Shown here in pieces: positions 1 through 64,000 of a DNA stretch of 64,000 bases. The number at the start of each line of letters is the position of its first letter. Positions within the stretch are counted from its first letter, which is position 1. The translations under genes were made by a program, and so were the position numbers. The notes beneath the pieces are model-generated. The model made no database searches. It was not told the origin of the DNA and saw nothing but the letters and a program-made list of their open reading frames with translations. This stretch comes from Micavibrio sp. Lineage in GTDB: Bacteria; Pseudomonadota; Alphaproteobacteria; UBA9219. The stretch spans positions 5,442 to 69,441 of the forward strand of contig DYDA01000006.1 in assembly GCA_020718105.1 (NCBI GenBank). The letters are read 5' to 3'.

Positions 1-54
1 CACTGGTTTTTTGCTCTAGATTGATTGTTGTGTTATTTCCGCCTATCGTGCGGC

Positions 55-870
55 ATGACCAATAAACTGATCGAAATAGGCGAGGCAAGGCGGGCGCAAG
101 TTATCAAGGAAAAGGCGCTTATGCCTTTTGCCGAAATGGATCGCGCCGCCCAAGAGGCTCTCCCCCCTCGTGGCTTTGTCAACGCCCTTCAAACCAAGGT
201 CAAAAGCGGCGCGTTTGGCCTTATTGGCGAGATCAAGAAAGCCTCGCCTTCTGCAGGACTTATTCGCGCCGACTTCGATCCCGCCGCCATCGCCAAAGCT
301 TATGAGGCGGGCGGCGCGGCGTGCCTTTCTGTTCTGACCGAAGAAACCTATTTCCAAGGCCATAACGATTTTCTGGGGCAAGCGCGGGAGGCTTGCGCCC
401 TGCCCGCTTTGCGTAAGGATTTCATGGTTGATCTTTGGCAAGTCGCGCAAGCACGAGCGATAGGCGCGGATTGCATCTTGCTGATTATGGCGCTGCTTGA
501 TGACGCTCTGGCCGCTGACATGCATGCCGCCGCAAGAGCGTATGGGATGGACCTATTAATCGAAGTCCATGATGAAGCTGAGATGGAGCGTGCGCTGCGC
601 CTGCCTTCCTCCGGCCTTATTGGCATCAATAACCGCAACCTGAAAACACTGGCCATTGATCTGGCGACAACGGAAAGGCTTGCGCCTATGGCTCCGGCTG
701 ACCGCTTGCTCGTCAGCGAAAGCGGCCTGCAAACCACAGAGGATTTGCATCGCATGCGCCGCGCAGGCGTGGGGTGCTTCTTGATCGGAGAATCCTTAAT
801 GCGGCAAGCCGATATCACAAAAGCCACCACCCAAATGATGGGGCAAGCCCTTGATTCTCTTTTTGTGTGA
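55..870 (+). CDS. trpC: indole-3-glycerol phosphate synthase
   Basis: ORF 25..870; TrpC-like throughout (IGEIKKASPS, LSVLTEE, INNRNL); probable true start ATG at 55 (MTNKLIEIGEARRAQ). Confidence 0.9.
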   Translation: MTNKLIEIGEARRAQVIKEKALMPFAEMDRAAQEALPPRGFVNALQTKVKSGAFGLIGEIKKASPSAGLIRADFDPAAIAKAYEAGGAACLSVLTEETYFQGHNDFLGQAREACALPALRKDFMVDLWQVAQARAIGADCILLIMALLDDALAADMHAAARAYGMDLLIEVHDEAEMERALRLPSSGLIGINNRNLKTLAIDLATTERLAPMAPADRLLVSESGLQTTEDLHRMRRAGVGCFLIGESLMRQADITKATTQMMGQALDSLFV

Positions 871-929
871 TGCGCAAGACCGCGCTTGGCAAGAAGCTTT
901 CTTCTCGTTATAAGGAGGGCGCTTAAAGC

Positions 930-1016
930 GCGGGCGTGGCGGAATCGGTAGACGCAACGGACTTAAAATCCGTTGGGCGTAAGCCCGTGGGGGTTCAAGT
1001 CCCCCCGCCCGCACCA
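930..1016 (+). tRNA. tRNA-Leu (anticodon TAA), long variable arm, CCA encoded
   Basis: Acceptor stem gcgggcg/cgcccgc, anticodon loop cTTAAaa, T-arm ggggttcaagtcccc, 87 nt. Confidence 0.85.
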
Positions 1017-1079
1017 TCTAAGGATAGAGTAGAATAAAGACATTTACCAAACAAGCCCCTCTCGGCTATCCTGCCGCTC

Positions 1080-2480
1080 ATGGCCAAATCATCATCCCAT
1101 TATGTTTGTCAAAGCTGCGGCGCGTCGTTTCCCAAATGGGGCGGCAAGTGCGAGGCGTGCGGCGCGTGGAACAGCCTTGTCGAAGAAGCTGTGGCCGATG
1201 GCCCTCCCAAGGGTCTTCATGACGGGGCAAGGGGCAAACACAAGGGCCGCGCCATTGCCTTTGTGCCCCTGAAAGGCGAGAAGCGCCACCTGCCCCGCCA
1301 CCTTTCCGGCATGGGCGAGTTTGACCGCGTGGTCGGCGGCGGGCTTGTGCCCGGATCGGCCACGTTGGTCGGCGGCGATCCCGGCATCGGCAAATCCACG
1401 CTGTTGTTGCAGGTTGTGTGCAGGCTGGCGAAGGCCGCGCGCGTGGCCTATATCTCTGGCGAAGAGGCCATCGATCAGGTGCGCCTTCGCGCCGAGCGCC
1501 TTGGCGTTGCCGATGTGAATTGCGATCTGGCCAGCGCGACGGCGGTGAGGGATATTGCGGCCTCGCTGGATCACGCCGACGCTCCCGATATTCTTGTTAT
1601 CGATTCCATTCAAACCATGTATGTCGATACGATTGACAGCGCCCCCGGAACCGTGGCGCAGGTGAGAACCTCGGCGCAAGAGCTGATCCGCATCGCCAAA
1701 AAGCGCGATATTGCCGTTATTCTGGTGGGGCATGTCACCAAAGAGGGAACCATCGCGGGCCCCCGCGTGCTTGAGCATATGGTGGACACCGTCCTGTACC
1801 TTGAGGGTGAGCGCGGCCACCAGTTCCGCATCCTTCGCGCCGTCAAAAACCGCTTTGGCCCCACGGACGAGATTGGCGTGTTTGAGATGCAAGAGGAAGG
1901 GCTTCTTGAGGTTCATAACCCCTCGGCCCTGTTCCTTGCGGATCGCCACGGCGATACGTCGGGAGCCGCCGTCTTTGCGGGGCTAGAGGGCACGCGCCCT
2001 GTGTTGGTGGAGGTGCAGGCGCTGGTCGCCCCTTCCTCCTATGGCACGCCGCGCCGCGCCGTGATCGGCTGGGACGCCGGACGGCTTGCCATGGTGCTGG
2101 CGGTGCTAGAGGCCCGCTGTGGTGTCACCTTTGGCAATAACGACGTGTACCTGAACGTGGCGGGAGGCCTGAAAGTGACGGAGCCCGCCGCCGATTTGGC
2201 CGTCGCTGCCGCCCTGCTCTCCTCGCTCACGGGCGTGCCTGTCCCTGCCGAGGCCGTGGTCTTTGGCGAGATTGGCCTGTCGGGCGAGGTGCGCCGCGTG
2301 GCGCAGCCAGAGCTTAGATTAAAAGAAGCCGCTAAGCTTGGGTTTTCACAGGCTATTTTGCCCAAAGTTGACGATAAGGGCAAAATCAAACCCACCAGCG
2401 GCATCGGCAGAACCGAAATCAACCGCCTTTCGGGGTTATTGCCATTGTTCCAGACGGAAAAAATGGACAAAAGAAAGTAA
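1080..2480 (+). CDS. radA: DNA repair protein RadA/Sms
   Basis: N-terminal CxxC-x-CxxC zinc finger, Walker A GGDPGIGKST, Lon-protease-like C-terminus; 466 aa. Confidence 0.95.
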   Translation: MAKSSSHYVCQSCGASFPKWGGKCEACGAWNSLVEEAVADGPPKGLHDGARGKHKGRAIAFVPLKGEKRHLPRHLSGMGEFDRVVGGGLVPGSATLVGGDPGIGKSTLLLQVVCRLAKAARVAYISGEEAIDQVRLRAERLGVADVNCDLASATAVRDIAASLDHADAPDILVIDSIQTMYVDTIDSAPGTVAQVRTSAQELIRIAKKRDIAVILVGHVTKEGTIAGPRVLEHMVDTVLYLEGERGHQFRILRAVKNRFGPTDEIGVFEMQEEGLLEVHNPSALFLADRHGDTSGAAVFAGLEGTRPVLVEVQALVAPSSYGTPRRAVIGWDAGRLAMVLAVLEARCGVTFGNNDVYLNVAGGLKVTEPAADLAVAAALLSSLTGVPVPAEAVVFGEIGLSGEVRRVAQPELRLKEAAKLGFSQAILPKVDDKGKIKPTSGIGRTEINRLSGLLPLFQTEKMDKRK

Positions 2481-2544
2481 TTTCTTCATAAGCGCTCTTA
2501 GCAAAGCAGGAATCATGTGGTAGAGCATGAGCCATCTAAGCTTA

Positions 2545-2693
2545 ATCACCCTCCCCTTGCGGGAGGGTCGAAAACGCGTCAGCGTTTTCGGGGAGGGGTC
2601 GGGAGTGTTCCCTCTTAAAACCCAAACCCCTCCCCGAAGTTTTTGTTTCCTTCGGTTACAAAAACTTCGACCCTCCCGCAAGGGGAGGGTGAT
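2545..2693. repeat. ~150-bp MITE-like element with perfect 28-bp terminal inverted repeats and nested inner palindromes
   Basis: atcaccctccccttgcgggagggtcgaa at 2545-2572 exactly reverse-complemented at 2666-2693; inner ggggaggggt/acccctcccc pair; radA-cvpA intergenic. Confidence 0.8.
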
Positions 2694-2738
2694 TTTATTG
2701 TGAGGCCTAAAATAGCATTCGTCTAAATCACGAGCGAG

Positions 2739-3431
2739 ATGCCCATGGAACATACGCAATTCAACATCTTTGACATACTCACCGCCGCCGTGCTGGTGGC
2801 CAGCGGCATCTTTGCCTTTAGGCGCGGCCTGATCCGTGAGGTTCTCTCGCTGGGCACATGGGTCTTGGCCTCGGTCTTTGCTTTCTCCTTTTATCCGATG
2901 GCAAGGCCTTTTCTTGAAGAGCATATCAAGAACGCTATGCTCGCCGATGCGGCAACCGCTATCGGCCTTTTTTGTATCGCGATTGTCGTGCTGGTTCCGC
3001 TGGGCGATTACCTGACCGGCCTTGTCAAAACGCCGACGCTGAGTTCCATTGATCGCTCGTTGGGTTTCGTGTTCGGCCTTGTTCGCGGCTTTGTGATCAT
3101 GTGCCTTCTTTATTTGGGGGCGACCTATGTTTGGAGCAACGACGAGGCCAAGCAGCCCGTCTGGCTGGCGCAGGCCAAGGCCAAACCGGCGCTCTCCTAT
3201 GGCGTTGAGGTTATCAAGAGCATGACTCCAGAAAATCCAGAGGAAGCCGCCTCTGAGCAACTTCAAAAAGGGCGTGAAATGGCCGAACGCGCCGCCGAAA
3301 ATGCCAAGCGCCTTGAGGACATTTCGGTTCCTGTTCCCACTGTCACCAGAGAGCAAGGCAACGGCGCTTCCTATGGCGACGAGACACGCGATAAAATGAA
3401 TAATTTGTATGATCGGAACGCAAATCCATGA
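2739..3431 (+). CDS. cvpA: CvpA family (colicin V production) membrane protein
   Basis: N-terminal TM helices, CvpA-like sequence; conserved position immediately upstream of purF. Confidence 0.8.
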   Translation: MPMEHTQFNIFDILTAAVLVASGIFAFRRGLIREVLSLGTWVLASVFAFSFYPMARPFLEEHIKNAMLADAATAIGLFCIAIVVLVPLGDYLTGLVKTPTLSSIDRSLGFVFGLVRGFVIMCLLYLGATYVWSNDEAKQPVWLAQAKAKPALSYGVEVIKSMTPENPEEAASEQLQKGREMAERAAENAKRLEDISVPVPTVTREQGNGASYGDETRDKMNNLYDRNANP

Positions 3432-4891
3432 CCCTTTCTGTAACGACGGATCCTTTTGACGACGACAAGCTTCATGAGGAATGCGGCATCTTTGGCATCA
3501 TTGGCAATGAATCCGCCACCGCCATGACGGCTCTCGGCCTTCACGCCTTGCAGCATCGCGGGCAGGAAGCCGTGGGCATCGTCAGCTTTGACGGCGAGCA
3601 TTTCCACGCCAAACATGCGCTGGGTCAAGTCGGCGCGAATTTCAGTTCGGAAACCACGATCAATAAGCTGAAAGGCTCCGCCGCCATCGGCCATGTGCGC
3701 TATGCCACCACGGGAGAGACCTCGCTTCGAAATGTTCAGCCCCTTTTTGCCGATTTCGATTTCGGTGGCTTTGGCGTCGCGCATAACGGCAATCTCACCA
3801 ATGCGTATGCTCTTCGCAAAGACCTTGTGAAACGCGGCTGCATTTTCCACGCGACGACGGACACCGAAGTTATCATCCATCTTGTCGCTCTTTCTAAGCA
3901 AGCAACCATTATTGACCGCCTTATTGACGCGTTGAAACAAATCGAAGGAGCCTATTCCCTTGTTTGTTTAGCTCAAGGCATGATCATCGGTGTGCGCGAT
4001 CCTTATGGCGTGCGCCCGCTTGTGATCGGCAAACTGGAAAGCGGCTATGTTTTGGCCAGCGAAACGTGCGCTCTTGATATCATCGGCGCATCTTTTGTGC
4101 GCGATGTTGAAGCAGGTGAGATCGTTATTTTGAACGGCGATAACATCGAAAGCATCAAGCCTTTTGGCAACATCAAACGCCGCTTCTGCATTTTTGAATA
4201 CATCTATTTTGCGCGTCCCGATTCCTATTTGGACAGCGTGTCCGTCTATGAGGCGCGCAAAAACATCGGGCGCGAGTTGGCCAAAGAATCCCCTGTTGTG
4301 GCCGACATGGTCGTTCCTGTTCCCGATTCCGGCACGCCGACAGCCATTGGTTTTGCGCAGGAAAGCGGTTTGCCGTTTGAGATGGGGATCATCCGCAATC
4401 ACTACGTCGGCAGAACCTTTATTCAGCCGACGGATCGCATTCGCCATATCGGTGTTAAATTGAAACACAATGCTAATCGCAAGCTGATTGAGGGCAAGCG
4501 CATTGTCCTTTTGGATGACTCCATCGTGCGCGGCACAACATCGGTTAAAATCGTCAAGATGCTGCGTCAAGCGGGCGCCAAAGAAGTGCATATGCGCATC
4601 TCTAGCCCGCCTACCAAACATAGCTGTTTCTATGGCATTGATACGCCCGAGTCCGATAAGCTTCTTGCCCATGCGCATACGGTTGAGGAAATGGCAGCCT
4701 TTATCGGCGTGGAGTCATTGGCCTTTATTTCCACTGAGGGGCTTTATCGCGCCCTTGGCGAACAAGGTCGAAACCTCGCGCAACCGCAGTATTGCGATGC
4801 GTGCTTCACGGGTGATTATCCCATCGCCCTAACCGATCATGACAATAAAAACGGGCAATGCGAACTGTCGCTTTTGGCCAAAGAAGCGTGA
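3428..4891 (+). CDS. purF: amidophosphoribosyltransferase
   Basis: N-terminal CGIFGI Ntn-hydrolase motif, PRTase domain; 487 aa; start overlaps cvpA stop. Confidence 0.95.
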   Translation: MTLSVTTDPFDDDKLHEECGIFGIIGNESATAMTALGLHALQHRGQEAVGIVSFDGEHFHAKHALGQVGANFSSETTINKLKGSAAIGHVRYATTGETSLRNVQPLFADFDFGGFGVAHNGNLTNAYALRKDLVKRGCIFHATTDTEVIIHLVALSKQATIIDRLIDALKQIEGAYSLVCLAQGMIIGVRDPYGVRPLVIGKLESGYVLASETCALDIIGASFVRDVEAGEIVILNGDNIESIKPFGNIKRRFCIFEYIYFARPDSYLDSVSVYEARKNIGRELAKESPVVADMVVPVPDSGTPTAIGFAQESGLPFEMGIIRNHYVGRTFIQPTDRIRHIGVKLKHNANRKLIEGKRIVLLDDSIVRGTTSVKIVKMLRQAGAKEVHMRISSPPTKHSCFYGIDTPESDKLLAHAHTVEEMAAFIGVESLAFISTEGLYRALGEQGRNLAQPQYCDACFTGDYPIALTDHDNKNGQCELSLLAKEA

Positions 4892-4908
4892 GATATTTCT
4901 CCTCTCTT

Positions 4909-4946
4909 GTCATTGCGAGGAGGCCTTTAGGCCGACGCGGCAATCC
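4909..4946. repeat. REP-like palindromic intergenic repeat (family gtcattgcgag...gcggcaatcc)
   Basis: gtcattgcgaggaggcctttaggccgacgcggcaatcc downstream of purF; related copy at 6141-6175. Confidence 0.5.
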
Positions 4947-5061
4947 AGCTGCGCCGTGTCCACGGCGCATAAAACTTATATGCCTCGCAGACGCTCGGCA
5001 GACTGGATCGCCACGGCGCATTCGCGCCTCGCGATGACGAGTTTTTTTAACGGCATCACCT

Positions 5062-6102
5062 ATGACCACACCCTCTTGGCATCCTGATCTTTATGCGCGG
5101 CGCAGGCCGTTTTTGGACGTGCGGCAAAAGGTGATCCGTGCTCTTCGCCGATATTTTGAAAGCCAAGACTTCGCCGAGGTCGATACGCCCGCGCTTCAGG
5201 TTTCCCCCGGTAACGAAGTGCATTTGCAGGCCTTTAAGACCGAGTTGAAAAGCCCGCATGGCGATCCGCCGCAGACTTTTTATCTGCATACCAGCCCAGA
5301 GTTCGCGATGAAGAAACTTCTGGTGGCGGGCGAGGCTCGTCTTTATCAAATCGCGCATGTCTATCGCAACGGCGAGAGGTCTAGTCGTCATCATCCCGAA
5401 TTCACCATGATGGAATGGTATCGCGCCAACGCTGATACGAACGCGATTAAAGAAGACTGTATCGCGCTGACCCGCGCTTGCGCTACAGCGTCGGGAAAAA
5501 CCGTTTTTACAGCAAATGGCATGACCTGTGATCCCTTTGCGCCGTGGGAAAGCCTAAGCGTTCCTGATGCTTTCAAGCGTTATGCGGGCATCGATCTGAT
5601 GGCCACCGCGCCTAATCCCAAAACGCCCGATGCAGCTTTGCTTTGCTGCGCGATGGCGCCTTTATCTCTTCGCACCGCGCCAGATGACACATGGGAGGAC
5701 TTATTTTTTCGCGTGATGGGCGAAAAGATTGAGCCGTTCTTGGGCAAGGATAGGCCTACGTTTTTGTGCGATTACCCTATTAGTATGGCGGCTTTGGCAA
5801 GGCCCCTGCCCCATGATCCGCGCCTTGCCGAGCGGTTTGAGCTATACATCGCGGGCTATGAGATTGCGAATGCGTTTGGTGAGCTAACGGATGCGGATGA
5901 GCAGCTTCGCCGTTTTAAGGCTGACATGGACTTAAAGGAAAAACTGCATGGTGAGCGCTTCCCCATTGATTCCGATTTTATCGCGGCTTTACAATGGGGC
6001 ATGCCGCCTTCTGCCGGTATTGCCCTTGGCATTGACCGTCTTGTGATGCTTTGCGCAGGAACAGAAGTGATTGATGATGTGTTGTGGCTGCCCGTTTCTT
6101 GA
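5062..6102 (+). CDS. epmA: EF-P lysine ligase (class II LysRS paralog EpmA/GenX/PoxA)
   Basis: Class II aaRS catalytic core motifs (FRNE-like YRNGE, GIDRL), ~346 aa with no anticodon-binding domain. Confidence 0.8.
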   Translation: MTTPSWHPDLYARRRPFLDVRQKVIRALRRYFESQDFAEVDTPALQVSPGNEVHLQAFKTELKSPHGDPPQTFYLHTSPEFAMKKLLVAGEARLYQIAHVYRNGERSSRHHPEFTMMEWYRANADTNAIKEDCIALTRACATASGKTVFTANGMTCDPFAPWESLSVPDAFKRYAGIDLMATAPNPKTPDAALLCCAMAPLSLRTAPDDTWEDLFFRVMGEKIEPFLGKDRPTFLCDYPISMAALARPLPHDPRLAERFELYIAGYEIANAFGELTDADEQLRRFKADMDLKEKLHGERFPIDSDFIAALQWGMPPSAGIALGIDRLVMLCAGTEVIDDVLWLPVS

Positions 6103-6140
6103 CAAAGTCTTGTTTTATAACCAAATCGAATACCTCCCCC

Positions 6141-6175
6141 GTCATTGCGAGCGACTGCAAGGAGCGCGGTAATCC
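6141..6175. repeat. REP-like palindromic intergenic repeat (second copy of the 4909 family)
   Basis: gtcattgcgagcgactgcaaggagcgcggtaatcc downstream of epmA. Confidence 0.5.
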
Positions 6176-6328
6176 ATCACCTCTATTTTCCATTATTGAC
6201 TTTGTTCGCCAATTCAAGAGATGGACTGCCACGTCGCCTTTTCAAGGCTCCTCGCAGTGACGATAGGGTATTACAGAAATGAAGCGTCTCGACTATAAAC
6301 ACTTTAAAGGCAAAGTTCGGAGGTTTGA

Positions 6329-7729
6329 ATGAAACAAAAAAATAATCCTATCAGCCGCCTCCATAGGTTTGTTGCCTCTATTCTTTTGCTCTCCTTGACT
6401 CTTGTTCCGATGCAACGATCCGTGGCGCAAGATGGCGGCACGATGACCTTTATCCGTGATGCGGAGATTGAGCATTACCTTCGCGCCCTTAGCACGCCGA
6501 TTTTTCGGGCAGCTGATCTTGATCCCAAAGCGGTCAGCCTCCTCCTTATTCAAAACAGCGAGATTAATGCATTTGTCGCTGGTGGCATCAATATTTTCTT
6601 CTACACAGGGCTGCTGCAAGTTACCGATACGCCAGAGCAATTGCAAGGCGTGATAGCCCATGAAACAGGCCATATTGCAGGTGGCCATCTGGCACGTGGT
6701 TCGCAAGCCATGCGTCATGCCTCGGCGCAGGCCATCATCGGTATGCTGGCAGGCCTAGCGGCGGGCATCGCCAGCGGCAAGGGCGAGGTGGCCATCGGGG
6801 CTATCGGCGGCGCTCAGGAAATAGCGCAGCGCAACTTGATGCGTTATTCACGTGAGCAAGAATCTTTTGCCGATACGGCAGCGCTGCGTTTTTTGGACAG
6901 CATAGGGCAAAGCGCCAAAGGCATGCTTGAGTTTATGAAAAAGTTGGCGGGGCAAGATATTCTGCCAATTGATCGGCAAATTGAATATGTCCGCACGCAT
7001 CCGCTTTCCCAAGATCGCGTCAACAATATAGAACATCATCTTCAATCGCGCCCCGAGTTAGCCAACAAGACTCTTGGCGCTGCTGTCCTCCTCATGCATG
7101 AGCGTATGAAGGCGAAGCTGCTTGGCTATCTCCAGCCTGAAACAGCGTTGTTGCGCTATACCGATAAAGACCCGCGCCTGCCCGCCCGCTATGCTCGCGC
7201 CATTGCGTTGTACAGAACGAGCCAACTGCCTCGCGCCTTGGCCGTTGTTGAGACTTTGCTTAAGGAAGAGCCGGAAAATCCCTTTTTTATCGAGCTAAAA
7301 GCCCAAATGCTTTTTGAAAACGGACGCGTTTCAGAAGCGATCACTTTGTACCAAAAAACGGTCGATTTAGTGCCCGATTCAGCCCTTTTACGCGTCGCTT
7401 ATGCTCATGCTTTGTTAGAGAGTAAAAAGGACGGCGTTCTTGACCAAGTGATCGCACATTTGACCGAAGCCAACCGCCTAGAAGAGCGAAACGGCCAGAC
7501 TTGGCGCTTTTTAGCAGCGGCATGGACTCGCAAAGCTGAATTGACCAAGAGTCCCCACGACCAAGGGCTTGTTTCCTATGCTCTTGCTGAGGAGGCCATT
7601 TCAAACGGTCAAGATAAAGAAGCAGGCCAATATGCCGCTAGAGCTTTGAGAACGCTTTCTAAAGGTTCTCCCTATTGGCTCAAAGCTCAAGACATTAAGC
7701 TTAATGTTGAGCACAACCGCAATGATTGA
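6329..7729 (+). CDS. M48 family metalloprotease with TPR repeats (BepA/YfgC-like), secreted
   Basis: Signal peptide, HETGHIAGGH (HExxH) motif, C-terminal TPR-like region; 466 aa. Confidence 0.85.
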   Translation: MKQKNNPISRLHRFVASILLLSLTLVPMQRSVAQDGGTMTFIRDAEIEHYLRALSTPIFRAADLDPKAVSLLLIQNSEINAFVAGGINIFFYTGLLQVTDTPEQLQGVIAHETGHIAGGHLARGSQAMRHASAQAIIGMLAGLAAGIASGKGEVAIGAIGGAQEIAQRNLMRYSREQESFADTAALRFLDSIGQSAKGMLEFMKKLAGQDILPIDRQIEYVRTHPLSQDRVNNIEHHLQSRPELANKTLGAAVLLMHERMKAKLLGYLQPETALLRYTDKDPRLPARYARAIALYRTSQLPRALAVVETLLKEEPENPFFIELKAQMLFENGRVSEAITLYQKTVDLVPDSALLRVAYAHALLESKKDGVLDQVIAHLTEANRLEERNGQTWRFLAAAWTRKAELTKSPHDQGLVSYALAEEAISNGQDKEAGQYAARALRTLSKGSPYWLKAQDIKLNVEHNRND

Positions 7730-7798
7730 CTTATGCCTGAAAACTTGGTCTTGTGCCTCTTCCACGGTTTGATCGTTAACTCTTAGCGGAGCTTTTTC

Positions 7799-8554
7799 AT
7801 GTCCTCTCTTAAAACCCTTCTCCTTGCCTTGTCACTCAGTGCGCTTCCTACTTTAGGCATGGCAGCCGATGCGGCTCCCGCCTTTACCGATAGTCAAAAG
7901 GCTGCGATTGAAGGCATTGTGCGCGATTTGCTTACCGACAAAGAGCCGGAAATCGTTATGAAAGCGGCGGAAGAGATTCAAACGCGCATGGAAAAAGAAA
8001 ACTCAGTAAAAGGCCAAGCCGCCATCACGAAAAATCATGACAAAATTTATAACGATTCCACATCCCCCGTTGGTGGCAATCCCAAGGGCGATGCAAGCAT
8101 TGTCGCGTTCTTCGATTATACCTGCAGTTATTGCAAAATGGGGCGGGAAGCTTTGATCAAGTTTGTGGCTGAGGACAAAAATGTTCGCATCGTTTATAAA
8201 GAACTCCCCATTTTAGGTGCGGGTTCCGTTATCGCGTCTAAAGCCGCGTTGGCCAGCGCAGCGCAGGGGAAATATCCGGCCTTTCATGACGCTTTAATGG
8301 GTTCTAAAGAACGATTGTCCGAAGAGATCATCAAAAAAATTGCCAAAGATGTGGGGCTTGATGTCGAGAAAATGACCAAGGACATGGAAGGTGACAAAGT
8401 CAAAGAAATCTTAAAAGCCAATCAAGCTCTGGCGGCCTCCCTTCATATTCAGGGAACCCCTGCGTTTATCATCAATGACAAGCTTTATCCGGGCGTGTTG
8501 TCTTTTGATCAACTAAAGGCCGCCGTTGCCGATGCGCGCAAGGCCAAGAAGTAA
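7799..8554 (+). CDS. DsbA-family thiol:disulfide oxidoreductase
   Basis: Signal peptide, thioredoxin-fold CSYC active site; 251 aa. Confidence 0.85.
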
Positions 8555-8580
8555 TCGTCCTTATTGAGGGTTGTGATCCC

Positions 8581-9030
8581 GTGTCCAAGAAACCGCGCAT
8601 ACTGGTCCTCAACGGCCCTAACCTGAACATGTTGGGCGTGAGAGAGCCTGCGATCTATGGCTCTCTTACGCTTTCCGCTATCGAGGCTCTTTGCGCCCAG
8701 ACAGCGGATGAGGTTGGTCTGTCCATCGATTTTCGCCAAAGCAATCATGAGGGCGAGCTTGTGACTTGGATTCAGGAAGTGATCACAAAATCCTTTGATG
8801 GTATCGTGATCAATGCCGCCGCCTATACCCATACGTCGGTTGCGATTATGGACGCTTTAAAAATGACGGATGTGCCGATTGTTGAGGTTCATATCTCAAA
8901 TATCTTTACACGCGAAGCATTCCGCCATCATTCTTACGTTTCCCCCGTCGCCACAGGCGTTATTTGTGGTTTTGGCGCGGAAGGCTACAAGCTGGCGCTA
9001 CGCGCTTTAGCTAGTAAAATTATTCAATAA
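8581..9030 (+). CDS. aroQ: type II 3-dehydroquinate dehydratase
   Basis: [22 protein letters not shown]-terminus, 149 aa; GTG start; conserved aroQ-accB-accC context. Confidence 0.95.
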
Positions 9031-9045
9031 ACGAGGAAAGAAAAA

Positions 9046-9504
9046 ATGAGCACTTTTGATCTTGATATAAAATTTGTCCGTAAGCTGGCCGAGCTTTTGA
9101 AAGAAACCGGCCTGACGGAAATTGAATATGCCGAAGGCGATAAGCGTATCCGCTGCGTTGGTGCTCATGCCCCTGTGCAGCAGATTGTTGCCGCGCCTAC
9201 CGCTGCTGCTGCTGCACCTGTTTCCGTTGCATCAAACGCGCCTGTTGCTGCTGTGCCCGTGGTGACAGAAGGAACGCACGTGACATCGCCCATGGTGGGA
9301 ACGGTCTATCTTTCGCCAGAACCCGGAGCGCCCGCCTTTATCAAAGTTGGCGATAAGGTCAAACAGGGCGACACGCTTTTGATTATTGAGGCCATGAAGG
9401 TCATGAATCCCATCAAAGCCCCCGCCAGCGGCACGATTGTTGAGCTTCCCGTCACCGACGCCAAACCCGTCGAGTTCGGCGAGACGCTGGTTGTGATCGG
9501 ATAA
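9046..9504 (+). CDS. accB: biotin carboxyl carrier protein of acetyl-CoA carboxylase
   Basis: Ala/Pro linker and biotinyl-lysine motif EAMKVMN; 152 aa. Confidence 0.95.
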   Translation: MSTFDLDIKFVRKLAELLKETGLTEIEYAEGDKRIRCVGAHAPVQQIVAAPTAAAAAPVSVASNAPVAAVPVVTEGTHVTSPMVGTVYLSPEPGAPAFIKVGDKVKQGDTLLIIEAMKVMNPIKAPASGTIVELPVTDAKPVEFGETLVVIG

Positions 9505-9516
9505 AAGGAAATTAAA

Positions 9517-9942
9517 ATGCTGGATATAACCGCATTTCGTAACGCGCTCACCCAATTGGAAACCATGGAGCGCTTTCGTCAGAAGGCTTTGGCAGAGAAA
9601 AATGCCGAAGCAGTAGCGGTTGGGCGCACAGCTGCCGTCAAAGGATTTGAATACTCCTATGGGCTTTCGATCAAGTTTATGCAGCGCACTGTTAATATTC
9701 TTGGTGCCGAAGACGATTCTAGTCGGTCTATACCCTTTCGCGATCTTTTACGCAGTGCTCTTGATTATGGACTGATTTCCTCTATCGACCCGTGGCTCGC
9801 TTATAGGGAAAAACGCAACGAAACCAGCCACGCCTATGCAGAGAATAAAGCCGAGGCTATCGTCACGATCATTCCCGCTTTTCTTAAGGAAGCACAGTGC
9901 CTTCTTAAGGCCATAGAGGCTAAAGCCAAGGATAAATCATGA
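9517..9942 (+). CDS. HI0074-family nucleotidyltransferase substrate-binding (HEPN-like) protein, putative toxin
   Basis: 141-aa protein with HI0074/HEPN-like sequence; start 12 nt after accB stop; stop overlaps next ORF start. Confidence 0.75.
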   Translation: MLDITAFRNALTQLETMERFRQKALAEKNAEAVAVGRTAAVKGFEYSYGLSIKFMQRTVNILGAEDDSSRSIPFRDLLRSALDYGLISSIDPWLAYREKRNETSHAYAENKAEAIVTIIPAFLKEAQCLLKAIEAKAKDKS

Positions 9943-10244
9943 TCCACGCGCCGGAAGAATGGACAAAATTGGTGCGTAAAGTCCTGCGTTTTAATCTGGA
10001 AGCAGGGGAAAAAGCGATCCTGTTTGGCTCTCGCGCCACGGGCGTGCGGCTTAAACAGTATTCAGATTTCGATATTTGTATTCGCGGCAAAGAAAAGATT
10101 GATGACCTTCTTAAAGCGGACTTGCGCGATGGTTTTTCTAATTCGCGCCTGCCCGTGCGTGTTGATGTCGTTGATTGGTTCGAAGCGCCGCCTTTCCTTA
10201 AAGAAATCATCGAAAAAGACGGCGTAGAGATAGATTATTCATAA
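9939..10244 (+). CDS. minimal nucleotidyltransferase (MNT), putative antitoxin partner of the HEPN protein
   Basis: GSRATG...SDFDI nucleotidyltransferase motif; 101 aa; ATGA overlap with upstream HEPN ORF. Confidence 0.8.
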   Translation: MIHAPEEWTKLVRKVLRFNLEAGEKAILFGSRATGVRLKQYSDFDICIRGKEKIDDLLKADLRDGFSNSRLPVRVDVVDWFEAPPFLKEIIEKDGVEIDYS

Positions 10245-10253
10245 GAGGTTCTC

Positions 10254-11594
10254 GTGTTCGAAAAAATCCTAATCGCCAATCGTGGCGAAATCGCCCTTCG
10301 CATCCATCGCGCTTGCCGCGAGATGGGTATTCATACCGTCGCCGTTCACTCAACGGCAGACGCTGATGCCATGCACGTGCGCCTTGCGGATGAAAGTGTG
10401 TGCATCGGCCCCCCCGCTGCGCGTGACAGCTATCTCAACATTCCCGCCATCCTGACGGCGGCGGCGATTACGGGCGTGGACGCGATCCATCCGGGCATCG
10501 GCTTTATGTCAGAAAACGCCAATTTTGCCGAGATGGTGGAAGAACACGGCTTCGCCTTTATCGGCCCCACGCCGCAGCATATCCGCATGATGGGCGATAA
10601 AGTCACAGCCAAGAAAACCGTCAAAGCTTTGGGTTTGCCAACGGTTCCAGGATCGGTGGGCGGCGTGCCAACGGTTGAGGAAGCCCGCGACGTTGCCAAA
10701 GAAACAGGTTATCCCGTTTTGATCAAAGCCTCGGCAGGTGGCGGCGGCAAAGGCATGAAGGTCGCAAACAGCGAAGATGAGCTGGAAGAGGCCTATAGGC
10801 TGGCGCGTGGCGAAGCAAGAGCTGCGTTTGGCAACGACGAAGTTTATATGGAAAAATACCTAGGCAAGCCGCGCCATATCGAAGTGCAGCTGATAGGCGA
10901 CACGCACGGTAACGCGGTGCATTTTGGTGAGCGCGATTGCTCGCTGCAACGACGTCATCAAAAGGTGATTGAGGAAGCGCCCTCACCGGGACTGAACGCC
11001 GATGAACGCGCAGAAATTGGCGCGATTGCGGCCAAGGTCGTGCGCGACATGGGCTATCGCGGCGTCGGGACGATGGAGTTTCTCTACGAAAACGGGCACT
11101 TCTATTTCATCGAAATGAACACGCGCCTTCAAATTGAACACACGATTTCCGAGATGATCACGGGCATCGATTTGGTGCGCGAGCAAATCCGTGTCGCCGC
11201 TGGCCTGCCGCTAAGCTATACGCAAGAGGACATCGTTTTTACGGGGCACGCGATTGAATGCCGCATCAACGCCGAGAATCCGGAAACCTTTATGCCTTCT
11301 CCCGGCACGATCAAGGGCTTTCATGCCCCAGGCGGCCTTGGCGTGCGCGTCGATAGCGCTCTGTATGATGGTTATAAAATCCCGCCCTATTACGACAGCA
11401 TGATCGCCAAGTTGGTCGTTCATGGCGCGACGCGTAACGAATGCATGCTCCGCCTGCGCCGTTCGCTGGAAGAATTCGTGATCGGCGGCGTAGACACCAC
11501 CCTGCCCCTTCACCGCCGCATCATCAGCCAGTCCGACTTTATCAACGGTCACTATGACATCCACTGGCTAGAGGATTTCTTGGGGTTAAAGTAA
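10254..11594 (+). CDS. accC: biotin carboxylase subunit of acetyl-CoA carboxylase
   Basis: MFEKILIANRGEIA N-terminus, ATP-grasp, 446 aa; GTG start; RBS aagagg overlaps the MNT stop codon. Confidence 0.95.
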   Translation: MFEKILIANRGEIALRIHRACREMGIHTVAVHSTADADAMHVRLADESVCIGPPAARDSYLNIPAILTAAAITGVDAIHPGIGFMSENANFAEMVEEHGFAFIGPTPQHIRMMGDKVTAKKTVKALGLPTVPGSVGGVPTVEEARDVAKETGYPVLIKASAGGGGKGMKVANSEDELEEAYRLARGEARAAFGNDEVYMEKYLGKPRHIEVQLIGDTHGNAVHFGERDCSLQRRHQKVIEEAPSPGLNADERAEIGAIAAKVVRDMGYRGVGTMEFLYENGHFYFIEMNTRLQIEHTISEMITGIDLVREQIRVAAGLPLSYTQEDIVFTGHAIECRINAENPETFMPSPGTIKGFHAPGGLGVRVDSALYDGYKIPPYYDSMIAKLVVHGATRNECMLRLRRSLEEFVIGGVDTTLPLHRRIISQSDFINGHYDIHWLEDFLGLK

Positions 11595-11646
11595 CACAAA
11601 AATCATGAGCTGTTCGGTCTTGTCTCTTCAGACATAAGGATACAAA

Positions 11647-12522
11647 ATGCCCAAAAACTTCCTAAGATTTCTTGCTCATTATCTTGTGATACGCTTTGTT
11701 CACTTCTTTGGGGGGCTGTCTCTTCCGATATTAAACGCAGCCTTAAAGGCCTTCTCTATAGATTTGCATTTTGAGAAATGCCCCAATCTTGGCAAGGCTT
11801 TATGCCGTGTTACAGAGCGGCTGCCACACGCTGATAAGAATGCGCCGCCTAAGATTCAGTATTTTCATCTTCCCGAACGCGCTCACATTTATCTGAGAGG
11901 CATAACGCGCAGAGGGCAGCAAATCGCAGCCAATTATGGGATTGATCGTCTTTCATTGAAAGCTGATGATGTTGTCCTTGATGTCGGTGCGAACAGTGGC
12001 GATCTGTTGATTTATCTTTCTAACCTCAAAACCCCTCTGACCGTTCATTGTTTTGAGCCCGACCCCGTTGCCTTCGCTTCTTTGGCCTTGAATTGTAAGA
12101 ATCTAAAAGGCGCGCTTGCCGTTCATCAAGCGCTGGGGAATAAGTGTGAGTCTGCTGTGCTTTATCTTTCAACGCTTGGCGGCGATTCTTCTCTTTCTGA
12201 ACCAGCGACCTATGACACAACCATGCAGGTTAGCAGTCTTACGCTTGATAGCTGGCTCCAAAATCAGCCGTCTATTCCTTTGAACAAAGAAATTAAACTT
12301 CTTAAACTTGAAGCCGAGGGTTTTGAGCCTGAGATACTAGAAGGCGCGAGGGAAACACTTCACAGAATTCGCTATATTGCGGCGGATCTGGGATGGGAAC
12401 GCGGAACAACCCAAGATTGCACCATTCCCCAAGTTGTGAACCTTCTTTTAAAAAATAACTTTGTCATTGAGCATGTATCCAGAGATGGCGTGCATTTTGT
12501 CTTTAAAAATAGCTTGATGTGA
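11647..12522 (+). CDS. FkbM-family SAM-dependent methyltransferase
   Basis: LDVGANSGD SAM-binding motif, FkbM-like; 291 aa. Confidence 0.8.
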   Translation: MPKNFLRFLAHYLVIRFVHFFGGLSLPILNAALKAFSIDLHFEKCPNLGKALCRVTERLPHADKNAPPKIQYFHLPERAHIYLRGITRRGQQIAANYGIDRLSLKADDVVLDVGANSGDLLIYLSNLKTPLTVHCFEPDPVAFASLALNCKNLKGALAVHQALGNKCESAVLYLSTLGGDSSLSEPATYDTTMQVSSLTLDSWLQNQPSIPLNKEIKLLKLEAEGFEPEILEGARETLHRIRYIAADLGWERGTTQDCTIPQVVNLLLKNNFVIEHVSRDGVHFVFKNSLM

Positions 12523-12653
12523 CCTACGCCGTCCCTGCTTAGATAGTTCCTAAACTTAATGTTTTCAATCCATCGTTCGTTCATCCCTTGAAACTGGGAG
12601 GGGGAGCCGCTACAACCTCTTTCCTATAGCGTTAATCAACCAGCGAGTCTCTC

Positions 12654-13634
12654 ATGATCCCCTCTGAATTTTGGTCCCTTACCTTTCTCTCGCAACCTGT
12701 ATGGATGTGGTTGACGTTTTCGGCTGTTGTTGTGACGCTGCTCGTTTTTGATTTGGGCGTGATGCATCGCAAGGAACGCGAGATTGAGACGAAAGAAAGC
12801 CTCCTTTTCTCTGTCTTTTATCTGATCATTGCTCTCCTGTTCGGCGGCTGGATTTGGTATGAGATGGGGCAAGCCAAAGCCATCGAATACATAACGGGTT
12901 ATATCGTTGAGGAAACGCTGTCGATTGATAACGTCTTTGTCATGGCTTTACTGTTTTCTTTCTTCCATATTCCGCGCCTTCACCAGCATCGCGTTTTATT
13001 CTGGGGCATTTTGGGTGCGATCATCATGCGCGGAATCATGATCGGTGTTGGCGCTGCGCTGGTGCATGAGTTTGAATGGGTTCTCTATGTCTTTGCCGTG
13101 TTCCTTATGGGCACAGGCGTCAAGATGCTGCTCACAGGCGATAAGCCAGCCGACATTGGCAACAACGCCCTTCTTCGGTTTATGCACAAACATTTCCGCA
13201 TTACGGATAAGCTTCATGGCCATGATTTTTTTGTGAAGCAACCTTCGCGCAAGCATGGCAAGAATGTTTGGTGGATGACGCCTTTGTTCGTCTGCCTTGT
13301 GATGATTGAGTTTGCGGACGTGATTTTTGCGGTCGATAGCGTCCCCGCCATCTTTATCATCACGACCGATCCCTTCATCGTGTACACCAGCAATATCTTT
13401 GCGATCTTGGGATTGCGTTCGCTTTACTTTGTCCTTTCATCCCTTATCAAGCGCTTCCATTATTTGAAATATGCGCTATCGGTTGTCTTGATCTTTATCG
13501 GCGGCAAAACCTTTATCGCGGACATCATGGGGTGGGAAAAGTTCCCCGTAGGCTGGTCTTTAGGGATCACCTTTGCCATTTTGGGAAGCGGAATCGGGGT
13601 TTCTTTGTGGAAAACACGTTCCTTAAAAGGTTAA
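12654..13634 (+). CDS. TerC-family integral membrane protein
   Basis: Multiple TM helices, TerC-like sequence; 326 aa. Confidence 0.85.
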   Translation: MIPSEFWSLTFLSQPVWMWLTFSAVVVTLLVFDLGVMHRKEREIETKESLLFSVFYLIIALLFGGWIWYEMGQAKAIEYITGYIVEETLSIDNVFVMALLFSFFHIPRLHQHRVLFWGILGAIIMRGIMIGVGAALVHEFEWVLYVFAVFLMGTGVKMLLTGDKPADIGNNALLRFMHKHFRITDKLHGHDFFVKQPSRKHGKNVWWMTPLFVCLVMIEFADVIFAVDSVPAIFIITTDPFIVYTSNIFAILGLRSLYFVLSSLIKRFHYLKYALSVVLIFIGGKTFIADIMGWEKFPVGWSLGITFAILGSGIGVSLWKTRSLKG

Positions 13635-13825
13635 CGCCCTTCTCTTTTTTGCGGAATAATGAAATCCCCTTGCGCTTTATTCGCAAATCCTTTAAAAGGT
13701 TTGTGAGTTTAAAATTGACTTCTCTGCCTATGCGTTTCTTTCAAGAGCGTCGTTTGCCATAGCAGTCTCTTTCACTCGAGGCGTTATGGTGACGCTTGCA
13801 CACGCAACACTAAAGGATACACACT

Positions 13826-14035
13826 ATGGCTCAAGGTACAGTTAAATGGTTCAACGCCACTAAAGGCTACGGCTTCGTTCAACCAGAAGCAGGCGGTCAG
13901 GACGTTTTTGTTCACATCAGCGCCGTTGAACGCGCCGGTCTTCGCGAACTTCGCGAAGGTCAAAAAGTCAGCTTCGAGCTGGCAACAGAGCGCGGCAAGA
14001 CTTCGGCTGCGAACCTTCAGGTTATCGAAGGCTAA
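13826..14035 (+). CDS. cspA: cold-shock protein (CspA family)
   Basis: [30 protein letters not shown] with RNP1/RNP2 motifs; 69 aa. Confidence 0.95.
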
Positions 14036-14290
14036 GAGACCGTTTTCGGATTTTTCGAAACGATTATCGCTTAAGGTGGCTTATAGGCTTTCTGTTAGCA
14101 GAAAGTTTGTAGGCCGCCTTAAGTGTTTTAAAGGAAAATGAGTTCTGTTTTTTTGATTTTAAAAATGGGACTCCTGCATAAGAGGCTCTCACACTGGGGG
14201 CCAGCAGGTCTTCCCCTTATCGTTTTTATAAGACGCAAACATCCCAGAATATGAATGAGAACGTAAGTAAGACCGCGTTAAAATACGTGC

Positions 14291-14316
14291 GTCATTCCCG
14301 CTTTCGCGAGGATGAC
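14291..14316. repeat. degenerate single palindromic unit related to the MITE arm family
   Basis: gtcattcccgctttcgcgaggatgac in the 5' leader of the DEAD-box helicase gene. Confidence 0.5.
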
Positions 14317-14391
14317 AAAAGTGTTGATGAGGAATGTTACCGATTTGCTTACATACTTATTTATACAAACTTTTACATCTAAGGAAAAACA

Positions 14392-15732
14392 ATGACTCAA
14401 GACTTCAACGGCTTTGGCCTTCCGGCCAAGCTTCTTCTTGCGCTTGCTCGTATGAACTTCACGATCCCCACCCCCATTCAGGAGCAAACCATCCCCCTCG
14501 CGCTCGAAGGGCGCGATGTGCTTGGCTCTGCCCAAACGGGAACGGGCAAAACGGCGGCGTTCGGCCTGCCGCTCATCGTTCACTTGATGAACAACCCTGA
14601 AGCGACAGCGCTTATCATGCTGCCAACGCGTGAGCTTGCAACGCAGGTGCAGGCGGCTCTGTTGCCGATGATCCCTGTTCCCAACATCAAGACCGCCCTG
14701 TTGATCGGTGGCGATTCCATGTTCAAGCAGCTTAAGCAGCTTAGCCTCCAACCGCGCTTGATCGTCGGTACACCTGGACGCATCAACGACCATTTAGAGC
14801 GCAAGTCCTTAAACCTCAGCCGCACGAATTTCCTTGTGCTGGATGAAACGGATCGCATGCTGGATATGGGCTTTGGCATTCAGATCGATAAGATTCTGGC
14901 TCATGTTTCTAAGGATCGTCAGACGCTTTTGTTCTCGGCGACGTTGCCCGCCAACATCGTCAAGCTATCGGGCAAATACATGCGCCAACCTTTGCGCGTT
15001 GCCGTCGGCTCCACCACCACACCTGCCGCGAACATCAAGCAAGAGCTGGTTCACACGACGGACACCGAAAAGTATGGCCACCTTTTGACTCAGCTTGAGC
15101 AACGCGTGGGTTCGGTCATTATTTTCGTCAAGACAAAGTATGGAACGGAAAAGCTGGCCAAGAAGCTCAACGCGGCCGAGCATAAGGCCGATTGTCTTCA
15201 TGGCGATTTGCAGCAGCGACGCAGAGAGCGCGTGACGCAAAGCTTCCGCGATAAAAAATATCGCATCCTTGTCGCCACCGACGTGGCAGCGCGTGGTCTT
15301 GACATTCCGCATATCGAACACGTCATCAACTATGACTTGCCGCAATGCCCTGAGGATTACATTCACCGCATTGGTCGCACGGCTCGTGCAGGGGCGGAAG
15401 GCTGCGCCATCAATCTGCTGACACCTGCGGATGGAAGCAAGTGGCGGGCTATCCATCGCCTGATCCACGGCCATGACGATCCGTCGATTGCAACGGATGA
15501 TAAAAAGCCTGCGGGCAAGAAGTTTGGCGGCGGTTATAAGGGTCGCGGCGGAAGTTTCTACAAGGGCAAAAGCGCCGAAGGCGGCTATAAGGGCAAAGAC
15601 AGCGCCGAAGGCGGCTATAAGGGCAAGGGCAGCGACTTTAAGAAAAAGGACGGCGGCAACGGCGCCAAGCCTGCTTGGAAAGTCAACAAACCCCGCAATA
15701 AAGGAAACTTTAAAGCCCCCAAGGCGGCGTAA
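14392..15732 (+). CDS. DEAD-box ATP-dependent RNA helicase (RhlE/CsdA-like) with Gly/Lys-rich repetitive C-terminal tail
   Basis: Q-motif, Walker A AQTGTGKT, DEAD box (VLDETD), SAT, HRIGRTAR; tandem SAEGGYKGK repeats in the tail. Confidence 0.9.
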   Translation: MTQDFNGFGLPAKLLLALARMNFTIPTPIQEQTIPLALEGRDVLGSAQTGTGKTAAFGLPLIVHLMNNPEATALIMLPTRELATQVQAALLPMIPVPNIKTALLIGGDSMFKQLKQLSLQPRLIVGTPGRINDHLERKSLNLSRTNFLVLDETDRMLDMGFGIQIDKILAHVSKDRQTLLFSATLPANIVKLSGKYMRQPLRVAVGSTTTPAANIKQELVHTTDTEKYGHLLTQLEQRVGSVIIFVKTKYGTEKLAKKLNAAEHKADCLHGDLQQRRRERVTQSFRDKKYRILVATDVAARGLDIPHIEHVINYDLPQCPEDYIHRIGRTARAGAEGCAINLLTPADGSKWRAIHRLIHGHDDPSIATDDKKPAGKKFGGGYKGRGGSFYKGKSAEGGYKGKDSAEGGYKGKGSDFKKKDGGNGAKPAWKVNKPRNKGNFKAPKAA

Positions 15733-15764
15733 GCTTTCCTCCGTTACAGCATCGTCCACTTCAG

Positions 15765-15804
15765 GAGGTGACAAAATAATTCTCTATTTTGTCACCTCTT
15801 TTTG
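15765..15804 (+). terminator. rho-independent terminator downstream of the DEAD-box helicase gene
   Basis: Perfect 13-bp stem aggtgacaaaata/tattttgtcacct followed by cttttt. Confidence 0.6.
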
Positions 15805-15884
15805 CCTGCCCTTAACCCACGATTTTCCTCATCTTAAAATGTGATGCGTTTATTGATTTTATCACAGCGCAAGAGCGCGCAAAG

Positions 15885-16367
15885 TTAAGTTCTGAGCGTT
15901 TTACCCAAACGATCCAAAACGGCGTTCACCAAAGAAGGTTCCTTGGCATTAAAGAAAGCGCGGGCGACATCGACATAGTCGCTGATGATAATGCCTGTCG
16001 CAATCTTTGGATGGTGATGCAACTCAAAAGCGCCCGCAAGCAAGATCGCCTTTAACAGCGTTTCCATGCGACCAGAGGCTAGCTTTTCGCTGAGCGAACC
16101 AGCCACCATTTCTTCCAGCGTTTCGCGATGATCCATCACACCATGAACGACTTGCGAAAGCAGTGTCGCATCCGGCTTTTCCAAAATAACCTCGCCCTCG
16201 CCTTCATCATCATTCAACCCCGCCGAGACATCCTCAAGGCAGCGACGCAGAATTACACTAAGTTCTTCCTGCCCAAACGAGGCCTGATAAAGCGCCTGCA
16301 CCGCGACAAGCCGCGCAAGACGTTTAGGGGCGAAAGGATCGGCCTTAGGCGTTGTGCTCTCATTCAT
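15885..16367 (-). CDS. nusB: transcription antitermination factor NusB
   Basis: NusB-like 160-aa protein directly downstream of ribH (conserved ribH-nusB pair). Confidence 0.9.
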   Translation of the reverse strand: MNESTTPKADPFAPKRLARLVAVQALYQASFGQEELSVILRRCLEDVSAGLNDDEGEGEVILEKPDATLLSQVVHGVMDHRETLEEMVAGSLSEKLASGRMETLLKAILLAGAFELHHHPKIATGIIISDYVDVARAFFNAKEPSLVNAVLDRLGKTLRT

Positions 16368-16370
16368 CCT

Positions 16371-16886
16371 TTACCGCCCAACCCAACGACGCTTAGGCAT
16401 CAAGCGGAAATGGTGTTTCAATTCGATCATCTTAAGGCAAGCCTCCGCCGCCGCGCCGCCGCGATTAAGACGAGCAGGATCGGCGCGTTCTTGCGCTTGC
16501 TCTAACGTCTCCACGGTCAAAATGCCATTGCCGACAGCCAGCGTGTTTTGAAGCGCCAATGTCTGAAGGCCTTGCGTGCTGACATCGCCCACGACCTGAT
16601 CATGGCGCGTGGTGCCCTTGATCACTGCGCCAAGCGCGACATAGCCATCAAAGCGCCGACGCACGGCGTCAAAATCTAAAGACTTCACGGCGTATAAAAT
16701 AGCCGCCGGAATTTCTAGCGAACCGGGAACTGTAAAAACCTCATACGTCGCTCCCGCACGATCCAAAACGGCTTTGGCACCCGCCAGCAATTGATCGGCC
16801 ACGTCGTCGTAAAAACGCGCCTCGATCACCATCACATGGGGCTTGTCTTCAAACGTGAAAACCGCCGGTTCTTTTTTCTGTTCCAT
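16371..16886 (-). CDS. ribH: 6,7-dimethyl-8-ribityllumazine synthase
   Basis: RibH-like sequence from MEQKKEPAVF; the upstream part of ORF 16371..17153 is a translated repeat element, so start set at ATG 16886. Confidence 0.9.
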   Translation of the reverse strand: MEQKKEPAVFTFEDKPHVMVIEARFYDDVADQLLAGAKAVLDRAGATYEVFTVPGSLEIPAAILYAVKSLDFDAVRRRFDGYVALGAVIKGTTRHDQVVGDVSTQGLQTLALQNTLAVGNGILTVETLEQAQERADPARLNRGGAAAEACLKMIELKHHFRLMPKRRWVGR

Positions 16887-16974
16887 TGTTACACCTTGCA
16901 ACTTTGCTGCGATTATCTTTGGTCTTCTATACCCAAAACAGTTCAAGATTTGGCAAGCAGCCAAGAAACCAAAC

Positions 16975-17060
16975 GGGATGCCCGCTTTCGCGGGCATGAC
17001 GGAATTTTTTGTGGCTGTATTTCCCTTTAGCGTCATCCCCGCGAAAGCGGGGATCCCGTT
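16975..17060. repeat. MITE-like element, copy 1 (inverted ~28-bp arms GGGATSCCCGCTTTCGCGGGSATGACG)
   Basis: gggatgcccgctttcgcgggcatgacg ... cgtcatccccgcgaaagcggggatcccgtt; ribE-ribH intergenic. Confidence 0.75.
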
Positions 17061-17190
17061 TTCTTGTTTTTTTCTGCTTCCAGAAAACCAACTCTTGAAG
17101 TGGAAAGGGTATAGCATACTCTTTCGTCTAAAAGCCACCAAATCCGAGAGCAAGCATCATCAATAATCTCAAGCGTGGAGGCGAGTGCCA

Positions 17191-17790
17191 TCACAGGCCG
17201 CCCTTTTGATCCAGCATTCGCCCGACATAACGGGCAATTACGTCAATCTCAAAGTTTAGCACATCGCCAACCTGTTTTGCGCCCATCGTCGTCGCGGTTT
17301 GCGTATGAGGGATAATGTTCACGCCAAACACGTTCCCCTCCACCTCATTGACCGTCAACGAAATGCCATCCAGTGTCACCGAGCCTTTGGGCGCAAGGAA
17401 CGACGCGAACGCAGCCGGAACCTCAAAGCGAAACCGCACGCTATCCCCTTCAGCCTTACGATCAACAACCCGCGCCAGCCCGTCCACATGGCCCGACACA
17501 ATATGCCCGCCCAGCTCATCGCCCATGCGCAAAGCGCGTTCCAGATTCACGGGAGTCCCCACCTGCCACGCACCGAGCGTCGTTTTCGAAAGAGTCTCTG
17601 CCGAGGCCTGCACCGTAAACGTGTTGACATCGTGGGCAATGACCGTCAAGCACACGCCGCTGCACGCTACCGACGCGCCAAGAGAAAGCGAGTCCAGCAG
17701 CGCCTTGCTTGCGGCCAGCGTCATCACCCAGTCGCCGCGTTTCTCAAGCGCCGTGATCGCGCCAATCTCTGCAATAATGCCTGTGAACAT
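17191..17790 (-). CDS. ribE: riboflavin synthase alpha subunit
   Basis: MFTGIIAEIGAI N-terminus, two lumazine-binding repeats; 199 aa. Confidence 0.9.
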   Translation of the reverse strand: MFTGIIAEIGAITALEKRGDWVMTLAASKALLDSLSLGASVACSGVCLTVIAHDVNTFTVQASAETLSKTTLGAWQVGTPVNLERALRMGDELGGHIVSGHVDGLARVVDRKAEGDSVRFRFEVPAAFASFLAPKGSVTLDGISLTVNEVEGNVFGVNIIPHTQTATTMGAKQVGDVLNFEIDVIARYVGRMLDQKGGL

Positions 17791-17849
17791 AAAGAGTTTT
17801 CCTTGTCAGTTCTGTTTATTTTTCTGTCGCTCTCGCCCATCCCCTCCCT

Positions 17850-17967
17850 CGTCATCCCCGCGAAAGCGGGGATCCCGTTTTCTTTTTCACAAAAAACAGC
17901 AAGCAGCAATGACGCTAACGGATAAAAAACCAAACCAAACGGGATCCCCGCTTTCGCGGGGATGACG
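17850..17967. repeat. MITE-like element, copy 2 (same arm family)
   Basis: cgtcatccccgcgaaagcggggatcccg at 17850 and its reverse complement cgggatccccgctttcgcggggatgacg ending 17967, ~60-bp spacer. Confidence 0.8.
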
Positions 17968-18020
17968 AAGAAAGAAAAGGGCGAGGATGACGGACAGGAG
18001 AAATAACCATCAAGGTTCTT

Positions 18021-18074
18021 TACTCTGAACTCTGAACTCTAACCTCTAACCCCTAACCTCTCCTCTACCCCTCC
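18021..18074. repeat. short degenerate microsatellite (CTGAACT / CTAACC-like units)
   Basis: tctgaactctgaactctaacctctaacccctaacctctcctctacccctcc just downstream of nrdR. Confidence 0.5.
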
Positions 18075-18529
18075 GTCGCTTCTTTTTTCAGTAAATCAAC
18101 AAACTCGTTAAAATCGGCGGGCGTGCGAAAATCGCGATAAACCGAGGCATAGCGAACATAGGCCACATGATCAAGGCGGCGCAGCGTTTCCATCACCAAC
18201 GCGCCGATTTGCTTGGTGGTAATCTCGCCATCACCCATCGTTTCCATCTGGCGCACAAGACCGTTGATCACCTGTTCCAACTTTTCTTCATCCACGGGAC
18301 GTTTACGTAAAGCAATTCGCATCGAACGCGAAAGCTTGTCGCGATCAAAAGGCTTTTTCGTGCCATCGTTTTTGATCGCGAACAACTCGCGCAGCTGCAC
18401 GCGCTCAAACGTCGTGAACCGCGCATCGCAATTGGGGCAAGAGCGACGACGACGGATAGCGACGTTGTCTTCACTGGGACGACTATCTTTGACTTGCGTA
18501 TCATCAAAACCGCAAAACGGACAGCGCAT
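18065..18529 (-). CDS. nrdR: transcriptional repressor NrdR
   Basis: [17 protein letters not shown] zinc ribbon plus ATP-cone; 154 aa. Confidence 0.95.
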
Positions 18530-18537
18530 GGACTACC

Positions 18538-19887
18538 TCATGAGTAAATGGGAAAACGCTGACAAAGCTCAATCACGCGTTTTTTAACACTCTGTTCAAT
18601 TTCCGTATTCTCACCGTCGATCCCGCAACGCATCAGTCCATCCAGAACCTCGGCAATCAGCTCACCAACTTGCACGAACTCAGCGCGACCAAAACCACGC
18701 GTTGTGGCCGCAGGCGTGCCAAGGCGAATGCCCGATGTTACGGCGGGTGGTAATGGATCGAAGGGAATACCGTTCTTATTGCAGGTGATGCCTGCGCGCT
18801 CAAGGCTTTGGTCGCTGACCTTGCCGGTCAAATTCTTGGGACGCAAATCAACCAGCAGCAAGTGGCTGTCCGTCCCTCCCGACACAATATCAAGCCCGTG
18901 TTTGATCAACGTCTCGGCCAGAGCTTTAGCATTATCCACCACGTTTTGCGCGTATTGCTTGAAGGAAGGCTGCAACGCCTCCCCCAGCATGACGGCTTTG
19001 GCGGCGATAACATGCATCAAAGGGCCACCTTGAAGGCCGGGAAAAACAGCCGAGTTGATCTTTTTCGCAAGGTCAGGATCATTCGTCAAAATCATGCCGC
19101 CGCGAGGCCCACGCAAAGTCTTATGCGTTGTCGTTGTAACGATATGCGCGTGAGGAATGGGTGATGGAAACACACCGCCTGCAACCAGTCCCGCGAAATG
19201 CGCCATATCAACCATAAGTATCGCGCCGACCTCGTCCGCAATTTTGCGGAAACGCGCAAAGTCGATAATGCGCGGATAGGCCGAGCCGCCCGTGATGATC
19301 AGCTTGGGCTTATTCTCCCGCGCCAGACGCTCAACTTCATCCATATCGATAAGGCCATCCTCGGCGCGAACGCCATAGGGAACGGCCTTGAACCACTTGC
19401 CCGACATGCTGACACTCGCGCCATGCGTAAGATGCCCACCCGAAGCCATCGATAGACCCATAAACGTATCACCGGGTTGAAGCAGCGCGAGAAACACGGC
19501 CTCATTCGCTTGAGCGCCCGAATGCGGCTGCACATTCGCGAACGCGCACCCAAACAATTTGCAAGCGCGTGAGATAGCAAGGCTCTCTGCTATATCCACC
19601 ATTTCGCAACCACCATAGTAGCGCTTGCCGGGATAGCCTTCGGCATACTTATTGGTGAGGATAGAGCCTTGAGCCTCCAACACAGCGCGAGAAACGATAT
19701 TTTCCGATGCAATCAGCTCAATATTATTTTGCTGCCGCGTCAATTCCGATTTGATCGAGGCGAACAGCTCAGGATCATGGGCTTCCAAAGACTCGGCAAA
19801 AAAAGAAGAATCTAAACCACTCATACGCGTTGTCCTTTCAAAAGAAACTAACAGCCAATTTCTATTCCCATCCCACCCTTCCGTCAT
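18538..19887 (-). CDS. glyA: serine hydroxymethyltransferase
   Basis: SHMT motifs (PLP-lysine region [13 protein letters not shown]); 449-aa ORF; alternative start at Met22 (19824). Confidence 0.95.
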
Positions 19888-19990
19888 CCCCGCGAAAGCG
19901 GGGATCCCGTTTGGTCTTTCAAACCATCCATCATGTTCGCTCTATCCATTTTAACAAATTAAACTGGATCCCCGCTTTCGCGGGGATGAC
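19882..19990. repeat. MITE-like element, copy 3 (same arm family)
   Basis: cgtcatccccgcgaaagcggggatcccg at 19882; ggatccccgctttcgcggggatgacg ending 19990; glyA-rpiB intergenic. Confidence 0.8.
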
Positions 19991-20030
19991 GATAAAGGAA
20001 AGAACATGAGAGAAGTTTTCCTTTATCTCC

Positions 20031-20480
20031 CTACAGCCCACCCAAATCCGTCAGCATTTGGCAGCGATCCACATAGATACCGCTTAGCGCCTCCGTCGTC
20101 AAAAACACTTGCAAACAGTCAATGGCCAGACCCTCGCCTACCAGCTCTGCACCCAACGCAAGAATGTTCGCATTGTTATGCTGACGCGCCAAACGCGCCA
20201 TAAAGCCGTTCATGCATAAAGCGGCGCGAACGTGCGTAAAACGGTTGGACGTCATCGCCATCGCCTGCCCCGTTCCACAAATTAAAACGCCGACAGCGTC
20301 CGCCTCATCACGCATCGCTCCTGCAAGACGCACCGCGTACTCACCCGCGTTCACGCGCGTCTCGTCCATCGGCCCCAAATCCTTGACGGTATAAGGTTGG
20401 CCTTCAAGCCATGCGACCAAGGTTGCTTTGAGCCCCACGCCCCTATGATCCGAGGCCAGATATATTGTTTTTTGTGTCAT
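20031..20480 (-). CDS. rpiB: ribose-5-phosphate isomerase B
   Basis: MTQKTIYLASDHRG RpiB/LacAB N-terminus; start set at ATG 20480 within ORF 20031..20516. Confidence 0.9.
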   Translation of the reverse strand: MTQKTIYLASDHRGVGLKATLVAWLEGQPYTVKDLGPMDETRVNAGEYAVRLAGAMRDEADAVGVLICGTGQAMAMTSNRFTHVRAALCMNGFMARLARQHNNANILALGAELVGEGLAIDCLQVFLTTEALSGIYVDRCQMLTDLGGL

Positions 20481-20712
20481 GCGGCTGACCTTAATGATGC
20501 CGCCCCTAAAAGCCAACCCCCTCTTTCCTAAACGCTGAATCCTGAAGGCTAACTTCAGACATAGCTCCGCATGGCAATGTCAATAGCAGAAACATCCTCA
20601 TGAGTCAAGGGATTTTTTCAAGATTTTTATGTTTTTTCCAAAAATTCGTTAACTTATTGCCTTTTCTAGGATATTTTCTAACATAAAAGCCATCCCCATC
20701 TGTCACACCGTA

Positions 20713-21609
20713 GTGTATAGGTTGCTCATGTTCCCCAATCCCGACCTTTACACCCTGACCCTCACCTGCCGCCCCAACCAGATTGAGGCGATAGAGGCGT
20801 TGTTTGAAGAAGACTCACTGGCCATCAGCATTCTGTCCCCGCCGCGCAGCGACACCGCGCAGGTTGAGGTCTTGCTGGACGGTGAGCCTACGACCGCATG
20901 GGTGGATGAGCGTTTAAGAGGGATGGCGCACGCGCCGTCCTATACCATCGCGCCCGTTGGCAATTTAGACTGGATCAAAAAGGTGGCGCAAGATTTCCCA
21001 CCACTGCCCATCGCGAGGTGGACGGTTTACGGTGCCGCGCATCGCGATAAAATAACGGATTTTGACGCAGCCTTACAGATTGATGCGACCTCGGCCTTTG
21101 GTACGGGCGAGCATCCCACCACGCGCGGCTGCCTTGAAGCGCTTGATCGTCTTTTGAAAAATGAGGCGTTGCCACAACCCCAATCCATGCTGGACATGGG
21201 GTGTGGCTCTGGCATTTTAGCGATGGCGTTTGCCAAGGCTCTGACAAACGGCCATGCGTTAGGCGTCGATATGGATGAGCTTTCTGTCACCATCGCGAAT
21301 GAAAACGCCGCGATCAATGGCGTGGCAGATCGCACGACCTTTATCGCTGGCATGGGCTATGCGCCGCCGCCTGTGGCACAAGGCGCGCCGTATGATTTGA
21401 TTATGGCCAATATCTTTGCCGATCCTTTGTGCGCGATGGCAGGCGATTTAAAAAATCATTTAAAGGTCGGCGGTCACGCTATCCTCTCTGGCCTTTTGAA
21501 TACGCAAGCCGATGCCGTCATCGCCGCGCACCTCGCTCAAGGACTCACGCTTTTAGATCATCAAACGCTGGGTGAATGGTCTGTGCTTGCTCTTGGTCGT
21601 CCGATGTGA
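20713..21609 (+). CDS. prmA: ribosomal protein L11 methyltransferase
   Basis: MLDMGCGSGILAM SAM-binding motif, PrmA-like; 298 aa. Confidence 0.85.
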   Translation: MYRLLMFPNPDLYTLTLTCRPNQIEAIEALFEEDSLAISILSPPRSDTAQVEVLLDGEPTTAWVDERLRGMAHAPSYTIAPVGNLDWIKKVAQDFPPLPIARWTVYGAAHRDKITDFDAALQIDATSAFGTGEHPTTRGCLEALDRLLKNEALPQPQSMLDMGCGSGILAMAFAKALTNGHALGVDMDELSVTIANENAAINGVADRTTFIAGMGYAPPPVAQGAPYDLIMANIFADPLCAMAGDLKNHLKVGGHAILSGLLNTQADAVIAAHLAQGLTLLDHQTLGEWSVLALGRPM

Positions 21610-21621
21610 TCAAAATAAAAT

Positions 21622-23436
21622 ATGATTCATCTTTCCCCTCTGCCGCCCCTCGCTTCTCCTTTTCATGATCGCTTGCAGGCTCTTCGCGCTTCCCTTAAAG
21701 CGCAAGGGCTGGATGGCTTTCTTGTGCCGATGGCTGACGAATATCAAAACGAATACGTCGCGTCGTATGCCAAGCGCATCAAGTTTCTGACGGCCTTTAC
21801 CGGCTCTGCTGCCTTTGTCGTTGTGCTGATGGATCGTGCCGCGTTTTTCACGGACAGCCGCTATACGCTGCAAGCGCAAGAGCAACTTCCGGCGGGGCTT
21901 TACACGCTCTTTGATACGGCTAAAAAAACACCAACCGAGTGGTTAGAGGAAAATCTTCTCTCGCAAATGACGATGGGTTTTGATCCTACGCTTCATACCG
22001 CCAAGCAAATTGAGCGGCTAGAAAAAGTCGCACTTAAACGCAATGCCCGCCTTACGCCAGCGCAAGAAAATCCCATCGATGTGTTGTGGCAAGACAAACC
22101 GCCTGCGCCGTGCGCCCCTATCACAGCGCATGACACGACCTATGCGGGCAAAGCCTCCATCACTAAAAGGCACGAAATTGGCGATGCTTTACAAAAGAAA
22201 AATCTGAACGCCGCCATCATCACCAATCCCGCTTCCGTGGCGTGGCTTTTGAACGTGCGTGGCGGCGATGTTCCCTATACGCCACTGCCGCTCAGCACCG
22301 CCATCCTTCGCGCCGATGGAAGCGCCGAATGGTTCGTGGAGCCGCGCAAAATCGCGCATGGTCTTGATAGAACCTTAGGCACAGAAATCACGCGCCATGC
22401 GCAAGATGATTTCCCCGCTGCGCTGCGCCGTCTTGGCGAAGCCAAAGCGCGGGTTCTTGTTGATCCCGATGAAACCTCGTTTGCGACGATCACGTCTCTG
22501 CGAAAAGCGGGGGTGACGCTGGTTTATGAAAAGGATCCTTGCGCCCTGCCCCGCGCTTGCAAAAACAACACCGAGATTGACGGCATGCGCGCAGCGCACA
22601 GGCGCGATGGCGCGGCCCTCGTCAAGCTGTTGGCATGGCTGGATCAAACCGCACCACAAGGCGGCATCAGCGAAATTGATGTTGAAGAAAAACTGACCGA
22701 GCTACGCGCCATCGGCACGCTGTATCGCGGCCCCAGCTTTGCCACCATTGCGGGATCAGGACCCAACGGCGCGATTGTGCATTATCGCGCTCAAAAAGAT
22801 ACTTGCCGCACGCTGGATCAGGGCAGCTTCCTTCTGCTGGACAGCGGCGCGCAATATCTGGACGGCACAACGGACGTAACACGCACGATCCCTGTTGGCG
22901 AGATCACGCCAGAAATGCGCGAGCGTTACACGCGCGTGCTAAAGGGTCATATTGCCATGGCCTCTATCCGTTTTCCCGAAGGCACAAGCGGCGCAGAGCT
23001 GGACGTTTTGGCGCGGCAATACCTGTGGGAGGTTGGCCTTGATTATGGCCACGGCACAGGGCACGGCGTCGGCAGCTATCTTGGCGTGCATGAGGGGCCG
23101 CAAAGCCTCTCACGGCGAGGAACAACGGCGCTTGTCCCCAATATGGTGCTGTCGAACGAACCAGGTTTTTACAAAGCCAAGCACTACGGCATACGGCTTG
23201 AGAACCTGCAATACGTGATTGAGCTGTTTGAAATCAGCAGTCCAGAGATGAAGATGCTTGGCTTTGAGCCTTTGACGCTTGCGCCTTTTGATCGCCGCGC
23301 CATCGCGGTTGAGCTTCTTTCACAAAAAGAAAAAGCATGGCTAGACGCCTATCACGCCCGCGTGGCCAAGGCTCTGCGCCCTCAACTGGACGAAGCTTCG
23401 GCGCAATGGCTGACAGCGGCAACAGCTTCTTTATAA
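21622..23436 (+). CDS. Xaa-Pro aminopeptidase (M24 family, aminopeptidase P-like)
   Basis: Creatinase/prolidase N-domain plus pita-bread C-domain (HGTGHGVG); 604 aa. Confidence 0.85.
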   Translation: MIHLSPLPPLASPFHDRLQALRASLKAQGLDGFLVPMADEYQNEYVASYAKRIKFLTAFTGSAAFVVVLMDRAAFFTDSRYTLQAQEQLPAGLYTLFDTAKKTPTEWLEENLLSQMTMGFDPTLHTAKQIERLEKVALKRNARLTPAQENPIDVLWQDKPPAPCAPITAHDTTYAGKASITKRHEIGDALQKKNLNAAIITNPASVAWLLNVRGGDVPYTPLPLSTAILRADGSAEWFVEPRKIAHGLDRTLGTEITRHAQDDFPAALRRLGEAKARVLVDPDETSFATITSLRKAGVTLVYEKDPCALPRACKNNTEIDGMRAAHRRDGAALVKLLAWLDQTAPQGGISEIDVEEKLTELRAIGTLYRGPSFATIAGSGPNGAIVHYRAQKDTCRTLDQGSFLLLDSGAQYLDGTTDVTRTIPVGEITPEMRERYTRVLKGHIAMASIRFPEGTSGAELDVLARQYLWEVGLDYGHGTGHGVGSYLGVHEGPQSLSRRGTTALVPNMVLSNEPGFYKAKHYGIRLENLQYVIELFEISSPEMKMLGFEPLTLAPFDRRAIAVELLSQKEKAWLDAYHARVAKALRPQLDEASAQWLTAATASL

Positions 23437-23481
23437 AATCAACAAAAAAACGCCAGCCCTTGAACCATCAAAGGCTCGTGA

Positions 23482-24261
23482 TTAAACCGCTGTCCAACCA
23501 CCATCGATGGTATAGCTTGCGCCCGTGATTTGTCGCGCAGCGTCAGAGCATAAGAACACGGCAAGCGCGCCGATGTCTTCCGGACTCGCAAATTGTTTTG
23601 AAGGTTGCTTTTCGGACAACAGTTTGGCCGAGGCTTGCTCATTCGTCAGGCCATCGCGCTGCGCAATGGCATCGATTTGCGCTTGCACCAGCGGCGTCAA
23701 AACCCATCCGGGACAAATAGCATTGCACGTCACGCCACTGCCCGCCGCCTCTAGCGCCACAACCTTGGTCATGCCCAAAACAGCATGCTTTGCGCCGACA
23801 TAGGCTACTTTATTCGGACTGGCGACAAGGCCATGCGCCGATGAAATGTTGATAATGCGCCCCCAACCCTTTTCACGCATCAAAGGCAACGCCTTGCGCG
23901 TTGTATAAAACACAGAAGACATATTGGTCGCGATCACAGCATCCCATTTATCTAAGGGAAATTGATCAACGGGCGCGACAAACTGAATGCCTGCGTTATT
24001 CACAACGATATCAATAGAGCCAAAGGCCGTAAGCGTCGCGTCCATCATCGCGTTGATCTGATCAACCTTGCCAACATCCGCGCCGTTGTATTCCACGCGC
24101 ACGCCTAAAGCAGCAATCTCAGCCTTAGCGGCGGTTACCGTCGCCTCATCCGCAAAGCCATTGAGCATGATGTTCACGCCCTCCTTGGCAAGAGAGCAAG
24201 CAATACCAAAACCGATACCGCTGGTGGAGCCCGTAACGATGGCTGTTTTACCTTTAAGCAT
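23482..24261 (-). CDS. bdhA: D-beta-hydroxybutyrate dehydrogenase (SDR family)
   Basis: TGSTSGIG Rossmann motif, YxxxK, strong resemblance to 3-hydroxybutyrate dehydrogenases; 259 aa. Confidence 0.85.
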   Translation of the reverse strand: MLKGKTAIVTGSTSGIGFGIACSLAKEGVNIMLNGFADEATVTAAKAEIAALGVRVEYNGADVGKVDQINAMMDATLTAFGSIDIVVNNAGIQFVAPVDQFPLDKWDAVIATNMSSVFYTTRKALPLMREKGWGRIINISSAHGLVASPNKVAYVGAKHAVLGMTKVVALEAAGSGVTCNAICPGWVLTPLVQAQIDAIAQRDGLTNEQASAKLLSEKQPSKQFASPEDIGALAVFLCSDAARQITGASYTIDGGWTAV

Positions 24262-24337
24262 AACGATACCTCCCTTGCTGTAATGTTGGGGAAGTTTAGG
24301 TCAAGGAAGTTAAAAATTGATTAGGGGTCTTTTGTGA

Positions 24338-24425
24338 TGGCGGATGGGGTGGGATTCGAACCCACGGTGAGGTTACCCCCACGCCGGTTTTCAAGACCGG
24401 ATCCTTAAACCACTCGGACACCCAT
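24338..24425 (-). tRNA. tRNA-Ser (anticodon TGA), long variable arm, CCA encoded
   Basis: Reverse complement reads ggatgggtgtccgagtggtttaaggatccggtcTTGAAaaccgg...ggttcgaatcccaccccatccgcca; 88 nt. Confidence 0.85.
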
Positions 24426-24540
24426 CCACACGAAATCTTAAGTCGTCTGCCTTCTCATTTTGCGGCGCTTTGCGCCGCCGCCGGTATTCGCTTCGGCGGC
24501 AAAGCCGCCTTCGCGGCATCTCCGCTTCGCGTCGCTGTCA

Positions 24541-24574
24541 AGACCGGATCCTTAAACCACTCGGACACCCATCC
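24541..24574. repeat. duplicated 5' fragment (~34 nt) of the adjacent tRNA-Ser gene
   Basis: agaccggatccttaaaccactcggacacccatcc exactly repeats 24392-24425, ~115 bp beyond the tRNA 5' end. Confidence 0.8.
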
Positions 24575-24676
24575 ATCTCTTCTTTTTTGCTCGCCTTCCG
24601 TCTTCGCTGCTACGCAGCTTCGCCGGACAAGACGCTCGCGGGCGAGCGCTGTTTATAGCGAGGCCTTACGAAAAAA

Positions 24677-25306
24677 TCAAATGATCATCGTGCTGGTATC
24701 GCTCACCAGCCAGCGAGAGCGAAGATCAGTATGATGAAGGGCAAACCACTGCATCGCGATCACGCTGGACGCATCGCGCAACTTGCCGGAATACAGAAGG
24801 TTAATGGCCTGAACAGCCTCTAAAACGACAACTTTGATGTCCTCCCCCTCATGAGCGAGGCCGTAAATTGAGCCATCTTCGGGAGCTTTAGCGCGCCCCA
24901 CAAACAAGGTTGTGTATTCTGATACGCTCCCTGGACTGGGGTAATAGGAGGCGATTTTTTGCAAGTCCGTCACCTCGCAGCCCGCCTCTTCCAAAGCTTC
25001 GCGGCGAGCCGTCACTTCCGGCGTTTCATCAGCGCCAATCACGCCCGCGACGACCTCGATCAAAAAGGGATTGTCGCCTTTGGCCATAGGGCCTGCGCGA
25101 AACTCCTCGATCAAAATCACTTTGTCTTGATGGGGATCAAAAAGGAGGACGGCGGCAGCGTTGCGTGCGCCTTCAAACACCTCGCGTGAGAAAACATCGC
25201 TCCAGCCACCCGCATAAAGCTCTTGACGTAAATGAAACCGATCCACGCGAAAGTAGCCCTGAAACAAAGCCTCGCGGTGAATGATTTCATACTTTTTATC
25301 GGACAT
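24677..25306 (-). CDS. NUDIX hydrolase, ADP-ribose pyrophosphatase-like
   Basis: Nudix box (REALEEAGCEV-like), NudF-like N-terminus; 209 aa. Confidence 0.8.
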   Translation of the reverse strand: MSDKKYEIIHREALFQGYFRVDRFHLRQELYAGGWSDVFSREVFEGARNAAAVLLFDPHQDKVILIEEFRAGPMAKGDNPFLIEVVAGVIGADETPEVTARREALEEAGCEVTDLQKIASYYPSPGSVSEYTTLFVGRAKAPEDGSIYGLAHEGEDIKVVVLEAVQAINLLYSGKLRDASSVIAMQWFALHHTDLRSRWLVSDTSTMII

Positions 25307-25356
25307 AACGTCTCTCTTTTGAAGTCAACAAGCAGCCCCCCCTTTGGGTGACGAAC

Positions 25357-26283
25357 CTATTTCACCAACAAACAGCTGGCTTTTTGTTGAGCTAGATCGG
25401 CGCAGATAGCCTTGGCTTTTGCCTCGCCGACGGGGCTGCTGATAAGGCGATAATAGATGCCTTTTGCGCCTAAATCAGCCTGCACAACGCGCAAAGATGC
25501 GCCGCCCAAAACCCCCGCGTATTTGGCTTGATATTTTTTCAACTCGCGCTGCGCTGTTGCCTCATCAGGGAAAGAGGCCAGCTGAACCGACGCTTTCTTT
25601 CCCGTTGTGGCGACAGGCGTTGGAGCCGTCGTTGTTTCCGGCTCTACCTTGGCCGCTGCGGGAACCTCCCCCGTCGTAAACAAGGCAGCAGGAAGCCGCG
25701 AGGGTTCTTGCTGAATCTTTTCTGCCGCTTTTTTGACGGGTTCTTTAGGCGCTACGGCAGCAGGCTTAGGTTCTTCTTTTTTAGCCTCTTCTTTTTTGGG
25801 GGCGGGCTCTTCAGGGGCAGCCATAACAGCAGGCGCAGGAGGAACGGGCGCTTCGGTGACCGCAGGCGGCAGTTCTTCTTGAACAGGCGGAGGAGGCGTG
25901 GCCGGAGCCGGTGGAGCCTGTGGTGTTTCGGGTGGCGGTAAAAGTTGTTCAGCCCCGCCTGTGACAGGCGAAGGCGAACCGCTTTTTTGATCAAGCTGCT
26001 GAAACACAGCCACATCTTGATGCGGAATATCAATCCCACCGGGTTGATCGGGACGCTCTTTGATGGGCCGTTCAGCTTGAATGGTGGGGATTTCCTGTGG
26101 CGCATCACCAGAGCCCTCCCCCATCCCGTTAATCACAATGCCTGCGATCACGGCCACGATCAGCAATCCTACGACCATTAAAAGACGGCGCGGCGTGATA
26201 AGCGGCGCGGCAGCGCTACGACGAGCATAGTCTGAGCGCACAGGACGCTGGGCGAACAATTCAGGCGGTGATTGTCTCGTCAT
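25357..26283 (-). CDS. SPOR domain-containing, proline-rich membrane-anchored protein
   Basis: TM anchor, long Pro/Ala/Glu-rich linker, C-terminal SPOR-like domain; start overlaps argS 3' end. Confidence 0.75.
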   Translation of the reverse strand: MTRQSPPELFAQRPVRSDYARRSAAAPLITPRRLLMVVGLLIVAVIAGIVINGMGEGSGDAPQEIPTIQAERPIKERPDQPGGIDIPHQDVAVFQQLDQKSGSPSPVTGGAEQLLPPPETPQAPPAPATPPPPVQEELPPAVTEAPVPPAPAVMAAPEEPAPKKEEAKKEEPKPAAVAPKEPVKKAAEKIQQEPSRLPAALFTTGEVPAAAKVEPETTTAPTPVATTGKKASVQLASFPDEATAQRELKKYQAKYAGVLGGASLRVVQADLGAKGIYYRLISSPVGEAKAKAICADLAQQKASCLLVK

Positions 26284-28036
26284 TCTTCATCTCCTCTAAA
26301 GCCTCGCAGCCCATCACGGCAAGGCCGCTGGCTAAAACCGTTTGCACCGCTTTAACAAGCGCCATCTTGGTGCGCGTTAGGTCGGGTTGATCCGTCATGA
26401 TAAAACGTAGCGCGGCATTGTCATTGCCCTTATTCCAAAAGCCATGAAAGGCCGCCGCCATCTCTAACAAGAAAAATGCGATGCGGTGAGGTTCTTGCGC
26501 TATCGCCGCCGCTTCAACCGCACGCGGCCATCCCGCCAAGGCGCGGATCAATGCGATTTCCTCTGGCTCCTTAAGCGCCGACAAATCAAGCCGCGCCAGC
26601 GCCTGCGCCGAGGCGTCAAGGTCGGGGATCATCGCCGCCGCATTACGCAAGACGGAACAGCACCGCGCATGCGCGTATTGCACATAAAACACGGGATTGT
26701 CGCGCGTCGTCTCTACCACCTTGGCAAAATCGAACTCTAACTCAGAGTCCGGCGCGCGCGTCAGCATGAAAAAGCGCACTGCGCCGACGCCGACTTGCTC
26801 CACCATCTCGCGCAGCGTAATCAAATTGCCGGAGCGCTTGGAGAGTTTAACGGGCACGCCGTTCTTATAGATTTTGACGATGTTGTTAAAGATAACCTCA
26901 AGCCGCGCCGTGCCACCAGAAAAAGCCGCAACGCAAGGCCTCAACCGCTCTAAATAGCCGCCATGATCCGTTCCCAGAATGTTGATCATGTATTGAAAGC
27001 CTCGCTGCACTTTGTCATAGTGATAGGCCATGTCGGGCATCACATACGCCCATGTCCCATCGCGTTTTTTCAGCGGGCGATCCACATCATCGCCAAACTG
27101 GCTAGAGCGGAACAGCGTGAGAGGTACAGGTTCCCAATCCGCCATTTCCTTGCCACGCGGCGGCGGCAGCGTGCCAACATAGATTAGTCCTTTTTCATCC
27201 AGAATTTTATAGACCTTGTCCAGCGTGCCATCTTCAACAATCACGCGCTCGTTCGTAAACACGTCGTGCTTGATGCCGATCAGCGCCAAGTCTTCCTTGA
27301 TCACCTCAATCATATAATCGCAAGCAAAGCGACGAACGGGCGCAAGCCATGCCTCTTCGGGCTTGCCCCGCCATTTATCGCCATCACGCTTGACCAGTGC
27401 CGCCGCAACTTCTTTCAAATACTCACCCGGATAAAAGCCTTCGGGGATCGCACCGATGTCCTCGCCCAAAGCTTCGCGATAGCGCAAGTGCGTTGTCTTG
27501 GCCAGCACATCAATCTGCGTGCCCGCGTCATTCATGTAATACTCACGCGTCACGTCATAGCCAGCCTTGGTCAAAAGGCGGCACAGCGTATCGCCCAGCA
27601 CCGCGCCGCGCACATGCCCCGCGTGCATGGGGCCTGTGGGGTTGGCCGAGACAAACTCCACATTCACTTTTTGGTGATGGCCAAGAGCGCTGTCGCCATA
27701 GGCAAGGCCAGCGGTCAGAATCTCTTTAAGCTCGACCTGCCAAGCTTCGGGTTTTAAGCGCAGGTTGATAAAACCGGGGCCTGCAATCTCGGCACTCGCC
27801 ACCATCGGCAATTTCAAAAGCTTGGGCTTGATGATTTCGGCAATCACACGCGGCGGCTTACCTGCCAGCTTGGTGAGGGTCATCGCGACATTCGTCGCCA
27901 TATCGCCATGCGCGGGATCGCGCGGCGGCTCCACCACAAAAGATGGAATCGGCGCAGAAAAAGTCAAAGCGCCCTCTTTCACCAATTGATCAACGATGGA
28001 TGCAACAGACGCTTGAACGGTTTTAAAAATAGACAC
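26261..28036 (-). CDS. argS: arginyl-tRNA synthetase
   Basis: Class I aaRS HIGH (HAGH) and KMSKS-like (KLSKRSG) motifs; 591 aa. Confidence 0.95.
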   Translation of the reverse strand: MSIFKTVQASVASIVDQLVKEGALTFSAPIPSFVVEPPRDPAHGDMATNVAMTLTKLAGKPPRVIAEIIKPKLLKLPMVASAEIAGPGFINLRLKPEAWQVELKEILTAGLAYGDSALGHHQKVNVEFVSANPTGPMHAGHVRGAVLGDTLCRLLTKAGYDVTREYYMNDAGTQIDVLAKTTHLRYREALGEDIGAIPEGFYPGEYLKEVAAALVKRDGDKWRGKPEEAWLAPVRRFACDYMIEVIKEDLALIGIKHDVFTNERVIVEDGTLDKVYKILDEKGLIYVGTLPPPRGKEMADWEPVPLTLFRSSQFGDDVDRPLKKRDGTWAYVMPDMAYHYDKVQRGFQYMINILGTDHGGYLERLRPCVAAFSGGTARLEVIFNNIVKIYKNGVPVKLSKRSGNLITLREMVEQVGVGAVRFFMLTRAPDSELEFDFAKVVETTRDNPVFYVQYAHARCCSVLRNAAAMIPDLDASAQALARLDLSALKEPEEIALIRALAGWPRAVEAAAIAQEPHRIAFFLLEMAAAFHGFWNKGNDNAALRFIMTDQPDLTRTKMALVKAVQTVLASGLAVMGCEALEEMKNDETITA

Positions 28037-28154
28037 GGAAAAGAGACTCCCTTAATGGATACCCCCTGCTTTTGCCAACGCTTGAAGGGCGATGAGGAGA
28101 GAGGATAATTTTAAATACAAACCCATCCCGTCGCTCTTACGGCGGCAGCGGTGC

Positions 28155-29669
28155 TTATCCTTGCAGCAAGCGGCGGAGGAGGTCAACGTCCTCGCGGAAG
28201 GTGTTGTCGTAAGCCGACAGCTCCTCAATCTTTTTCACGGCATGAATAACCGTGGTGTGATCACGGCCACCGAACTTGCGGCCAATTTCAGGAAGGCTGC
28301 GCGGCGTCAGTTGCTTGGCCAGATACATCGCCACTTGGCGAGGACGCGCCACAGCGCGAGCACGGCGGGCTGAGTGCATATCCGACACGCGAATGTTGTA
28401 ATGTTCGGCCACTTTCTTTTGAATCTCGTCAATCGTGATGCGGCGCTCGGTCGAGCGAAGAACGTCGGCCAGCACTTCTTGCGTCATCTCTAGCGAGATG
28501 GTGCGTCCCACCAACTGTGAATGCGCGACGATACGGTTCAGCGCACCTTCCAGCTCACGCACGTTCGATGTGATTTTATGTCCCAGAAACTCGATTACCT
28601 TATCGGGCATGGCACAGCCCAACTTCTCGGCTTTGGCGTGCAAAATGCCAAGGCGCAATTCGTAATTTGCGGGATGAAGATCCGCCACAAGACCCCAGCC
28701 AAGGCGTGAGCGCAAACGCTCCTCAACGCGATCCAAATCCTGTGGCGATTTATCAGCAGAGACGATGACCTGACGATTGCGATCAACCAGCGCGTTAAAG
28801 GTGTGGAAGAATTCTTCCTGTGTCGTGTCCTTGCCGCCAATAAATTGAACGTCATCGATCATCAAAACATCAACCGAACGGAACTGGTCTTTAAACGAGA
28901 CGGTGTCCTTATAACGAAGCGCCCGCACGAATTGATACATGAACTTTTCGGCAGACATATAAATGACGCGGCGATTGGGGAAATTACGACGGATTTGCCA
29001 CGCGATGGCATGCATCAAATGCGTCTTGCCAAGGCCAGAGCCACCATAAAGGAAGAGCGGGTTAAACGTCGGCGCTTCCGTATCGGCCACGCGACGCGCA
29101 GCGGCATAGGCCAGCTCATTGGGCTTGCCTACGACAAAATTCTCAAACGTAAAGCGCGGATCCAACGCGGCCTCTTCGCTGGGCGAGCCCTGCGGCATAG
29201 ACGTCACCAGCGAAGGAAAAGACGCCGCTTTTTGTTGGGGCAGCGCGGCAGCCACAGGCGACTTATCGCTCATCGCGATGCTTTCTTGCACCGTGGCAAT
29301 GGGTTTTAACAAGGGGGAGGCAACAATAAAATCAACGTCGCCCGTCTTGACAAGTTTCCGCCACAACATGCGAACGACATCGCCGTAATGCGCTTCGATC
29401 CAATCGCGCATAAAGCGCGTAGGCGCAGAAACAGAAAGGACGGAATCGCCTTTGGCATTAAGATCAACGCTTCCTTTGACGGGTTCGATCCAGCGGCGAT
29501 AGGCCGTCTCACCCAAATGGTCGCGCAAAAGGTCGCGCAGTTGCGCCCAGACAGGCGACGCCAAATCAAGAGAGGCAGCGATATCCAAAGAGTCGGCAAC
29601 TTGATCAGGCAATTGTGTGCTTTCACTCATTTGCTTTTTAGCTGCCATCGATACCATGGAAGTCCTCAC
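28155..29669 (-). CDS. dnaA: chromosomal replication initiator protein DnaA
   Basis: AAA+ Walker A GGSGLGKTHL, sensor motifs, C-terminal DnaA-box-binding HTH; 504 aa. Confidence 0.95.
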   Translation of the reverse strand: MRTSMVSMAAKKQMSESTQLPDQVADSLDIAASLDLASPVWAQLRDLLRDHLGETAYRRWIEPVKGSVDLNAKGDSVLSVSAPTRFMRDWIEAHYGDVVRMLWRKLVKTGDVDFIVASPLLKPIATVQESIAMSDKSPVAAALPQQKAASFPSLVTSMPQGSPSEEAALDPRFTFENFVVGKPNELAYAAARRVADTEAPTFNPLFLYGGSGLGKTHLMHAIAWQIRRNFPNRRVIYMSAEKFMYQFVRALRYKDTVSFKDQFRSVDVLMIDDVQFIGGKDTTQEEFFHTFNALVDRNRQVIVSADKSPQDLDRVEERLRSRLGWGLVADLHPANYELRLGILHAKAEKLGCAMPDKVIEFLGHKITSNVRELEGALNRIVAHSQLVGRTISLEMTQEVLADVLRSTERRITIDEIQKKVAEHYNIRVSDMHSARRARAVARPRQVAMYLAKQLTPRSLPEIGRKFGGRDHTTVIHAVKKIEELSAYDNTFREDVDLLRRLLQG

Positions 29670-29956
29670 TTAAAACGCAACATGTTACAGGAGCGGGCTT
29701 TAAAAAGCTTTTCGGAAAGCTAGGCAGAAAGTCCGTATTGATACGCATTCAAACTTCGGCGAACAGGTGAGCACCATAGAACAAAAGTGATTCGTTTTAC
29801 AATGGGTCTTGTCATCCAAAATTGAAAAAATATTTTTTCTTCGCAAGAAAACATCACGCGCATGAAACGATGATTTTCGTTTTTGGCTTACTCTAAAATC
29901 AAGGTTATTATGGCTGAAGCCAAGATGTTTTTTATAGCGGATTTTTCTGATGAAAA

Positions 29957-29995
29957 AAAACGCGCGAGACTGAGAGCCTCGCGCGTTTAAAATTC
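29957..29995 (-). terminator. rho-independent terminator of rpsT
   Basis: Minus-strand stem acgcgcgaggctctcagtctcgcgcgt followed by a T8 run, immediately 3' of rpsT. Confidence 0.65.
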
Positions 29996-30017
29996 ATAGT
30001 GTCTTGATCGGAAAGGA

Positions 30018-30293
30018 TCAGGCCTTTGCCAAAGAAATTTTCTTAACGGCCTTTGCCAAACGCGATGTTTTGCGAGCCGCCGTCTTACGATGCAACGTGC
30101 CCTTACCTGCCGCTTTAGCCAAAGCTGATTCAGCAACGCGAAGAGTCGCAACAGCCTTCTCAGGCTCCTTACCGGTAATCGCTTTTTCAACAGCTTTCGT
30201 CAGTGTGCGCACTTTGGCACGACGCGAGCGGTTCAGCTCATTGTTCTTAACAGTTTGACGCGCACGCTTGGCGGCGGATTTATGATTAGCCAT
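30018..30293 (-). CDS. rpsT: 30S ribosomal protein S20
   Basis: MANHKSAAKRARQTVK N-terminus; 91 aa. Confidence 0.95.
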   Translation of the reverse strand: MANHKSAAKRARQTVKNNELNRSRRAKVRTLTKAVEKAITGKEPEKAVATLRVAESALAKAAGKGTLHRKTAARKTSRLAKAVKKISLAKA

Positions 30294-30460
30294 CGTTGTT
30301 CCTTATGGGTTCTTTATCTTCTCTTTTGGAAGGCGCATTCATACGCGGGCATCCCTATGAGGTCAAGAGACAATATCCACAATCCCGCTGACCCGTCAAT
30401 AATTCTTATTTTGTTAAGCATAGAAGGATAGCGTTAACGCCCAAGGTTTATTTCACAGGG

Positions 30461-31159
30461 TTAAAGCCACCGTCCAAGGCAACGCCCCACAACGCCGCCA
30501 AGGGTTTCAATTTGTTCCGTTGCCAAATCCGTGGCGTAATGCATGGGATCGGTATGCCCAAGAGCCAAAAGCCCGTGCGGCAACCCTTCGCGTATGACAA
30601 GACGCACAAGCGCTTGCGAGCGAATGTTCGGTGCTGTATCGCCGTATAAGTCCTCAAGCCCGTAAGGCACTTCTTCTAGCATCACGTCGCGGCCATTGAT
30701 CCAGCGGTTAACCACGCCCGGCGGAACGACTTTTAGGCCATCATAATCACCGACATCCAGCCAGCCCCCTGCCTCTAGAAAAAAGCCAACGGCTTCTTGA
30801 TCCAGCAGCGCGGCAAAGTCATGGCCGATCAGGCTCAACGTCGCGGTGAAATCGGGCGCATCCATTAAAGCAAGGATCGCCGCGTTCATACGGTCTTGGC
30901 GTTGCAGATTTTCTTGTAAAAGATCGATTAAATCCTCGTGCTCAGCTTTCAAGTCGTCATAGTCTTCTTGAAGCCTTGCCGTGCGGTAATGCTGAAAATC
31001 CTGCACGCCGTTTCCGGTGCGTAGCTCTGGCGAGACAAGCTCTTCCATCAGGTCAGCGTTATCGACCAGAAAATCGGGATTCTCCATCAAAAAACCGCGC
31101 ACGTTTTCTGGCGTAAGACCAGCGACAGCAAGATAAGGGCGCTTTGATGAAGAATCCAT
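30461..31159 (-). CDS. DUF484-family (GAF-like) protein
   Basis: DUF484-like N-terminal region (ENPDFL...); 232 aa. Confidence 0.7.
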   Translation of the reverse strand: MDSSSKRPYLAVAGLTPENVRGFLMENPDFLVDNADLMEELVSPELRTGNGVQDFQHYRTARLQEDYDDLKAEHEDLIDLLQENLQRQDRMNAAILALMDAPDFTATLSLIGHDFAALLDQEAVGFFLEAGGWLDVGDYDGLKVVPPGVVNRWINGRDVMLEEVPYGLEDLYGDTAPNIRSQALVRLVIREGLPHGLLALGHTDPMHYATDLATEQIETLGGVVGRCLGRWL

Positions 31160-31171
31160 AGGTGTTACCCG

Positions 31172-31834
31172 TTACACAGGAATGGTTTGACCGGTTTTCT
31201 TCCAGTCCTCAACAAATTGGGCCAAGCCTTTGTCGGTCAAAGGATGCTTAAAAAGCTGGCGGATCACAGACGGCGGGATGGTGGCCACGTCCGCGCCCAT
31301 TCTGGCCGCGTCAACCACATGCATGGGCGAACGCACCGAGGCGACCAGCACTTGCGTATCGAAAGAGGAATAAGCGCCATAAATCGCGCAAATATCAGCG
31401 ATCAAATCCATACCGCTTTGGCCAATATCGTCAAGCCGCCCAACGAAAGGCGAGACGAACGTCGCCCCCGCCTTGGCCGCCAAAATAGCTTGCGCCGCAG
31501 AAAAGCAAAGCGTCACATTCACCATCGTGCCATTGCTGGACAGGTTCTTACAGACCTTAAGGCCAGCGGGCGTCAAAGGAACCTTGACCGCGATGTTGTC
31601 CGCAATCTTGGCCAATGTTTGGGCTTCACCCATCATGGTGGCATAATCGGTTGAGGCCACCTCGGCGCTCACGGGGCCTTCAACGATAGCCGTGATCTCG
31701 CGGATCAATTCGATAAAGTTGCTGTGCCCTGACTTTGCGACCAGCGAGGGATTGGTTGTCACCCCATCCAGAAGGCCTGTTGCAGCCAGCTCTTTTATTT
31801 CTGACAAATCGGCGGTATCAACAAAAAACTTCAT
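31172..31834 (-). CDS. fructose-6-phosphate aldolase / transaldolase (Fsa/TalC subfamily)
   Basis: [15 protein letters not shown]...GVTTNPSL transaldolase motif; short 220-aa form. Confidence 0.85.
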
Positions 31835-31889
31835 AAGCTTTAAACTCCTTGGGGTACGATTCGAGACGATGGATGGGACAGTCTAACCA

Positions 31890-33902
31890 ATGAACAGCCC
31901 AGATGCCAAGCCTTCAAAAAACTTAAAACCAGAAACTGTTCGGGTCTTACTGCCCTTGCCGTTGGGCGATGGGTATGATTACCTTATTCCGTTCGATCTT
32001 TCCATCCCCCAAGGTTCCTTTGTGATGGTTCCTTTGGGACGTAAGGAAGGTGTTATCGGCATCGTGTGGGGCGAAGGGAGCGGAAATGTTGACCCCCGCA
32101 AGCTTAAGTCTATCACCTCCGTCCTTGATCTAGCGCCCCTAGACGAGACAACACGGCGTTTTGTCGATTGGGTCTCAAGCTATACGCTCACCCCCGCGGG
32201 ATTGATCCTCAAGATGGTTTTGGGCGGGCAGCTGCGCCCGCTTAAGGAAAAGGACAAAGTGCCGGACACGTTGCCTGATCCGACCTTTGCAACGCCTACT
32301 CTTAGCCCCGAACAAGCAAGCGCCGCCGCCGCGCTTAACACCGCCGTCAAAGACAGCGCCTTTTCCGTGACTCTTCTTGACGGCGTGACAGGTTCTGGCA
32401 AAACAGAAGTTTATAGCGAGGCGTTAGCACAATGCTTTAAAGACGATCGGCAAGCCCTTCTCCTGTTGCCTGAAATTGCCATGACGGCGGCGCTGTTTTC
32501 ACGGCTGGAGGCTCGGTTCGGTCTGCCGCCAACGCTGTGGCATTCTGGCCTGACCGAAAAGCAGCGCCGCCTGAACTGGCACGCGATTAAGCAAGGCAAG
32601 GCGCGGTTTATCTTGGGGGCGCGCTCTGCCCTCTTCTTGCCCTATGCTAACCTTGGTCTGATCGTTGTCGATGAAGAGCATGAGGGCGCGTACAAACAAG
32701 AGGAAGGCGTTATCTATCACGGGCGCGATATGGCCGTGGTGCGGGCGAGGCTTGGCTCTATTCCGGTTGTGCTGGCTTCGGCCACGCCATCACTGGAGAC
32801 GCTGCACAACGTCCAAAAAGGCAAATACCGCCATTTGATTTTGAGCCGCCGTTTTGGTGAGGCGACAATGCCCGCCATTCGGATTGTTGATCTGCGGCAT
32901 GAGAAAATGCCGACGCAAAGTTTTATCAGTGATCCTCTTTTGCAAGCATTGCAAGGCGCTTTGGAAAACGGCCAGCAATCTATGCTTTTCCTGAACCGGC
33001 GAGGCTATGCGCCGCTGACACTGTGCCGCGCCTGTGGGCTTCGTTTGCAATGCCCGTCTTGCACCAGCTGGATGATTGAGCATAAACGAACAAACCGCCT
33101 GCACTGCCACCAATGCGGCTATAGCATGACGATTCCCAAGGCTTGCCCAACGTGCGGCGCAGAGGATAAATTCGCCGCCTGCGGCCCAGGCATAGAGCGC
33201 ATTGCCGAGGAAATCGCAGCGCGGCTGCCAGACGCCCGCACCGCCATTATGGCCAGCGATACTATTGCCGATGCAAAGGCCGCACAAGCCATGGTCACTC
33301 AAATGGACGATCATGCCATAGACCTTTTGATCGGCACGCAAATCATGGCCAAGGGCTATCACTTTCCACGCCTAACGGTTGTGGGCGTGATCGATGCCGA
33401 CCTTGGGCTTGCGGGCGGTGATCCCCGCGCAGCGGAAAGGACGTTTCAGCTTTTGCAACAAGTGGCAGGACGCAGCGGCCGCGCAGAGGACGCGGGAACG
33501 GTCTATTTGCAAACAACCAACCCTGACCATCCCGTAATGCAAGCGCTGATCAAGGGTGAGCGCGATGCCTTTATGCAAGCCGAAATGCGAGAGCGGAAAA
33601 ACTATCATCTACCGCCCTTTGGCCGCCTTGCAAGCTTGACGATTACGGGCGCGGATAAAGGGCAAGTGATCGATACGGCTCGCCAAATTGCTGCCGCCGC
33701 GCCTCAGGACAAAGGCATGAGAATCCTTGGCCCCGCGCCCGCGCCGTTTGCTCTTTTACGGGGGAAGCATCGTTATCGCTTGATGGTGCAAGCAGGCAAA
33801 GGCGTTTCTCTTTCCAGCGCGATTGGCGCATGGCTTGCGCCGCTTTCCCTGCCCCGCACCATCAAGGTGCAAGTGGACATCGATCCCTATAGCTTTTTGT
33901 AA
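31890..33902 (+). CDS. priA: primosomal protein N' (PriA helicase)
   Basis: Walker A GVTGSGKTEVY, DEEH box, two CxxC zinc-finger pairs (CRACG...CPSC...CHQCG...CPTCG); 670 aa. Confidence 0.9.
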   Translation: MNSPDAKPSKNLKPETVRVLLPLPLGDGYDYLIPFDLSIPQGSFVMVPLGRKEGVIGIVWGEGSGNVDPRKLKSITSVLDLAPLDETTRRFVDWVSSYTLTPAGLILKMVLGGQLRPLKEKDKVPDTLPDPTFATPTLSPEQASAAAALNTAVKDSAFSVTLLDGVTGSGKTEVYSEALAQCFKDDRQALLLLPEIAMTAALFSRLEARFGLPPTLWHSGLTEKQRRLNWHAIKQGKARFILGARSALFLPYANLGLIVVDEEHEGAYKQEEGVIYHGRDMAVVRARLGSIPVVLASATPSLETLHNVQKGKYRHLILSRRFGEATMPAIRIVDLRHEKMPTQSFISDPLLQALQGALENGQQSMLFLNRRGYAPLTLCRACGLRLQCPSCTSWMIEHKRTNRLHCHQCGYSMTIPKACPTCGAEDKFAACGPGIERIAEEIAARLPDARTAIMASDTIADAKAAQAMVTQMDDHAIDLLIGTQIMAKGYHFPRLTVVGVIDADLGLAGGDPRAAERTFQLLQQVAGRSGRAEDAGTVYLQTTNPDHPVMQALIKGERDAFMQAEMRERKNYHLPPFGRLASLTITGADKGQVIDTARQIAAAAPQDKGMRILGPAPAPFALLRGKHRYRLMVQAGKGVSLSSAIGAWLAPLSLPRTIKVQVDIDPYSFL

Positions 33903-33923
33903 GGCGATAACCTCACACCCCTT

Positions 33924-35393
33924 TTACGGATAAACGCGCAGAGCCTTGATCGTGCCATCGGGCAGCTTGACGCGAAGCTTTGAGGCCTTCGCATCCGCCG
34001 TCGCGACAGTCGCAAGATGAACAGTCTTATTCACACCACCAATTTTATTATAGAGTCTGACTTGAGATGTTCCCGTTGTCTTAGCGGCAATGCTTATTGT
34101 GCCGCTAGTTCCCCGATACCGAAGGCCACTGTCACTAAAACAGGAAGAATCCGATTGATAATAACGACCATAATTGCCCGTTGGAACAACCCCCGTCAGT
34201 GAACAATAAAAGGCCTTCAGCGTCCCCGCATTAACCCCGTCGTTGTTGCTTCCGCGACCATTGAGGGTTGCGCCGCCTGTCACAGATAACGTATCCGCTT
34301 TCAACAACAAACCGCCCCCAGCGCCATTACCGCCCGCACCACCATTGCCACCTTGATGGCTTTCAGAGGTTCTAGGATCAATAGCAACGCCCCAACAATC
34401 TCTAGTAGGCCCCCCCATCGCACAAATTCCAGTAATCTGGGCGGTCCTTACATAATACCCCCAAACACCAACAGCGCCTGATCCCGATGCGTTTATAGAT
34501 GCATTGCCGCCAGCTCCGCCAGAACCATTCAAATCGCACTGCAAACTCGTTCCGGCATGACCATCACTTCCCGCGCCGCCATTACCGCCACCTAATCCGT
34601 TCGTTTGGATAGTGCCCGATACTGTCAATGCGTTTGATGCAATCAGCGCAATAAACCCGCCACCTGAACCACCTGCGCCGCCGCCGCCCGATCCGCCAAT
34701 ACTGCTATACATCCATTCACGGGCGCTTGCGCCGCCACCGCCGCCGCCGCCGCCTGATCCCATACGCAAGGAAGTATTCGTTGAGCCATCGCCCTGTCCT
34801 CCGGCAATGGCATAGCCGCCCCTGCCGCCCATATTTCCATTAAGCCGCTCACCTTCCCCTATATCGCGCGTTTGAATCGCTACCGCTCCAACCCCGCCAA
34901 AGCTTCCACCACCACCTCCACCAGCCCCACCGATGGAGTAACCATTGACACCAAATCCTTTTGTTCCAAGCGTTCCATTCGCTCCGCCGCGTGTGCCTGC
35001 CCCTGCGGCTCCGTTTGTATAAGGACGACAAGGAATGGGAGGAGCCCCGTTTGCTTGAGCCCCAACACCACCGCCGCCGCCGCCGCCACCACCATAACCT
35101 GCGCCAGCCGCTGTCAGTGTGCCTGCAACCGTGATGTTCGTGGCATTAATGGTCACATTGCCATAGTTGGCTCCATTCCATGGCTCAACGAAAATGGTTT
35201 TGCCTCCATCCACGGTAAATGTCCCAATATTGGTGTGATTGCCCGCAATCCTGACGTTATTTGAAGGCGTCCAATTTGCCCCGCTATGATCGCCACCACC
35301 AAGATTAGTCCACGCCGCCCAAGCCTCCCCCGCCGGCATCATCGCTGCGGCAAGAGAAGCTGTCAAAAGCCATGTATAGAATGCTTTTTTCAT
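33924..35393 (-). CDS. secreted glycine-rich repetitive protein (function unknown)
   Basis: Signal peptide MKKAFYTWLLTASLAAAMMPAGEAWA; many GGxGG / poly-Gly runs encoded by (GGC)n-like tracts; 489 aa. Confidence 0.7.
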   Translation of the reverse strand: MKKAFYTWLLTASLAAAMMPAGEAWAAWTNLGGGDHSGANWTPSNNVRIAGNHTNIGTFTVDGGKTIFVEPWNGANYGNVTINATNITVAGTLTAAGAGYGGGGGGGGGVGAQANGAPPIPCRPYTNGAAGAGTRGGANGTLGTKGFGVNGYSIGGAGGGGGGSFGGVGAVAIQTRDIGEGERLNGNMGGRGGYAIAGGQGDGSTNTSLRMGSGGGGGGGGASAREWMYSSIGGSGGGGAGGSGGGFIALIASNALTVSGTIQTNGLGGGNGGAGSDGHAGTSLQCDLNGSGGAGGNASINASGSGAVGVWGYYVRTAQITGICAMGGPTRDCWGVAIDPRTSESHQGGNGGAGGNGAGGGLLLKADTLSVTGGATLNGRGSNNDGVNAGTLKAFYCSLTGVVPTGNYGRYYQSDSSCFSDSGLRYRGTSGTISIAAKTTGTSQVRLYNKIGGVNKTVHLATVATADAKASKLRVKLPDGTIKALRVYP

Positions 35394-35394
35394 G

Positions 35395-35808
35395 TTAAGG
35401 GCTCACAACCCAGATTTGACCAAGGGCAGGTGAAGACGGATTGACGGCCACGGGCGGTATTACAAGCCCGCCTGTTGTCTTTGTCAGCCCCGTAATGGTT
35501 GCCGCATTGTTAATTGTCGTTGCGCCACTAATCGTTGTAGCGCCGCCGATGGATAGGGTAGCATTGATTGCGTCAGAAGCTCCCAATCCCACAATGATTC
35601 CAGGCGCGCATTTAATGGGGCCATTCCCATTCCATACTAAAACGCGTTGTCCGCCAGCATCACATTTTGTAGTATTACTTTCAACTTTTGTTGGTGGCAG
35701 CATCTGCATAGTAGTAGGCCCCGCGACCGCTGCCTGCGCAACGCACGGCGCAAGCGCCATCATGACAAAGGCGATGACCCACAAAAAACGAACAGATACG
35801 AAACGCAT
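35395..35808 (-). CDS. small secreted Gly/Thr/Ala-rich protein (function unknown)
   Basis: Start ATG 35808 with RBS GAGGGGGA; signal peptide; 2-nt gap to the downstream glycine-rich gene (likely one operon). Confidence 0.55.
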   Translation of the reverse strand: MRFVSVRFLWVIAFVMMALAPCVAQAAVAGPTTMQMLPPTKVESNTTKCDAGGQRVLVWNGNGPIKCAPGIIVGLGASDAINATLSIGGATTISGATTINNAATITGLTKTTGGLVIPPVAVNPSSPALGQIWVVSP

Positions 35809-36132
35809 GATATCCCCCTCGGTTAAGGCAAATAAATTCCCATACTTAATTATAAAAAGCATTTATTAATAAAGGATTAATTATTAATATACTCTATCGT
35901 AATTCCAGACTATTGGAGGGGGCATGATGGCAATGAGGACACAATAAAAAGGCCGGAGCCGACAGCTTATGATGACGCCGTTCTGGAAAGCCTTTTTATT
36001 ATGTCCCCTCCCCTAAAAGAAAAGCAAAATTGGCGAACGAGCGCGTTGACAGACATAATTTTCTATGCCACAGGACTACGCCTTCGAAATGAACTATTTT
36101 TGACTCATCAATTCAGAGCAGGGAGACTTAAC

Positions 36133-36459
36133 GTGGCGAAAGCAGAGTGGGGTTTAAAAAGGATTTGTCCGCATTGCGGCACACGCTATTACGATATGAA
36201 AAAGAATCCGCCCGTGTGCCCAAGCTGTGGAACGGTTTTTGATCCTGAAACGCTGACAAAGTCACGGCGCACACGTGCGGCCGCCGAGGAAAAAACGCGC
36301 AAGACCACCGCCGCACCAGAAGAAATTGATGACATCCCCGTTGCTTCGGATGAAGCGGATGATGTGGTGATTGAAGATATTGACGAACTGGGCGAAGACG
36401 AAGTCGATGTTGATGATGTTGTTGATGTCGCCACAGACGATGAAACCGACGCGCGATAA
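36133..36459 (+). CDS. TIGR02300 (FYDLN_acid) family zinc-ribbon protein with acidic tail
   Basis: GTG start giving (M)AKAEWGLKRICPHCGTRYYDMKKNPPVCPSCG; poly-Asp/Glu C-terminus. Confidence 0.7.
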   Translation: MAKAEWGLKRICPHCGTRYYDMKKNPPVCPSCGTVFDPETLTKSRRTRAAAEEKTRKTTAAPEEIDDIPVASDEADDVVIEDIDELGEDEVDVDDVVDVATDDETDAR

Positions 36460-36466
36460 ATCGTTT

Positions 36467-37804
36467 TTAAACAGGCAACCAAACACGGGCGCGAAGCCCC
36501 CCCATGGGGGATTCTTCTAAAGCAACGTCTCCACCATGCGCACGCGCAATATCTCGCGCAATGGTAAGACCAAGGCCAACGCCGCCCGTGTCTTTATTGC
36601 GCGATTCATCAAGCCTCATAAAGGGACGAAAAACGTCCTCACGTTTTTGAAGCGGAATCCCTGTCCCATCGTCATCCACAAAGATATCGATGGCATGATC
36701 GCGAAGGGCTATTGATACAACCACATTTTTTCCATACCGCGCCGCGTTGCCAACCAGATTGCCGATGCAGCGCTTGATGGCATGGGGGCGCAGCATCATA
36801 ACGCAAGGAGCCTCAATCTTAAGCAGTACATGATCGTTTTGCCGCTTCATGCCATCAACAATCTCTTGAAGCAACCCGACCATGTCCACTTGCGTGACGG
36901 CTTCGGCCTCTTCCCCCCGCGCAAAGGCTAAATAAGCCTCCAGCATGTTTTCCATGTCCGCAATATCGGCCTGAAAGCCACGCGTTTGCGCCGTTTCCGC
37001 CATCATGGCCAATTGCAGTTTCATGCGCGTGAGCGGCGTGCGCAAATCGTGAGAGACTCCGGCAAGCATAGCCGTGCGCTGGTTCATGGCGCGGTGAATG
37101 CGATCACGCATGACCATCAGCGCCGCGCTGGCCTGCCGCACCTCGGTTGCGCCTTCCAGCTTGAACCATGGCACGTCTTGGCCTTTGCCAATCGCCTCGG
37201 CGGCCTCAGCCAGACGGCGAACAGGCCGGATTTGACCTTGCATAAACAAAAGAGCGATGCCGGAAAGCAAAATAGAGCTTCCGATCATCCAGCCGATGAA
37301 CACCTCGGTCGTTGGCGTGTAAATGCGGCGTTGCGGCACATAGAACGTGTAAAGGCCTTTGGGAATCTCAACTTGAATCGCAACCATGTCGGGCGCACGG
37401 CGCATATCGATCAGGTGAGGATAACCGACACGCTCATCCAAAGCGCGCCGCAGCATATCGGACAAAGGATTCGCATAACGCTTCACTTGCTTGGGCAAAT
37501 GTTCCTTAGGTTGATAAGAAACCGACAGATCCATTTTTTTATTAGCGACGCGGATCAACGCGTCCTTTTCCTCACTATCCTTCATAAGATCCAGCATCTC
37601 GACAACCATCGAAATATCCGCTGCGACCGCAAGGGTCAGCCGGTTCGTCGTGGTGTACCAATGCCGATCAAAGAAGACAAAGGTGGCGACAATAAGCGCC
37701 AATAAGGTTGGCATAACGATGATTAAAAGAGTCCGGCCAAACAGACTGCTGGGAAGTAATCGTTTAATCCAGCGCATAGGGAAAGGAAGTTTTAGGTTGG
37801 CCAT
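36467..37804 (-). CDS. sensor histidine kinase (EnvZ-like: TM-HAMP-HisKA-HATPase_c)
   Basis: H-box SHDLRTPL, N/G1/G2 boxes (GLGLTIARD); 445 aa. Confidence 0.9.
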   Translation of the reverse strand: MANLKLPFPMRWIKRLLPSSLFGRTLLIIVMPTLLALIVATFVFFDRHWYTTTNRLTLAVAADISMVVEMLDLMKDSEEKDALIRVANKKMDLSVSYQPKEHLPKQVKRYANPLSDMLRRALDERVGYPHLIDMRRAPDMVAIQVEIPKGLYTFYVPQRRIYTPTTEVFIGWMIGSSILLSGIALLFMQGQIRPVRRLAEAAEAIGKGQDVPWFKLEGATEVRQASAALMVMRDRIHRAMNQRTAMLAGVSHDLRTPLTRMKLQLAMMAETAQTRGFQADIADMENMLEAYLAFARGEEAEAVTQVDMVGLLQEIVDGMKRQNDHVLLKIEAPCVMMLRPHAIKRCIGNLVGNAARYGKNVVVSIALRDHAIDIFVDDDGTGIPLQKREDVFRPFMRLDESRNKDTGGVGLGLTIARDIARAHGGDVALEESPMGGLRARVWLPV

Positions 37805-37812
37805 TTTTTCTT

Positions 37813-38538
37813 CTATCCGTTTTCATCTGGCATGAGGCAATACCCCTCGCCGCGCACCGTGATTAAATAGCGCGGGTTGCGCGTATCGCCCTCAATCTTG
37901 CGGCGAAGACGCGTTACCTGCACATCAATCGTGCGATCATTCACGCCGTCTTTGCTCAACTCCCCAAGAAGCTCACGGCTCACAACCGCGCCCGCCTGCG
38001 CCGCCAACACGCGCATAAGGCCCGCCTCTGTGTCTGTCAGGCGAACCGTTTCATCGGGGGAGCAGAGCGCGCCGCGCTTGGCATCATAAATCCATCGCCC
38101 TAAACGAAGGGGCGAAGCGGCAACCGCTTCCTTTTGAGCGCGACGTAAAATGGCGTTAATACGCAAAAGCAACTCACGCGGCTCAAACGGCTTGGTCAAA
38201 TAATCGTCGCCGCCCGTTTCAAACCCCTCGATGCGTTCACTGGCCTCAGCCCTCGCCGTCAAGAAAAGGATCGGAATATCTTTAACGTGCGGCAGCCCCT
38301 TTTTACGCAATGAGCGTGCCAGCTCAAGCCCCGTTTCATCCGGCATCATGATGTCTAAAACCATCAGATCATAGGCCAAAGATTCAAACACGCCACGAGC
38401 CTGCGCCGCGCCCGATGCCGTCGTCACGATAAAACCGTTTTTGCTAAGAAATAAGCGCAACAACTCACGCAGCCGGTCATCATCATCAACGACCAGAATA
38501 TGAGGCTTCGCAGAAGGAGAAAGGAGCTTTTGTATCAT
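37813..38538 (-). CDS. OmpR-family response regulator
   Basis: Receiver (ILVVDDD...D...K) plus winged-helix domain; start set at ATG 38538 in ORF 37813..38574; upstream of kinase. Confidence 0.9.
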   Translation of the reverse strand: MIQKLLSPSAKPHILVVDDDDRLRELLRLFLSKNGFIVTTASGAAQARGVFESLAYDLMVLDIMMPDETGLELARSLRKKGLPHVKDIPILFLTARAEASERIEGFETGGDDYLTKPFEPRELLLRINAILRRAQKEAVAASPLRLGRWIYDAKRGALCSPDETVRLTDTEAGLMRVLAAQAGAVVSRELLGELSKDGVNDRTIDVQVTRLRRKIEGDTRNPRYLITVRGEGYCLMPDENG

Positions 38539-38618
38539 TTTTCCAAGGTTAACACCCCCCACGCTTGACAGCAAAGGGAAAATCCTTCTATCTACCGCCT
38601 CGACTTTTAGTGAGGTTT

Positions 38619-38874
38619 CTGGTTCGATTGTTTTAGTAAGGCGTGGGTGCGTAGCTCAGCGGTAGAGCATTACCTTCACACGGGCTAGAGATTGTGTGTC
38701 ACAGGTAAGGTTCTAAGGGCTATGGTTCAGGCTGTGGTTTGATTGTTTTAGTAAGGCGTGGGTGCGTAGCTCAGCGGTAGAGCATTACCTTCACACGGGC
38801 TAGAGATTGTGTGTCACAGGTAAGGTTCTAAGGGCTATGGTTCAGGCTGTGGTTTGATTGTTTTAGTAAGGCGT
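38619..38874. repeat. tandem array (2.2 copies, 115-bp period); each unit is the first ~39 nt of tRNA-Val plus ~76 nt of non-tRNA sequence
   Basis: gggtgcgtagctcagcggtagagcattaccttcacacgg at 38645 and 38760, each followed by gctagagattgtgtgtcacagg...gtaaggcgtg; intact tRNA starts at 38875. Confidence 0.85.
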
Positions 38875-38949
38875 GGGTGCGTAGCTCAGCGGTAGAGCAT
38901 TACCTTCACACGGTAGGGGTCACAGGTTCAATCCCTGTCGCACCCACCA
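38875..38949 (+). tRNA. tRNA-Val (anticodon CAC), CCA encoded
   Basis: Acceptor gggtgcg/cgcaccc, anticodon loop ttCACac, T-arm acaggttcaatccctgt; 75 nt. Confidence 0.85.
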
Positions 38950-39043
38950 CGCTTTTCAAGGGGTTAGCGATTTTGTAACCAGCTCAAAACATTACAGCTG
39001 TAATGTTTGATTATGGATGCGCGGCCACACGTGAGCACTCCAT

Positions 39044-41617
39044 TTAATCGAGATAATCAGTCTTAAGTTTTTTCAGATCACCATAGGCCGTGGCCAGTTG
39101 GCTTGCCGACGGCGGAGCATCATCATGCGGTCCGGGGGTCACATAAGAGTGAGCTGCCTTAAGTTTGCCTGTATGAGCAGGGTCTTTTGTGAGTAGTAAA
39201 TATACCGAATTGCTAAATTCGCCGAAGTTTTTCCCGTCATAGTCGGTGATTGAAGCCATTGCTTCGCCATCTTTAAGGCGCTTTCTAACGAGAATTTCTT
39301 TGCAAAAGCGCTCAATCGCCGCACGTGTTTTTATGGCACCCTCTCTGCGCTGGTCAGGGTCGTGCGATCTAATATATGGTTGAACTTTCGCAAGCATGGT
39401 AGCGAGCCCATCATATTGATTTCTAATTTCAGTCCCTAAAAGTGGGTCATTACGGATAATCTGAAACTGTGCCACCTGTTTATGTTCCCATCGATGCCCG
39501 ATGTCTTTCCAGCTTGAATGATCTTGCGTTGTAACAATGACTTGAACGCCCTCATTCAATAATTCTTCAATGACAGTTTGGGCAAAATTGGGTCTAAAAT
39601 CGTCATCACTGGTAAGAACAGGATCGTCAAGAACGATAAAACCAGTTTTTTCCTGAACGGCCCGTGCAAGAAACATGGCCAAACCAAGACAATGCAGCTG
39701 CGATGTACTGAAAACGGCCACGGCATCCCGAAACTTTGGATCACTACAGTCGTCATTCGCAGATAAACCGACCTTAATATCAATGGTGCGGCGGGCTTTG
39801 CTGCTGCGTCGTTGAATGGCACCGAAAAACGAAGGCTCATTAGGACGTAAGAAATCCCACCACACTTTAACACCTCCACTCATCTCATCAAACTTTTCGT
39901 CGGCAACTTTACCATTACCCTTTTCAATTTCTTTTATCGCCTTATCAAGTTCTTTGAACTTCTGTTCATAAGCAGATGTTAACTCAATGGCTTTCCATAA
40001 TCTTTTTGTATCAACTGCAAGGCTGACCAATTCCTCCCACCCAGCGGTGTTGGTGCTTTGGTCAACCGCAATTTTGAGGGGTGTCCCAAGCAATTGTGCA
40101 GCAAGGCCATAGCTCTGCTGGGTTTGCTGATAGGTTATTTGTGTCTCGTATATGGTTGCTAAGACTTGAGTTAAGCCGACGGGATCATCCCAGTCATCAA
40201 GTGTGTCTTTAAGGCCAGCAATATAATGCTGTGCTCTAGCAATAGCCCGTCTGAATACTTTAGCGGACTGAATTAGGTGTCGTGTTGATACAGTCCAGTC
40301 TGCAACAATGGCGTCATCCTGAACAAGGGAGCGCAAACGCGCTATAGTAAAGCCTTTATAGCGTCGCGCGCCGGGCGTTTCTTGTGTGAATTTGGGCAAC
40401 GAAGCATCGAGGGACGATGATGTAGCTGACAAGCTTGCTTCTAAAATCTGGCATGCATGTTTTATGGCACGTTCAGCAGTTTGATATGTTTCAGTCGCCT
40501 TCACTTGATCACAGATCAGTTGAATACGTTCTGGTGTTAAGACAGCCTTAGTCCCACATAAAGGGCAATCGGCGGCATCATGACTTTTGCATTCGGGCAG
40601 CGAAAGGGCTGCTTTGAATAAATCAACTAATCGACGAGTTTCAGCATCGATTTTTTTGCGCTCTTCTATGAAAGATTTAACGGCATGATCAAGGAGAGAT
40701 GAATTGTTCTCCCATGGAGTAAATGGGCTGCGCACAAATAAGTCGAGAGGAAACGATTTTGCGCGGCGATTCTGTAGTTCAAGGCTGATCTGTGTGGATT
40801 GCTCCGGTAGTGTAACTGCCGGAGTGATTCCAAGACTGATTAAAAATGCTGCCGTTGTTGCAAGAATACTTTTTTCGACACCTTCCTGCGTTTTCGATTT
40901 GCGTATTGTGTTGGCAGTTTTCAATCCCGGTATAGCTTCGACAGTTTGAAGATAAACGATTTCACTTAATATGGGCGCAGGCATGCTCGCTATAAAAGTA
41001 GCTACACTGGCTCGGAAATCTTCTAAATCCTGAGTATCGAGGACAGCCCTAAAATAGGAGGCACGCTCGTTAGGCCCAGCAGAAAAAATATAACCTAGAG
41101 TGTGTTGTGCTAACACAGGCGCAATCAAAGGTGCTTGAGAAAGCTTAATGCCTAGTCGCAATAGGATATCGTCTTCTACACAAGACTTGCCGTCAATTTC
41201 TACTCTGCTTGTGCAACCCAGATTTCCTTTTTTATAATCTTCGAGTAGTATGCGCTTTAGATGCCTTATGGTTCCGTCACTGCAAAGCACTTCCGCAGCG
41301 ACAGAAACGGGAGCCGTGTCTGGGATATGAACATTGCGAAGGCAGTCTGAAAATTCTTCTTTCGAACTTGATTGCAGTTCCCGCCTGACAAGCTGGCCGG
41401 TTAATAGAAATTCGATGGCTTCAGTTAAACTTGTTTTACCCTGACTGTTCCCACCCCACAACACAGCAACGGTGCTGGGCAATTCAAAAGTTTGTTTTCC
41501 TGTGCCGAAGCTTCGGAAACCATGAACCTCAATCTTTTTTAACTGTGGACGTGTCACTGGACGCCTGTTTTTCTGTATAAAAGTCATTAATAGTTTGCGC
41601 CATGCGTTTATGTGCAT
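39044..41617 (-). CDS. Rad50/SbcC/SMC-like ABC ATPase with coiled-coil CxxC hook and extra C-terminal domain
   Basis: N-terminal Walker A GGNSQGKTSLTEA; central predicted coiled coil containing CPLCGT; C-terminal signature/Walker B (GFIVLDDP) and H-loop-like TTQDH; 857 aa (true start possibly Met11). Confidence 0.75.
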   Translation of the reverse strand: MHINAWRKLLMTFIQKNRRPVTRPQLKKIEVHGFRSFGTGKQTFELPSTVAVLWGGNSQGKTSLTEAIEFLLTGQLVRRELQSSSKEEFSDCLRNVHIPDTAPVSVAAEVLCSDGTIRHLKRILLEDYKKGNLGCTSRVEIDGKSCVEDDILLRLGIKLSQAPLIAPVLAQHTLGYIFSAGPNERASYFRAVLDTQDLEDFRASVATFIASMPAPILSEIVYLQTVEAIPGLKTANTIRKSKTQEGVEKSILATTAAFLISLGITPAVTLPEQSTQISLELQNRRAKSFPLDLFVRSPFTPWENNSSLLDHAVKSFIEERKKIDAETRRLVDLFKAALSLPECKSHDAADCPLCGTKAVLTPERIQLICDQVKATETYQTAERAIKHACQILEASLSATSSSLDASLPKFTQETPGARRYKGFTIARLRSLVQDDAIVADWTVSTRHLIQSAKVFRRAIARAQHYIAGLKDTLDDWDDPVGLTQVLATIYETQITYQQTQQSYGLAAQLLGTPLKIAVDQSTNTAGWEELVSLAVDTKRLWKAIELTSAYEQKFKELDKAIKEIEKGNGKVADEKFDEMSGGVKVWWDFLRPNEPSFFGAIQRRSSKARRTIDIKVGLSANDDCSDPKFRDAVAVFSTSQLHCLGLAMFLARAVQEKTGFIVLDDPVLTSDDDFRPNFAQTVIEELLNEGVQVIVTTQDHSSWKDIGHRWEHKQVAQFQIIRNDPLLGTEIRNQYDGLATMLAKVQPYIRSHDPDQRREGAIKTRAAIERFCKEILVRKRLKDGEAMASITDYDGKNFGEFSNSVYLLLTKDPAHTGKLKAAHSYVTPGPHDDAPPSASQLATAYGDLKKLKTDYLD

Positions 41618-41864
41618 CTACCTTTGAGCCACCAAGCCAAGCATCCAGCAGCACGCTTGCCAAGCCATTAGCAGTTAAGTGCGGACGAAGACGCGCGGCG
41701 TTTGATAACGGTCCAACTTCCGTTGGAGTATCAACAATAGCTAGAATTTCTGAAGTCTCTGATTTTTCCATTGTTCCTGCCTTGTCACAAACCATGCACA
41801 AGCCTATAAGGTTGCAGCCCTGCTTCGCAAGCCATTATATACATCAAGAGAAGTCTTGAAATTG

Positions 41865-42899
41865 CTATATACTTAATGCTTCCGGCTTTTGCCTAAAGTT
41901 CAAAGCACTTACCGCCCTTCTCAAATAATCCGGTGCATGCTTGCCATAGACCTTTTCCACCGTCTTTTCGCTGTCCCCCAACAACCGAGCTACCTCAGAC
42001 AAAGGAACCCCGTCCATAATCAGCCAAGTGGCCGCTGTGTGCCGCAGGACGTGTGGGCTGGCCGTGATGCCGCACTCTTTGCAAAGCCGCCTGAAGCCCG
42101 CTTTAACAGATGCAACGCGCTTACCATGATACTCGATTACATAGTCAGCCTCGGCCAGCTCTCTGGCCGTCTTCAAACTCTCATAAACGTCATCGTTCAT
42201 CGGGACAACGGCGCGACGCTTGTTGCCCCACCCTCGCCCGAAGTCCATAAGCCTGCTTTCAAAGTCAATTTGTTTCCAAGTCAGGTCCAAAATTGCGCCG
42301 GATCGGGCGGCTGTTGATATTGCAATCTGAATGAACAGCCTCATATGGTGCGACTTGGCCTTGCTCAACAGCAACTCTACTTGTTCTCGCTTCAACCACA
42401 GGTCACGGGGCGGCGGCTGATGCACAGGCATCTTAAAACGAGGCTGATGCGCGATCCAACGATTGCCTTCCGCAAAGTGAAGTGCTGCCTTGAGCGTCCC
42501 CAACTCGCGCAGGATCGTCCCATCCGATACACCACGTTCTTTGGCATATTTCAGCAAAAGGGCATTGCTGATATGATCGGGCTGAAGGTCTCCAAAGAAC
42601 TTATTCAAGGTTCTGGTGTGATGTTCAATGGTCTTCAGTGATCTTGTATTAACCCCATGTTCCTTTTTGTAGCGATCAAGAAGATACGCCAATGTCGGCT
42701 CTGGCGGCGGCGGTGGATTGTCTAATCCCGCGATGAATTGGGAGCGGTATTGCTCGGCTGCTCTCCAATCCGTTGTCCCCGTTGAAACGCGCCTTGTCTG
42801 CATCCCTGTTTGGGTTGAGACATCGCGCTCAGTCCAGACGATATAGATTGTGCCATTGTCATGCTGCCAGAATCTGTATTGTTCTTTGTTCCTCGACAT
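41865..42899 (-). CDS. int: tyrosine-type site-specific integrase
   Basis: C-terminal catalytic region with R..HxxR..Y signature (LRHTAATWL...VEKVYGKH); 344 aa. Confidence 0.9.
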   Translation of the reverse strand: MSRNKEQYRFWQHDNGTIYIVWTERDVSTQTGMQTRRVSTGTTDWRAAEQYRSQFIAGLDNPPPPPEPTLAYLLDRYKKEHGVNTRSLKTIEHHTRTLNKFFGDLQPDHISNALLLKYAKERGVSDGTILRELGTLKAALHFAEGNRWIAHQPRFKMPVHQPPPRDLWLKREQVELLLSKAKSHHMRLFIQIAISTAARSGAILDLTWKQIDFESRLMDFGRGWGNKRRAVVPMNDDVYESLKTARELAEADYVIEYHGKRVASVKAGFRRLCKECGITASPHVLRHTAATWLIMDGVPLSEVARLLGDSEKTVEKVYGKHAPDYLRRAVSALNFRQKPEALSI

Positions 42900-43081
42900 G
42901 CGGCCTCCTCATATTCGTTGACACAAAGGGCGGGGATGCGGATGGCCTTACCGATCCGCAAATAGCGGATCGCGCCGGAATGGATGAGGTTGTAGATATG
43001 GCTTGGCGAGACTTCCCAATGCGTGGCCAGCGATTGGACCGTGAAGTGACGCGCAGGAAACGAGCCGGATGGTTCGGTCAT
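42722..43081 (-). CDS. excisionase/AlpA-like helix-turn-helix DNA-binding protein
   Basis: FTVQSLATHWEVSPSHIYNLIHSGAIRYLRIGKAIRI HTH; 3' part overlaps the integrase start in another frame, so true extent uncertain. Confidence 0.5.
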   Translation of the reverse strand: MTEPSGSFPARHFTVQSLATHWEVSPSHIYNLIHSGAIRYLRIGKAIRIPALCVNEYEEAACRGTKNNTDSGSMTMAQSISSGLSAMSQPKQGCRQGAFQRGQRIGEQPSNTAPNSSRD

Positions 43082-43140
43082 GACTCCTCCGTTGGGTTGT
43101 GTGGATTTTATTGTTTTGCGCTTGGTTGCGGCGTTTGCCG

Positions 43141-44109
43141 CTACGGCTCTAGCTTCGTCTGTTTGCCGACGGCAGATATAGGAAGTGGACTCTCTTTGGG
43201 TCGCAGGTTTGGCTCAATGGACTGTTTGCTCTTCAGGAACTCCACAGCCCGCGTTGCGTGTGCGGCTGCGGAGAAGATTAGCTTACGATCATCCTTGAGG
43301 GCCTTGAGCCAATGGTCGATATAGGCGGCATGGTCTTCACAGATTTCGGGCGTTATGCCTAAGTCTGCGCACAAGAACGCCGAGCCGATTTCGGCAACCA
43401 GCTCCTCCTTGGCATAGCCCTTATCACCCCAATCCTTCCGGCCAAAGTCGCGGTCAAGGCGGGTTTTATGTTTCGTCCAGTGCGTGACCTCATGGGACAA
43501 AGTGGCGTAATAGCTCTCGCTATCCTTAAAGGCATCGATCAACGGCATTTGGACGTAATCGGTGCTTTCCGCATAGAAAGCCCTATTACCGCCATGGCGG
43601 ATTAACGCGCCCGTGTTGCGGATAAAATGATCGACCTCATCCACACGTTGGCCGAGGGTTGGTTCGGGCTGATGGGTGGCGTGTTTATAGAATCGCTCAG
43701 GTAGGCCTTCGATTTGATCGATGTTGAAGACGTTATAGCCACGCAGAAACGAGCATTCTTTTTCTTCGCTCTCCCCCGTATGTTCATCTGTTTCTGTTTT
43801 CTTGGTCTTGTTGGCATAAACAATAAAGCTCGACTTTTCGCCTTTACGCACATGTGCGCCGTACTCTTCGGCTTGGGCAAAGGTCATCCATGTGGGGTTG
43901 AGATAGCCTTTCTCTAGTGTCGCTCCCCACAGGAGTAAGACATTCACGCCATTGTAAGGCTCACCGTTATGACGCAGGGGTCGGACAATGCGGCATCCGG
44001 CATTCTCGCCGCTCCAAGGTTTTTGCCAAGGCCGGACACCTTGTTCCAAATCGGCGATAATCTTGCTGGTCACGCGATCATACACATTCACAAAAGTTTC
44101 TTTGGTCAT
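43141..44109 (-). CDS. ardC: ArdC-like antirestriction protein (ssDNA-binding N-domain plus zincin metalloprotease domain)
   Basis: ArdC-N-like N-terminus and C-terminal HEVTHW (HExxH) motif; 322 aa. Confidence 0.85.
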   Translation of the reverse strand: MTKETFVNVYDRVTSKIIADLEQGVRPWQKPWSGENAGCRIVRPLRHNGEPYNGVNVLLLWGATLEKGYLNPTWMTFAQAEEYGAHVRKGEKSSFIVYANKTKKTETDEHTGESEEKECSFLRGYNVFNIDQIEGLPERFYKHATHQPEPTLGQRVDEVDHFIRNTGALIRHGGNRAFYAESTDYVQMPLIDAFKDSESYYATLSHEVTHWTKHKTRLDRDFGRKDWGDKGYAKEELVAEIGSAFLCADLGITPEICEDHAAYIDHWLKALKDDRKLIFSAAAHATRAVEFLKSKQSIEPNLRPKESPLPISAVGKQTKLEP

Positions 44110-44380
44110 GTTTCCTCCTATAGAAAACCCCGCGAGACAGGTGTCAGCGGGGCGGTTGATCGGATAGGTTCAGTACTATTGGTTTTTTATTTGTCCTTCT
44201 TCCTCCCCATCAGTTTGCGGATATGAAGCCTTTGGACGTAGCGGATTGCGAGCTTTTCCGATGTCCAAAGAATGATGGCCGTGCCGGGGACGATGACGCG
44301 AAAGATGCGCAAGCGGCGCGGCCTGACCAAGAACGTGTCGGTTTGGATGAAGGTTTTCTTTCTCATGAGCCTCCTTTCAC

Positions 44381-45136
44381 TTAGTGGTTGGACAACTCTG
44401 GCCACCTCACAAAGAACCAGCGCGGGAACAGATGGCCCCAGACCTCCCAATCGACAATAGCTGCCTCTGGCCAGCCTTTCTTTTGCGCGGCGGGGCGGAT
44501 CGGTACAGGGATACTACTGGATTTTTTCTCTATTGCCGTTTTGGTGGGCGTTAACTTTGTGCCTTTGGGTTTAGATGACGCAGACGGTTTGGCCGTTGAC
44601 GATCTCATTTTTGCTCGCGTTGATCGCTTCGTCCGTGCGCTACTTAATTCGCGCTTGCTAGGTTTCTTGCCCTGTCTTGGTTCAGTGCGTTTCAAACCAA
44701 GCTTGGCTTCCATCTCCTGTGCGACTTCTTTTGACTTCTTCCAGTGGTAGCCGGGCCAGACAGGCGTTCCCGTCATCAGACTGACGCGGTTCCAGATAAC
44801 GTGAAAGTGCTGCCGTCCGTCCTTGACGTGTTCGACAATCACGCGCTGGTGATGGAACATCTTGTAGCCATAGGCTTCTTCGCATCGATCCACGATGGCC
44901 ATCAGTTGCTTGTCGGTCAGATGCTCGCCCTTCATCGGGTTGATGCTGATATGGTGAAGCGGCTTTGTGCATTTTGTTTTGCCAGCAACCACCCACATAT
45001 TGTGAAACGCATCATCCAGATTATGGGCACTGGGGTCACTTAGTTCGACAAGGCGCGTCTTCTCGTTCTTGCCTTTCTCCTTCATATAGTCCGCAGCGGC
45101 CCTATAGCCGCCCCGTGTGTGGCTTTTGATAATCAT
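44381..45136 (-). CDS. MobA/VirD2-like relaxase (short form) with basic Lys/Ser-rich tail
   Basis: Relaxase His motif QHFHVIWNRV; RGGYRAAADYM N-terminal region; 251 aa. Confidence 0.7.
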   Translation of the reverse strand: MIIKSHTRGGYRAAADYMKEKGKNEKTRLVELSDPSAHNLDDAFHNMWVVAGKTKCTKPLHHISINPMKGEHLTDKQLMAIVDRCEEAYGYKMFHHQRVIVEHVKDGRQHFHVIWNRVSLMTGTPVWPGYHWKKSKEVAQEMEAKLGLKRTEPRQGKKPSKRELSSARTKRSTRAKMRSSTAKPSASSKPKGTKLTPTKTAIEKKSSSIPVPIRPAAQKKGWPEAAIVDWEVWGHLFPRWFFVRWPELSNH

Positions 45137-45188
45137 TCCGGCGCGTTGCCTTCGGACAAGGCTTGCAACACGGCCTGATGTGCCGTCA

Positions 45189-45701
45189 TCAACGAACGGG
45201 ATATCTCATCGCAACCATGGAGGTCCCCTGTCCGTTGGTTACTGTTCCGGCGTTCAGTTGCTTGGCAATCTGGTTGAGGTTTGTGCCCTGCTTAGTCAGT
45301 TCAAAATGAACCTTGTGGAGCAGACTGTTCCGTTCAGGGTCAAGGAGCGGAGATTTCAAAAGCATGAGCCGAGCATATTGGCTGGTCGAGAGATTGTTTC
45401 TTTCAGCTTGCTCGGCCAGCCGTTCCCGTTCCTGCAAATCCAGCCTTATGCCTAGGTGTACGGATCGAGCTTTCTCGGGCTTTAGCCCGCTGGAGTTATG
45501 TAAAACGGCGGAGCGTTTCACATAACTCTCAACTTGCGCAGAGCTTTTAGCTTTCTGGGTAGACTGTTTCACAGCCGGATTGTCTGACAATGAAGGGGAA
45601 GACTTGAGGGCTTCATAAGCCCGCGCCGGACGGCAAATGCCTAACGCGGCTCGTCGGAACTGTTCACGCACGGGTAGTGTCTTGGCACCGTCTTGTGACA
45701 T
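45189..45701 (-). CDS. mobC: MobC-family plasmid mobilization relaxosome protein
   Basis: MobC-like motif LTKQGTNLNQIAKQLNAG; 170 aa; directly upstream of the relaxase. Confidence 0.8.
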   Translation of the reverse strand: MSQDGAKTLPVREQFRRAALGICRPARAYEALKSSPSLSDNPAVKQSTQKAKSSAQVESYVKRSAVLHNSSGLKPEKARSVHLGIRLDLQERERLAEQAERNNLSTSQYARLMLLKSPLLDPERNSLLHKVHFELTKQGTNLNQIAKQLNAGTVTNGQGTSMVAMRYPVR

Positions 45702-45805
45702 GCTGTATCTCCGGTTCGGGTTTTGGGGAAAGTATCCTGGGCATAAAAAAGGCCCTCTACCCTATGTGTGCAGAAGGCCTCAATTATGTTCGTAAGATCA
45801 GTTAA

Positions 45806-46315
45806 TCAGGGATCACACACTTCAATCGCCGCCGAGTGCCAAGCCACCGCCAAATGGCCAAGGCCGCGCCGCAACTTTTCATAGGCACGGGCATTCCAGA
45901 TATGGTGGTTATTGCCACAGACGGTCACGATCACGTCAAGTTCATCGAAAGGTAATGTGTCGTAGGCTTCTTTCAGTTTGGTCTCGCTCGTGGTTGGCTT
46001 CCTTACGGCTTGGGCCTCAGTCGTAGGTCTTGTTTCAGGCTGGCGGCTGAACACAACGCCATAGTAAACGCGCCGAAACTCTATCCCCGTCTTATGCTCC
46101 GCTTTGTTAATAACCCCATGATCCCGATAGGCATCGAGGGGGCATTCCCAAACGGCCCTGAACCGCGTGGCCACGGGATTGCCATCGGCATCCCATGCAA
46201 CCACTTCTTCTTTCACGCCGCCATTGTGCTGGGCGCGTTCCTTTGTTGGGGCCACATCAGCGGGCGGCTTAGAGATTGTCGGATTGTTCTGAAACTTGCT
46301 CATCGGCTCCTCCAT
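45806..46315 (-). CDS. hypothetical protein
   Basis: 169-aa ORF upstream of mobC with a protein-like composition; no motif I can name. Confidence 0.5.
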   Translation of the reverse strand: MEEPMSKFQNNPTISKPPADVAPTKERAQHNGGVKEEVVAWDADGNPVATRFRAVWECPLDAYRDHGVINKAEHKTGIEFRRVYYGVVFSRQPETRPTTEAQAVRKPTTSETKLKEAYDTLPFDELDVIVTVCGNNHHIWNARAYEKLRRGLGHLAVAWHSAAIEVCDP

Positions 46316-46530
46316 AATGAATGGGTCAGAAGGCTCTGCAACATCAACTATACACGACTCATAGCACGGATTTCCTAAATGTCAAGAGCAGATATTCATG
46401 GGGAATACATATTCTTTCCATAGAGTACACGCAATACGTCATTTCACATAGATTACACTTGATATGACGTGATATGCAGGCTACCCATTAACACTTACAA
46501 TTTCCATTGCATCATTCATGAACATAGTCT

Positions 46531-47199
46531 ATGGTATCCTTCATGGACATTACAGGCAGACAAATACGCGCCGCACGCGGCCTCCTCGGGTGGAAGATGG
46601 AAGACCTAGCCGATAAGGCAGGCCTGACCCGTATCACCATTCGCCAAATTGAAAACGAAATAGTACAGCCTCAAGAAAAGACGCTGGCCAAGATTTACGC
46701 AGTTTTCGATAAATTCGGCGTTGAGTTCCTGCCCGACGAAGGCATGCGTATCCGCAAACAGGACACCCGCATTTATTCCGGCAAGGCTGGCTATCGGCAG
46801 TTTCTTGACCATGTCTATGAAACGCTTAAGGGTGGCGGTCATATACGCCAGTTCAACTTTAGTGACATGCGCTATCTCCCCAACGAAGAGACCTTCGTCG
46901 CGAATCACTTCCTGCGTATGGGGTCGATCAAGGGACTGGATTCAAAAGTGCTTGAAATCGGGGATGAAACTAAACACCCCCTCGCCTATTGCTCTTATCG
47001 CAAGAATGATAAAAAGTTCAAGGATATGGCCCCTTGGTACCTTTATGGCGACTATCTTGTTTTGTCGCTGAATGAAAGCGGCGGAAAACGGGAGTTTATC
47101 ACCATTCGCTCCAAACTGCTGGCTGAGCGTTATCTGAAAGAGTTCGATATCTTCTGGAACATGGCAACTTCTGAGAAAAAGAAGAAGGGCACCAAATGA
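46531..47199 (+). CDS. XRE-family HTH regulator with C-terminal domain of unknown function (paralog A)
   Basis: N-terminal Cro/C1-type HTH (IRAARGLLGWKMEDLADKAGLTRITIRQIE); paralogous to 62591..63292; 222 aa. Confidence 0.8.
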   Translation: MVSFMDITGRQIRAARGLLGWKMEDLADKAGLTRITIRQIENEIVQPQEKTLAKIYAVFDKFGVEFLPDEGMRIRKQDTRIYSGKAGYRQFLDHVYETLKGGGHIRQFNFSDMRYLPNEETFVANHFLRMGSIKGLDSKVLEIGDETKHPLAYCSYRKNDKKFKDMAPWYLYGDYLVLSLNESGGKREFITIRSKLLAERYLKEFDIFWNMATSEKKKKGTK

Positions 47200-48350
47200 C
47201 AGACTTTGAACATTGGCACGAGCAACCCGGCGGTCTTCATCTTGCGGTTGTCCCTTTCAATAAGGACAATCCTGACCATCGGGAGGCAGTTGCCAATGTC
47301 ATGCACGCCTCGATCCAAACCATTGCACAAGTCCATGGAGCCTCTTTCAGTGAAAGAGGCTTTCGCAATAATATGCGGGCCCTTTATCGTGGCGATCTTG
47401 AAGTTGATCTTTATCTGGCCAAGTGGGAGGTTTGCCAACCAAAGTCCAAGCCCATCTATCTTGGCGCAGCTATCAAGTGGAAAACGGCTGGCTTTGACGA
47501 GATGGGCAATATCCATGGCGGCATCTATGACGAGGATATTTGTATCCACAAACCACAATTGCGCCAGCTCATCAAATTAAAGCCGAGGGATAAGGCGTTT
47601 CCGAAACGAAGCCTTGCCGAGTGTTTCGATCAAATCAAGCTTCAGGATTTATTGCAGCAAGACGATCTCTGGTATCGTTTTGGCGAGATCGATCCCGACA
47701 ACACAACGATGATGCGCTCGTTGCTTCAGAATGATGCCTTGATTGGAACGCCACAGGATAGTGCTGTTCTTGAGTTCAAGCGTTTTCCCAATAATCTCTT
47801 GGATACAATCCCGATGGATGTCGAGATTATGGATATGGGCCGCGCTTCAACGCCCAATATCTTCGCCACACGATTAAGTGACGGCATTATTGACATTCGT
47901 TTTGCTGTAACCAAGGGGCAAGCCACAGCCGCCGGAAAGCCCCGCCCCGATATGCGCCCATGGCATAACGGAAATCTGCCAGAAGACCCCGCAATTTTGC
48001 ACGCCGCCCTCGCCTCCTCCATGAACGCGATTCAGAATAAGATTTTGGATAGCGAGTGGGGATCGCAGAGCGAGGCGATTGCATCCAATCCCATCATCCC
48101 GCTTCGCGCTCTTCGCCCTGAAGTTTTGAGAGACTTGTGCACGTCCTGCGCAAGTGATCTAGTCGCCAGCCCGGAAACACGGGGCAGCACCTTTATCCCG
48201 CCCATACCGGAAGCCCACGTTTTTGTCATCAAAGACAAGCCGATGCTCGATGGCCTTAAAGCCATCGGAGCCCAAAACCGCACCTTCGGCGGCAAACTCA
48301 TGATGCCAGGGGTGAATGAGATTAGATCGCGACAAGGACTAATTCTGTAG
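47196..48350 (+). CDS. hypothetical protein co-transcribed with XRE regulator A
   Basis: 384-aa ORF with ATGA start/stop overlap with the XRE gene; no recognizable motifs. Confidence 0.6.
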   Translation: MTDFEHWHEQPGGLHLAVVPFNKDNPDHREAVANVMHASIQTIAQVHGASFSERGFRNNMRALYRGDLEVDLYLAKWEVCQPKSKPIYLGAAIKWKTAGFDEMGNIHGGIYDEDICIHKPQLRQLIKLKPRDKAFPKRSLAECFDQIKLQDLLQQDDLWYRFGEIDPDNTTMMRSLLQNDALIGTPQDSAVLEFKRFPNNLLDTIPMDVEIMDMGRASTPNIFATRLSDGIIDIRFAVTKGQATAAGKPRPDMRPWHNGNLPEDPAILHAALASSMNAIQNKILDSEWGSQSEAIASNPIIPLRALRPEVLRDLCTSCASDLVASPETRGSTFIPPIPEAHVFVIKDKPMLDGLKAIGAQNRTFGGKLMMPGVNEIRSRQGLIL

Positions 48351-48870
48351 CCTTCCTGACTTACGGCATTGAAACCGCACCGACCAAGCAAGGCGGCAGA
48401 ATGATCTTGGGCCGCGAGCTTGCTGGCATAAGGCTAAGTTCCGTTTCGACCAGTTTCCAGACCATCAGGCCAAACTGTTTCAGCTTATCATCCTTATGCT
48501 GTGCACGTTCTGCTGGTGATCTCGCATAAAATGGTGAAGCCGTTGGGGCCACTCTCTTCATCATATTTTTGCTATCGTGAAGGAAACGTTCCCGACTGTC
48601 CAAAAAATATTCGAACGCTTCAACTGAACGAGTGCAGACGTCTTTCGCGGCAAGCTTCATCGCAGCACGAATTGTTTTTACATCGGCACCTTCAATGGCC
48701 TCATAAAGGCCCATGCGTTGCTCGGTTAGGCAGACTCGGTACAGCCGCGAATTTCAGAACAAGCTGGCCGATGAGATTAAAGCCGCACCAGATGGCGCGG
48801 CTTTTCCGGAAGCTTTGGTCGATTACATCCCCCTCAGACAACAGCTTGCACAGTGCAAATAGGAAGCTTC

Positions 48871-51528
48871 TTATTTGCGAAACTGCGCTGATAGTCCAGA
48901 GAGAGTTGTGTTGGGCCTAACAGCATCGTGAGGCACGAGAACGTATGTCCACGGCTTACCACCGTTCTCCATCTCGTGCTTCGTGGCCGCTTCGCACCAC
49001 TTGATGGCGGCACGGGCTTTTTGTTGAACGGCGTCCGCTTCAACTTCATCGGCACGTTTGGTTTCGATGAGGAACTTCTCTCCGTCTGTTTCTACGACAA
49101 AATCCGGTTCATATCCTTCGTTATCATTTGTGTAGATTTTGACGTCATTTCGGAGGGGTTTGAACCATTTGAGGACTTCCTTGCTATCTTCGAGTAAAAT
49201 GGCCATCTGGCGCTCGGTGTCTGAATCAAACTTCTGCTGCGGGTAAAGGCACTTTGAAAAGCCCTCAAATACCATCCCGCGTATATCCGAAACATTGGCG
49301 AGGGTCTGCCGAAAGTTTCTGACTTTTTCTCCCGCATCAATTGTCACCGCGCCCATTTTAGGCTGTTCAAAACCACGTGTGACTGAGGCCTGAAAATCCG
49401 TATAGCCAAGTTTTACATGCTCATTCATCTGCGCGTGGATTAAATCGGCGAGTTTCGTGCGGTAAAATTGGACAACATTTTTGGTTTTATCGGCATCCTT
49501 ACCCAAATATGAAGCGACATACGCCACCATCTGCCCCGCCAGCTTGTAAAGCAGGTCTGCGTGATCGTCATAAGAGACGTCATCCTTATCAATCAAAACG
49601 GATACGACGTAATCTTCTAAACGCGCTTCTTGCCCTATAGCTTCTCCCTTGGCCATTTCTTCGCGTTCAGAGGTGCGTAAATGCTGGATGAGGATTTTAT
49701 CGTCCACTGGCTGAAGGTGCGGAAGGTCTTTTGTGTTTAGATCAAAATCCGTGAACTCATAGCTATTTGATCCAATAGGTGTCACGGTCACGCGCGGAAT
49801 ATCGATGGTGTTATCGATATAGGCCTTAATTTGCCTCCGCACTATGTCTTCAACATTTGGCTTGTCCGCGATAACGTCAAGTGAGCCTTGTGCGGGCGTC
49901 ATTTTTTCCATCACGCGAGCAACCATTTTTTCCTGAACCTCTGGGTTCAAAAGGTTCCGTGAGCTTGGTAAATGTTCTTGTTCTTTAATCGCCTCAAAAA
50001 CGGCTCTTGCAATAGGCCGCTCAGCTTCAGTAAATAAAGGCTGTTGCTCTGGTTTTGTGCCTTCGCCAGAAATTATCCGTTCGATATTCGACTTAATCTC
50101 AACCGCCTGTTTGGGCTTTGCAGCAATGTCCTTACCAATTATTACACCAGTGCGGATGATAGAATGCTGATCGTTGGCCTCCTTGATAATTTCGTCAAAG
50201 CGGTCATGGGCAACGATGGTTAAACGATCCACGGCAGCAACGCCTGTGCGCTTGCCATAGGGCAAACGAAGGCCGCGCCCAATGGACTGCTCGACTAAAG
50301 TGCGTGAGTTGGCTGCACGCAAAGGCACAATGGTATAAAGGTTGGTAACGTCCCATCCTTCCTTCAGCATATTGACGTGAATGACGATTTCGGTCGGCTC
50401 ATTGGGATCTTCGACGGCAAGCAAACGTTGAACGGTCTCATCCTTTTCCTCGCCACGCTGGGCTGAGTGAACGGTGATAACGCGATCCTTGTAACGACCA
50501 TCAAAAAAGGCATCTGACTTGATCATCGCCATCAAGTTTTCGGCATGCGTCGTGTCCTGCGCCACCACAAGGATGAACGGTTTCACATAAGGTCGTGAAT
50601 TATTGTCGGCATAGACCTTCAACTCAGCCTTTGCGTTTTCATGAATGCAAATGGCGTCTTCCAGCTTGATCTTTTCGAGCTCGTCTTCCGTAAAATTCTT
50701 CGGGTTGAAGTTCTCACGCGTCGCAACCGCCGGTTCCTTCACATAGCCATCTTCCATCGCCTTATAAAGGGGGTAGCCGTAAATGACGTTTTTGAAAGGG
50801 ATGGCGTTCTTCCCGTTTTCAATTTGAGGCGTCGCGGACAGTTCAAGGCCGATAATAGGGTTCAGTTCGTTTAGTGCCCTGATGCCCGCCGAGGCGCGAT
50901 AACGGTGTGATTCATCCATCAGCAACACGAGATCGTCTAGTTTAGAAAGATATTCAAAATAGCTTTCGCCCAGATATTCCGAAAGCCGCTTGATGCGGGG
51001 TGCTGCACCTCCGCGCGTTTCGGAATTGATCTTGGAGATGTTGAAGATGTTGATATGGATGTTGTCAGCCTGTCCGTACAAATCCGTGCCGCGAATACCG
51101 CGCCCGCTTTCATAATTATCGCCCGTGATGACTTCCGGCGGCGTGATGGCAAGCTCGGCAATGCCTTGAAAGACGTATTTTGGCGTGTTGGGCGTAAAGT
51201 CGGCGATGAGCTTGTTATAGATCGTCAGGTTTGGTGCCAATACAAAGAAGTGTTTCATCCCATGCGCAAGATGCAAATAAGCAATGAATGCGCCCATAAG
51301 CCGAGTTTTGCCGACGCCCGTTGCAAGGGCAAAGCAGAGAGATGGAAAGTCTCGCTCAAAATCCTCAACACTCGGAAACTCGGACTTGATGGTCTCAAGA
51401 GCGGCGACCACGTCGCGATCTTTGTCGAGAGAGATGATCTCTGTCACACGCGCAAGAATCTCAAGCGACTCCTTCTGCGGTGTGCGGAGGGACAGACGGT
51501 TCGAAATGGCGTTGAGATGACGATTCAT
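48871..51528 (-). CDS. res: type III restriction enzyme Res subunit (SF2 helicase plus C-terminal PD-(D/E)xK nuclease)
   Basis: Walker A ATGVGKT, DEAH-like LMDESH, C-terminal PDFVVETDGEKFLIETK nuclease motif; 885 aa. Confidence 0.9.
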   Translation of the reverse strand: MNRHLNAISNRLSLRTPQKESLEILARVTEIISLDKDRDVVAALETIKSEFPSVEDFERDFPSLCFALATGVGKTRLMGAFIAYLHLAHGMKHFFVLAPNLTIYNKLIADFTPNTPKYVFQGIAELAITPPEVITGDNYESGRGIRGTDLYGQADNIHINIFNISKINSETRGGAAPRIKRLSEYLGESYFEYLSKLDDLVLLMDESHRYRASAGIRALNELNPIIGLELSATPQIENGKNAIPFKNVIYGYPLYKAMEDGYVKEPAVATRENFNPKNFTEDELEKIKLEDAICIHENAKAELKVYADNNSRPYVKPFILVVAQDTTHAENLMAMIKSDAFFDGRYKDRVITVHSAQRGEEKDETVQRLLAVEDPNEPTEIVIHVNMLKEGWDVTNLYTIVPLRAANSRTLVEQSIGRGLRLPYGKRTGVAAVDRLTIVAHDRFDEIIKEANDQHSIIRTGVIIGKDIAAKPKQAVEIKSNIERIISGEGTKPEQQPLFTEAERPIARAVFEAIKEQEHLPSSRNLLNPEVQEKMVARVMEKMTPAQGSLDVIADKPNVEDIVRRQIKAYIDNTIDIPRVTVTPIGSNSYEFTDFDLNTKDLPHLQPVDDKILIQHLRTSEREEMAKGEAIGQEARLEDYVVSVLIDKDDVSYDDHADLLYKLAGQMVAYVASYLGKDADKTKNVVQFYRTKLADLIHAQMNEHVKLGYTDFQASVTRGFEQPKMGAVTIDAGEKVRNFRQTLANVSDIRGMVFEGFSKCLYPQQKFDSDTERQMAILLEDSKEVLKWFKPLRNDVKIYTNDNEGYEPDFVVETDGEKFLIETKRADEVEADAVQQKARAAIKWCEAATKHEMENGGKPWTYVLVPHDAVRPNTTLSGLSAQFRK

Positions 51529-51533
51529 AGGGA

Positions 51534-52025
51534 TTATCCGATGTTAAGAAGTTCGCGCCGCTTGGAGTCAAAAGTATTAAACACATTCCGATTTACTGAT
51601 TTCAGTTGTTTGACAGAACGCTCAACAGATTCCATATACGAACTTTGGTCTGTGGGATGTCCTTCTTCAAGTGAAGTAAGCATATGAGACAAACAATTTT
51701 GCAAATCTGTATCATCTGGAAGCAATCCTTGGAGGGCTTTGATCGCTGCATTTGTACGAAAGGCTAGGTCGTAAGTTGGTTGATATATTTGAACCGAGCT
51801 TATCTGCTGCATAAAGTCAGATATAATATTAAAATGTGAGGCCAGCAGTTCAGCCTGTTGAATTCTTCGAGATTTGTTTGCTTCTTGAGCGGAACGTTCT
51901 GCCGCATCGCTTGAACGTTTAGAATCTCGTTTTGCCCACACGGAAATGCCTGTTCCGGTCGCGGACATACACAGGGCGAGAAAAGAGAGCCAATTTGCTA
52001 TATCGTCACTCATCGTCGCCTCCAA
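51534..52025 (-). CDS. hypothetical protein with N-terminal TM helix, between the mod remnant and res
   Basis: 163-aa ORF, 5-nt gap to res start, 20-nt overlap with the mod-fragment stop. Confidence 0.5.
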   Translation of the reverse strand: MEATMSDDIANWLSFLALCMSATGTGISVWAKRDSKRSSDAAERSAQEANKSRRIQQAELLASHFNIISDFMQQISSVQIYQPTYDLAFRTNAAIKALQGLLPDDTDLQNCLSHMLTSLEEGHPTDQSSYMESVERSVKQLKSVNRNVFNTFDSKRRELLNIG

Positions 52026-52914
52026 ACAAAGAGGGTTCGGAGGATTTGGCTTTTGCCTTGGCCTTAGCTTTCAGTTTTCGCGGGGTTGGGATATCGACTT
52101 GCTCCTCTTCGGCCAAGGGAAGGTTTTGGACGTTGAGGCTGTAATCGTCGTGGCCCCATTCGCATTTGGTCAGCACGGCGCGGGGGATTTTGCGCAGGGT
52201 TAGGTTGGGGAAGGCCTCGGCTTTGCCGCGAAACGCCGAGCAGCAGATGAGGAGGCTTCGATTGTCGCCCACTTCCTCGGACAGGGCGGCGAGTTGCGCC
52301 TGATCTAACGTTTGGGTGGTGACATAGATGAAATCCGTCTCGGTCGAATGCCCTTGCTGCCAATAAACGCTGTCACTCGGCGCATAGGTGAAGCCCATCA
52401 GCTTGCACATGGCCTGCGTCAGCATGACCGCGTTGTATTCCTTGTTGATGACAGCCTGGCTGTACTTGTCCATCGTGATGAGGGATGGTGCGAGCGCGAA
52501 ATACCGAAAACCGCCGCCGCCTTTCCACGCTGCCGCTTCGGTAATGCCACCTTTGTCCTCGCCATCAATGACTTTCTTGAGGCGCGGGATGATATGAGTA
52601 TGGCAATGCTCGCCAAGCTCAATCATAATCCAACGTCGCCTCATTTTATGGGCGACAGCACCCGTTGTGCCGGAACCAGCAAAGGAGTCGAGGACAAGGT
52701 CGTTAGGGTTGGTAGCAATATGAAGAAGTGTATGAATTAGACGTTCAGGTTTGGGTGTTGAAAAGACATCATTGCCAAAAAGAGCTAACATTTCCTTCAT
52801 GGCATCTTGATTGTGTCCAGCTAGTGTATGTTTCCATACCCGTCCCCCAAACAAGCCCTGTTCGTACGAGAGCACCGCAAGTTGCCACATATTCGTCTTC
52901 CGTGGAAAAGACAC
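52006..52914 (-). pseudogene. mod: truncated type III DNA methyltransferase (Mod), C-terminal fragment only
   Basis: Contains motif I region (VFSTPKPERLIHTLLHIATNPNDLVLDSFAGSGTTG) and a Mod-like C-terminus. The N-terminal DPPY motif and target-recognition domain are absent. Its 5' 146 nt overlap the upstream ORF in another frame. Confidence 0.65.
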
Positions 52915-53428
52915 CAGATTCTATCGTTTCCTTCTGTGTGCGCCTATAAGCCTCGGTCGCAGCCCTACTGATTTCTTTTGTGTCTAATTGATTGGCTTTT
53001 TCTTTCTCGATTTGCTCATTGAAAGATTTGTGCAGCTTTCCTAAGACAATGATCTCTTCATATCGCAGAGAATCGATAATGTCCGCATAATATAAAAACT
53101 CATCGGCTCTCAATACTTTTGCTGCCTTTTGCCCTGCGATAATGCGCGCAAGAAGTCGAAGATTTGTTCGCGCGGTTCCTTCCTGTGCAGCTCGCATGTA
53201 GCGATAAACGATTGCTGCCACTTCATCAACCTCACAGGCTTCCCATATATCTTTTTCTCCCGCGCTGATTTCTAAGAGTAAAATTTCTCTGGCTGCACTC
53301 AGTCGTATTTTGAAAAGGTTTTGAACCGCAATTCCTGCTACAGAGCCGCCAAAAACATCGAAAGCCCCTGCGATGTCTCCAATAAGGGCGCTATAATACT
53401 GCGGAAGATGTATCGTTTTATCTTCCAT
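52769..53428 (-). CDS. hypothetical protein, last gene of the SNF2 operon
   Basis: 219-aa ORF; start overlaps the MBL gene stop by 11 nt; no recognizable motifs. Confidence 0.55.
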   Translation of the reverse strand: MEDKTIHLPQYYSALIGDIAGAFDVFGGSVAGIAVQNLFKIRLSAAREILLLEISAGEKDIWEACEVDEVAAIVYRYMRAAQEGTARTNLRLLARIIAGQKAAKVLRADEFLYYADIIDSLRYEEIIVLGKLHKSFNEQIEKEKANQLDTKEISRAATEAYRRTQKETIESGVFSTEDEYVATCGALVRTGLVWGTGMETYTSWTQSRCHEGNVSSFWQ

Positions 53429-54371
53429 AGGAAGGCCTGCTTTTATAAATGTTTCTTAGGCTATCTAGGTTCATCGAAAGAAAATGATGCTTTTTGATGG
53501 CAAAGTCCTTGTACGAAGACACTTTTGTTGAGTTTGATATCAAATTGTAGACCCTAAAGACACTATTGTGCGGGGGTAAAGATTGGGCAATTATGTCGCC
53601 TGTTTTTGTTGTAAAGATCGGGATATCTAGGTCGAACAAACGATCTCGAACATCTTGTCTAGGATGTTCAAACTGATTGTCATAATTGCTGCTGCATACA
53701 GCCAGTTGAGGTCGGACACGTTCCAAAAAGTTTTTTGAGTTAGTAGGACAGTCTGCTCCATGATGAGCTAAAATAAGGATGTCAATTTCTCTCTTGAAAA
53801 TGCCACATCCCCTGAGGCGAGAGCCAATGTTCACATCTTCAACGTCGCCAAGACTTGCAACATTAAAACAGCCCTCACGAAACACCTTGACTGTCGAATT
53901 GTCATTGGCTTTTTCGAAAAAGATCTTAGGGCCATAAAAAACGTTTCTGTATCCAAGTTCTTCTGCTGATTTCAATCCATTAATGTAGTTTGGGTTTACA
54001 CACACACAACTCACAGGGGTGCCATCTATGGTTCCTTTGGCTTCATAATTCTCGATGGCTTTTTGGCATGCCTTGCCATTATCACTTTCGGGCAAATATC
54101 CGGGGTATTCAACCTGTTTGGGTTTTAGCGTTTCAAGAATACTTTTGAGATCAGAAAAAGTGCAGTGATCTTGATCCCAGCTGGTAATATGTAAGCAATC
54201 AATAAACTGCTTACCGCAAAGTTCCATTTCTTGGTGTATATTTGCGCGGTTAACGTCATTCAGTCGCGCTTCAATCAAGGTAAACTTTCCTGCACCAAAG
54301 TATGAAAAGGAAGAACCCGCTTGCCCCAGCTGGTATGCGCGAAAGCGAGTGACAATTTCTTGTGCGGCCAT
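53418..54371 (-). CDS. MBL-fold metallo-hydrolase related to the ComEC/Rec2 beta-lactamase domain
   Basis: ITSWDQDHC (S/H-x-D-x-DH) and LAHHGADCPTNSKNFLERVRPQLAVCSS resemble ComEC motifs (HADQDHIGG / KVAHHGSKTSS...FL..V.P..A..S); 317 aa. Confidence 0.7.
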   Translation of the reverse strand: MAAQEIVTRFRAYQLGQAGSSFSYFGAGKFTLIEARLNDVNRANIHQEMELCGKQFIDCLHITSWDQDHCTFSDLKSILETLKPKQVEYPGYLPESDNGKACQKAIENYEAKGTIDGTPVSCVCVNPNYINGLKSAEELGYRNVFYGPKIFFEKANDNSTVKVFREGCFNVASLGDVEDVNIGSRLRGCGIFKREIDILILAHHGADCPTNSKNFLERVRPQLAVCSSNYDNQFEHPRQDVRDRLFDLDIPIFTTKTGDIIAQSLPPHNSVFRVYNLISNSTKVSSYKDFAIKKHHFLSMNLDSLRNIYKSRPSYGR

Positions 54372-54862
54372 TATAACTCTTCCTTTCTGCCTCCAGAAGT
54401 TTTAGCGGCTCGAGACCTTTCTATTCCCCAAACGGCCTCAGAAACTTCTTCAAGTTTTTTAATAAATTTATCGACGTTGAGGCCAGCAACGAAAGCAAAG
54501 GCATAAAACCCAATTTCGCTTGCATCAGGCTGGATGCTGGATTCCAGCACGATCAACCCTGCCTTAAGAAACAGATAACTCGCACCGCCACAAGTAAGAC
54601 TCGCGATTGGGCGTAAGAAATACCATACCTGCCACCTGGAGTCCCATTGATCGTAAACACAGACGTTCAAATAGACTCCTCTCAAACAATAGAGGAAGCC
54701 ACCAAGTCCACCAGAAAATGCACAGATAAGCCCAACTTTGTATGGAACTAAAAGGGGTTCATGACCTGCTAACACAAAAGCAATCCCTGCAAGGTTAGCG
54801 ACGGCACATAAGACAAGGTAAAAGATAATAACTACAATCATTCGAGCCCCCACCTCGCGCAA
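54371..54862 (-). CDS. small integral membrane protein (3-4 predicted TM helices)
   Basis: Hydrophobic 163-aa ORF; overlaps SNF2 3' end by 25 nt and abuts the MBL gene start. Confidence 0.65.
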   Translation of the reverse strand: MREVGARMIVVIIFYLVLCAVANLAGIAFVLAGHEPLLVPYKVGLICAFSGGLGGFLYCLRGVYLNVCVYDQWDSRWQVWYFLRPIASLTCGGASYLFLKAGLIVLESSIQPDASEIGFYAFAFVAGLNVDKFIKKLEEVSEAVWGIERSRAAKTSGGRKEEL

Positions 54863-57846
54863 AACAGCGGTTCAATCTCATGCCTGCTGTCCTGCAATTG
54901 TTTTTCTAGTTGATTAATAAGCTCTTCGCGTCTTGCGTCAACTTTGTCTTGGCTGGTGAAAAGTTCGTGCCGCTTTTGTGAGCGGCGTTTTTCAAAGGCA
55001 GCTTTTTGTTTTTGAAACGCCAGCTTTTCCGCTAGACTTATCAATTGCTTAGACTGGCGGTCTGCCTCGCGGATGTCGCGGTCAAGTTGCTTGAGTTCAA
55101 GCTCTAGCCCCGTCTTCAGGTCTTCGGCCCAGCGGTCGAGCTTATCCAGCTCTTCCTCAAAATAGTGGTGATTGCTGGCTTCCGATTCGTTCAAAAGCAA
55201 GGTCATCCGGTTCTGGCGGGCGGTTTCGATGATGGCTGCATAAGGACATGAGCGGAAATCTTCCGAGCACGATGCTGAAAGGAGAAGCAGCTTCTCGCCA
55301 AACTCTGGTAGGAGGATCACGCCGCTTTCATTGCAGGCGGTGAAGATGAGAGATTCCGTTTCCTCAAACGTATTGATCGTCAGCTTGTCCAGCCAGAGCC
55401 AGCCTCGTTTGCCGCACTGTTCGTCCAGCAACGCAACTTTGTGCGGATGAGAAGAAAGATCAAACGTCAACGTCACGAGAGGAGTCTCGATATCACGCCC
55501 CTTTTGGATTACACGCTCGCCCATAAGATCGGACAGGCGATAAGGATAGCCTGTGACAGGAACCTTGGCCGTCCCCTTATGGAGCCGCTCCAATGGATCG
55601 ATGGCAGCTACAGCTTTTGTTTCCAGATAATGATAAATGGGAGTGCGGTCGCCTTCGCTGGGGCGTTCGCCTTTGGCAATAAAATCGGGATCGTCTCCGA
55701 AAATTAGTTTCTCGTCGTTGAAGACGAAGGTTCCATCGTAGATGAATTTCGTCAGCTCCCAAAAATGATGGGTCACGATATCAAGGCGCTGTTTGGTTGC
55801 TTCCATACTGAATTTCAAATGTCGTGTGACATCCTCGTCGAAATGCTCGAACAACATATTGCGCGTTTCGGCTATGCGGGCTTGGATTGGCTCTTCCATT
55901 TCGGATTGAAGGCGCGCAAAGGCTTCTTCAATTTCCTTGGGGTGGCGGCAGGTTTCAAAGATATCCAAAATACGCTTTTCAAAATCAATGCCGGACTCAA
56001 CGCGGCCTAGCACCTCATCTGATGATCCAAAGACACCGTCAAAAAGCTGAAACTTCTCTTTCAGTAGTTCATAGATACGCTGGTCAGCGAGATTGTCTTG
56101 GTTCAGGAAGTTAATGACGACCACGTCGTGCTTTTGGCCATAACGATGGCATCGGCCAATGCGCTGCTCAATGCGCTGAGGGTTCCAAGGCAGGTCGTAA
56201 TTGACAATCAAAGAACAGAACTGAAGGTTGATGCCTTCGGCGGCAGCTTCAGTGGCGATCATCACCTCGGCATGATCCCGGAAGAAATCAACAAGCGCCA
56301 TACGCATATCGACATTCTTGGAGCCGGAGATACGGCCTGTGGTGGCGTTCTTCTCCTGCCACATGCCGTAGATGTCTTTGGAAAGCTCATCCGTATTCTG
56401 TCCATTAAAAGTCACGACCTTGCCGCGAAAGCCGTTGTCTTCAAGATATTCTTTCAGATAACGCTGGGTGCGGCTGGATTCCGTGAAAACGAGAGCTTTG
56501 CGCGCGCCGCCCAACACACCCATACGGGAAAAACCGGATTGAAGTGCGGATAAAAGCGCTTTGGCTTTGGTCTCTATTTTGATGGAACGGGCAAGGGCGG
56601 CAAAGCCTTCGATCTGTTTGATCTCGTAGTTCAGTTTTTCAATGTCGATGTCGCTGTGGTTGGGTTGGGTGGCAGCGTGTTCTTCTTCCTCTGCTGCCTC
56701 GGCATATTCGATATCGATATCCTGTCCGAATATAAACGCGCCGCGCAAGTTCAGTTTCTCTTCTTTGCGGGTCTCTCGCATTTTCTCAAGGCGCTCTTTG
56801 ATGGTTTGCAACGTGCCAACCAATGCATAAGCTGACGATGCTAGAAGCTTGCGGATAACGAGAACGACCAGCTTTCTCTGTGCCCACGGAATAGCATAGG
56901 TATCTTGCTGGAGGAGGAAGTCAGAGACCTCGTCATAAAGTCTTTGTTCTTCTGCTGACAAACTAAACGGCTGCAGCATGGCTTCGCGTTTCGTATAACG
57001 GATATACTCCAGAACTTGCCGCCGAAGCGTGCGCTTAACAAAAGGCGCGAGGCGTGATTTGAGGTCGTCGATATTTGGGTTATTATTTCCATAAGCGGAT
57101 TTGAACGTATCAATGCCACCAAAGATCCTGTCATCAATCAATGAGGCAAGGCCGTAAAGCTCCAGAAGGGAGTTTTGCAGCGGTGTTGCTGTCAAAAGCA
57201 CTTTTTTGTGATCAGCCAGAGCCGCCTGAATCGTGCGGCCCATTTTGTTGTCTTTTTTGAAGAGATTTCGCAGCTTGTGCGCTTCATCGATCACAACCAT
57301 ATGCCATGGCATTGCTTTAAGTGCGTCGGCGTAACGATTGGCAAACTGATAAGAGATAATCACAACGCCTTTGAAGTCAAAAGGATCGCTGCCACTCTGC
57401 TGTCGTTCTGTGTAATTGCTGCTTTCAAGCACAAGGGTTGGAAGGTTGAATTTTTCTTCAAGCTCTATTGACCATTGGCGGCGCAGAACAGCGGGGCATA
57501 TGACAACAAGCCGTCGCTTATGCTCTGCCCAAAGTTGGCAAAGCAAGATACCAGCCTCAATAGTTTTTCCAAGGCCGACCTCATCGGCCAGCATAACGCC
57601 TTTGGAAAGCGGCGAGCGTAGTGCAAAGAGAGCCGCTTCAATTTGGTGTGGATTTAAATCTACGGCAGCATCAAAAAGCGAGGTGGTAAGGCGATCAACA
57701 ACGGTGGCGGACTTCTTTATCGAAAGCTCATGTGCAAAGTATTTCGCGTGATAGGGAGTGATGGACGTCTTTGTTCCTTTGTTCTCCTGCCAAAAAGGTT
57801 CTGTTTCTGCTTTCATTCGTCCAGTATCCAGTCCCAATTTCCACAC
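54838..57846 (-). CDS. SNF2-family helicase/ATPase with ~400-aa C-terminal extension including a coiled-coil
   Basis: SNF2 N-domain (DLNPHQIEAAL, LADEVGLGKT, DEAH-like VIDEAHKLRN) and helicase C-domain (GGEGINLQ..., QRIGRCHRYGQ); 1002 aa. Confidence 0.9.
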   Translation of the reverse strand: MWKLGLDTGRMKAETEPFWQENKGTKTSITPYHAKYFAHELSIKKSATVVDRLTTSLFDAAVDLNPHQIEAALFALRSPLSKGVMLADEVGLGKTIEAGILLCQLWAEHKRRLVVICPAVLRRQWSIELEEKFNLPTLVLESSNYTERQQSGSDPFDFKGVVIISYQFANRYADALKAMPWHMVVIDEAHKLRNLFKKDNKMGRTIQAALADHKKVLLTATPLQNSLLELYGLASLIDDRIFGGIDTFKSAYGNNNPNIDDLKSRLAPFVKRTLRRQVLEYIRYTKREAMLQPFSLSAEEQRLYDEVSDFLLQQDTYAIPWAQRKLVVLVIRKLLASSAYALVGTLQTIKERLEKMRETRKEEKLNLRGAFIFGQDIDIEYAEAAEEEEHAATQPNHSDIDIEKLNYEIKQIEGFAALARSIKIETKAKALLSALQSGFSRMGVLGGARKALVFTESSRTQRYLKEYLEDNGFRGKVVTFNGQNTDELSKDIYGMWQEKNATTGRISGSKNVDMRMALVDFFRDHAEVMIATEAAAEGINLQFCSLIVNYDLPWNPQRIEQRIGRCHRYGQKHDVVVINFLNQDNLADQRIYELLKEKFQLFDGVFGSSDEVLGRVESGIDFEKRILDIFETCRHPKEIEEAFARLQSEMEEPIQARIAETRNMLFEHFDEDVTRHLKFSMEATKQRLDIVTHHFWELTKFIYDGTFVFNDEKLIFGDDPDFIAKGERPSEGDRTPIYHYLETKAVAAIDPLERLHKGTAKVPVTGYPYRLSDLMGERVIQKGRDIETPLVTLTFDLSSHPHKVALLDEQCGKRGWLWLDKLTINTFEETESLIFTACNESGVILLPEFGEKLLLLSASCSEDFRSCPYAAIIETARQNRMTLLLNESEASNHHYFEEELDKLDRWAEDLKTGLELELKQLDRDIREADRQSKQLISLAEKLAFQKQKAAFEKRRSQKRHELFTSQDKVDARREELINQLEKQLQDSRHEIEPLFCARWGLE

Positions 57847-58116
57847 ATTCCCCCAGTCAAAAGACCTTATGTCATAAAGGCGACAAAGGATAGCTCTTAA
57901 TTCAAAAGATGATGACTTTCTAATCGGTTAGAGGTCATTAATCCACCTGTTGCGCCGTCAGGAACATGGCCTTTTCAAGGGCAACGAAGAACTGTTGGTA
58001 CGGGAGCGGGTCTTCGATGGCGGTGATATTGTATTGGGCGTTGGCGCGGACGATGGTTTGCGTTGTCCATCTGTCGCGAACGCTGACGGTCATGCGCATG
58101 GAATAGACCATATCAG

Positions 58117-58125
58117 CCCCCCCCC
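58117..58125. repeat. poly-C homopolymer tract (C9)
   Basis: ccccccccc in the 875-bp gap between the LanM 3' end and the SNF2 start, ~275 bp upstream of the SNF2 start. Confidence 0.9.
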
Positions 58126-58295
58126 GAACCCACAGGGAGAACCCGTGAATGGAATGAAAACACGAAAAGAGCGAAAAAATAGATGGAAGTTATCGTTTTC
58201 ATAGCTTTGCCGCCATGCTCAAAACCCCCTATTTTTCTTGAGTTTTCAAGTAATTTATGATAGCTTTGTGCGTATGGTGTGAAGGGATGGGGGTC

Positions 58296-58682
58296 ATGAA
58301 AAATTTAGCTATGCGCCTTAAAAGACCGACCGGATATTATCTTCCTCTTATCGAGGGGTATGTTGCTGCGCTCGCCCAGACAGACGCGATGGGTGTCTCC
58401 GTGCAACATGCGCGAAGCCTCGACAAGACGCTCAAAAAGAACGGACTTCGCCCCTCCGCGCGTTGGTATGGCCCGAAGAAAGCTTTCGTCCCGCCCCCCA
58501 GAAAACCGACTGCAACGCCATCCCTTTCGGCAAAGGGCAAAGCGGCAGTTTCTTCTCCCAAAGGGGGCGGTATCAGCAGGGCTTTGCGCGGCGTTGTTTC
58601 GATTTTTGCTCAACCAACGCCATACCGCCCTTCTAAGCCTGCGCCGATGCTGTTTGCGTATAAAAAGCCAGAATACACGTAA
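58296..58682 (+). CDS. possible small basic Pro/Lys-rich protein (low confidence)
   Basis: ORF MKNLAMRLKRPTGYY... preceded by a G-rich RBS; an overlapping minus-strand ORF is equally plausible. Confidence 0.3.
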   Translation: MKNLAMRLKRPTGYYLPLIEGYVAALAQTDAMGVSVQHARSLDKTLKKNGLRPSARWYGPKKAFVPPPRKPTATPSLSAKGKAAVSSPKGGGISRALRGVVSIFAQPTPYRPSKPAPMLFAYKKPEYT

Positions 58683-58721
58683 ACGAGTCAAAGAGGCTTT
58701 TTCGCCCGCGCACAAAGTTTC

Positions 58722-61700
58722 CTACGAAAGTTCAAGAGCAAGGATATTGGGCGTCCGCTCTGGATCAGCGTGCCTTAACAGGCCATAGCCTATTCCCGCC
58801 ATGCCGCACATCAGTCCCGGCGTCGTTGCTCCGCCCGGCATGTCACAGTCCCATCTTTCTTTTTTCCGATAGTCAGCCATGATAGCGGATAGCATGGCGC
58901 AGGCCCTGTCATGATCTCCTGTAGCAAGAAAGATTTCCGAGTTGCCAAGATTTCCGTGACACAGGCATTGATTGCTGATGAGGCCCTGCTTCCATGTCGC
59001 CTCGCAAGCCAAACGCACACGCTCGTCGCAAAAATCCTTTCCAAGAACGTCCGGCATTTTCAGAAGAGCAAGACCGATGCCCGGAGCGCCATAGCACCAA
59101 TGACAGGTTGGAGCACCGCCGCGCGCGTCTACCCATGTTTGTTGTTTCTCATCGAAAAAACTTTGTTCATAGGCAAACGCTTGTTGCGCAAGCCCTGTCC
59201 ATTTTTCTTCTTTCGTATACTGCGCCCATTCGGCCAAGGCCCACGCAATTCCCGTGACACCGTGAGAAAGTCCGCCCAGTCTCTTTTCTTCCGTTTGAAC
59301 AGTCTTCCACGTGACGCCAAATTCTTGCTTCTCAGATGAAGCTGCCAATCGGTCAGCAGCGGCAGCGGCAACCTGAAGCGCTTCCGTCGATCCGTTCTGG
59401 CGATAGACACCCATTGCGACAAGAAGAACACCAGCAGCGCCGTAAATAAGATCGTTGGATTCATCTTTTTTGACCAATCTTTCTAACACAGCAAAGGCGT
59501 TTTTTCTCCCACTTCCCTCATCGCAATTCAAAGCGTCCGACAAAAGGCTGTCCGCGTAAATCAAGCCAGCGATTCCGTTAAACGCTCCGCAGCCATGCCC
59601 GCGAGAGCGGTCGGCAAAAACTTTCCGAATGGTGGCAAGAGCGTCCGTGGCTATAGCCTTGAATCTCTCGTCACGCGTCTGTTTATACAATTGCCCCATG
59701 AAAAGGCCAATGCCCGGCGTTCCATCATAAAGAGATAGCCTTGGAACGTCAGCCGTGTAGCTTTCTTTATCGACCGGTAACAAACCGGACCATATCGGCG
59801 TATCATTGACGTAATAGGCGCTGTCAAGCAACGATTGGCCTATCTTTGATGCCTCATAAATAAGCTCATCTGAGGAAGTTTTCTTTCTCTTACAAAAAGA
59901 AATAGGCCTGTTTGGGTTTTCTTCTTTCTCCGCTGGCATTGTACTTTTGAGTGCCATACGGATGGTTTCCGTTTGCGGAACCAACAATTTTTCGAGAGAT
60001 CGCAAACGCCTTTTAACAGACTGCATTCCCGTGCAAGCAAAAAAGTTCTTGTGAGGTCTTCCTGTTGACGAAAAAATATCTTTTGAATCCGGTGTTGTCC
60101 AGAAATAGGGCACGTCCCCATTCCACAAATCCTCGACCTCGCTAGGGATGATGGATTCAAGATGGTGCGCCAACAGGACGCCCGCCCAAAGTTCGCCGCC
60201 GATCATCATATCGCTTTCGACGGCATCGCCCAAAACAGAGGGGTGTGCCATAGACTGGAGAATATGAACATAGTCCCGCGTGTTTCTCGTTACGTATCGA
60301 ACGGGGACGGATCGAAAGACATTCAAGATGCTCCGTGGGCCAAGCAGAAAGACCCGATGTTTCTTGAATGTGGAAATGGCGGACTCAAAGCCAGCAATAA
60401 TCTCCCCAAGATGCTCATACGCCCGGCACGGGATGCCATCGACATATGGAATATTCTTTTCCTGTGGCATAGAAACTTTTTGCATCACAAACCGCGCGTC
60501 GTCCCTGCCGATATTTTCCATCATCAGCGCTTCCGTCGGCGCTGGCTGTTCGCCACAGGCACCAATGGCGCTTAGATCGTACACACCTCCAGGCCCCATC
60601 AGGCGATATGGCAGTAAGCCGGTTCTGAATAAAAGGTCTTCAAAGGCCTGAAGGTAGCATTGCTGAAAAAACGCGCTCTTTCCTGAGGGCCTTATTGAGC
60701 GGTCAAACATTACCTCAACATCAACGAGATAAGGATCGCCCCCAGAAGCGATCAAGTTTTCATGGTGCAAATCCGTAATTCCCAGCAACCACGAAATCGC
60801 AAGGAGAGACCCAAGCTTCTTGTAATATATGGGAATGTCGGAAGGTAACGCATCCGTGTTCGCCTCGACAAACGAGCAATAGCCATAGGTCCCACAATCA
60901 AGAACCGAAACGGTTTTGGGCGCAGGCGCGTCCGAGCAAGAAGCAAACCAATTGATGAGCGCATTATAAGCGACATCTGCGGCAAGCGAGCGCGGCTTAT
61001 AAACAAGGATGCCTTCCGCGAAGTGAAGTATAGCCACGACATGTCCGCCGCAATGTGCATCGCCCGTGCCCCAGTGTATCGACTGAAGGGTTCTTAAAGA
61101 TAACCCCAAAGAAGACTCAACTGTCGCTTTATCTTTTGCCAAACGTTCCAGTGCCTTTACGGAAGCATTAATTGTGTTCGCAGCAGTCGTGGAGACCAAG
61201 CGCCACAAAACGGGGTATTTACCCCAAAACCTACGTTGGTTTTCTTTCTCGCCAAGGGAACCCACAAAAGCGCCGAACCTCTCTTCCGGAGTTTGCGAGG
61301 ATTTGTTCTTCCGCTTGATTCGAAAAAGATTCGCCTCCATCGCCATACTTGGAAGCATGAGGTTCGCTAATCTTTGGGAAAAATAAATATCATATTCTGC
61401 CAGCAACCTTTCACTGTCCGAGCCAAGCCCAACGGCCTGCAAGGCATTGATGGCTTGAACCATACGTTTCATAGCATGGGAGAATAACGGCGCGCATAAG
61501 GCCTCAAAGCCATATCCGGATTCTCTCTCATGCTCGCTGGAAAAAGCGCCAGCTTCTTCTGAAATCATTTCAGGGTCACACCAATACGGAGCAATCTCAC
61601 CGTATAGTGCGTCGGAAGCAAAACGGCTTTCATTCAGAACGCCGCCTATCCTTTCAAGCGCTCCGCCCATCATGCCTACGTGTTTGCGCAGAAGATTTTT

Positions 61701-61847
61701 CTTCCGTTGGAAATAACGGTTGCTCCACCATTTTATCTTGGGTTCCGTTGCTGCGGCGACATAGTCTGATAAATCGTTTTGATGCCCAGTTTGCGCAAAT
61801 CGCTCGGATAGTGATAGTGCACGGCTTAAAATGGTTTCTTCGATCAT
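58722..61847 (-). CDS. lanM: class II lanthipeptide synthetase (LanM-like: N-terminal dehydratase domain plus C-terminal LanC-like cyclase)
   Basis: Kinase-like catalytic loop ITDLHHENLI (DxHxxN) and DVEVMFD in the N-terminal half. LanC-like GxxG repeats and CHG motif in the C-terminal half (GTPGIGLFMGQLY, GAAGVLLV, GVTGIAWAL, WCYGAPGIGLALL, CHGNLGNSEIF, GMAGIGYGLL). 1041 aa. Confidence 0.85.
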   Translation of the reverse strand: MIEETILSRALSLSERFAQTGHQNDLSDYVAAATEPKIKWWSNRYFQRKKNLLRKHVGMMGGALERIGGVLNESRFASDALYGEIAPYWCDPEMISEEAGAFSSEHERESGYGFEALCAPLFSHAMKRMVQAINALQAVGLGSDSERLLAEYDIYFSQRLANLMLPSMAMEANLFRIKRKNKSSQTPEERFGAFVGSLGEKENQRRFWGKYPVLWRLVSTTAANTINASVKALERLAKDKATVESSLGLSLRTLQSIHWGTGDAHCGGHVVAILHFAEGILVYKPRSLAADVAYNALINWFASCSDAPAPKTVSVLDCGTYGYCSFVEANTDALPSDIPIYYKKLGSLLAISWLLGITDLHHENLIASGGDPYLVDVEVMFDRSIRPSGKSAFFQQCYLQAFEDLLFRTGLLPYRLMGPGGVYDLSAIGACGEQPAPTEALMMENIGRDDARFVMQKVSMPQEKNIPYVDGIPCRAYEHLGEIIAGFESAISTFKKHRVFLLGPRSILNVFRSVPVRYVTRNTRDYVHILQSMAHPSVLGDAVESDMMIGGELWAGVLLAHHLESIIPSEVEDLWNGDVPYFWTTPDSKDIFSSTGRPHKNFFACTGMQSVKRRLRSLEKLLVPQTETIRMALKSTMPAEKEENPNRPISFCKRKKTSSDELIYEASKIGQSLLDSAYYVNDTPIWSGLLPVDKESYTADVPRLSLYDGTPGIGLFMGQLYKQTRDERFKAIATDALATIRKVFADRSRGHGCGAFNGIAGLIYADSLLSDALNCDEGSGRKNAFAVLERLVKKDESNDLIYGAAGVLLVAMGVYRQNGSTEALQVAAAAADRLAASSEKQEFGVTWKTVQTEEKRLGGLSHGVTGIAWALAEWAQYTKEEKWTGLAQQAFAYEQSFFDEKQQTWVDARGGAPTCHWCYGAPGIGLALLKMPDVLGKDFCDERVRLACEATWKQGLISNQCLCHGNLGNSEIFLATGDHDRACAMLSAIMADYRKKERWDCDMPGGATTPGLMCGMAGIGYGLLRHADPERTPNILALELS

Positions 61848-61984
61848 CGCAGCCCTTTATGTCATTAGGAAGTTTGTTAAAAGATGGATCTCTAAAAATC
61901 GTTCTTATATTTACAATTTCTGCTTTGACCGCGCCTGATGTCACAATTGGGCGAGAAGCGCGGCCAGAGCAAGAACTAACGGGT

Positions 61985-62452
61985 TTATATTGGGCCTTCG
62001 GGCACTTTGAATTTGCAGCGACCGCTTTGACAATATGCTGTTTGGCAGGCCGTTGTTTGGCAAGCCGTCGTTTGGCAAACCGTTGTTTGGCAAATAGTCG
62101 TGCCACAATTCCCAGTCAGATAAGCCCGTCCAGACATATTCTGCGCGGAACGAACCATGGGCGCTTCGCCAGCAGGATTGATCGTGACAATCTTGACAAG
62201 CTCTTTGCGATCCATGCCCTTCAGCACTTCTTCAAGATGAACCAGATCAACCTTAAGCTCCTTGCCGACCTGCTGCTGCCATCCCTTCCGATTCTTGATG
62301 AAAGGATCGGCCATCTGGGGATTCATCCACATCAATTCGACAAATTGCGACAGAACATCCTCCCCTGAGGCCTTCTCTTTCGCTTTTGCTTTGATCCCAT
62401 CATACTTTCCACGAGTCATAGCGGAAACGGTTTTTCTGTGTCTTTCTAACAT
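61985..62452 (-). CDS. lanA: lanthipeptide-like precursor: NHLP-type long leader plus Cys/Thr-rich repetitive core
   Basis: Start ATG 62452 with RBS AAGGAGGA. Leader resembles nitrile-hydratase leader peptides (ELMWMNPQMADPFIKNRKGW...GKELKVDL). C-terminus NCGTTICQTTVCQTTACQTTACQTAYCQSGRCKF has four CQTT pentapeptide repeats. 137 bp upstream of lanM. Confidence 0.7.
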   Translation of the reverse strand: MLERHRKTVSAMTRGKYDGIKAKAKEKASGEDVLSQFVELMWMNPQMADPFIKNRKGWQQQVGKELKVDLVHLEEVLKGMDRKELVKIVTINPAGEAPMVRSAQNMSGRAYLTGNCGTTICQTTVCQTTACQTTACQTAYCQSGRCKFKVPEGPI

Positions 62453-62590
62453 GAACCAAGTCCTCCTTATATGGTTGTGCGAGCTTTTCATTCTGTGGAG
62501 GGCCGATGCCCGCTTCAATCGGCCTTTTCATATAAAATCTGTAACCGCGTTATATTTTTTCGTTCTTTGTGCTCGAAAAGCAGATAAAAG

Positions 62591-63292
62591 CTACTTTCCA
62601 GATTTTTTCTTGCTTTGTCTCCCTTTTGCATGAACGGGGGTCTGCGTGGGCATTGTCTTGTCCCACAGAGACGCAAACTGCGCACGAAACGCATCGGCCA
62701 TAGCAGATGACTTGACAGATACTATCTTCGTCCATGCTCCGGAAGTCGTCGGAAAAGGCGCGTACTTGTCGCCGTACACGCAAAACGAAATTGTATCGAC
62801 GTATTTTCTTGATATTGAGCGAATGTTCGCACCTTGAATAATTTCGAGCTCTGGTTCCGCTTTCGTTATCAGGCATTGAATGCTAACAGAACTCGCTTGA
62901 TTAAATAGTTCGTCCATCTTTTCAAAGTTACGCCCAAATACCTCCCTAAGGTCGTCCATAGACGATGCCATGATCGCAATATGTCCCCCGTTCTTTTGAA
63001 CGGTTTGTTTGATGTCATCGAAAAGCTGGCTCATTCCGTTCGGCACCGTAAAAACAGATATGTCCTCAAAACATCGGCGCACGCCATCAGCATCCATAAA
63101 CTCAATCCCTGCGCTTTCTATTGCCTGACGGATGAGTCTCATCGTTGAATCGCGAGGCGAGATATGTCCCAATTCAAGCTTGCGAATTGTCGCAACCGAT
63201 AATTGTGCCGCATTTGCCAGATCTTCTTGTGACCAATCAAGCAACGCCCGAGCCGCTTTCATCTGTTTTGCGCTGAGGGGGCGGATAATCAT
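62591..63292 (-). CDS. XRE-family HTH regulator with C-terminal domain of unknown function (paralog B), upstream of lanA-lanM
   Basis: N-terminal HTH (MKAARALLDWSQEDLANAAQLSVATIRKLE), same architecture and lysine-rich tail as 46531..47199; 233 aa. Confidence 0.8.
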   Translation of the reverse strand: MIIRPLSAKQMKAARALLDWSQEDLANAAQLSVATIRKLELGHISPRDSTMRLIRQAIESAGIEFMDADGVRRCFEDISVFTVPNGMSQLFDDIKQTVQKNGGHIAIMASSMDDLREVFGRNFEKMDELFNQASSVSIQCLITKAEPELEIIQGANIRSISRKYVDTISFCVYGDKYAPFPTTSGAWTKIVSVKSSAMADAFRAQFASLWDKTMPTQTPVHAKGRQSKKKSGK

Positions 63293-63487
63293 GTAAGCCT
63301 CTCTTCTTTCGCTTTGGCCGTTCTTTTTTGTTTTCCAGCTTGCTTGATTTCTTGCTGCACGATAAACGACAAAACAGACTTAATGGAAACACCTTCATCA
63401 ATTGTCAGAACATTGAGGCCGTTTAACAGAATTGATAATTGGCATCCGGTGAAGCAGGTAGACGGACGCGTTGGCGAGTGGGTCATG

Positions 63488-63967
63488 TCACGCACCCATC
63501 CAATTGAGTTCGACCTTAGCGAGGGCATAGGACATGGCCCAATGCCGTTTGATTTCTTGCGAAGGGAAACCCTTGGCTTCAAGGTCGGACGGTTTGCATT
63601 CACCCTTGTCTTTCAATATTTTTGCGATTTTGGTCGCTAGATCCTGACACGGGGCAAAAACATCTTCGTCTCCAGCAACCCTTACGATTTCCATGTGAGC
63701 CTCGTTTTTGTTTCTGTTTTCCTCCTCCAAAAAGAAAAGAACCGCGTCCGCGACCAAATCATCGGACGCGTACCAGCGATGACGAACGATCAAGCGTTCA
63801 TAGAGACCGTGAAGAATGCCAAGATCGCTCGGCAATTCGGCTTGATGTGTGGATTCAAAATTGTATTTGAGGCGCTCGATCAAACTGTCCAGCAAAGCCG
63901 GATTGTGATCGTCTTGCGCAGGCGCACAGGGGTCTTTATTTTCTTCCATGCAAAAGGCCTCAATCAA
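63488..63967 (-). CDS. hypothetical protein
   Basis: 159-aa ORF with protein-like composition; overlaps alternative ORFs on both strands, so low confidence. Confidence 0.4.
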   Translation of the reverse strand: MIEAFCMEENKDPCAPAQDDHNPALLDSLIERLKYNFESTHQAELPSDLGILHGLYERLIVRHRWYASDDLVADAVLFFLEEENRNKNEAHMEIVRVAGDEDVFAPCQDLATKIAKILKDKGECKPSDLEAKGFPSQEIKRHWAMSYALAKVELNWMGA

Positions 63968-64000
63968 CTGGCCGATTCCTCCAGCGCGCCTTGCGCTGTC

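Follow-up and report, generated by a model that had tools for sequence, protein, structure and literature searches.

A helicase-linked type III restriction-modification operon that has probably decayed through a deletion of the N-terminal half of its Mod

In a stretch of 64,000 nucleotides of Micavibrio sp. DNA (contig DYDA01000006.1; hereafter the window), we found a type III restriction-modification locus in which the mod gene was reduced to its C-terminal half beside a res gene that was apparently intact. The explanation that we consider probable, with fairly high confidence, is that the locus descends from a helicase-linked type III system and has decayed, a deletion of ~0.95 kb (or a cargo exchange with the same end points) having removed the N-terminal half of Mod and switched the module off. 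The genes from SNF2 through Res formed a tightly packed operon on the minus strand, between 48.8 and 57.9 kb, and the whole locus was carried by a mobilisable island next to a tRNA-Val gene, which also carries ArdC, a relaxase and MobC. The features considered here, with their positions in the window, were the following:

38875..42899, no strand assigned: start of the island, with tRNA-Val (38875-38949), an SMC/AAA-like 857-aa gene and a tyrosine integrase (41865-42899)
48871..51528, minus strand: type III Res of 885 aa, apparently intact, with an SF2 helicase and, at its C-terminus, a PD-(D/E)xK endonuclease
51534..52025, minus strand: small 159-163-aa protein with an N-terminal membrane anchor, in the slot between mod and res
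52006-52914, minus strand: 302-aa ORF with a GTG start, of which only 52006..52838 derives from mod
52839..52852, minus strand: deletion junction between the 219-family gene and mod, with a run of five G (G5) at 52844-52848 and the two frames offset by one base
52769-53428, minus strand: 219-aa ORF of a helical, winged-helix-like family of no characterised function, now chimeric
53418..54371, minus strand: 317-aa MBL-fold-like cargo protein, with weak profile matches only
54371..54862, minus strand: 163-aa membrane cargo protein, 61% identical to a 157-aa protein at the same position in the related locus L006
54838..57846, minus strand: SNF2 helicase (Pfam SNF2-rel_dom and Helicase_C), the first gene of the system

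Homology mapping showed that the interval 52006..52838 of the minus strand corresponded to mod codons ~287-560 of intact relatives, that is, to 276 of ~560 residues (49%), and therefore to the C-terminal half of Mod and not to the C-terminal third proposed in an earlier note made from the sequence. The 302-aa ORF matched the Pfam family N6_N4_Mtase (PF01555) at profile positions 140-217 of 221 only (1.1e-19) and the PADLOC model MTase_III (PDLC03636) at positions 300-560 of 575 only, confirming the claim of that note that it retains motif I and the C-terminus of a Mod. Motif X (TPKPERL), motif I (DSFAGSGTT) and motifs II-III (with the sequence RRWIMIE at the acidic motif II), which are the SAM-binding motifs expected of a Mod, were all present, and so was the ~190-aa C-terminal domain. 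Over the shared span, the amino acid identity of the remnant was 87% to the Mod of L016, the closest intact relative, and 85% to the Mod of L013. Full-length relatives of this Mod, of which a protein search returned thousands, were ~525-560 aa long, with the sequence FIDPPYNTG near residue 55-80 and a variable central region.

The catalytic motif IV, (D/N/S)PP(Y/F), was found neither in the 302-aa ORF nor anywhere else in the 64 kb, and the target-recognition domain (TRD), which occupies the interval from motif VIII to motif X, was missing, the Mod homology beginning at codon 287, just ahead of motif X. When six full-length Mod relatives (503-529 aa) were used as tblastn queries, the sole match in the window ran from 52863 to 52009, starting at query residues ~207-260, and the N-terminal half had no match at E<0.1 across the 64 kb. 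The loss of DPPY and TRD suspected in the earlier note was thus borne out; no frameshifted N-terminal remnant was found upstream, and the rescue of a full-length mod by correcting a frameshift was discarded, there being no N-terminal sequence in the 64 kb by tblastn. The native start codon of mod was gone as well: over its first ~25 codons, the 302-aa ORF was the 219 gene read in the other frame and not mod, and public gene callers began the product at M39, giving a protein of 264 aa (P0001).

At the junction, the homology of the 219-aa ORF to its family ended at ...ALVRTGLV (residue ~193, at ~52852), and the mod homology opened with codon 287, the TGG of WKHTLAGH; its onset was at 52836 in the comparison with L013 (codon 287 of 560) and at 52838 in the comparison with L016 (562-aa Mod). 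A codon of the 219 gene between ~193 and 197 was therefore joined out of frame to mod codon 287 at a single junction of ~14 nt. The DNA missing relative to L013 amounted to ~0.95 kb, and what was lost at the junction was ~30 codons of the 219 gene and mod codons 1-286. The 302-aa ORF overlapped the 219-aa ORF by 146 nt in a different frame, as had been pointed out before, and the last ~26 residues of the 219-aa ORF, up to its stop at 52769, were mod DNA read out of frame, so that this ORF was without the conserved C-terminal ~30-40 residues of its family. The remnant directly adjoins the 219 gene, so that the 858 bp of mod that are missing would not fit between them, and because the 219 gene was cut at the same junction as mod, the arrangement points to one deletion across the boundary between the two genes or to an imprecise cargo exchange. 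No transposase, repeat or att-like sequence was seen at the junction. Removing one G from the G5 run gave, by computation, an in-frame 219-ModC fusion of 473 aa; a run of another length could at most join the remnant to the 219 ORF and would not restore DPPY or the TRD.

The window was compared with a family of loci defined in this analysis by a metagenome scan with the C-terminal domain of SNF2, which gave at least 388 relatives, 80 loci of which were analysed. The order of genes in the family was SNF2 helicase, variable defence cargo, Mod, an optional small gene and Res; among the 80 metagenomic loci, SNF2 was followed by Mod and Res wherever the downstream DNA was sufficient, and all of the 31 loci that contained the C-terminal half of Mod also contained the N-terminal half, directly upstream. 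The window has the SNF2 of the family and a Res, with half a Mod in the place where the family has a full-length Mod followed by Res. In 41 loci, SNF2 and mod were separated by 21 bp to 7.9 kb, an interval filled with differing defence genes, including those for SMC-like ATPases, AIPR, OLD nucleases, AAA_21 with DUF4276, HerA and HATPase_c proteins, and between mod and res, 17 loci had a gap of 0-88 bp and 10 loci one of 0.47-1.45 kb. Judged by these arrangements, the core of the system is taken to be SNF2-Mod-Res with two cargo slots (SNF2-to-mod and mod-to-res), and the TM, MBL-like and 219 genes of the window are accordingly classed as cargo and not as part of the core. The gene orders most useful for comparison were these:

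L006/L007: SNF2, TM protein (157 aa), MBL-like gene, 218-aa gene, Mod (546 aa), Res
L013/L014: SNF2, two other genes (265 and 335 aa, L013), 227-aa gene, Mod (560 aa), 192-aa gene, Res
L016: SNF2, OLD nuclease, Mod (562 aa), 160-aa gene, Res
Salmonella IncFIB plasmid: HTH, SNF2, IS256, Abi gene, Mod (562 aa), Res, with generic names in RefSeq

Copies of the family were found on plasmids of both Salmonella and Klebsiella. An HTH gene preceded SNF2 in L013 and in the Salmonella plasmid and was absent from the window and from L016, and DNA nearly identical to the locus was found in no E. coli genome or plasmid. The host is an uncultivated bacterium; at an identity of 90% or more, housekeeping proteins clustered only with a MAG that carries the label Bdellovibrionales at its source. 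A LanM-like gene upstream was considered as a possible part of the system and was rejected, as none of the 80 related loci had a LanM match. Other decayed copies were encountered, namely L019, in which mod is truncated at its 3' end and res is missing, and L058 and L078, which retain the C-terminus of Res only; the truncation pattern of the window was found in none of the three. A 242-aa protein (P0002, 83% identical) that looked like a second truncated mod was discarded, because in its locus, L012, a run of N lies inside a full-length mod, making the apparent truncation a scaffold-gap artefact. A literature search found no named or described SNF2 and type III system with such an arrangement, and this SNF2-linked family with two defence-cargo slots appears to be undescribed.

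The neighbourhood of the 219 family is informative about the event. The 218-aa gene of L006, whose product was 55% identical to the 219-aa protein of the window, lies immediately 5' of a full-length mod, and the 227-aa gene of L013/L014 is a member of the same family adjoining an intact mod. In the earlier note, the 219-aa and MBL genes were held to occupy the place of the missing half of Mod; instead, the 219 family proved to be a normal 5' neighbour of full-length mod (L006/L007 and L013/L014). The related proposal of a gene-cassette insertion into mod was not supported as it was stated, the 219 gene having also lost its own C-terminus at the same junction; what can be kept of the cassette idea is that the region is a variable cargo slot, as seen in the 41 loci. 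Both a deletion and an imprecise cassette replacement fit the data, since the closest intact relatives (76-87% amino acid identity) hold different cargo, but deletion is favoured over cargo exchange by the two different backbones on which the 219 gene directly adjoins mod.

Members of the 219 family are small (208-239 aa). An AF2 model of an intact relative (P0122) had a pLDDT of 89, and Foldseek gave weak winged-helix similarities only; a genome scan with the family alignment found only four loci, none of them with an SNF2/Mod/Res system. The 317-aa protein weakly resembled the ComEC/Rec2 C-terminal region of NCBIfam (1e-8), an AHM metallo-beta-lactamase model and PADLOC PDC-M48B; Pfam gave no match, and a BLAST comparison with the MBL-like gene of L006 found no similarity. 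The 163-aa membrane protein matched no Pfam, PADLOC or NCBIfam family.

The N-terminal ~690 aa of the SNF2 protein were DrmD-like, and its C-terminal ~310 aa formed a family-specific domain ending in a coiled coil. The protein was colinear with the SNF2 of L013 (76%), L016 (78%), L006 (43%) and the Salmonella plasmid copy (47%). The small protein encoded between mod and res belonged to a rare family with 12 representatives; it was homologous to the 160-aa protein at the equivalent position of L016 (E 2e-12) and had its N-terminus in common with the 192-aa protein of L013. Res matched the PADLOC model REase_III (4.7e-229). Its SF2 helicase was recognised by PF04851 ResIII (1.7e-21), with GVGKT, DESH and QSIGRGLR present, and its score of 21.5 bits against PF00271 Helicase_C was just under the cutoff of 23.5 bits; the PD-(D/E)xK endonuclease was recognised by PF19778 RE_endonuc (24.4 bits against a cutoff of 23.4), and its sequence YEPDFVVE...ETK was conserved with L006. 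Residues 1-879 of Res aligned with residues 1-888 of the L006 protein at 54% identity, and the whole-length identity was 79% to L013 and 82% to L016. Res was therefore colinear from end to end with the Res of L006, L013 and L016, in agreement with the earlier description of it as intact.

In the scenario of a single deletion, the ancestor would have had a 219-family gene directly 5' of a full-length mod, and one event of ~0.95 kb, measured against L013, would have taken the last ~30 codons of the former and codons 1-286 of the latter. The lost segment of mod would have encoded the N-terminal domain, motif IV (DPPY), motifs V-VIII and the whole TRD, leaving the SAM-binding half of the fold and the C-terminal domain in a frame other than that of the upstream ORF. 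Sequence recognition in EcoP15I falls to the TRD of one Mod and the target adenine is held in the DPPY pocket of its partner, and both the MTase domain and the C-terminal domain (CTD) of Mod contact Res (PMC4490356); expression of Mod raises the levels of Res, which is directed to DNA by Mod (PMC3874151). With the biochemistry of EcoP15I as a guide, the remnant would be able neither to methylate nor to recognise DNA, and with DPPY and the TRD gone, no site-specific methylation is predicted. The C-terminal ~190 aa of the remnant may be equivalent to the Res-contacting CTD of EcoP15I, but the sequence alignment to solved Mods ended at motif II. A Mod devoid of its N-terminal domain, motifs IV-VIII and TRD would leave Res unguided and restriction-modification off, and we infer by this analogy that the type III module is off. 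Since Res depends on Mod, the loss of the system by way of mod would be a harmless route, which would explain an intact res beside a broken mod. A dead restriction-modification system was one of three readings put forward earlier, and it seems to be the best of them.

The age of the event was approached through the condition of the surviving sequences. At the 97 columns with a conservation of at least 95% over 122 relatives, the remnant showed no deviation, compared with a median of one in the other sequences; its dN/dS in comparison with L013 was 0.04, and the branch dN was ~0.047 for the window, ~0.027 for L013 and ~0.056 for L012. The dS between the window and its relatives was above 1, and thus saturated, so that no date for the deletion could be obtained. 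As the remnant, Res and SNF2 were without further lesions, the event was probably recent as far as their sequences tell, although a clean, conserved frame of 276 codons fits either a recent deletion or continued selection. A scan of 48.5-58.5 kb for promoters and terminators gave counts at chance level.

The alternative with the most in its favour, which we nevertheless consider unlikely, is a turnover of cassettes in which an incoming block with the TM, MBL-like and 219 genes replaced older cargo by illegitimate recombination, the crossover missing the start codon of mod and falling inside the gene, where the TRD meets motif X; the functional outcome would be the same. The high variability of the slot in the 41 loci would agree with this, and so would the different cargo of close backbones (the OLD nuclease of L016, the 265-aa and 335-aa genes of L013) and the recurrence of the cargo type of the window on the distant backbone of L006, where identities were 43% for SNF2 and 54% for Res as compared with 61% for the TM protein and 55% for the 219 gene. 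However, with the 219 gene abutting an intact mod on L006 and L013, an internal deletion needs fewer events, and the lack of any transposase, repeat or att-like sequence at the junction speaks against recombination of a cassette.

It is very unlikely that the remnant has been retained for a function, stabilising Res as a modification-independent nuclease that works with SNF2 and the cargo, or, in a variant of this, that the winged-helix-like 219 protein becomes joined to the remnant through a G5 run of altered length and serves Res as a DNA-binding adaptor. If true, the locus would be a methylation-independent nuclease, guided or licensed by SNF2 and the cargo proteins. The open frame with all its conserved positions kept, a branch dN that was not raised and an operon otherwise intact are what such a role would lead one to expect, and the contacts of the EcoP15I Mod CTD and MTase domain with Res, together with the stabilisation of Res by Mod (PMC4490356, PMC3874151), would provide a basis for it. 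Nevertheless, the truncation was found in none of the 31 related metagenomic loci, nor in L006, L012, L013 or L016, and the 264-aa product was the single member of its protein cluster. The translationally coupled start seen in relatives has been lost, any start codon lies inside the 219 ORF, where no ribosome-binding site is convincing, the event also damaged the adjacent 219 gene, and an untargeted Res acting on unmethylated self DNA would be inert or self-toxic. The earlier suggestion that Res has been re-wired to SNF2 and the other operon products was thus left unsupported, the same partners accompanying an intact Mod in 31 of 31 loci. That the intact Res is guided by another, compatible Mod encoded elsewhere in the genome appears highly improbable: no second PF01555-type sequence was present within the 64-kb window, a type III Res binds its cognate Mod by specific contacts (PMC4490356), a foreign Mod normally arrives with its own Res, and Mod and Res were always adjacent in the related loci. 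That the true mod is full length and its truncation an error of sequencing or assembly has hardly any probability left, even if P0002 on L012 proved that such errors can occur in this family, because the junction had no run of N, an independent Logan assembly of run ERR628383 was 100% identical to the window over positions 42006-62800 (20.8 kb), the junction included, the 264-aa product was recorded on five contigs, and the abutting 219 gene leaves no space for 858 bp. A deletion across the 219/mod boundary is therefore the explanation that we prefer.

Under this preferred explanation, the truncated mod would itself be ordinary gene decay, a routine case of a type III system dying safely by way of mod first, and a 264-aa product annotated as 'site-specific DNA-methyltransferase' beside an intact Res should be left out of any count of working restriction-modification systems. 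The more interesting lead is the widespread type III family headed by a DrmD-like SNF2, which collects defence genes. If it is undescribed, it would offer a tractable case for the contribution of an SNF2 motor to type III restriction, and for how cargo moves through an operon, sometimes at the cost of the host system, as in the window.

In phasevarions, switching mod off silences methylation and restriction together, the cell survives and res may stay intact, the switching being reversible through simple-sequence repeats. In contrast, the loss of 286 codons in the window is irreversible, and Mod cannot be restored by the short G5 run at the junction. The family resembles the EcoP15I/EcoP1I type (Mod2Res1) in its adjacent mod and res, in a Res made of an SF2 helicase and a PD-(D/E)xK nuclease, and in a beta-class Mod (PF01555) with the TRD between motifs IV-VIII and motifs X/I-III; Mod relatives matched the solved Mods 6k0w and 4zcf. 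It differs from this type in having an SNF2 upstream and two internal slots, the mod of the window being in addition without codons 1-286, and the ~190-aa C-terminal domain of its Mod does not align by sequence with the CTD of EcoP15I.

The core of SNF2 (residues 55-690) strongly matched the DrmD of class 1 DISARM (3e-204 with PADLOC and 2e-204 with NCBIfam DISARM_DrmD_b), but its score of 681 bits was below the equivalog cutoff of 950 bits and its C-terminal 310 aa were unrelated to the model. No protein of the operon matched the PADLOC or NCBIfam models of DrmA, DrmB and DrmC, and the operon does not qualify as class 1 DISARM; unlike in DISARM, the methylase of the family is a type III Mod paired with Res. 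Type I hsd loci may carry prrC or Abi genes between their subunit genes, and the present family likewise has embedded defence genes, in this case for OLD, AIPR, SMC-like ATPase, HerA, AAA_21 with DUF4276 and Abi proteins. In contrast to those hsd loci, the host system here is of type III with an SNF2 partner, and the slots that receive the defence genes lie between SNF2 and mod and between mod and res.

The interval between the SNF2 helicase gene and mod behaved as a cargo hotspot, ranging from 21 bp to 7.9 kb among 80 metagenomic loci (L016-L095) and a Salmonella plasmid copy (L096, NZ_CP117699.1). In these loci it was occupied by OLD nucleases, AIPR, SMC-like ATPases, HerA, AAA_21+DUF4276, HATPase_c proteins, Abi genes and IS256, and the RefSeq annotation gave the SNF2-Mod-Res core generic names only. 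The mod-res interval formed a second slot, which was empty in 17 of 27 loci and measured 0.5-1.4 kb in the remaining 10. In the lineage of the window this slot held small, N-terminally membrane-anchored proteins of a rare family, with 12 representatives in 1.8 billion proteins, as listed here for the window and for three related loci with an intact mod:

51534-52025, - strand, window, mod-res slot gene
14808-15290, L016, mod-res slot gene
7580-8158, L013, mod-res slot gene
1720-2286, L012, mod-res slot gene

Six other copies of the SNF2-Mod-Res family were also decayed, in different ways, and the SNF2 gene was kept in all six. The mod gene of L019 was truncated at its 3'-end and was not accompanied by res, Res was reduced to its last 50-210 residues directly after SNF2 in L058 and L078, and Mod and Res were absent from the 6-10 kb downstream of SNF2 in L056, L039 and L072. 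A short Mod of 242 aa (P0002, from L012) was considered as a second truncated Mod and rejected, the full-length mod gene being interrupted by a run of N in the ENA scaffold; entries for short Mod proteins in metagenomic protein collections need to be checked for this artefact.

In the window, the deletion junction between mod and the gene for the 219-aa cargo protein lay at a run of five G (52844-52848, - strand). The two reading frames were offset by one base at the junction, so that a 1-nt deletion would yield a 473-aa 219-ModC fusion protein. The concurrence of the G run and the one-base offset may be a coincidence.

Other genes of the island were also localised:

39044-41617, - strand, SMC/AAA-like ATPase of 857 aa, flanked by the tRNA-Val and integrase genes
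46531-48350, + strand, 222-aa HTH_3 regulator and 384-aa protein, translationally coupled
58722-61847, - strand, LanM-type lanthipeptide synthetase (TIGR03897, 8e-221)
61985-62518, - strand, 177-aa ORF, candidate lanthipeptide precursor, directly upstream of the synthetase gene
62591-63292, second HTH_3 gene

The ATPase, the HTH_3/384-aa pair and the second HTH_3 gene could represent additional defence or addiction modules; a family search with the 384-aa protein gave no match. The 177-aa ORF, for which the public annotation gives 155 aa, has Cys/Thr-rich repeats at its end (GNCGTTICQTTVCQTTACQTTACQTAYCQSGRC). It resembles a lanthipeptide precursor whose leader is unusually long, and it is encoded on the same island as the SNF2-Mod-Res locus.

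An AF2 model of a member of the 219-aa family (pLDDT 89) was helical, with a winged-helix-like C-terminus. Outside the SNF2-Mod-Res system (L002, L004/L005 and L015), its genes neighboured those for DUF5677, Hypoth_Ymh or a Fic/MerR protein; the one beside Hypoth_Ymh had an 8-nt overlap with that gene and belonged to an integrase island that also carried Abi_2. These varied neighbours suggest that the family is a portable accessory or regulatory module.

What the first reader, a model, noticed from the sequence alone, without database searches (positions are those of the whole stretch)
58722..63292. Orphan class II lanthipeptide-like module (XRE regulator, NHLP-leader precursor with 4x CQTT repeats, LanM) inside a mobile/defence island, with no transporter, protease or immunity genes
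LanM is recognisable from its DxHxxN catalytic loop and its LanC-like GxxG/CHG motifs. Directly upstream is a 155-aa precursor whose leader resembles nitrile-hydratase-type leaders. Its C-terminus is a tandem CQTT(I/V/A) repeat ending in CQSGRCKF, with 6 Cys and about 10 Ser/Thr available for thioether rings. Canonical class II clusters have a LanT (ABC transporter with C39 peptidase) and immunity genes. Here the neighbours are instead an XRE regulator, an SNF2 helicase operon and a type III restriction remnant, on an integrase/Mob-bearing island of lower GC. With no export machinery, the product could be an intracellular modified peptide. This fits the idea that lanthipeptide-type RiPPs can act in phage defence or in conflict between mobile elements. 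From memory only, I believe anti-phage lanthipeptide-like systems have been proposed recently in actinomycetes, but I cannot verify that here.
Basis: partly seen in the sequence, partly recalled or inferred. Interest (0 to 1): 0.88.

Follow-up and report, generated by a model that had tools for sequence, protein, structure and literature searches.

The report
Mobile two-gene lanthipeptide cassette, new precursor family
A mobile DNA island carries an enzyme and its peptide substrate that together should make a peptide stitched into about seven small sulfur-bridged rings; the pair belongs to a rare, undescribed family that always travels without export, cleavage or immunity genes and often sits among anti-phage genes, so it is a testable candidate for a chemical defence in Gram-negative bacteria.

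Summary
58722-61847(-) encodes a full class II lanthipeptide synthetase (LanM: TIGR03897 735 bits, cut-off 304; catalytic and zinc residues present). 61985-62452(-) encodes a 155-aa precursor with a 15-nt tandem-repeat core.

Corrections:
- The core has 7 Cys, not 6, each with Thr/Ser at -3.
- The protein ends ...CKFKVPEGPI.
- The leader is not NHLP or Nif11; none of 29 family members hits those models.
- The XRE regulator is one of four island paralogues, not a conserved part of the module.

The precursor defines a rare family absent from Pfam and NCBIfam (about 27 clusters among 1.84 billion proteins). It has a confidently predicted five-helix leader domain, an invariant NPAG motif, a ~20-residue linker without a double-glycine site, and a variable (S/T)xxC-rich core. 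In 13 of 13 dereplicated loci it lies directly upstream of a distinct LanM clade (38-46% identity; other LanMs 34% or less).

No C39-ABC transporter, protease or immunity gene was found in any locus. An ABC ATPase lies within 10 kb in 1/11 clade loci against 18/38 other LanM loci.

Here the pair sits in a 28.8-kb mobilizable element in tRNA-Val. Four or five of 11 informative loci adjoin RM, CBASS, Qat, Dazbog or BrxR. The biosynthetic reading is solid. A defence role is plausible but untested.

The parts
58722..61847 (-). lanM: class II lanthipeptide synthetase, 1041 aa. The dehydratase domain (DUF4135) is encoded at about 60096-61217. The LanC-like cyclase domain is encoded at about 58740-59741.
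   Evidence: TIGR03897 scores 735 bits against a 304 cut-off. PF13575 gives 1.3e-95 and PF05147 gives 3.2e-65. The closest solved structures are LicM2 (6st5, 2e-88) and CylM (5dzt, 1e-43), with catalytic motifs aligned. D359/H361/N364, H862, C918, C963 and H964 are invariant in the clade.
61985..62452 (-). lanA: 155-aa precursor of a previously undescribed family.
   Evidence: An AAGGAGGA ribosome-binding site lies at 62461-62468. Exhaustive phmmer finds 26 related 50%-identity clusters with E between 1e-14 and 1e-3. A family HMM finds a member directly upstream of lanM in 10/10 clade loci. There is no Pfam, NCBIfam, PHROGs or PADLOC family for it.
62183..62365 (-). Leader domain, residues 30-90: a predicted five-helix bundle containing the invariant W42 and W58.
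62168..62179 (-). The invariant NPAG motif (residues 92-95) at the end of the leader domain. It is followed by a ~20-residue unconserved linker that has no double-glycine site.
   Evidence: P93 and G95 are invariant across 29-33 sequences. The first Cys lies 18-25 residues after the motif in nearly all members.
62015..62116 (-). Core peptide, residues 113-146: seven Cys at 5-residue spacing, each with Thr or Ser at -3 (LTGNC, GTTIC, QTTVC, QTTAC, QTTAC, QTAYC, QSGRC). The predicted product is seven consecutive i->i+3 (methyl)lanthionine rings.
   Evidence: The sequence is read directly. TRF finds a 15-nt period at 62039-62093. Across the family, the commonest Cys-Cys spacing is 5, and the residue at -3 of Cys is T or S in 109 of about 185 cases.
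62591..63292 (-). XRE/HTH_3 regulator, 233 aa, directly upstream on the same strand. It belongs to an island-backbone family and is only a possible regulator of the cassette.
   Evidence: PF01381 matches at 2.7e-08. Paralogues lie at 46531-47199 and twice beyond the window. Homologues occur only in L006, L007 and L009.
38903..38957 (+). attL: the left copy of a 55-bp perfect direct repeat, made of the 3' part of tRNA-Val plus 8 nt. With its partner it bounds the 28.8-kb integrative mobilizable element that carries the cassette. The partner copy lies about 3.7 kb beyond the window end.
   Evidence: tRNA-Val lies at 38875-38949. The repeat was found between the window and L001 positions 4091-4145. 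The island also carries an integrase (41865-42899), a relaxase (44381-45136) and NikA/MobC (45189-45701).

Best explanation
This is a self-contained two-gene class II lanthipeptide cassette (lanA plus lanM) carried as cargo by a 28.8-kb integrative mobilizable element.

Mechanism:
- Inferred from the model and from conservation: LanM recognises the precursor through its folded five-helix leader domain and the NPAG segment.
- Established chemistry for the LanM family: LanM phosphorylates and eliminates Thr and Ser in the tandem-repeat core, and its zinc-dependent cyclase domain then adds the Cys thiols.
- Shown for the sequence, inferred for the rings: all seven Cys have Thr or Ser at -3, so the predicted product is a string of up to seven small i->i+3 thioether rings.

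Fate and role (inferred from context only):
- The clade never carries a C39-ABC exporter, a leader protease or immunity genes.
- The leader has no double-glycine site, and the precursor has no signal peptide.
- I therefore favour a product that acts in or on the producing cell, possibly with the leader domain still attached or trimmed by host proteases.
- I favour a role in genetic conflict on behalf of the mobile element, such as phage or foreign-DNA defence.

Confidence by step: about 0.9 that this is a functional LanA/LanM pair of a new precursor family; about 0.4 that it acts without export; about 0.25 that it is specifically anti-phage.
For: - The LanM domain models and catalytic or zinc residues are all present.
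- The precursor family is conserved and strictly paired with this LanM clade in 13/13 dereplicated loci.
- The leader fold is confidently predicted, and the (S/T)xxC periodicity is regular.
- There is no ABC ATPase in the window and no transporter in the 10 kb beyond it.
- An ABC ATPase lies within 10 kb in 1/11 clade loci against 18/38 non-clade loci (p=0.033).
- The double-glycine site present in the TIGR03898 precursors of the nearest LanMs is absent from this family.
- Mobile-element hallmark genes occur in about 7/11 informative loci.
- Known defence genes lie within 10 kb in several loci: the window (type III Res, DrmD-like SNF2), L008 (type III RM, BrxR, patatin), L011 (QatABCD, type III RM) and L137 (type IIG RM, Dazbog, CBASS, Abi). 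L142/L143 carry only remnants.
- Precedent: lanthiphages sit in defence islands, rarely adjoin ABC transporters (18.3% against 63.4%) and appear to act inside the cell.
Against: - There is no experimental evidence of any kind.
- Defence co-location is confounded by mobile-element carriage, since such elements concentrate defence genes. The sample is only 11 loci and has no matched control.
- Three loci (L010, L014, L145) lie in ordinary chromosomal, metabolic contexts. L010 has an ABC exporter and an MFS gene 0.2-2 km... 0.2-2 kb from lanM.
- About half of the unrelated LanM loci also lacked a detectable ABC gene in my crude test, so absence is not rare.
- Exporters and proteases can be encoded elsewhere in the genome, as for prochlorosins (established knowledge). 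The rest of the source genome was not searched.
- PADLOC has no model matching LanM or LanA.
- None of the lanthiphage-specific features (LanB/LanC, LphD/E/F, the TxDxCxxxCxxxC motif) is present.
Confidence: 0.4

Rival explanations
1. An ordinary secreted lanthipeptide (bacteriocin or signal). Its exporter and leader protease are encoded elsewhere in the host genome, or are generic host functions. The mobile element carries only the substrate-enzyme pair.
For: Most characterised lanthipeptides are exported (established knowledge). Variable cores on a conserved leader, as seen here, are typical of antagonistic RiPPs. One clade locus (L010) has an ABC exporter and an MFS gene within 0.2-2 kb. 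20 of 38 non-clade LanM loci also show no nearby ABC gene in my test. Class II clusters in general co-locate with RM systems (Hourigan et al. 2025, PMC12715929).
Against: A nearby ABC gene occurs in only 1/11 clade loci, and it has no C39 domain. The leader has no double-glycine site and the N-terminal sequence read shows no signal-peptide-like hydrophobic stretch. The precursor is 130-180 aa with a folded domain. No immunity genes were found. A horizontally mobile cassette that depends on host-specific export would often arrive non-functional.
Confidence: 0.3
2. The modified LanA acts as a small protein rather than as a released peptide. The helical domain stays attached, and the ring-locked Cys/Thr tail serves as a rigid binding or metal/redox-active module for a function of the mobile element, such as regulation or exclusion.
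For: The leader is a confidently folded 60-residue domain and is more conserved than the core. No cleavage motif or protease is present. One sub-family has a conserved His/Cys-rich core, SCLHGTGTCGSCLHQTGTC. In four loci the cassette lies downstream of an island regulatory block of HTH_3 and small ORFs.
Against: Long leaders derived from folded proteins, such as NHLP and Nif11, are removed in known systems (established knowledge). The fold has no significant structural neighbour. No conserved partner gene exists beyond lanM.
Confidence: 0.15
3. A decaying remnant of a larger lantibiotic cluster that lost its transporter and immunity genes, and is no longer functional.
For: The adjacent type III Mod gene is truncated. 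One metagenomic copy of a clade lanM is split into 849-aa and 113-aa parts (L139).
Against: Both ORFs are intact, with every catalytic residue conserved. The same two-gene architecture recurs in 13 divergent loci at 38-46% LanM identity, which requires long-term purifying selection on the pair.
Confidence: 0.05

Closest known systems
Canonical class II (LanM-type) lantibiotic clusters, such as the lichenicidin, mersacidin and cytolysin systems
   Same: The enzyme is the same bifunctional LanM, with all catalytic motifs, and LicM2 is the best solved-structure match. As in those clusters, lanA lies immediately upstream of lanM. The leader shares the short W-x-D and NPAG motifs with the TIGR03898 mersacidin/lichenicidin-type precursors that accompany the nearest non-clade LanMs (L015, L055, L030).
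   Different: There is no LanT (C39-ABC), no LanP, no LanFEG or LanI, and no double-glycine site. The leader is about 100 aa with a ~60-residue folded helical domain. It does not match TIGR03898, and hhalign aligns only 13 columns at 12% probability. The core is a tandem array of (S/T)xxC units.
NHLP / Nif11-leader class II lanthipeptides (prochlorosin-type)
   Same: Both have a long leader derived from, or resembling, a folded protein, and variable cores on a conserved leader. In both, biosynthetic genes can be separated from export genes.
   Different: None of 29 family members matches TIGR03793, TIGR03798 or PF07862, even at E<=10. There is no GG cleavage site. Nitrile hydratase does not appear among the structural neighbours.
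Lanthiphages (Shomar et al. 2024, bioRxiv 10.1101/2024.06.26.600839)
   Same: Both are lanthipeptide genes located in defence islands or on mobile elements. Both usually lack ABC transporters and form a distinct phylogenetic clade. An intracellular role is conceivable for both.
   Different: Lanthiphages are class I (LanB/LanC plus LphD/E/F), are found only in Actinobacteria, and have a TxDxCxxxCxxxC core motif. That study found no defence-associated clade in other lanthipeptide classes, but its class-by-class survey covered Actinobacteria only. This cassette is class II, has two genes, and its named relatives are an Alphaproteobacteria MAG and Paraburkholderia domus.
Cys-every-fifth RiPP precursor CefA (NF038108)
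   Same: The core has Cys at 5-residue periodicity. Six family members give weak hits, the best at E=0.003.
   Different: All scores are below the cut-off (12.8 bits against 30 for the window protein). The similarity is compositional and confined to the core. The leader is different and so is the maturase, which here is LanM.

Membership tests
LanM, class II lanthipeptide synthetase (TIGR03897) | The full-length model score exceeds the curated cut-off, with an N-terminal DUF4135 dehydratase domain and a C-terminal LanC-like cyclase domain. | tested here: met
   735.4 bits against a 304 cut-off. PF13575 covers residues 211-584 and PF05147 covers residues 703-1036.
LanM, class II lanthipeptide synthetase (TIGR03897) | The kinase-like catalytic loop D-x-H-x-x-N, and the cyclase zinc ligands Cys/Cys/His plus the acid/base His. 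| tested here: met
   D359, H361, N364, H862, C918, C963 and H964 are invariant in the clade alignment and aligned to LicM2.
LanM, class II lanthipeptide synthetase (TIGR03897) | Dehydration and cyclisation of the cognate LanA. | not testable with these tools
   This needs co-expression and mass spectrometry.
Canonical class II lantibiotic gene cluster | A Cys/Ser/Thr-rich precursor gene adjacent to lanM. | tested here: met
   lanA ends 137 nt upstream of lanM on the same strand, with no terminator-like site between them. The pair is adjacent in 13/13 loci.
Canonical class II lantibiotic gene cluster | A LanT exporter (ABC transporter with an N-terminal C39 peptidase). | tested here: not met
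   There is no ABC ATPase in the 64-kb window and none in the 10 kb beyond it. One of 11 clade loci has a plain ABC exporter without a C39 domain. The rest of the source genome was not searched.
Canonical class II lantibiotic gene cluster | A double-glycine (GG/GA/GS) leader cleavage site. | tested here: not met
   There is no conserved G-G/A/S column between NPAG and the first Cys. By eye, a GG occurs in this linker in about one member of the 30 or so tails listed, P0140.
Canonical class II lantibiotic gene cluster | Immunity genes (LanFEG or LanI). | tested here: inconclusive
   No ABC genes were found, and no neighbour other than lanA is conserved across loci. LanI-type proteins have no general model, so an unrecognised one cannot be excluded.
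NHLP (TIGR03793) / Nif11 (TIGR03798, PF07862) leader precursors | A match to the leader HMM. | tested here: not met
   0 of 29 family members hit these models at E<=10 in NCBIfam or Pfam. As a positive control, TIGR03898 precursors from L015 and L055 do give weak NHLP hits, at E=0.002-0.005.
Mersacidin/lichenicidin-type leader (TIGR03898) | A match to the leader HMM. | tested here: not met
   No member hits the model. The L015, L055 and L030 precursors score 46-74 bits against a 23.5 cut-off.
Mersacidin/lichenicidin-type leader (TIGR03898) | Remote homology by profile-profile comparison. | tested here: inconclusive
   hhalign of A1 against A4 gives a 13-column match around NPAG, with probability 11.6%. 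The shared W-x-D and NPAG motifs are a lead only.
Lanthiphage anti-phage lanthipeptide clusters | Class I LanB/LanC enzymes with LphD/E/F accessory genes, in an actinobacterial host. | tested here: not met
   The enzyme here is a LanM. No PF04738, PF14028 or PF01135 neighbours were seen. The named relatives are Proteobacteria.
Lanthiphage anti-phage lanthipeptide clusters | Location in defence islands, and rarity of adjacent ABC transporters. | tested here: met
   Known defence genes lie within 10 kb in 4-5 of 11 informative loci. An ABC gene is nearby in 1/11. No matched control for mobile-element cargo was run.
Lanthiphage anti-phage lanthipeptide clusters | Protection against phage infection. 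| not testable with these tools
   This needs phage-challenge assays.

The most novel reading that the evidence does not exclude
The clade is a class II, two-gene counterpart of the lanthiphages in Gram-negative bacteria. It would be spread by integrative mobilizable elements, and its ring-locked peptide, possibly still attached to its helical domain, would act inside the cell to block phage or incoming foreign DNA. That would extend ribosomal-peptide chemical defence beyond Actinobacteria and beyond class I enzymes.
Probability: 0.22. Interest if true: 0.85.

Novelty: new variant of a known kind. Interest (0 to 1): 0.62.

Why it matters
Lanthipeptide-based anti-phage defence is so far known only for class I clusters in Actinobacteria. 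In those genomes the authors found no defence-linked clade in any other lanthipeptide class. Here a compact, easily cloned two-gene class II cassette recurs on mobile elements next to RM, CBASS, Qat, Dazbog and BrxR genes in proteobacterial-type genomes, and it never has export or immunity genes.

If it protects against phage or foreign DNA, it would show that this strategy arose independently. It would also give a minimal system for studying how a thioether peptide acts inside a cell.

Independently of function, the precursor family is absent from Pfam and NCBIfam. It has a folded 60-residue leader domain and a tandem (S/T)xxC core predicted to give a 'beads-on-a-string' ring topology. That makes it of interest for RiPP enzymology and engineering.

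Tried and rejected
1. NHLP or Nif11 leader. Rejected: no HMM hit for any of 29 members.
3. Homology to the mersacidin-type leader (TIGR03898). It is suggested by shared motifs, but hhalign is inconclusive.
4. The XRE regulator as a conserved part of the module. Rejected: homologues occur in only 4 of 13 loci, and there are four paralogues on this island.
5. A transporter just outside the window. None was found within 10 kb.
6. A phage-borne origin. No clade member occurs in the viral contigs.
7. The metagenome and genome scans with the LanM alignment mostly returned unrelated gut Firmicutes LanMs. Only L013, L014 and L054 were clade members. The unrelated loci were reused as an internal control.
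8. The word-index search with the single precursor found only itself. The family appeared only with the exhaustive search.
9. Operator-like inverted repeats, or a terminator between lanA and lanM. Nothing convincing was found.
10. Taxonomy of the source MAG (GCA_017973835.1) could not be obtained.
11. The weak Keratin_B2_2, PMG and CefA hits to the core are compositional and below their cut-offs.

Full report
**1. The observation**

- **LanM.** The 1041-aa product of 58722-61847(-) matches PF13575/DUF4135 (1.3e-95) and PF05147/LANC_like (3.2e-65). It scores 735 bits on TIGR03897 (LanM), whose cut-off is 304.
- Its closest solved relatives are LicM2 (6st5, 2e-88) and CylM (5dzt, 1e-43). The kinase-like loop TDLHHEN (D359/H361/N364), the SHG histidine (H862) and the zinc ligands C918 and C963-H964 are all present, and they are invariant among its relatives.
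- **Precursor.** The gene is 61985-62452(-), 155 aa. It starts at an ATG 8 nt after an AAGGAGGA ribosome-binding site.
- Its C-terminal part is LTGNC-GTTIC-QTTVC-QTTAC-QTTAC-QTAYC-QSGRC-KFKVPEGPI, encoded by a 15-nt tandem repeat (TRF: 3.7 copies, 90% matches).
- **Corrections to the finding.** There are seven Cys, not six. Three units are exactly CQTT. The protein does not end at CKF.
- All seven Cys have Thr or Ser at position -3.

**2. The leader is not NHLP**

- Neither this protein nor any of 29 family members matches TIGR03793 (NHLP), TIGR03798 or PF07862 (Nif11), even at E<=10.
- The only hits are compositional, sub-threshold matches of the core (Keratin_B2_2, CefA 'Cys-every-fifth').
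- As a positive control, genuine mersacidin-type precursors from other loci do give weak NHLP hits.

**3. A real but rare precursor family**

- A word-index search found only the protein itself.
- An exhaustive phmmer search of 1.84 billion representatives found 26 related clusters. Two further hits were low-complexity artefacts.
- The alignment shows four parts:
  - a variable N-terminus;
  - a conserved ~60-residue region with invariant W42 and W58;
  - an invariant P93-x-G95 within NPAG;
  - a ~20-residue unconserved linker, then a variable core with 4-10 Cys and 10-19 Ser/Thr.
- The first Cys lies 18-25 residues after NPAG in nearly all members.
- The commonest Cys-Cys spacing is 5, followed by 3. 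The residue three positions before a Cys is Thr or Ser in 109 of about 185 cases.
- No conserved double-glycine site is present.
- AlphaFold2 with this alignment predicts residues 30-90 as a five-helix bundle (pLDDT 94-97) and the rest as disordered.

**4. A dedicated LanM clade, always paired**

- LanM homologues fall into a group at 38-46% identity, followed by a gap to 34% or less.
- A family HMM finds a precursor directly upstream, on the same strand, in all 10 clade loci found through LanM.
- The three loci found through the precursor all have a clade LanM directly downstream.
- After dereplication this is 13 of 13 loci.
- All-against-all comparison of the neighbourhoods shows that nothing else is universally conserved.

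**5. No export, cleavage or immunity genes**

- The source contig (GCA_017973835.1, JAEMOK010000010.1) extends beyond the window. The next 10 kb hold HTH_3 proteins, unknowns, an acetyltransferase, a deacetylase and TldD/PmbA, but no transporter.
- tblastn with an ABC exporter finds no ABC ATPase anywhere in the window.
- Precomputed Pfam annotation of the other loci shows no Peptidase_C39-ABC protein in any of them. L010 alone has a plain ABC exporter and an MFS gene nearby.
- As an internal control I used the unrelated LanM loci returned by the genome, metagenome and viral scans. After dereplication, and requiring at least 8 kb of flank, an ABC ATPase lies within 10 kb of lanM in 1/11 clade loci against 18/38 other loci (Fisher p=0.033).
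- In the other loci the ABC gene usually lies 0.8-1.8 kb downstream of lanM.
- The difference is real but modest. The absence of a nearby ABC gene is not rare among LanM loci.

**6. Context**

- In the window the cassette lies inside a 28.8-kb integrative mobilizable element. The element is bounded by a 55-bp perfect direct repeat: 38903-38957, overlapping tRNA-Val, and a second copy 3.7 kb beyond the window.
- The element carries:
  - an LmuB-like SMC ATPase;
  - an integrase;
  - ArdC;
  - a relaxase;
  - NikA/MobC;
  - an intact type III Res gene with a truncated Mod gene;
  - a DrmD-like SNF2 helicase (679 bits);
  - four paralogous XRE regulators.
- Island GC is about 0.49, against 0.53 for the rest of the window.
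- Elsewhere the pair is found in these settings:
  - **L008:** next to type III RM, BrxR, patatin and TraG.
  - **L011:** next to QatABCD, type III RM and IS elements.
  - **L137:** next to type IIG RM, Dazbog, CBASS, Abi, an integrase and TraG.
  - **L142/L143:** next to IS66, a ThsA-Macro fragment and a GIY-YIG gene.
  - **L007 and L009:** on elements with an integrase or relaxase, and in L009 also an RHS toxin.
  - **L010, L014 and L145:** in ordinary metabolic neighbourhoods.
- No clade member was found in viral contigs.
- The named hosts are an Alphaproteobacteria MAG and Paraburkholderia domus.

**7. How it most likely works**

- The biosynthetic part rests on established LanM chemistry and on intact motifs: leader-guided phosphorylation and elimination of Thr/Ser, then zinc-dependent Michael addition of Cys.
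- The strict (S/T)-x-x-C register predicts up to seven consecutive four-residue (methyl)lanthionine rings.
- The fate and role of the product are inferred, not shown. Several facts argue that the product is not handled like a classical lantibiotic:
  - there is no exporter, protease or immunity gene across a divergent clade;
  - the leader has no double-glycine site;
  - the precursor has no signal peptide;
  - the leader is a folded domain.
- Frequent placement in the cargo or defence regions of mobile elements points to a conflict function.
- The published precedent is the lanthiphage family. It is class I and found only in Actinobacteria. It is enriched in defence islands, rarely lies next to ABC transporters, and appears to act intracellularly (bioRxiv 10.1101/2024.06.26.600839).
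- That study reported no defence-associated clade in other lanthipeptide classes within Actinobacteria.
- A 2025 survey found that canonical class II clusters in general co-locate with RM systems (PMC12715929). Co-location by itself is therefore not new.

**8. Comparison with known families**

- The enzyme is a member of the LanM family.
- The locus is not a canonical class II lantibiotic cluster, because LanT, the GG site and immunity genes are absent.
- The precursor is not an NHLP, Nif11 or TIGR03898 member by HMM.
- The nearest non-clade LanMs (L015, L055 and L030; 30-32% identity) have TIGR03898 precursors of the form IIRAWKD...NPAG...VAGG.
- The new family shares the W-x-D and NPAG motifs with these, about 30 residues further apart. 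Profile-profile comparison aligns only 13 columns at 12% probability, so descent from that leader type is a lead and not a result.
- The locus is not a lanthiphage by any defining gene.

**9. Verdict**

- The 'orphan module on a defence or mobile island' reading is supported and generalised to a clade.
- The NHLP label is wrong.
- The defence function is plausible but untested, and it is confounded by mobile-element carriage.
- I rate this a new variant of a known kind, with moderate-to-high interest because it is compact and directly testable.

Noticed in passing
window 48871-57846: A co-directional minus-strand array. It holds a DrmD-like SNF2 helicase (54838-57846, PADLOC 679 bits) and three genes of unknown function. 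One of these, 53418-54371, has weak PDC-M48B hits. It also holds a type III Mod reduced to its C-terminal ~260 aa (52006-52914; profile positions 300-560 of 575), a 159-aa ORF, and an apparently full-length type III Res (48871-51528, 761 bits). This could be a decayed RM system or a composite, undescribed defence operon.
   Followed up: partly
window 38875-38957 and about 3.7 kb beyond the window end (L001 4091-4145): A 55-bp perfect direct repeat, covering the 3' part of tRNA-Val plus 8 nt, delimits a 28.8-kb integrative mobilizable element. Its right end lies outside the window.
   Followed up: yes
window 39044-41617 (-): An 857-aa SMC/AAA_23 ATPase lies next to the integrase at the attL end of the island. 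It has modest LmuB (Lamassu) hits in PADLOC (62 bits) and no recognised partner gene. It may be another defence gene.
   Followed up: partly
window 43141-44109 (-): An ArdC-N plus zincin (MPTase-PolyVal) anti-restriction protein lies next to the relaxase. The island therefore carries both defence and anti-defence genes.
   Followed up: no
window 46531-47199 (+), 62591-63292 (-), and L001 5171-5809 / 6838-7503: The island carries four paralogous regulators (25-32% identity). Each has an N-terminal HTH_3 domain and a shared C-terminal domain of about 150 aa of unknown function. Homologues occur on the related elements L006, L007 and L009.
   Followed up: partly
window 28155-29669 (-): A dnaA gene lies in the chromosomal part of the window, so the chromosomal replication origin may be nearby. 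The island is therefore integrated close to the origin region.
   Followed up: no
L015 7747-7968, L055 9611-9820, L030 (~9.7-9.97 kb): Acidobacterial LanM loci (Terriglobia, Ca. Angelobacter), the nearest non-clade relatives, encode unannotated mersacidin/lichenicidin-type precursors (TIGR03898, 46-74 bits). These have IIRAWKD...NPAG leaders and an ABC gene 1-1.4 kb from lanM.
   Followed up: partly
L014 (Paraburkholderia domus), L010, L137, L145 and proteins P0131, P0134, P0135, P0148, P0153-P0158: One sub-family of the precursors keeps a nearly fixed His/Cys-rich core, STHGSCLHGTGTCGSCLHQTGTCGTCAAC, across leaders that are only about 30% identical. This contrasts with the variable cores elsewhere and suggests a specific conserved target or metal site.
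   Followed up: no
L007 8265-9275, L009 8143-9282, L013 1-285; L006 4640-7850: Possible tailoring genes occur in some sub-clades. A Methyltransf_28 gene lies divergently upstream of lanA in three loci. A methyltransferase, a 2OG-Fe(II) oxygenase and a GT2 gene lie upstream in L006.
   Followed up: no
L139 10468-13589: In one metagenome the clade lanM is split into 849-aa and 113-aa ORFs. This is a frameshift or an assembly error, and the otherwise identical contigs L137 and L138 have the intact 1051-aa gene.
   Followed up: no
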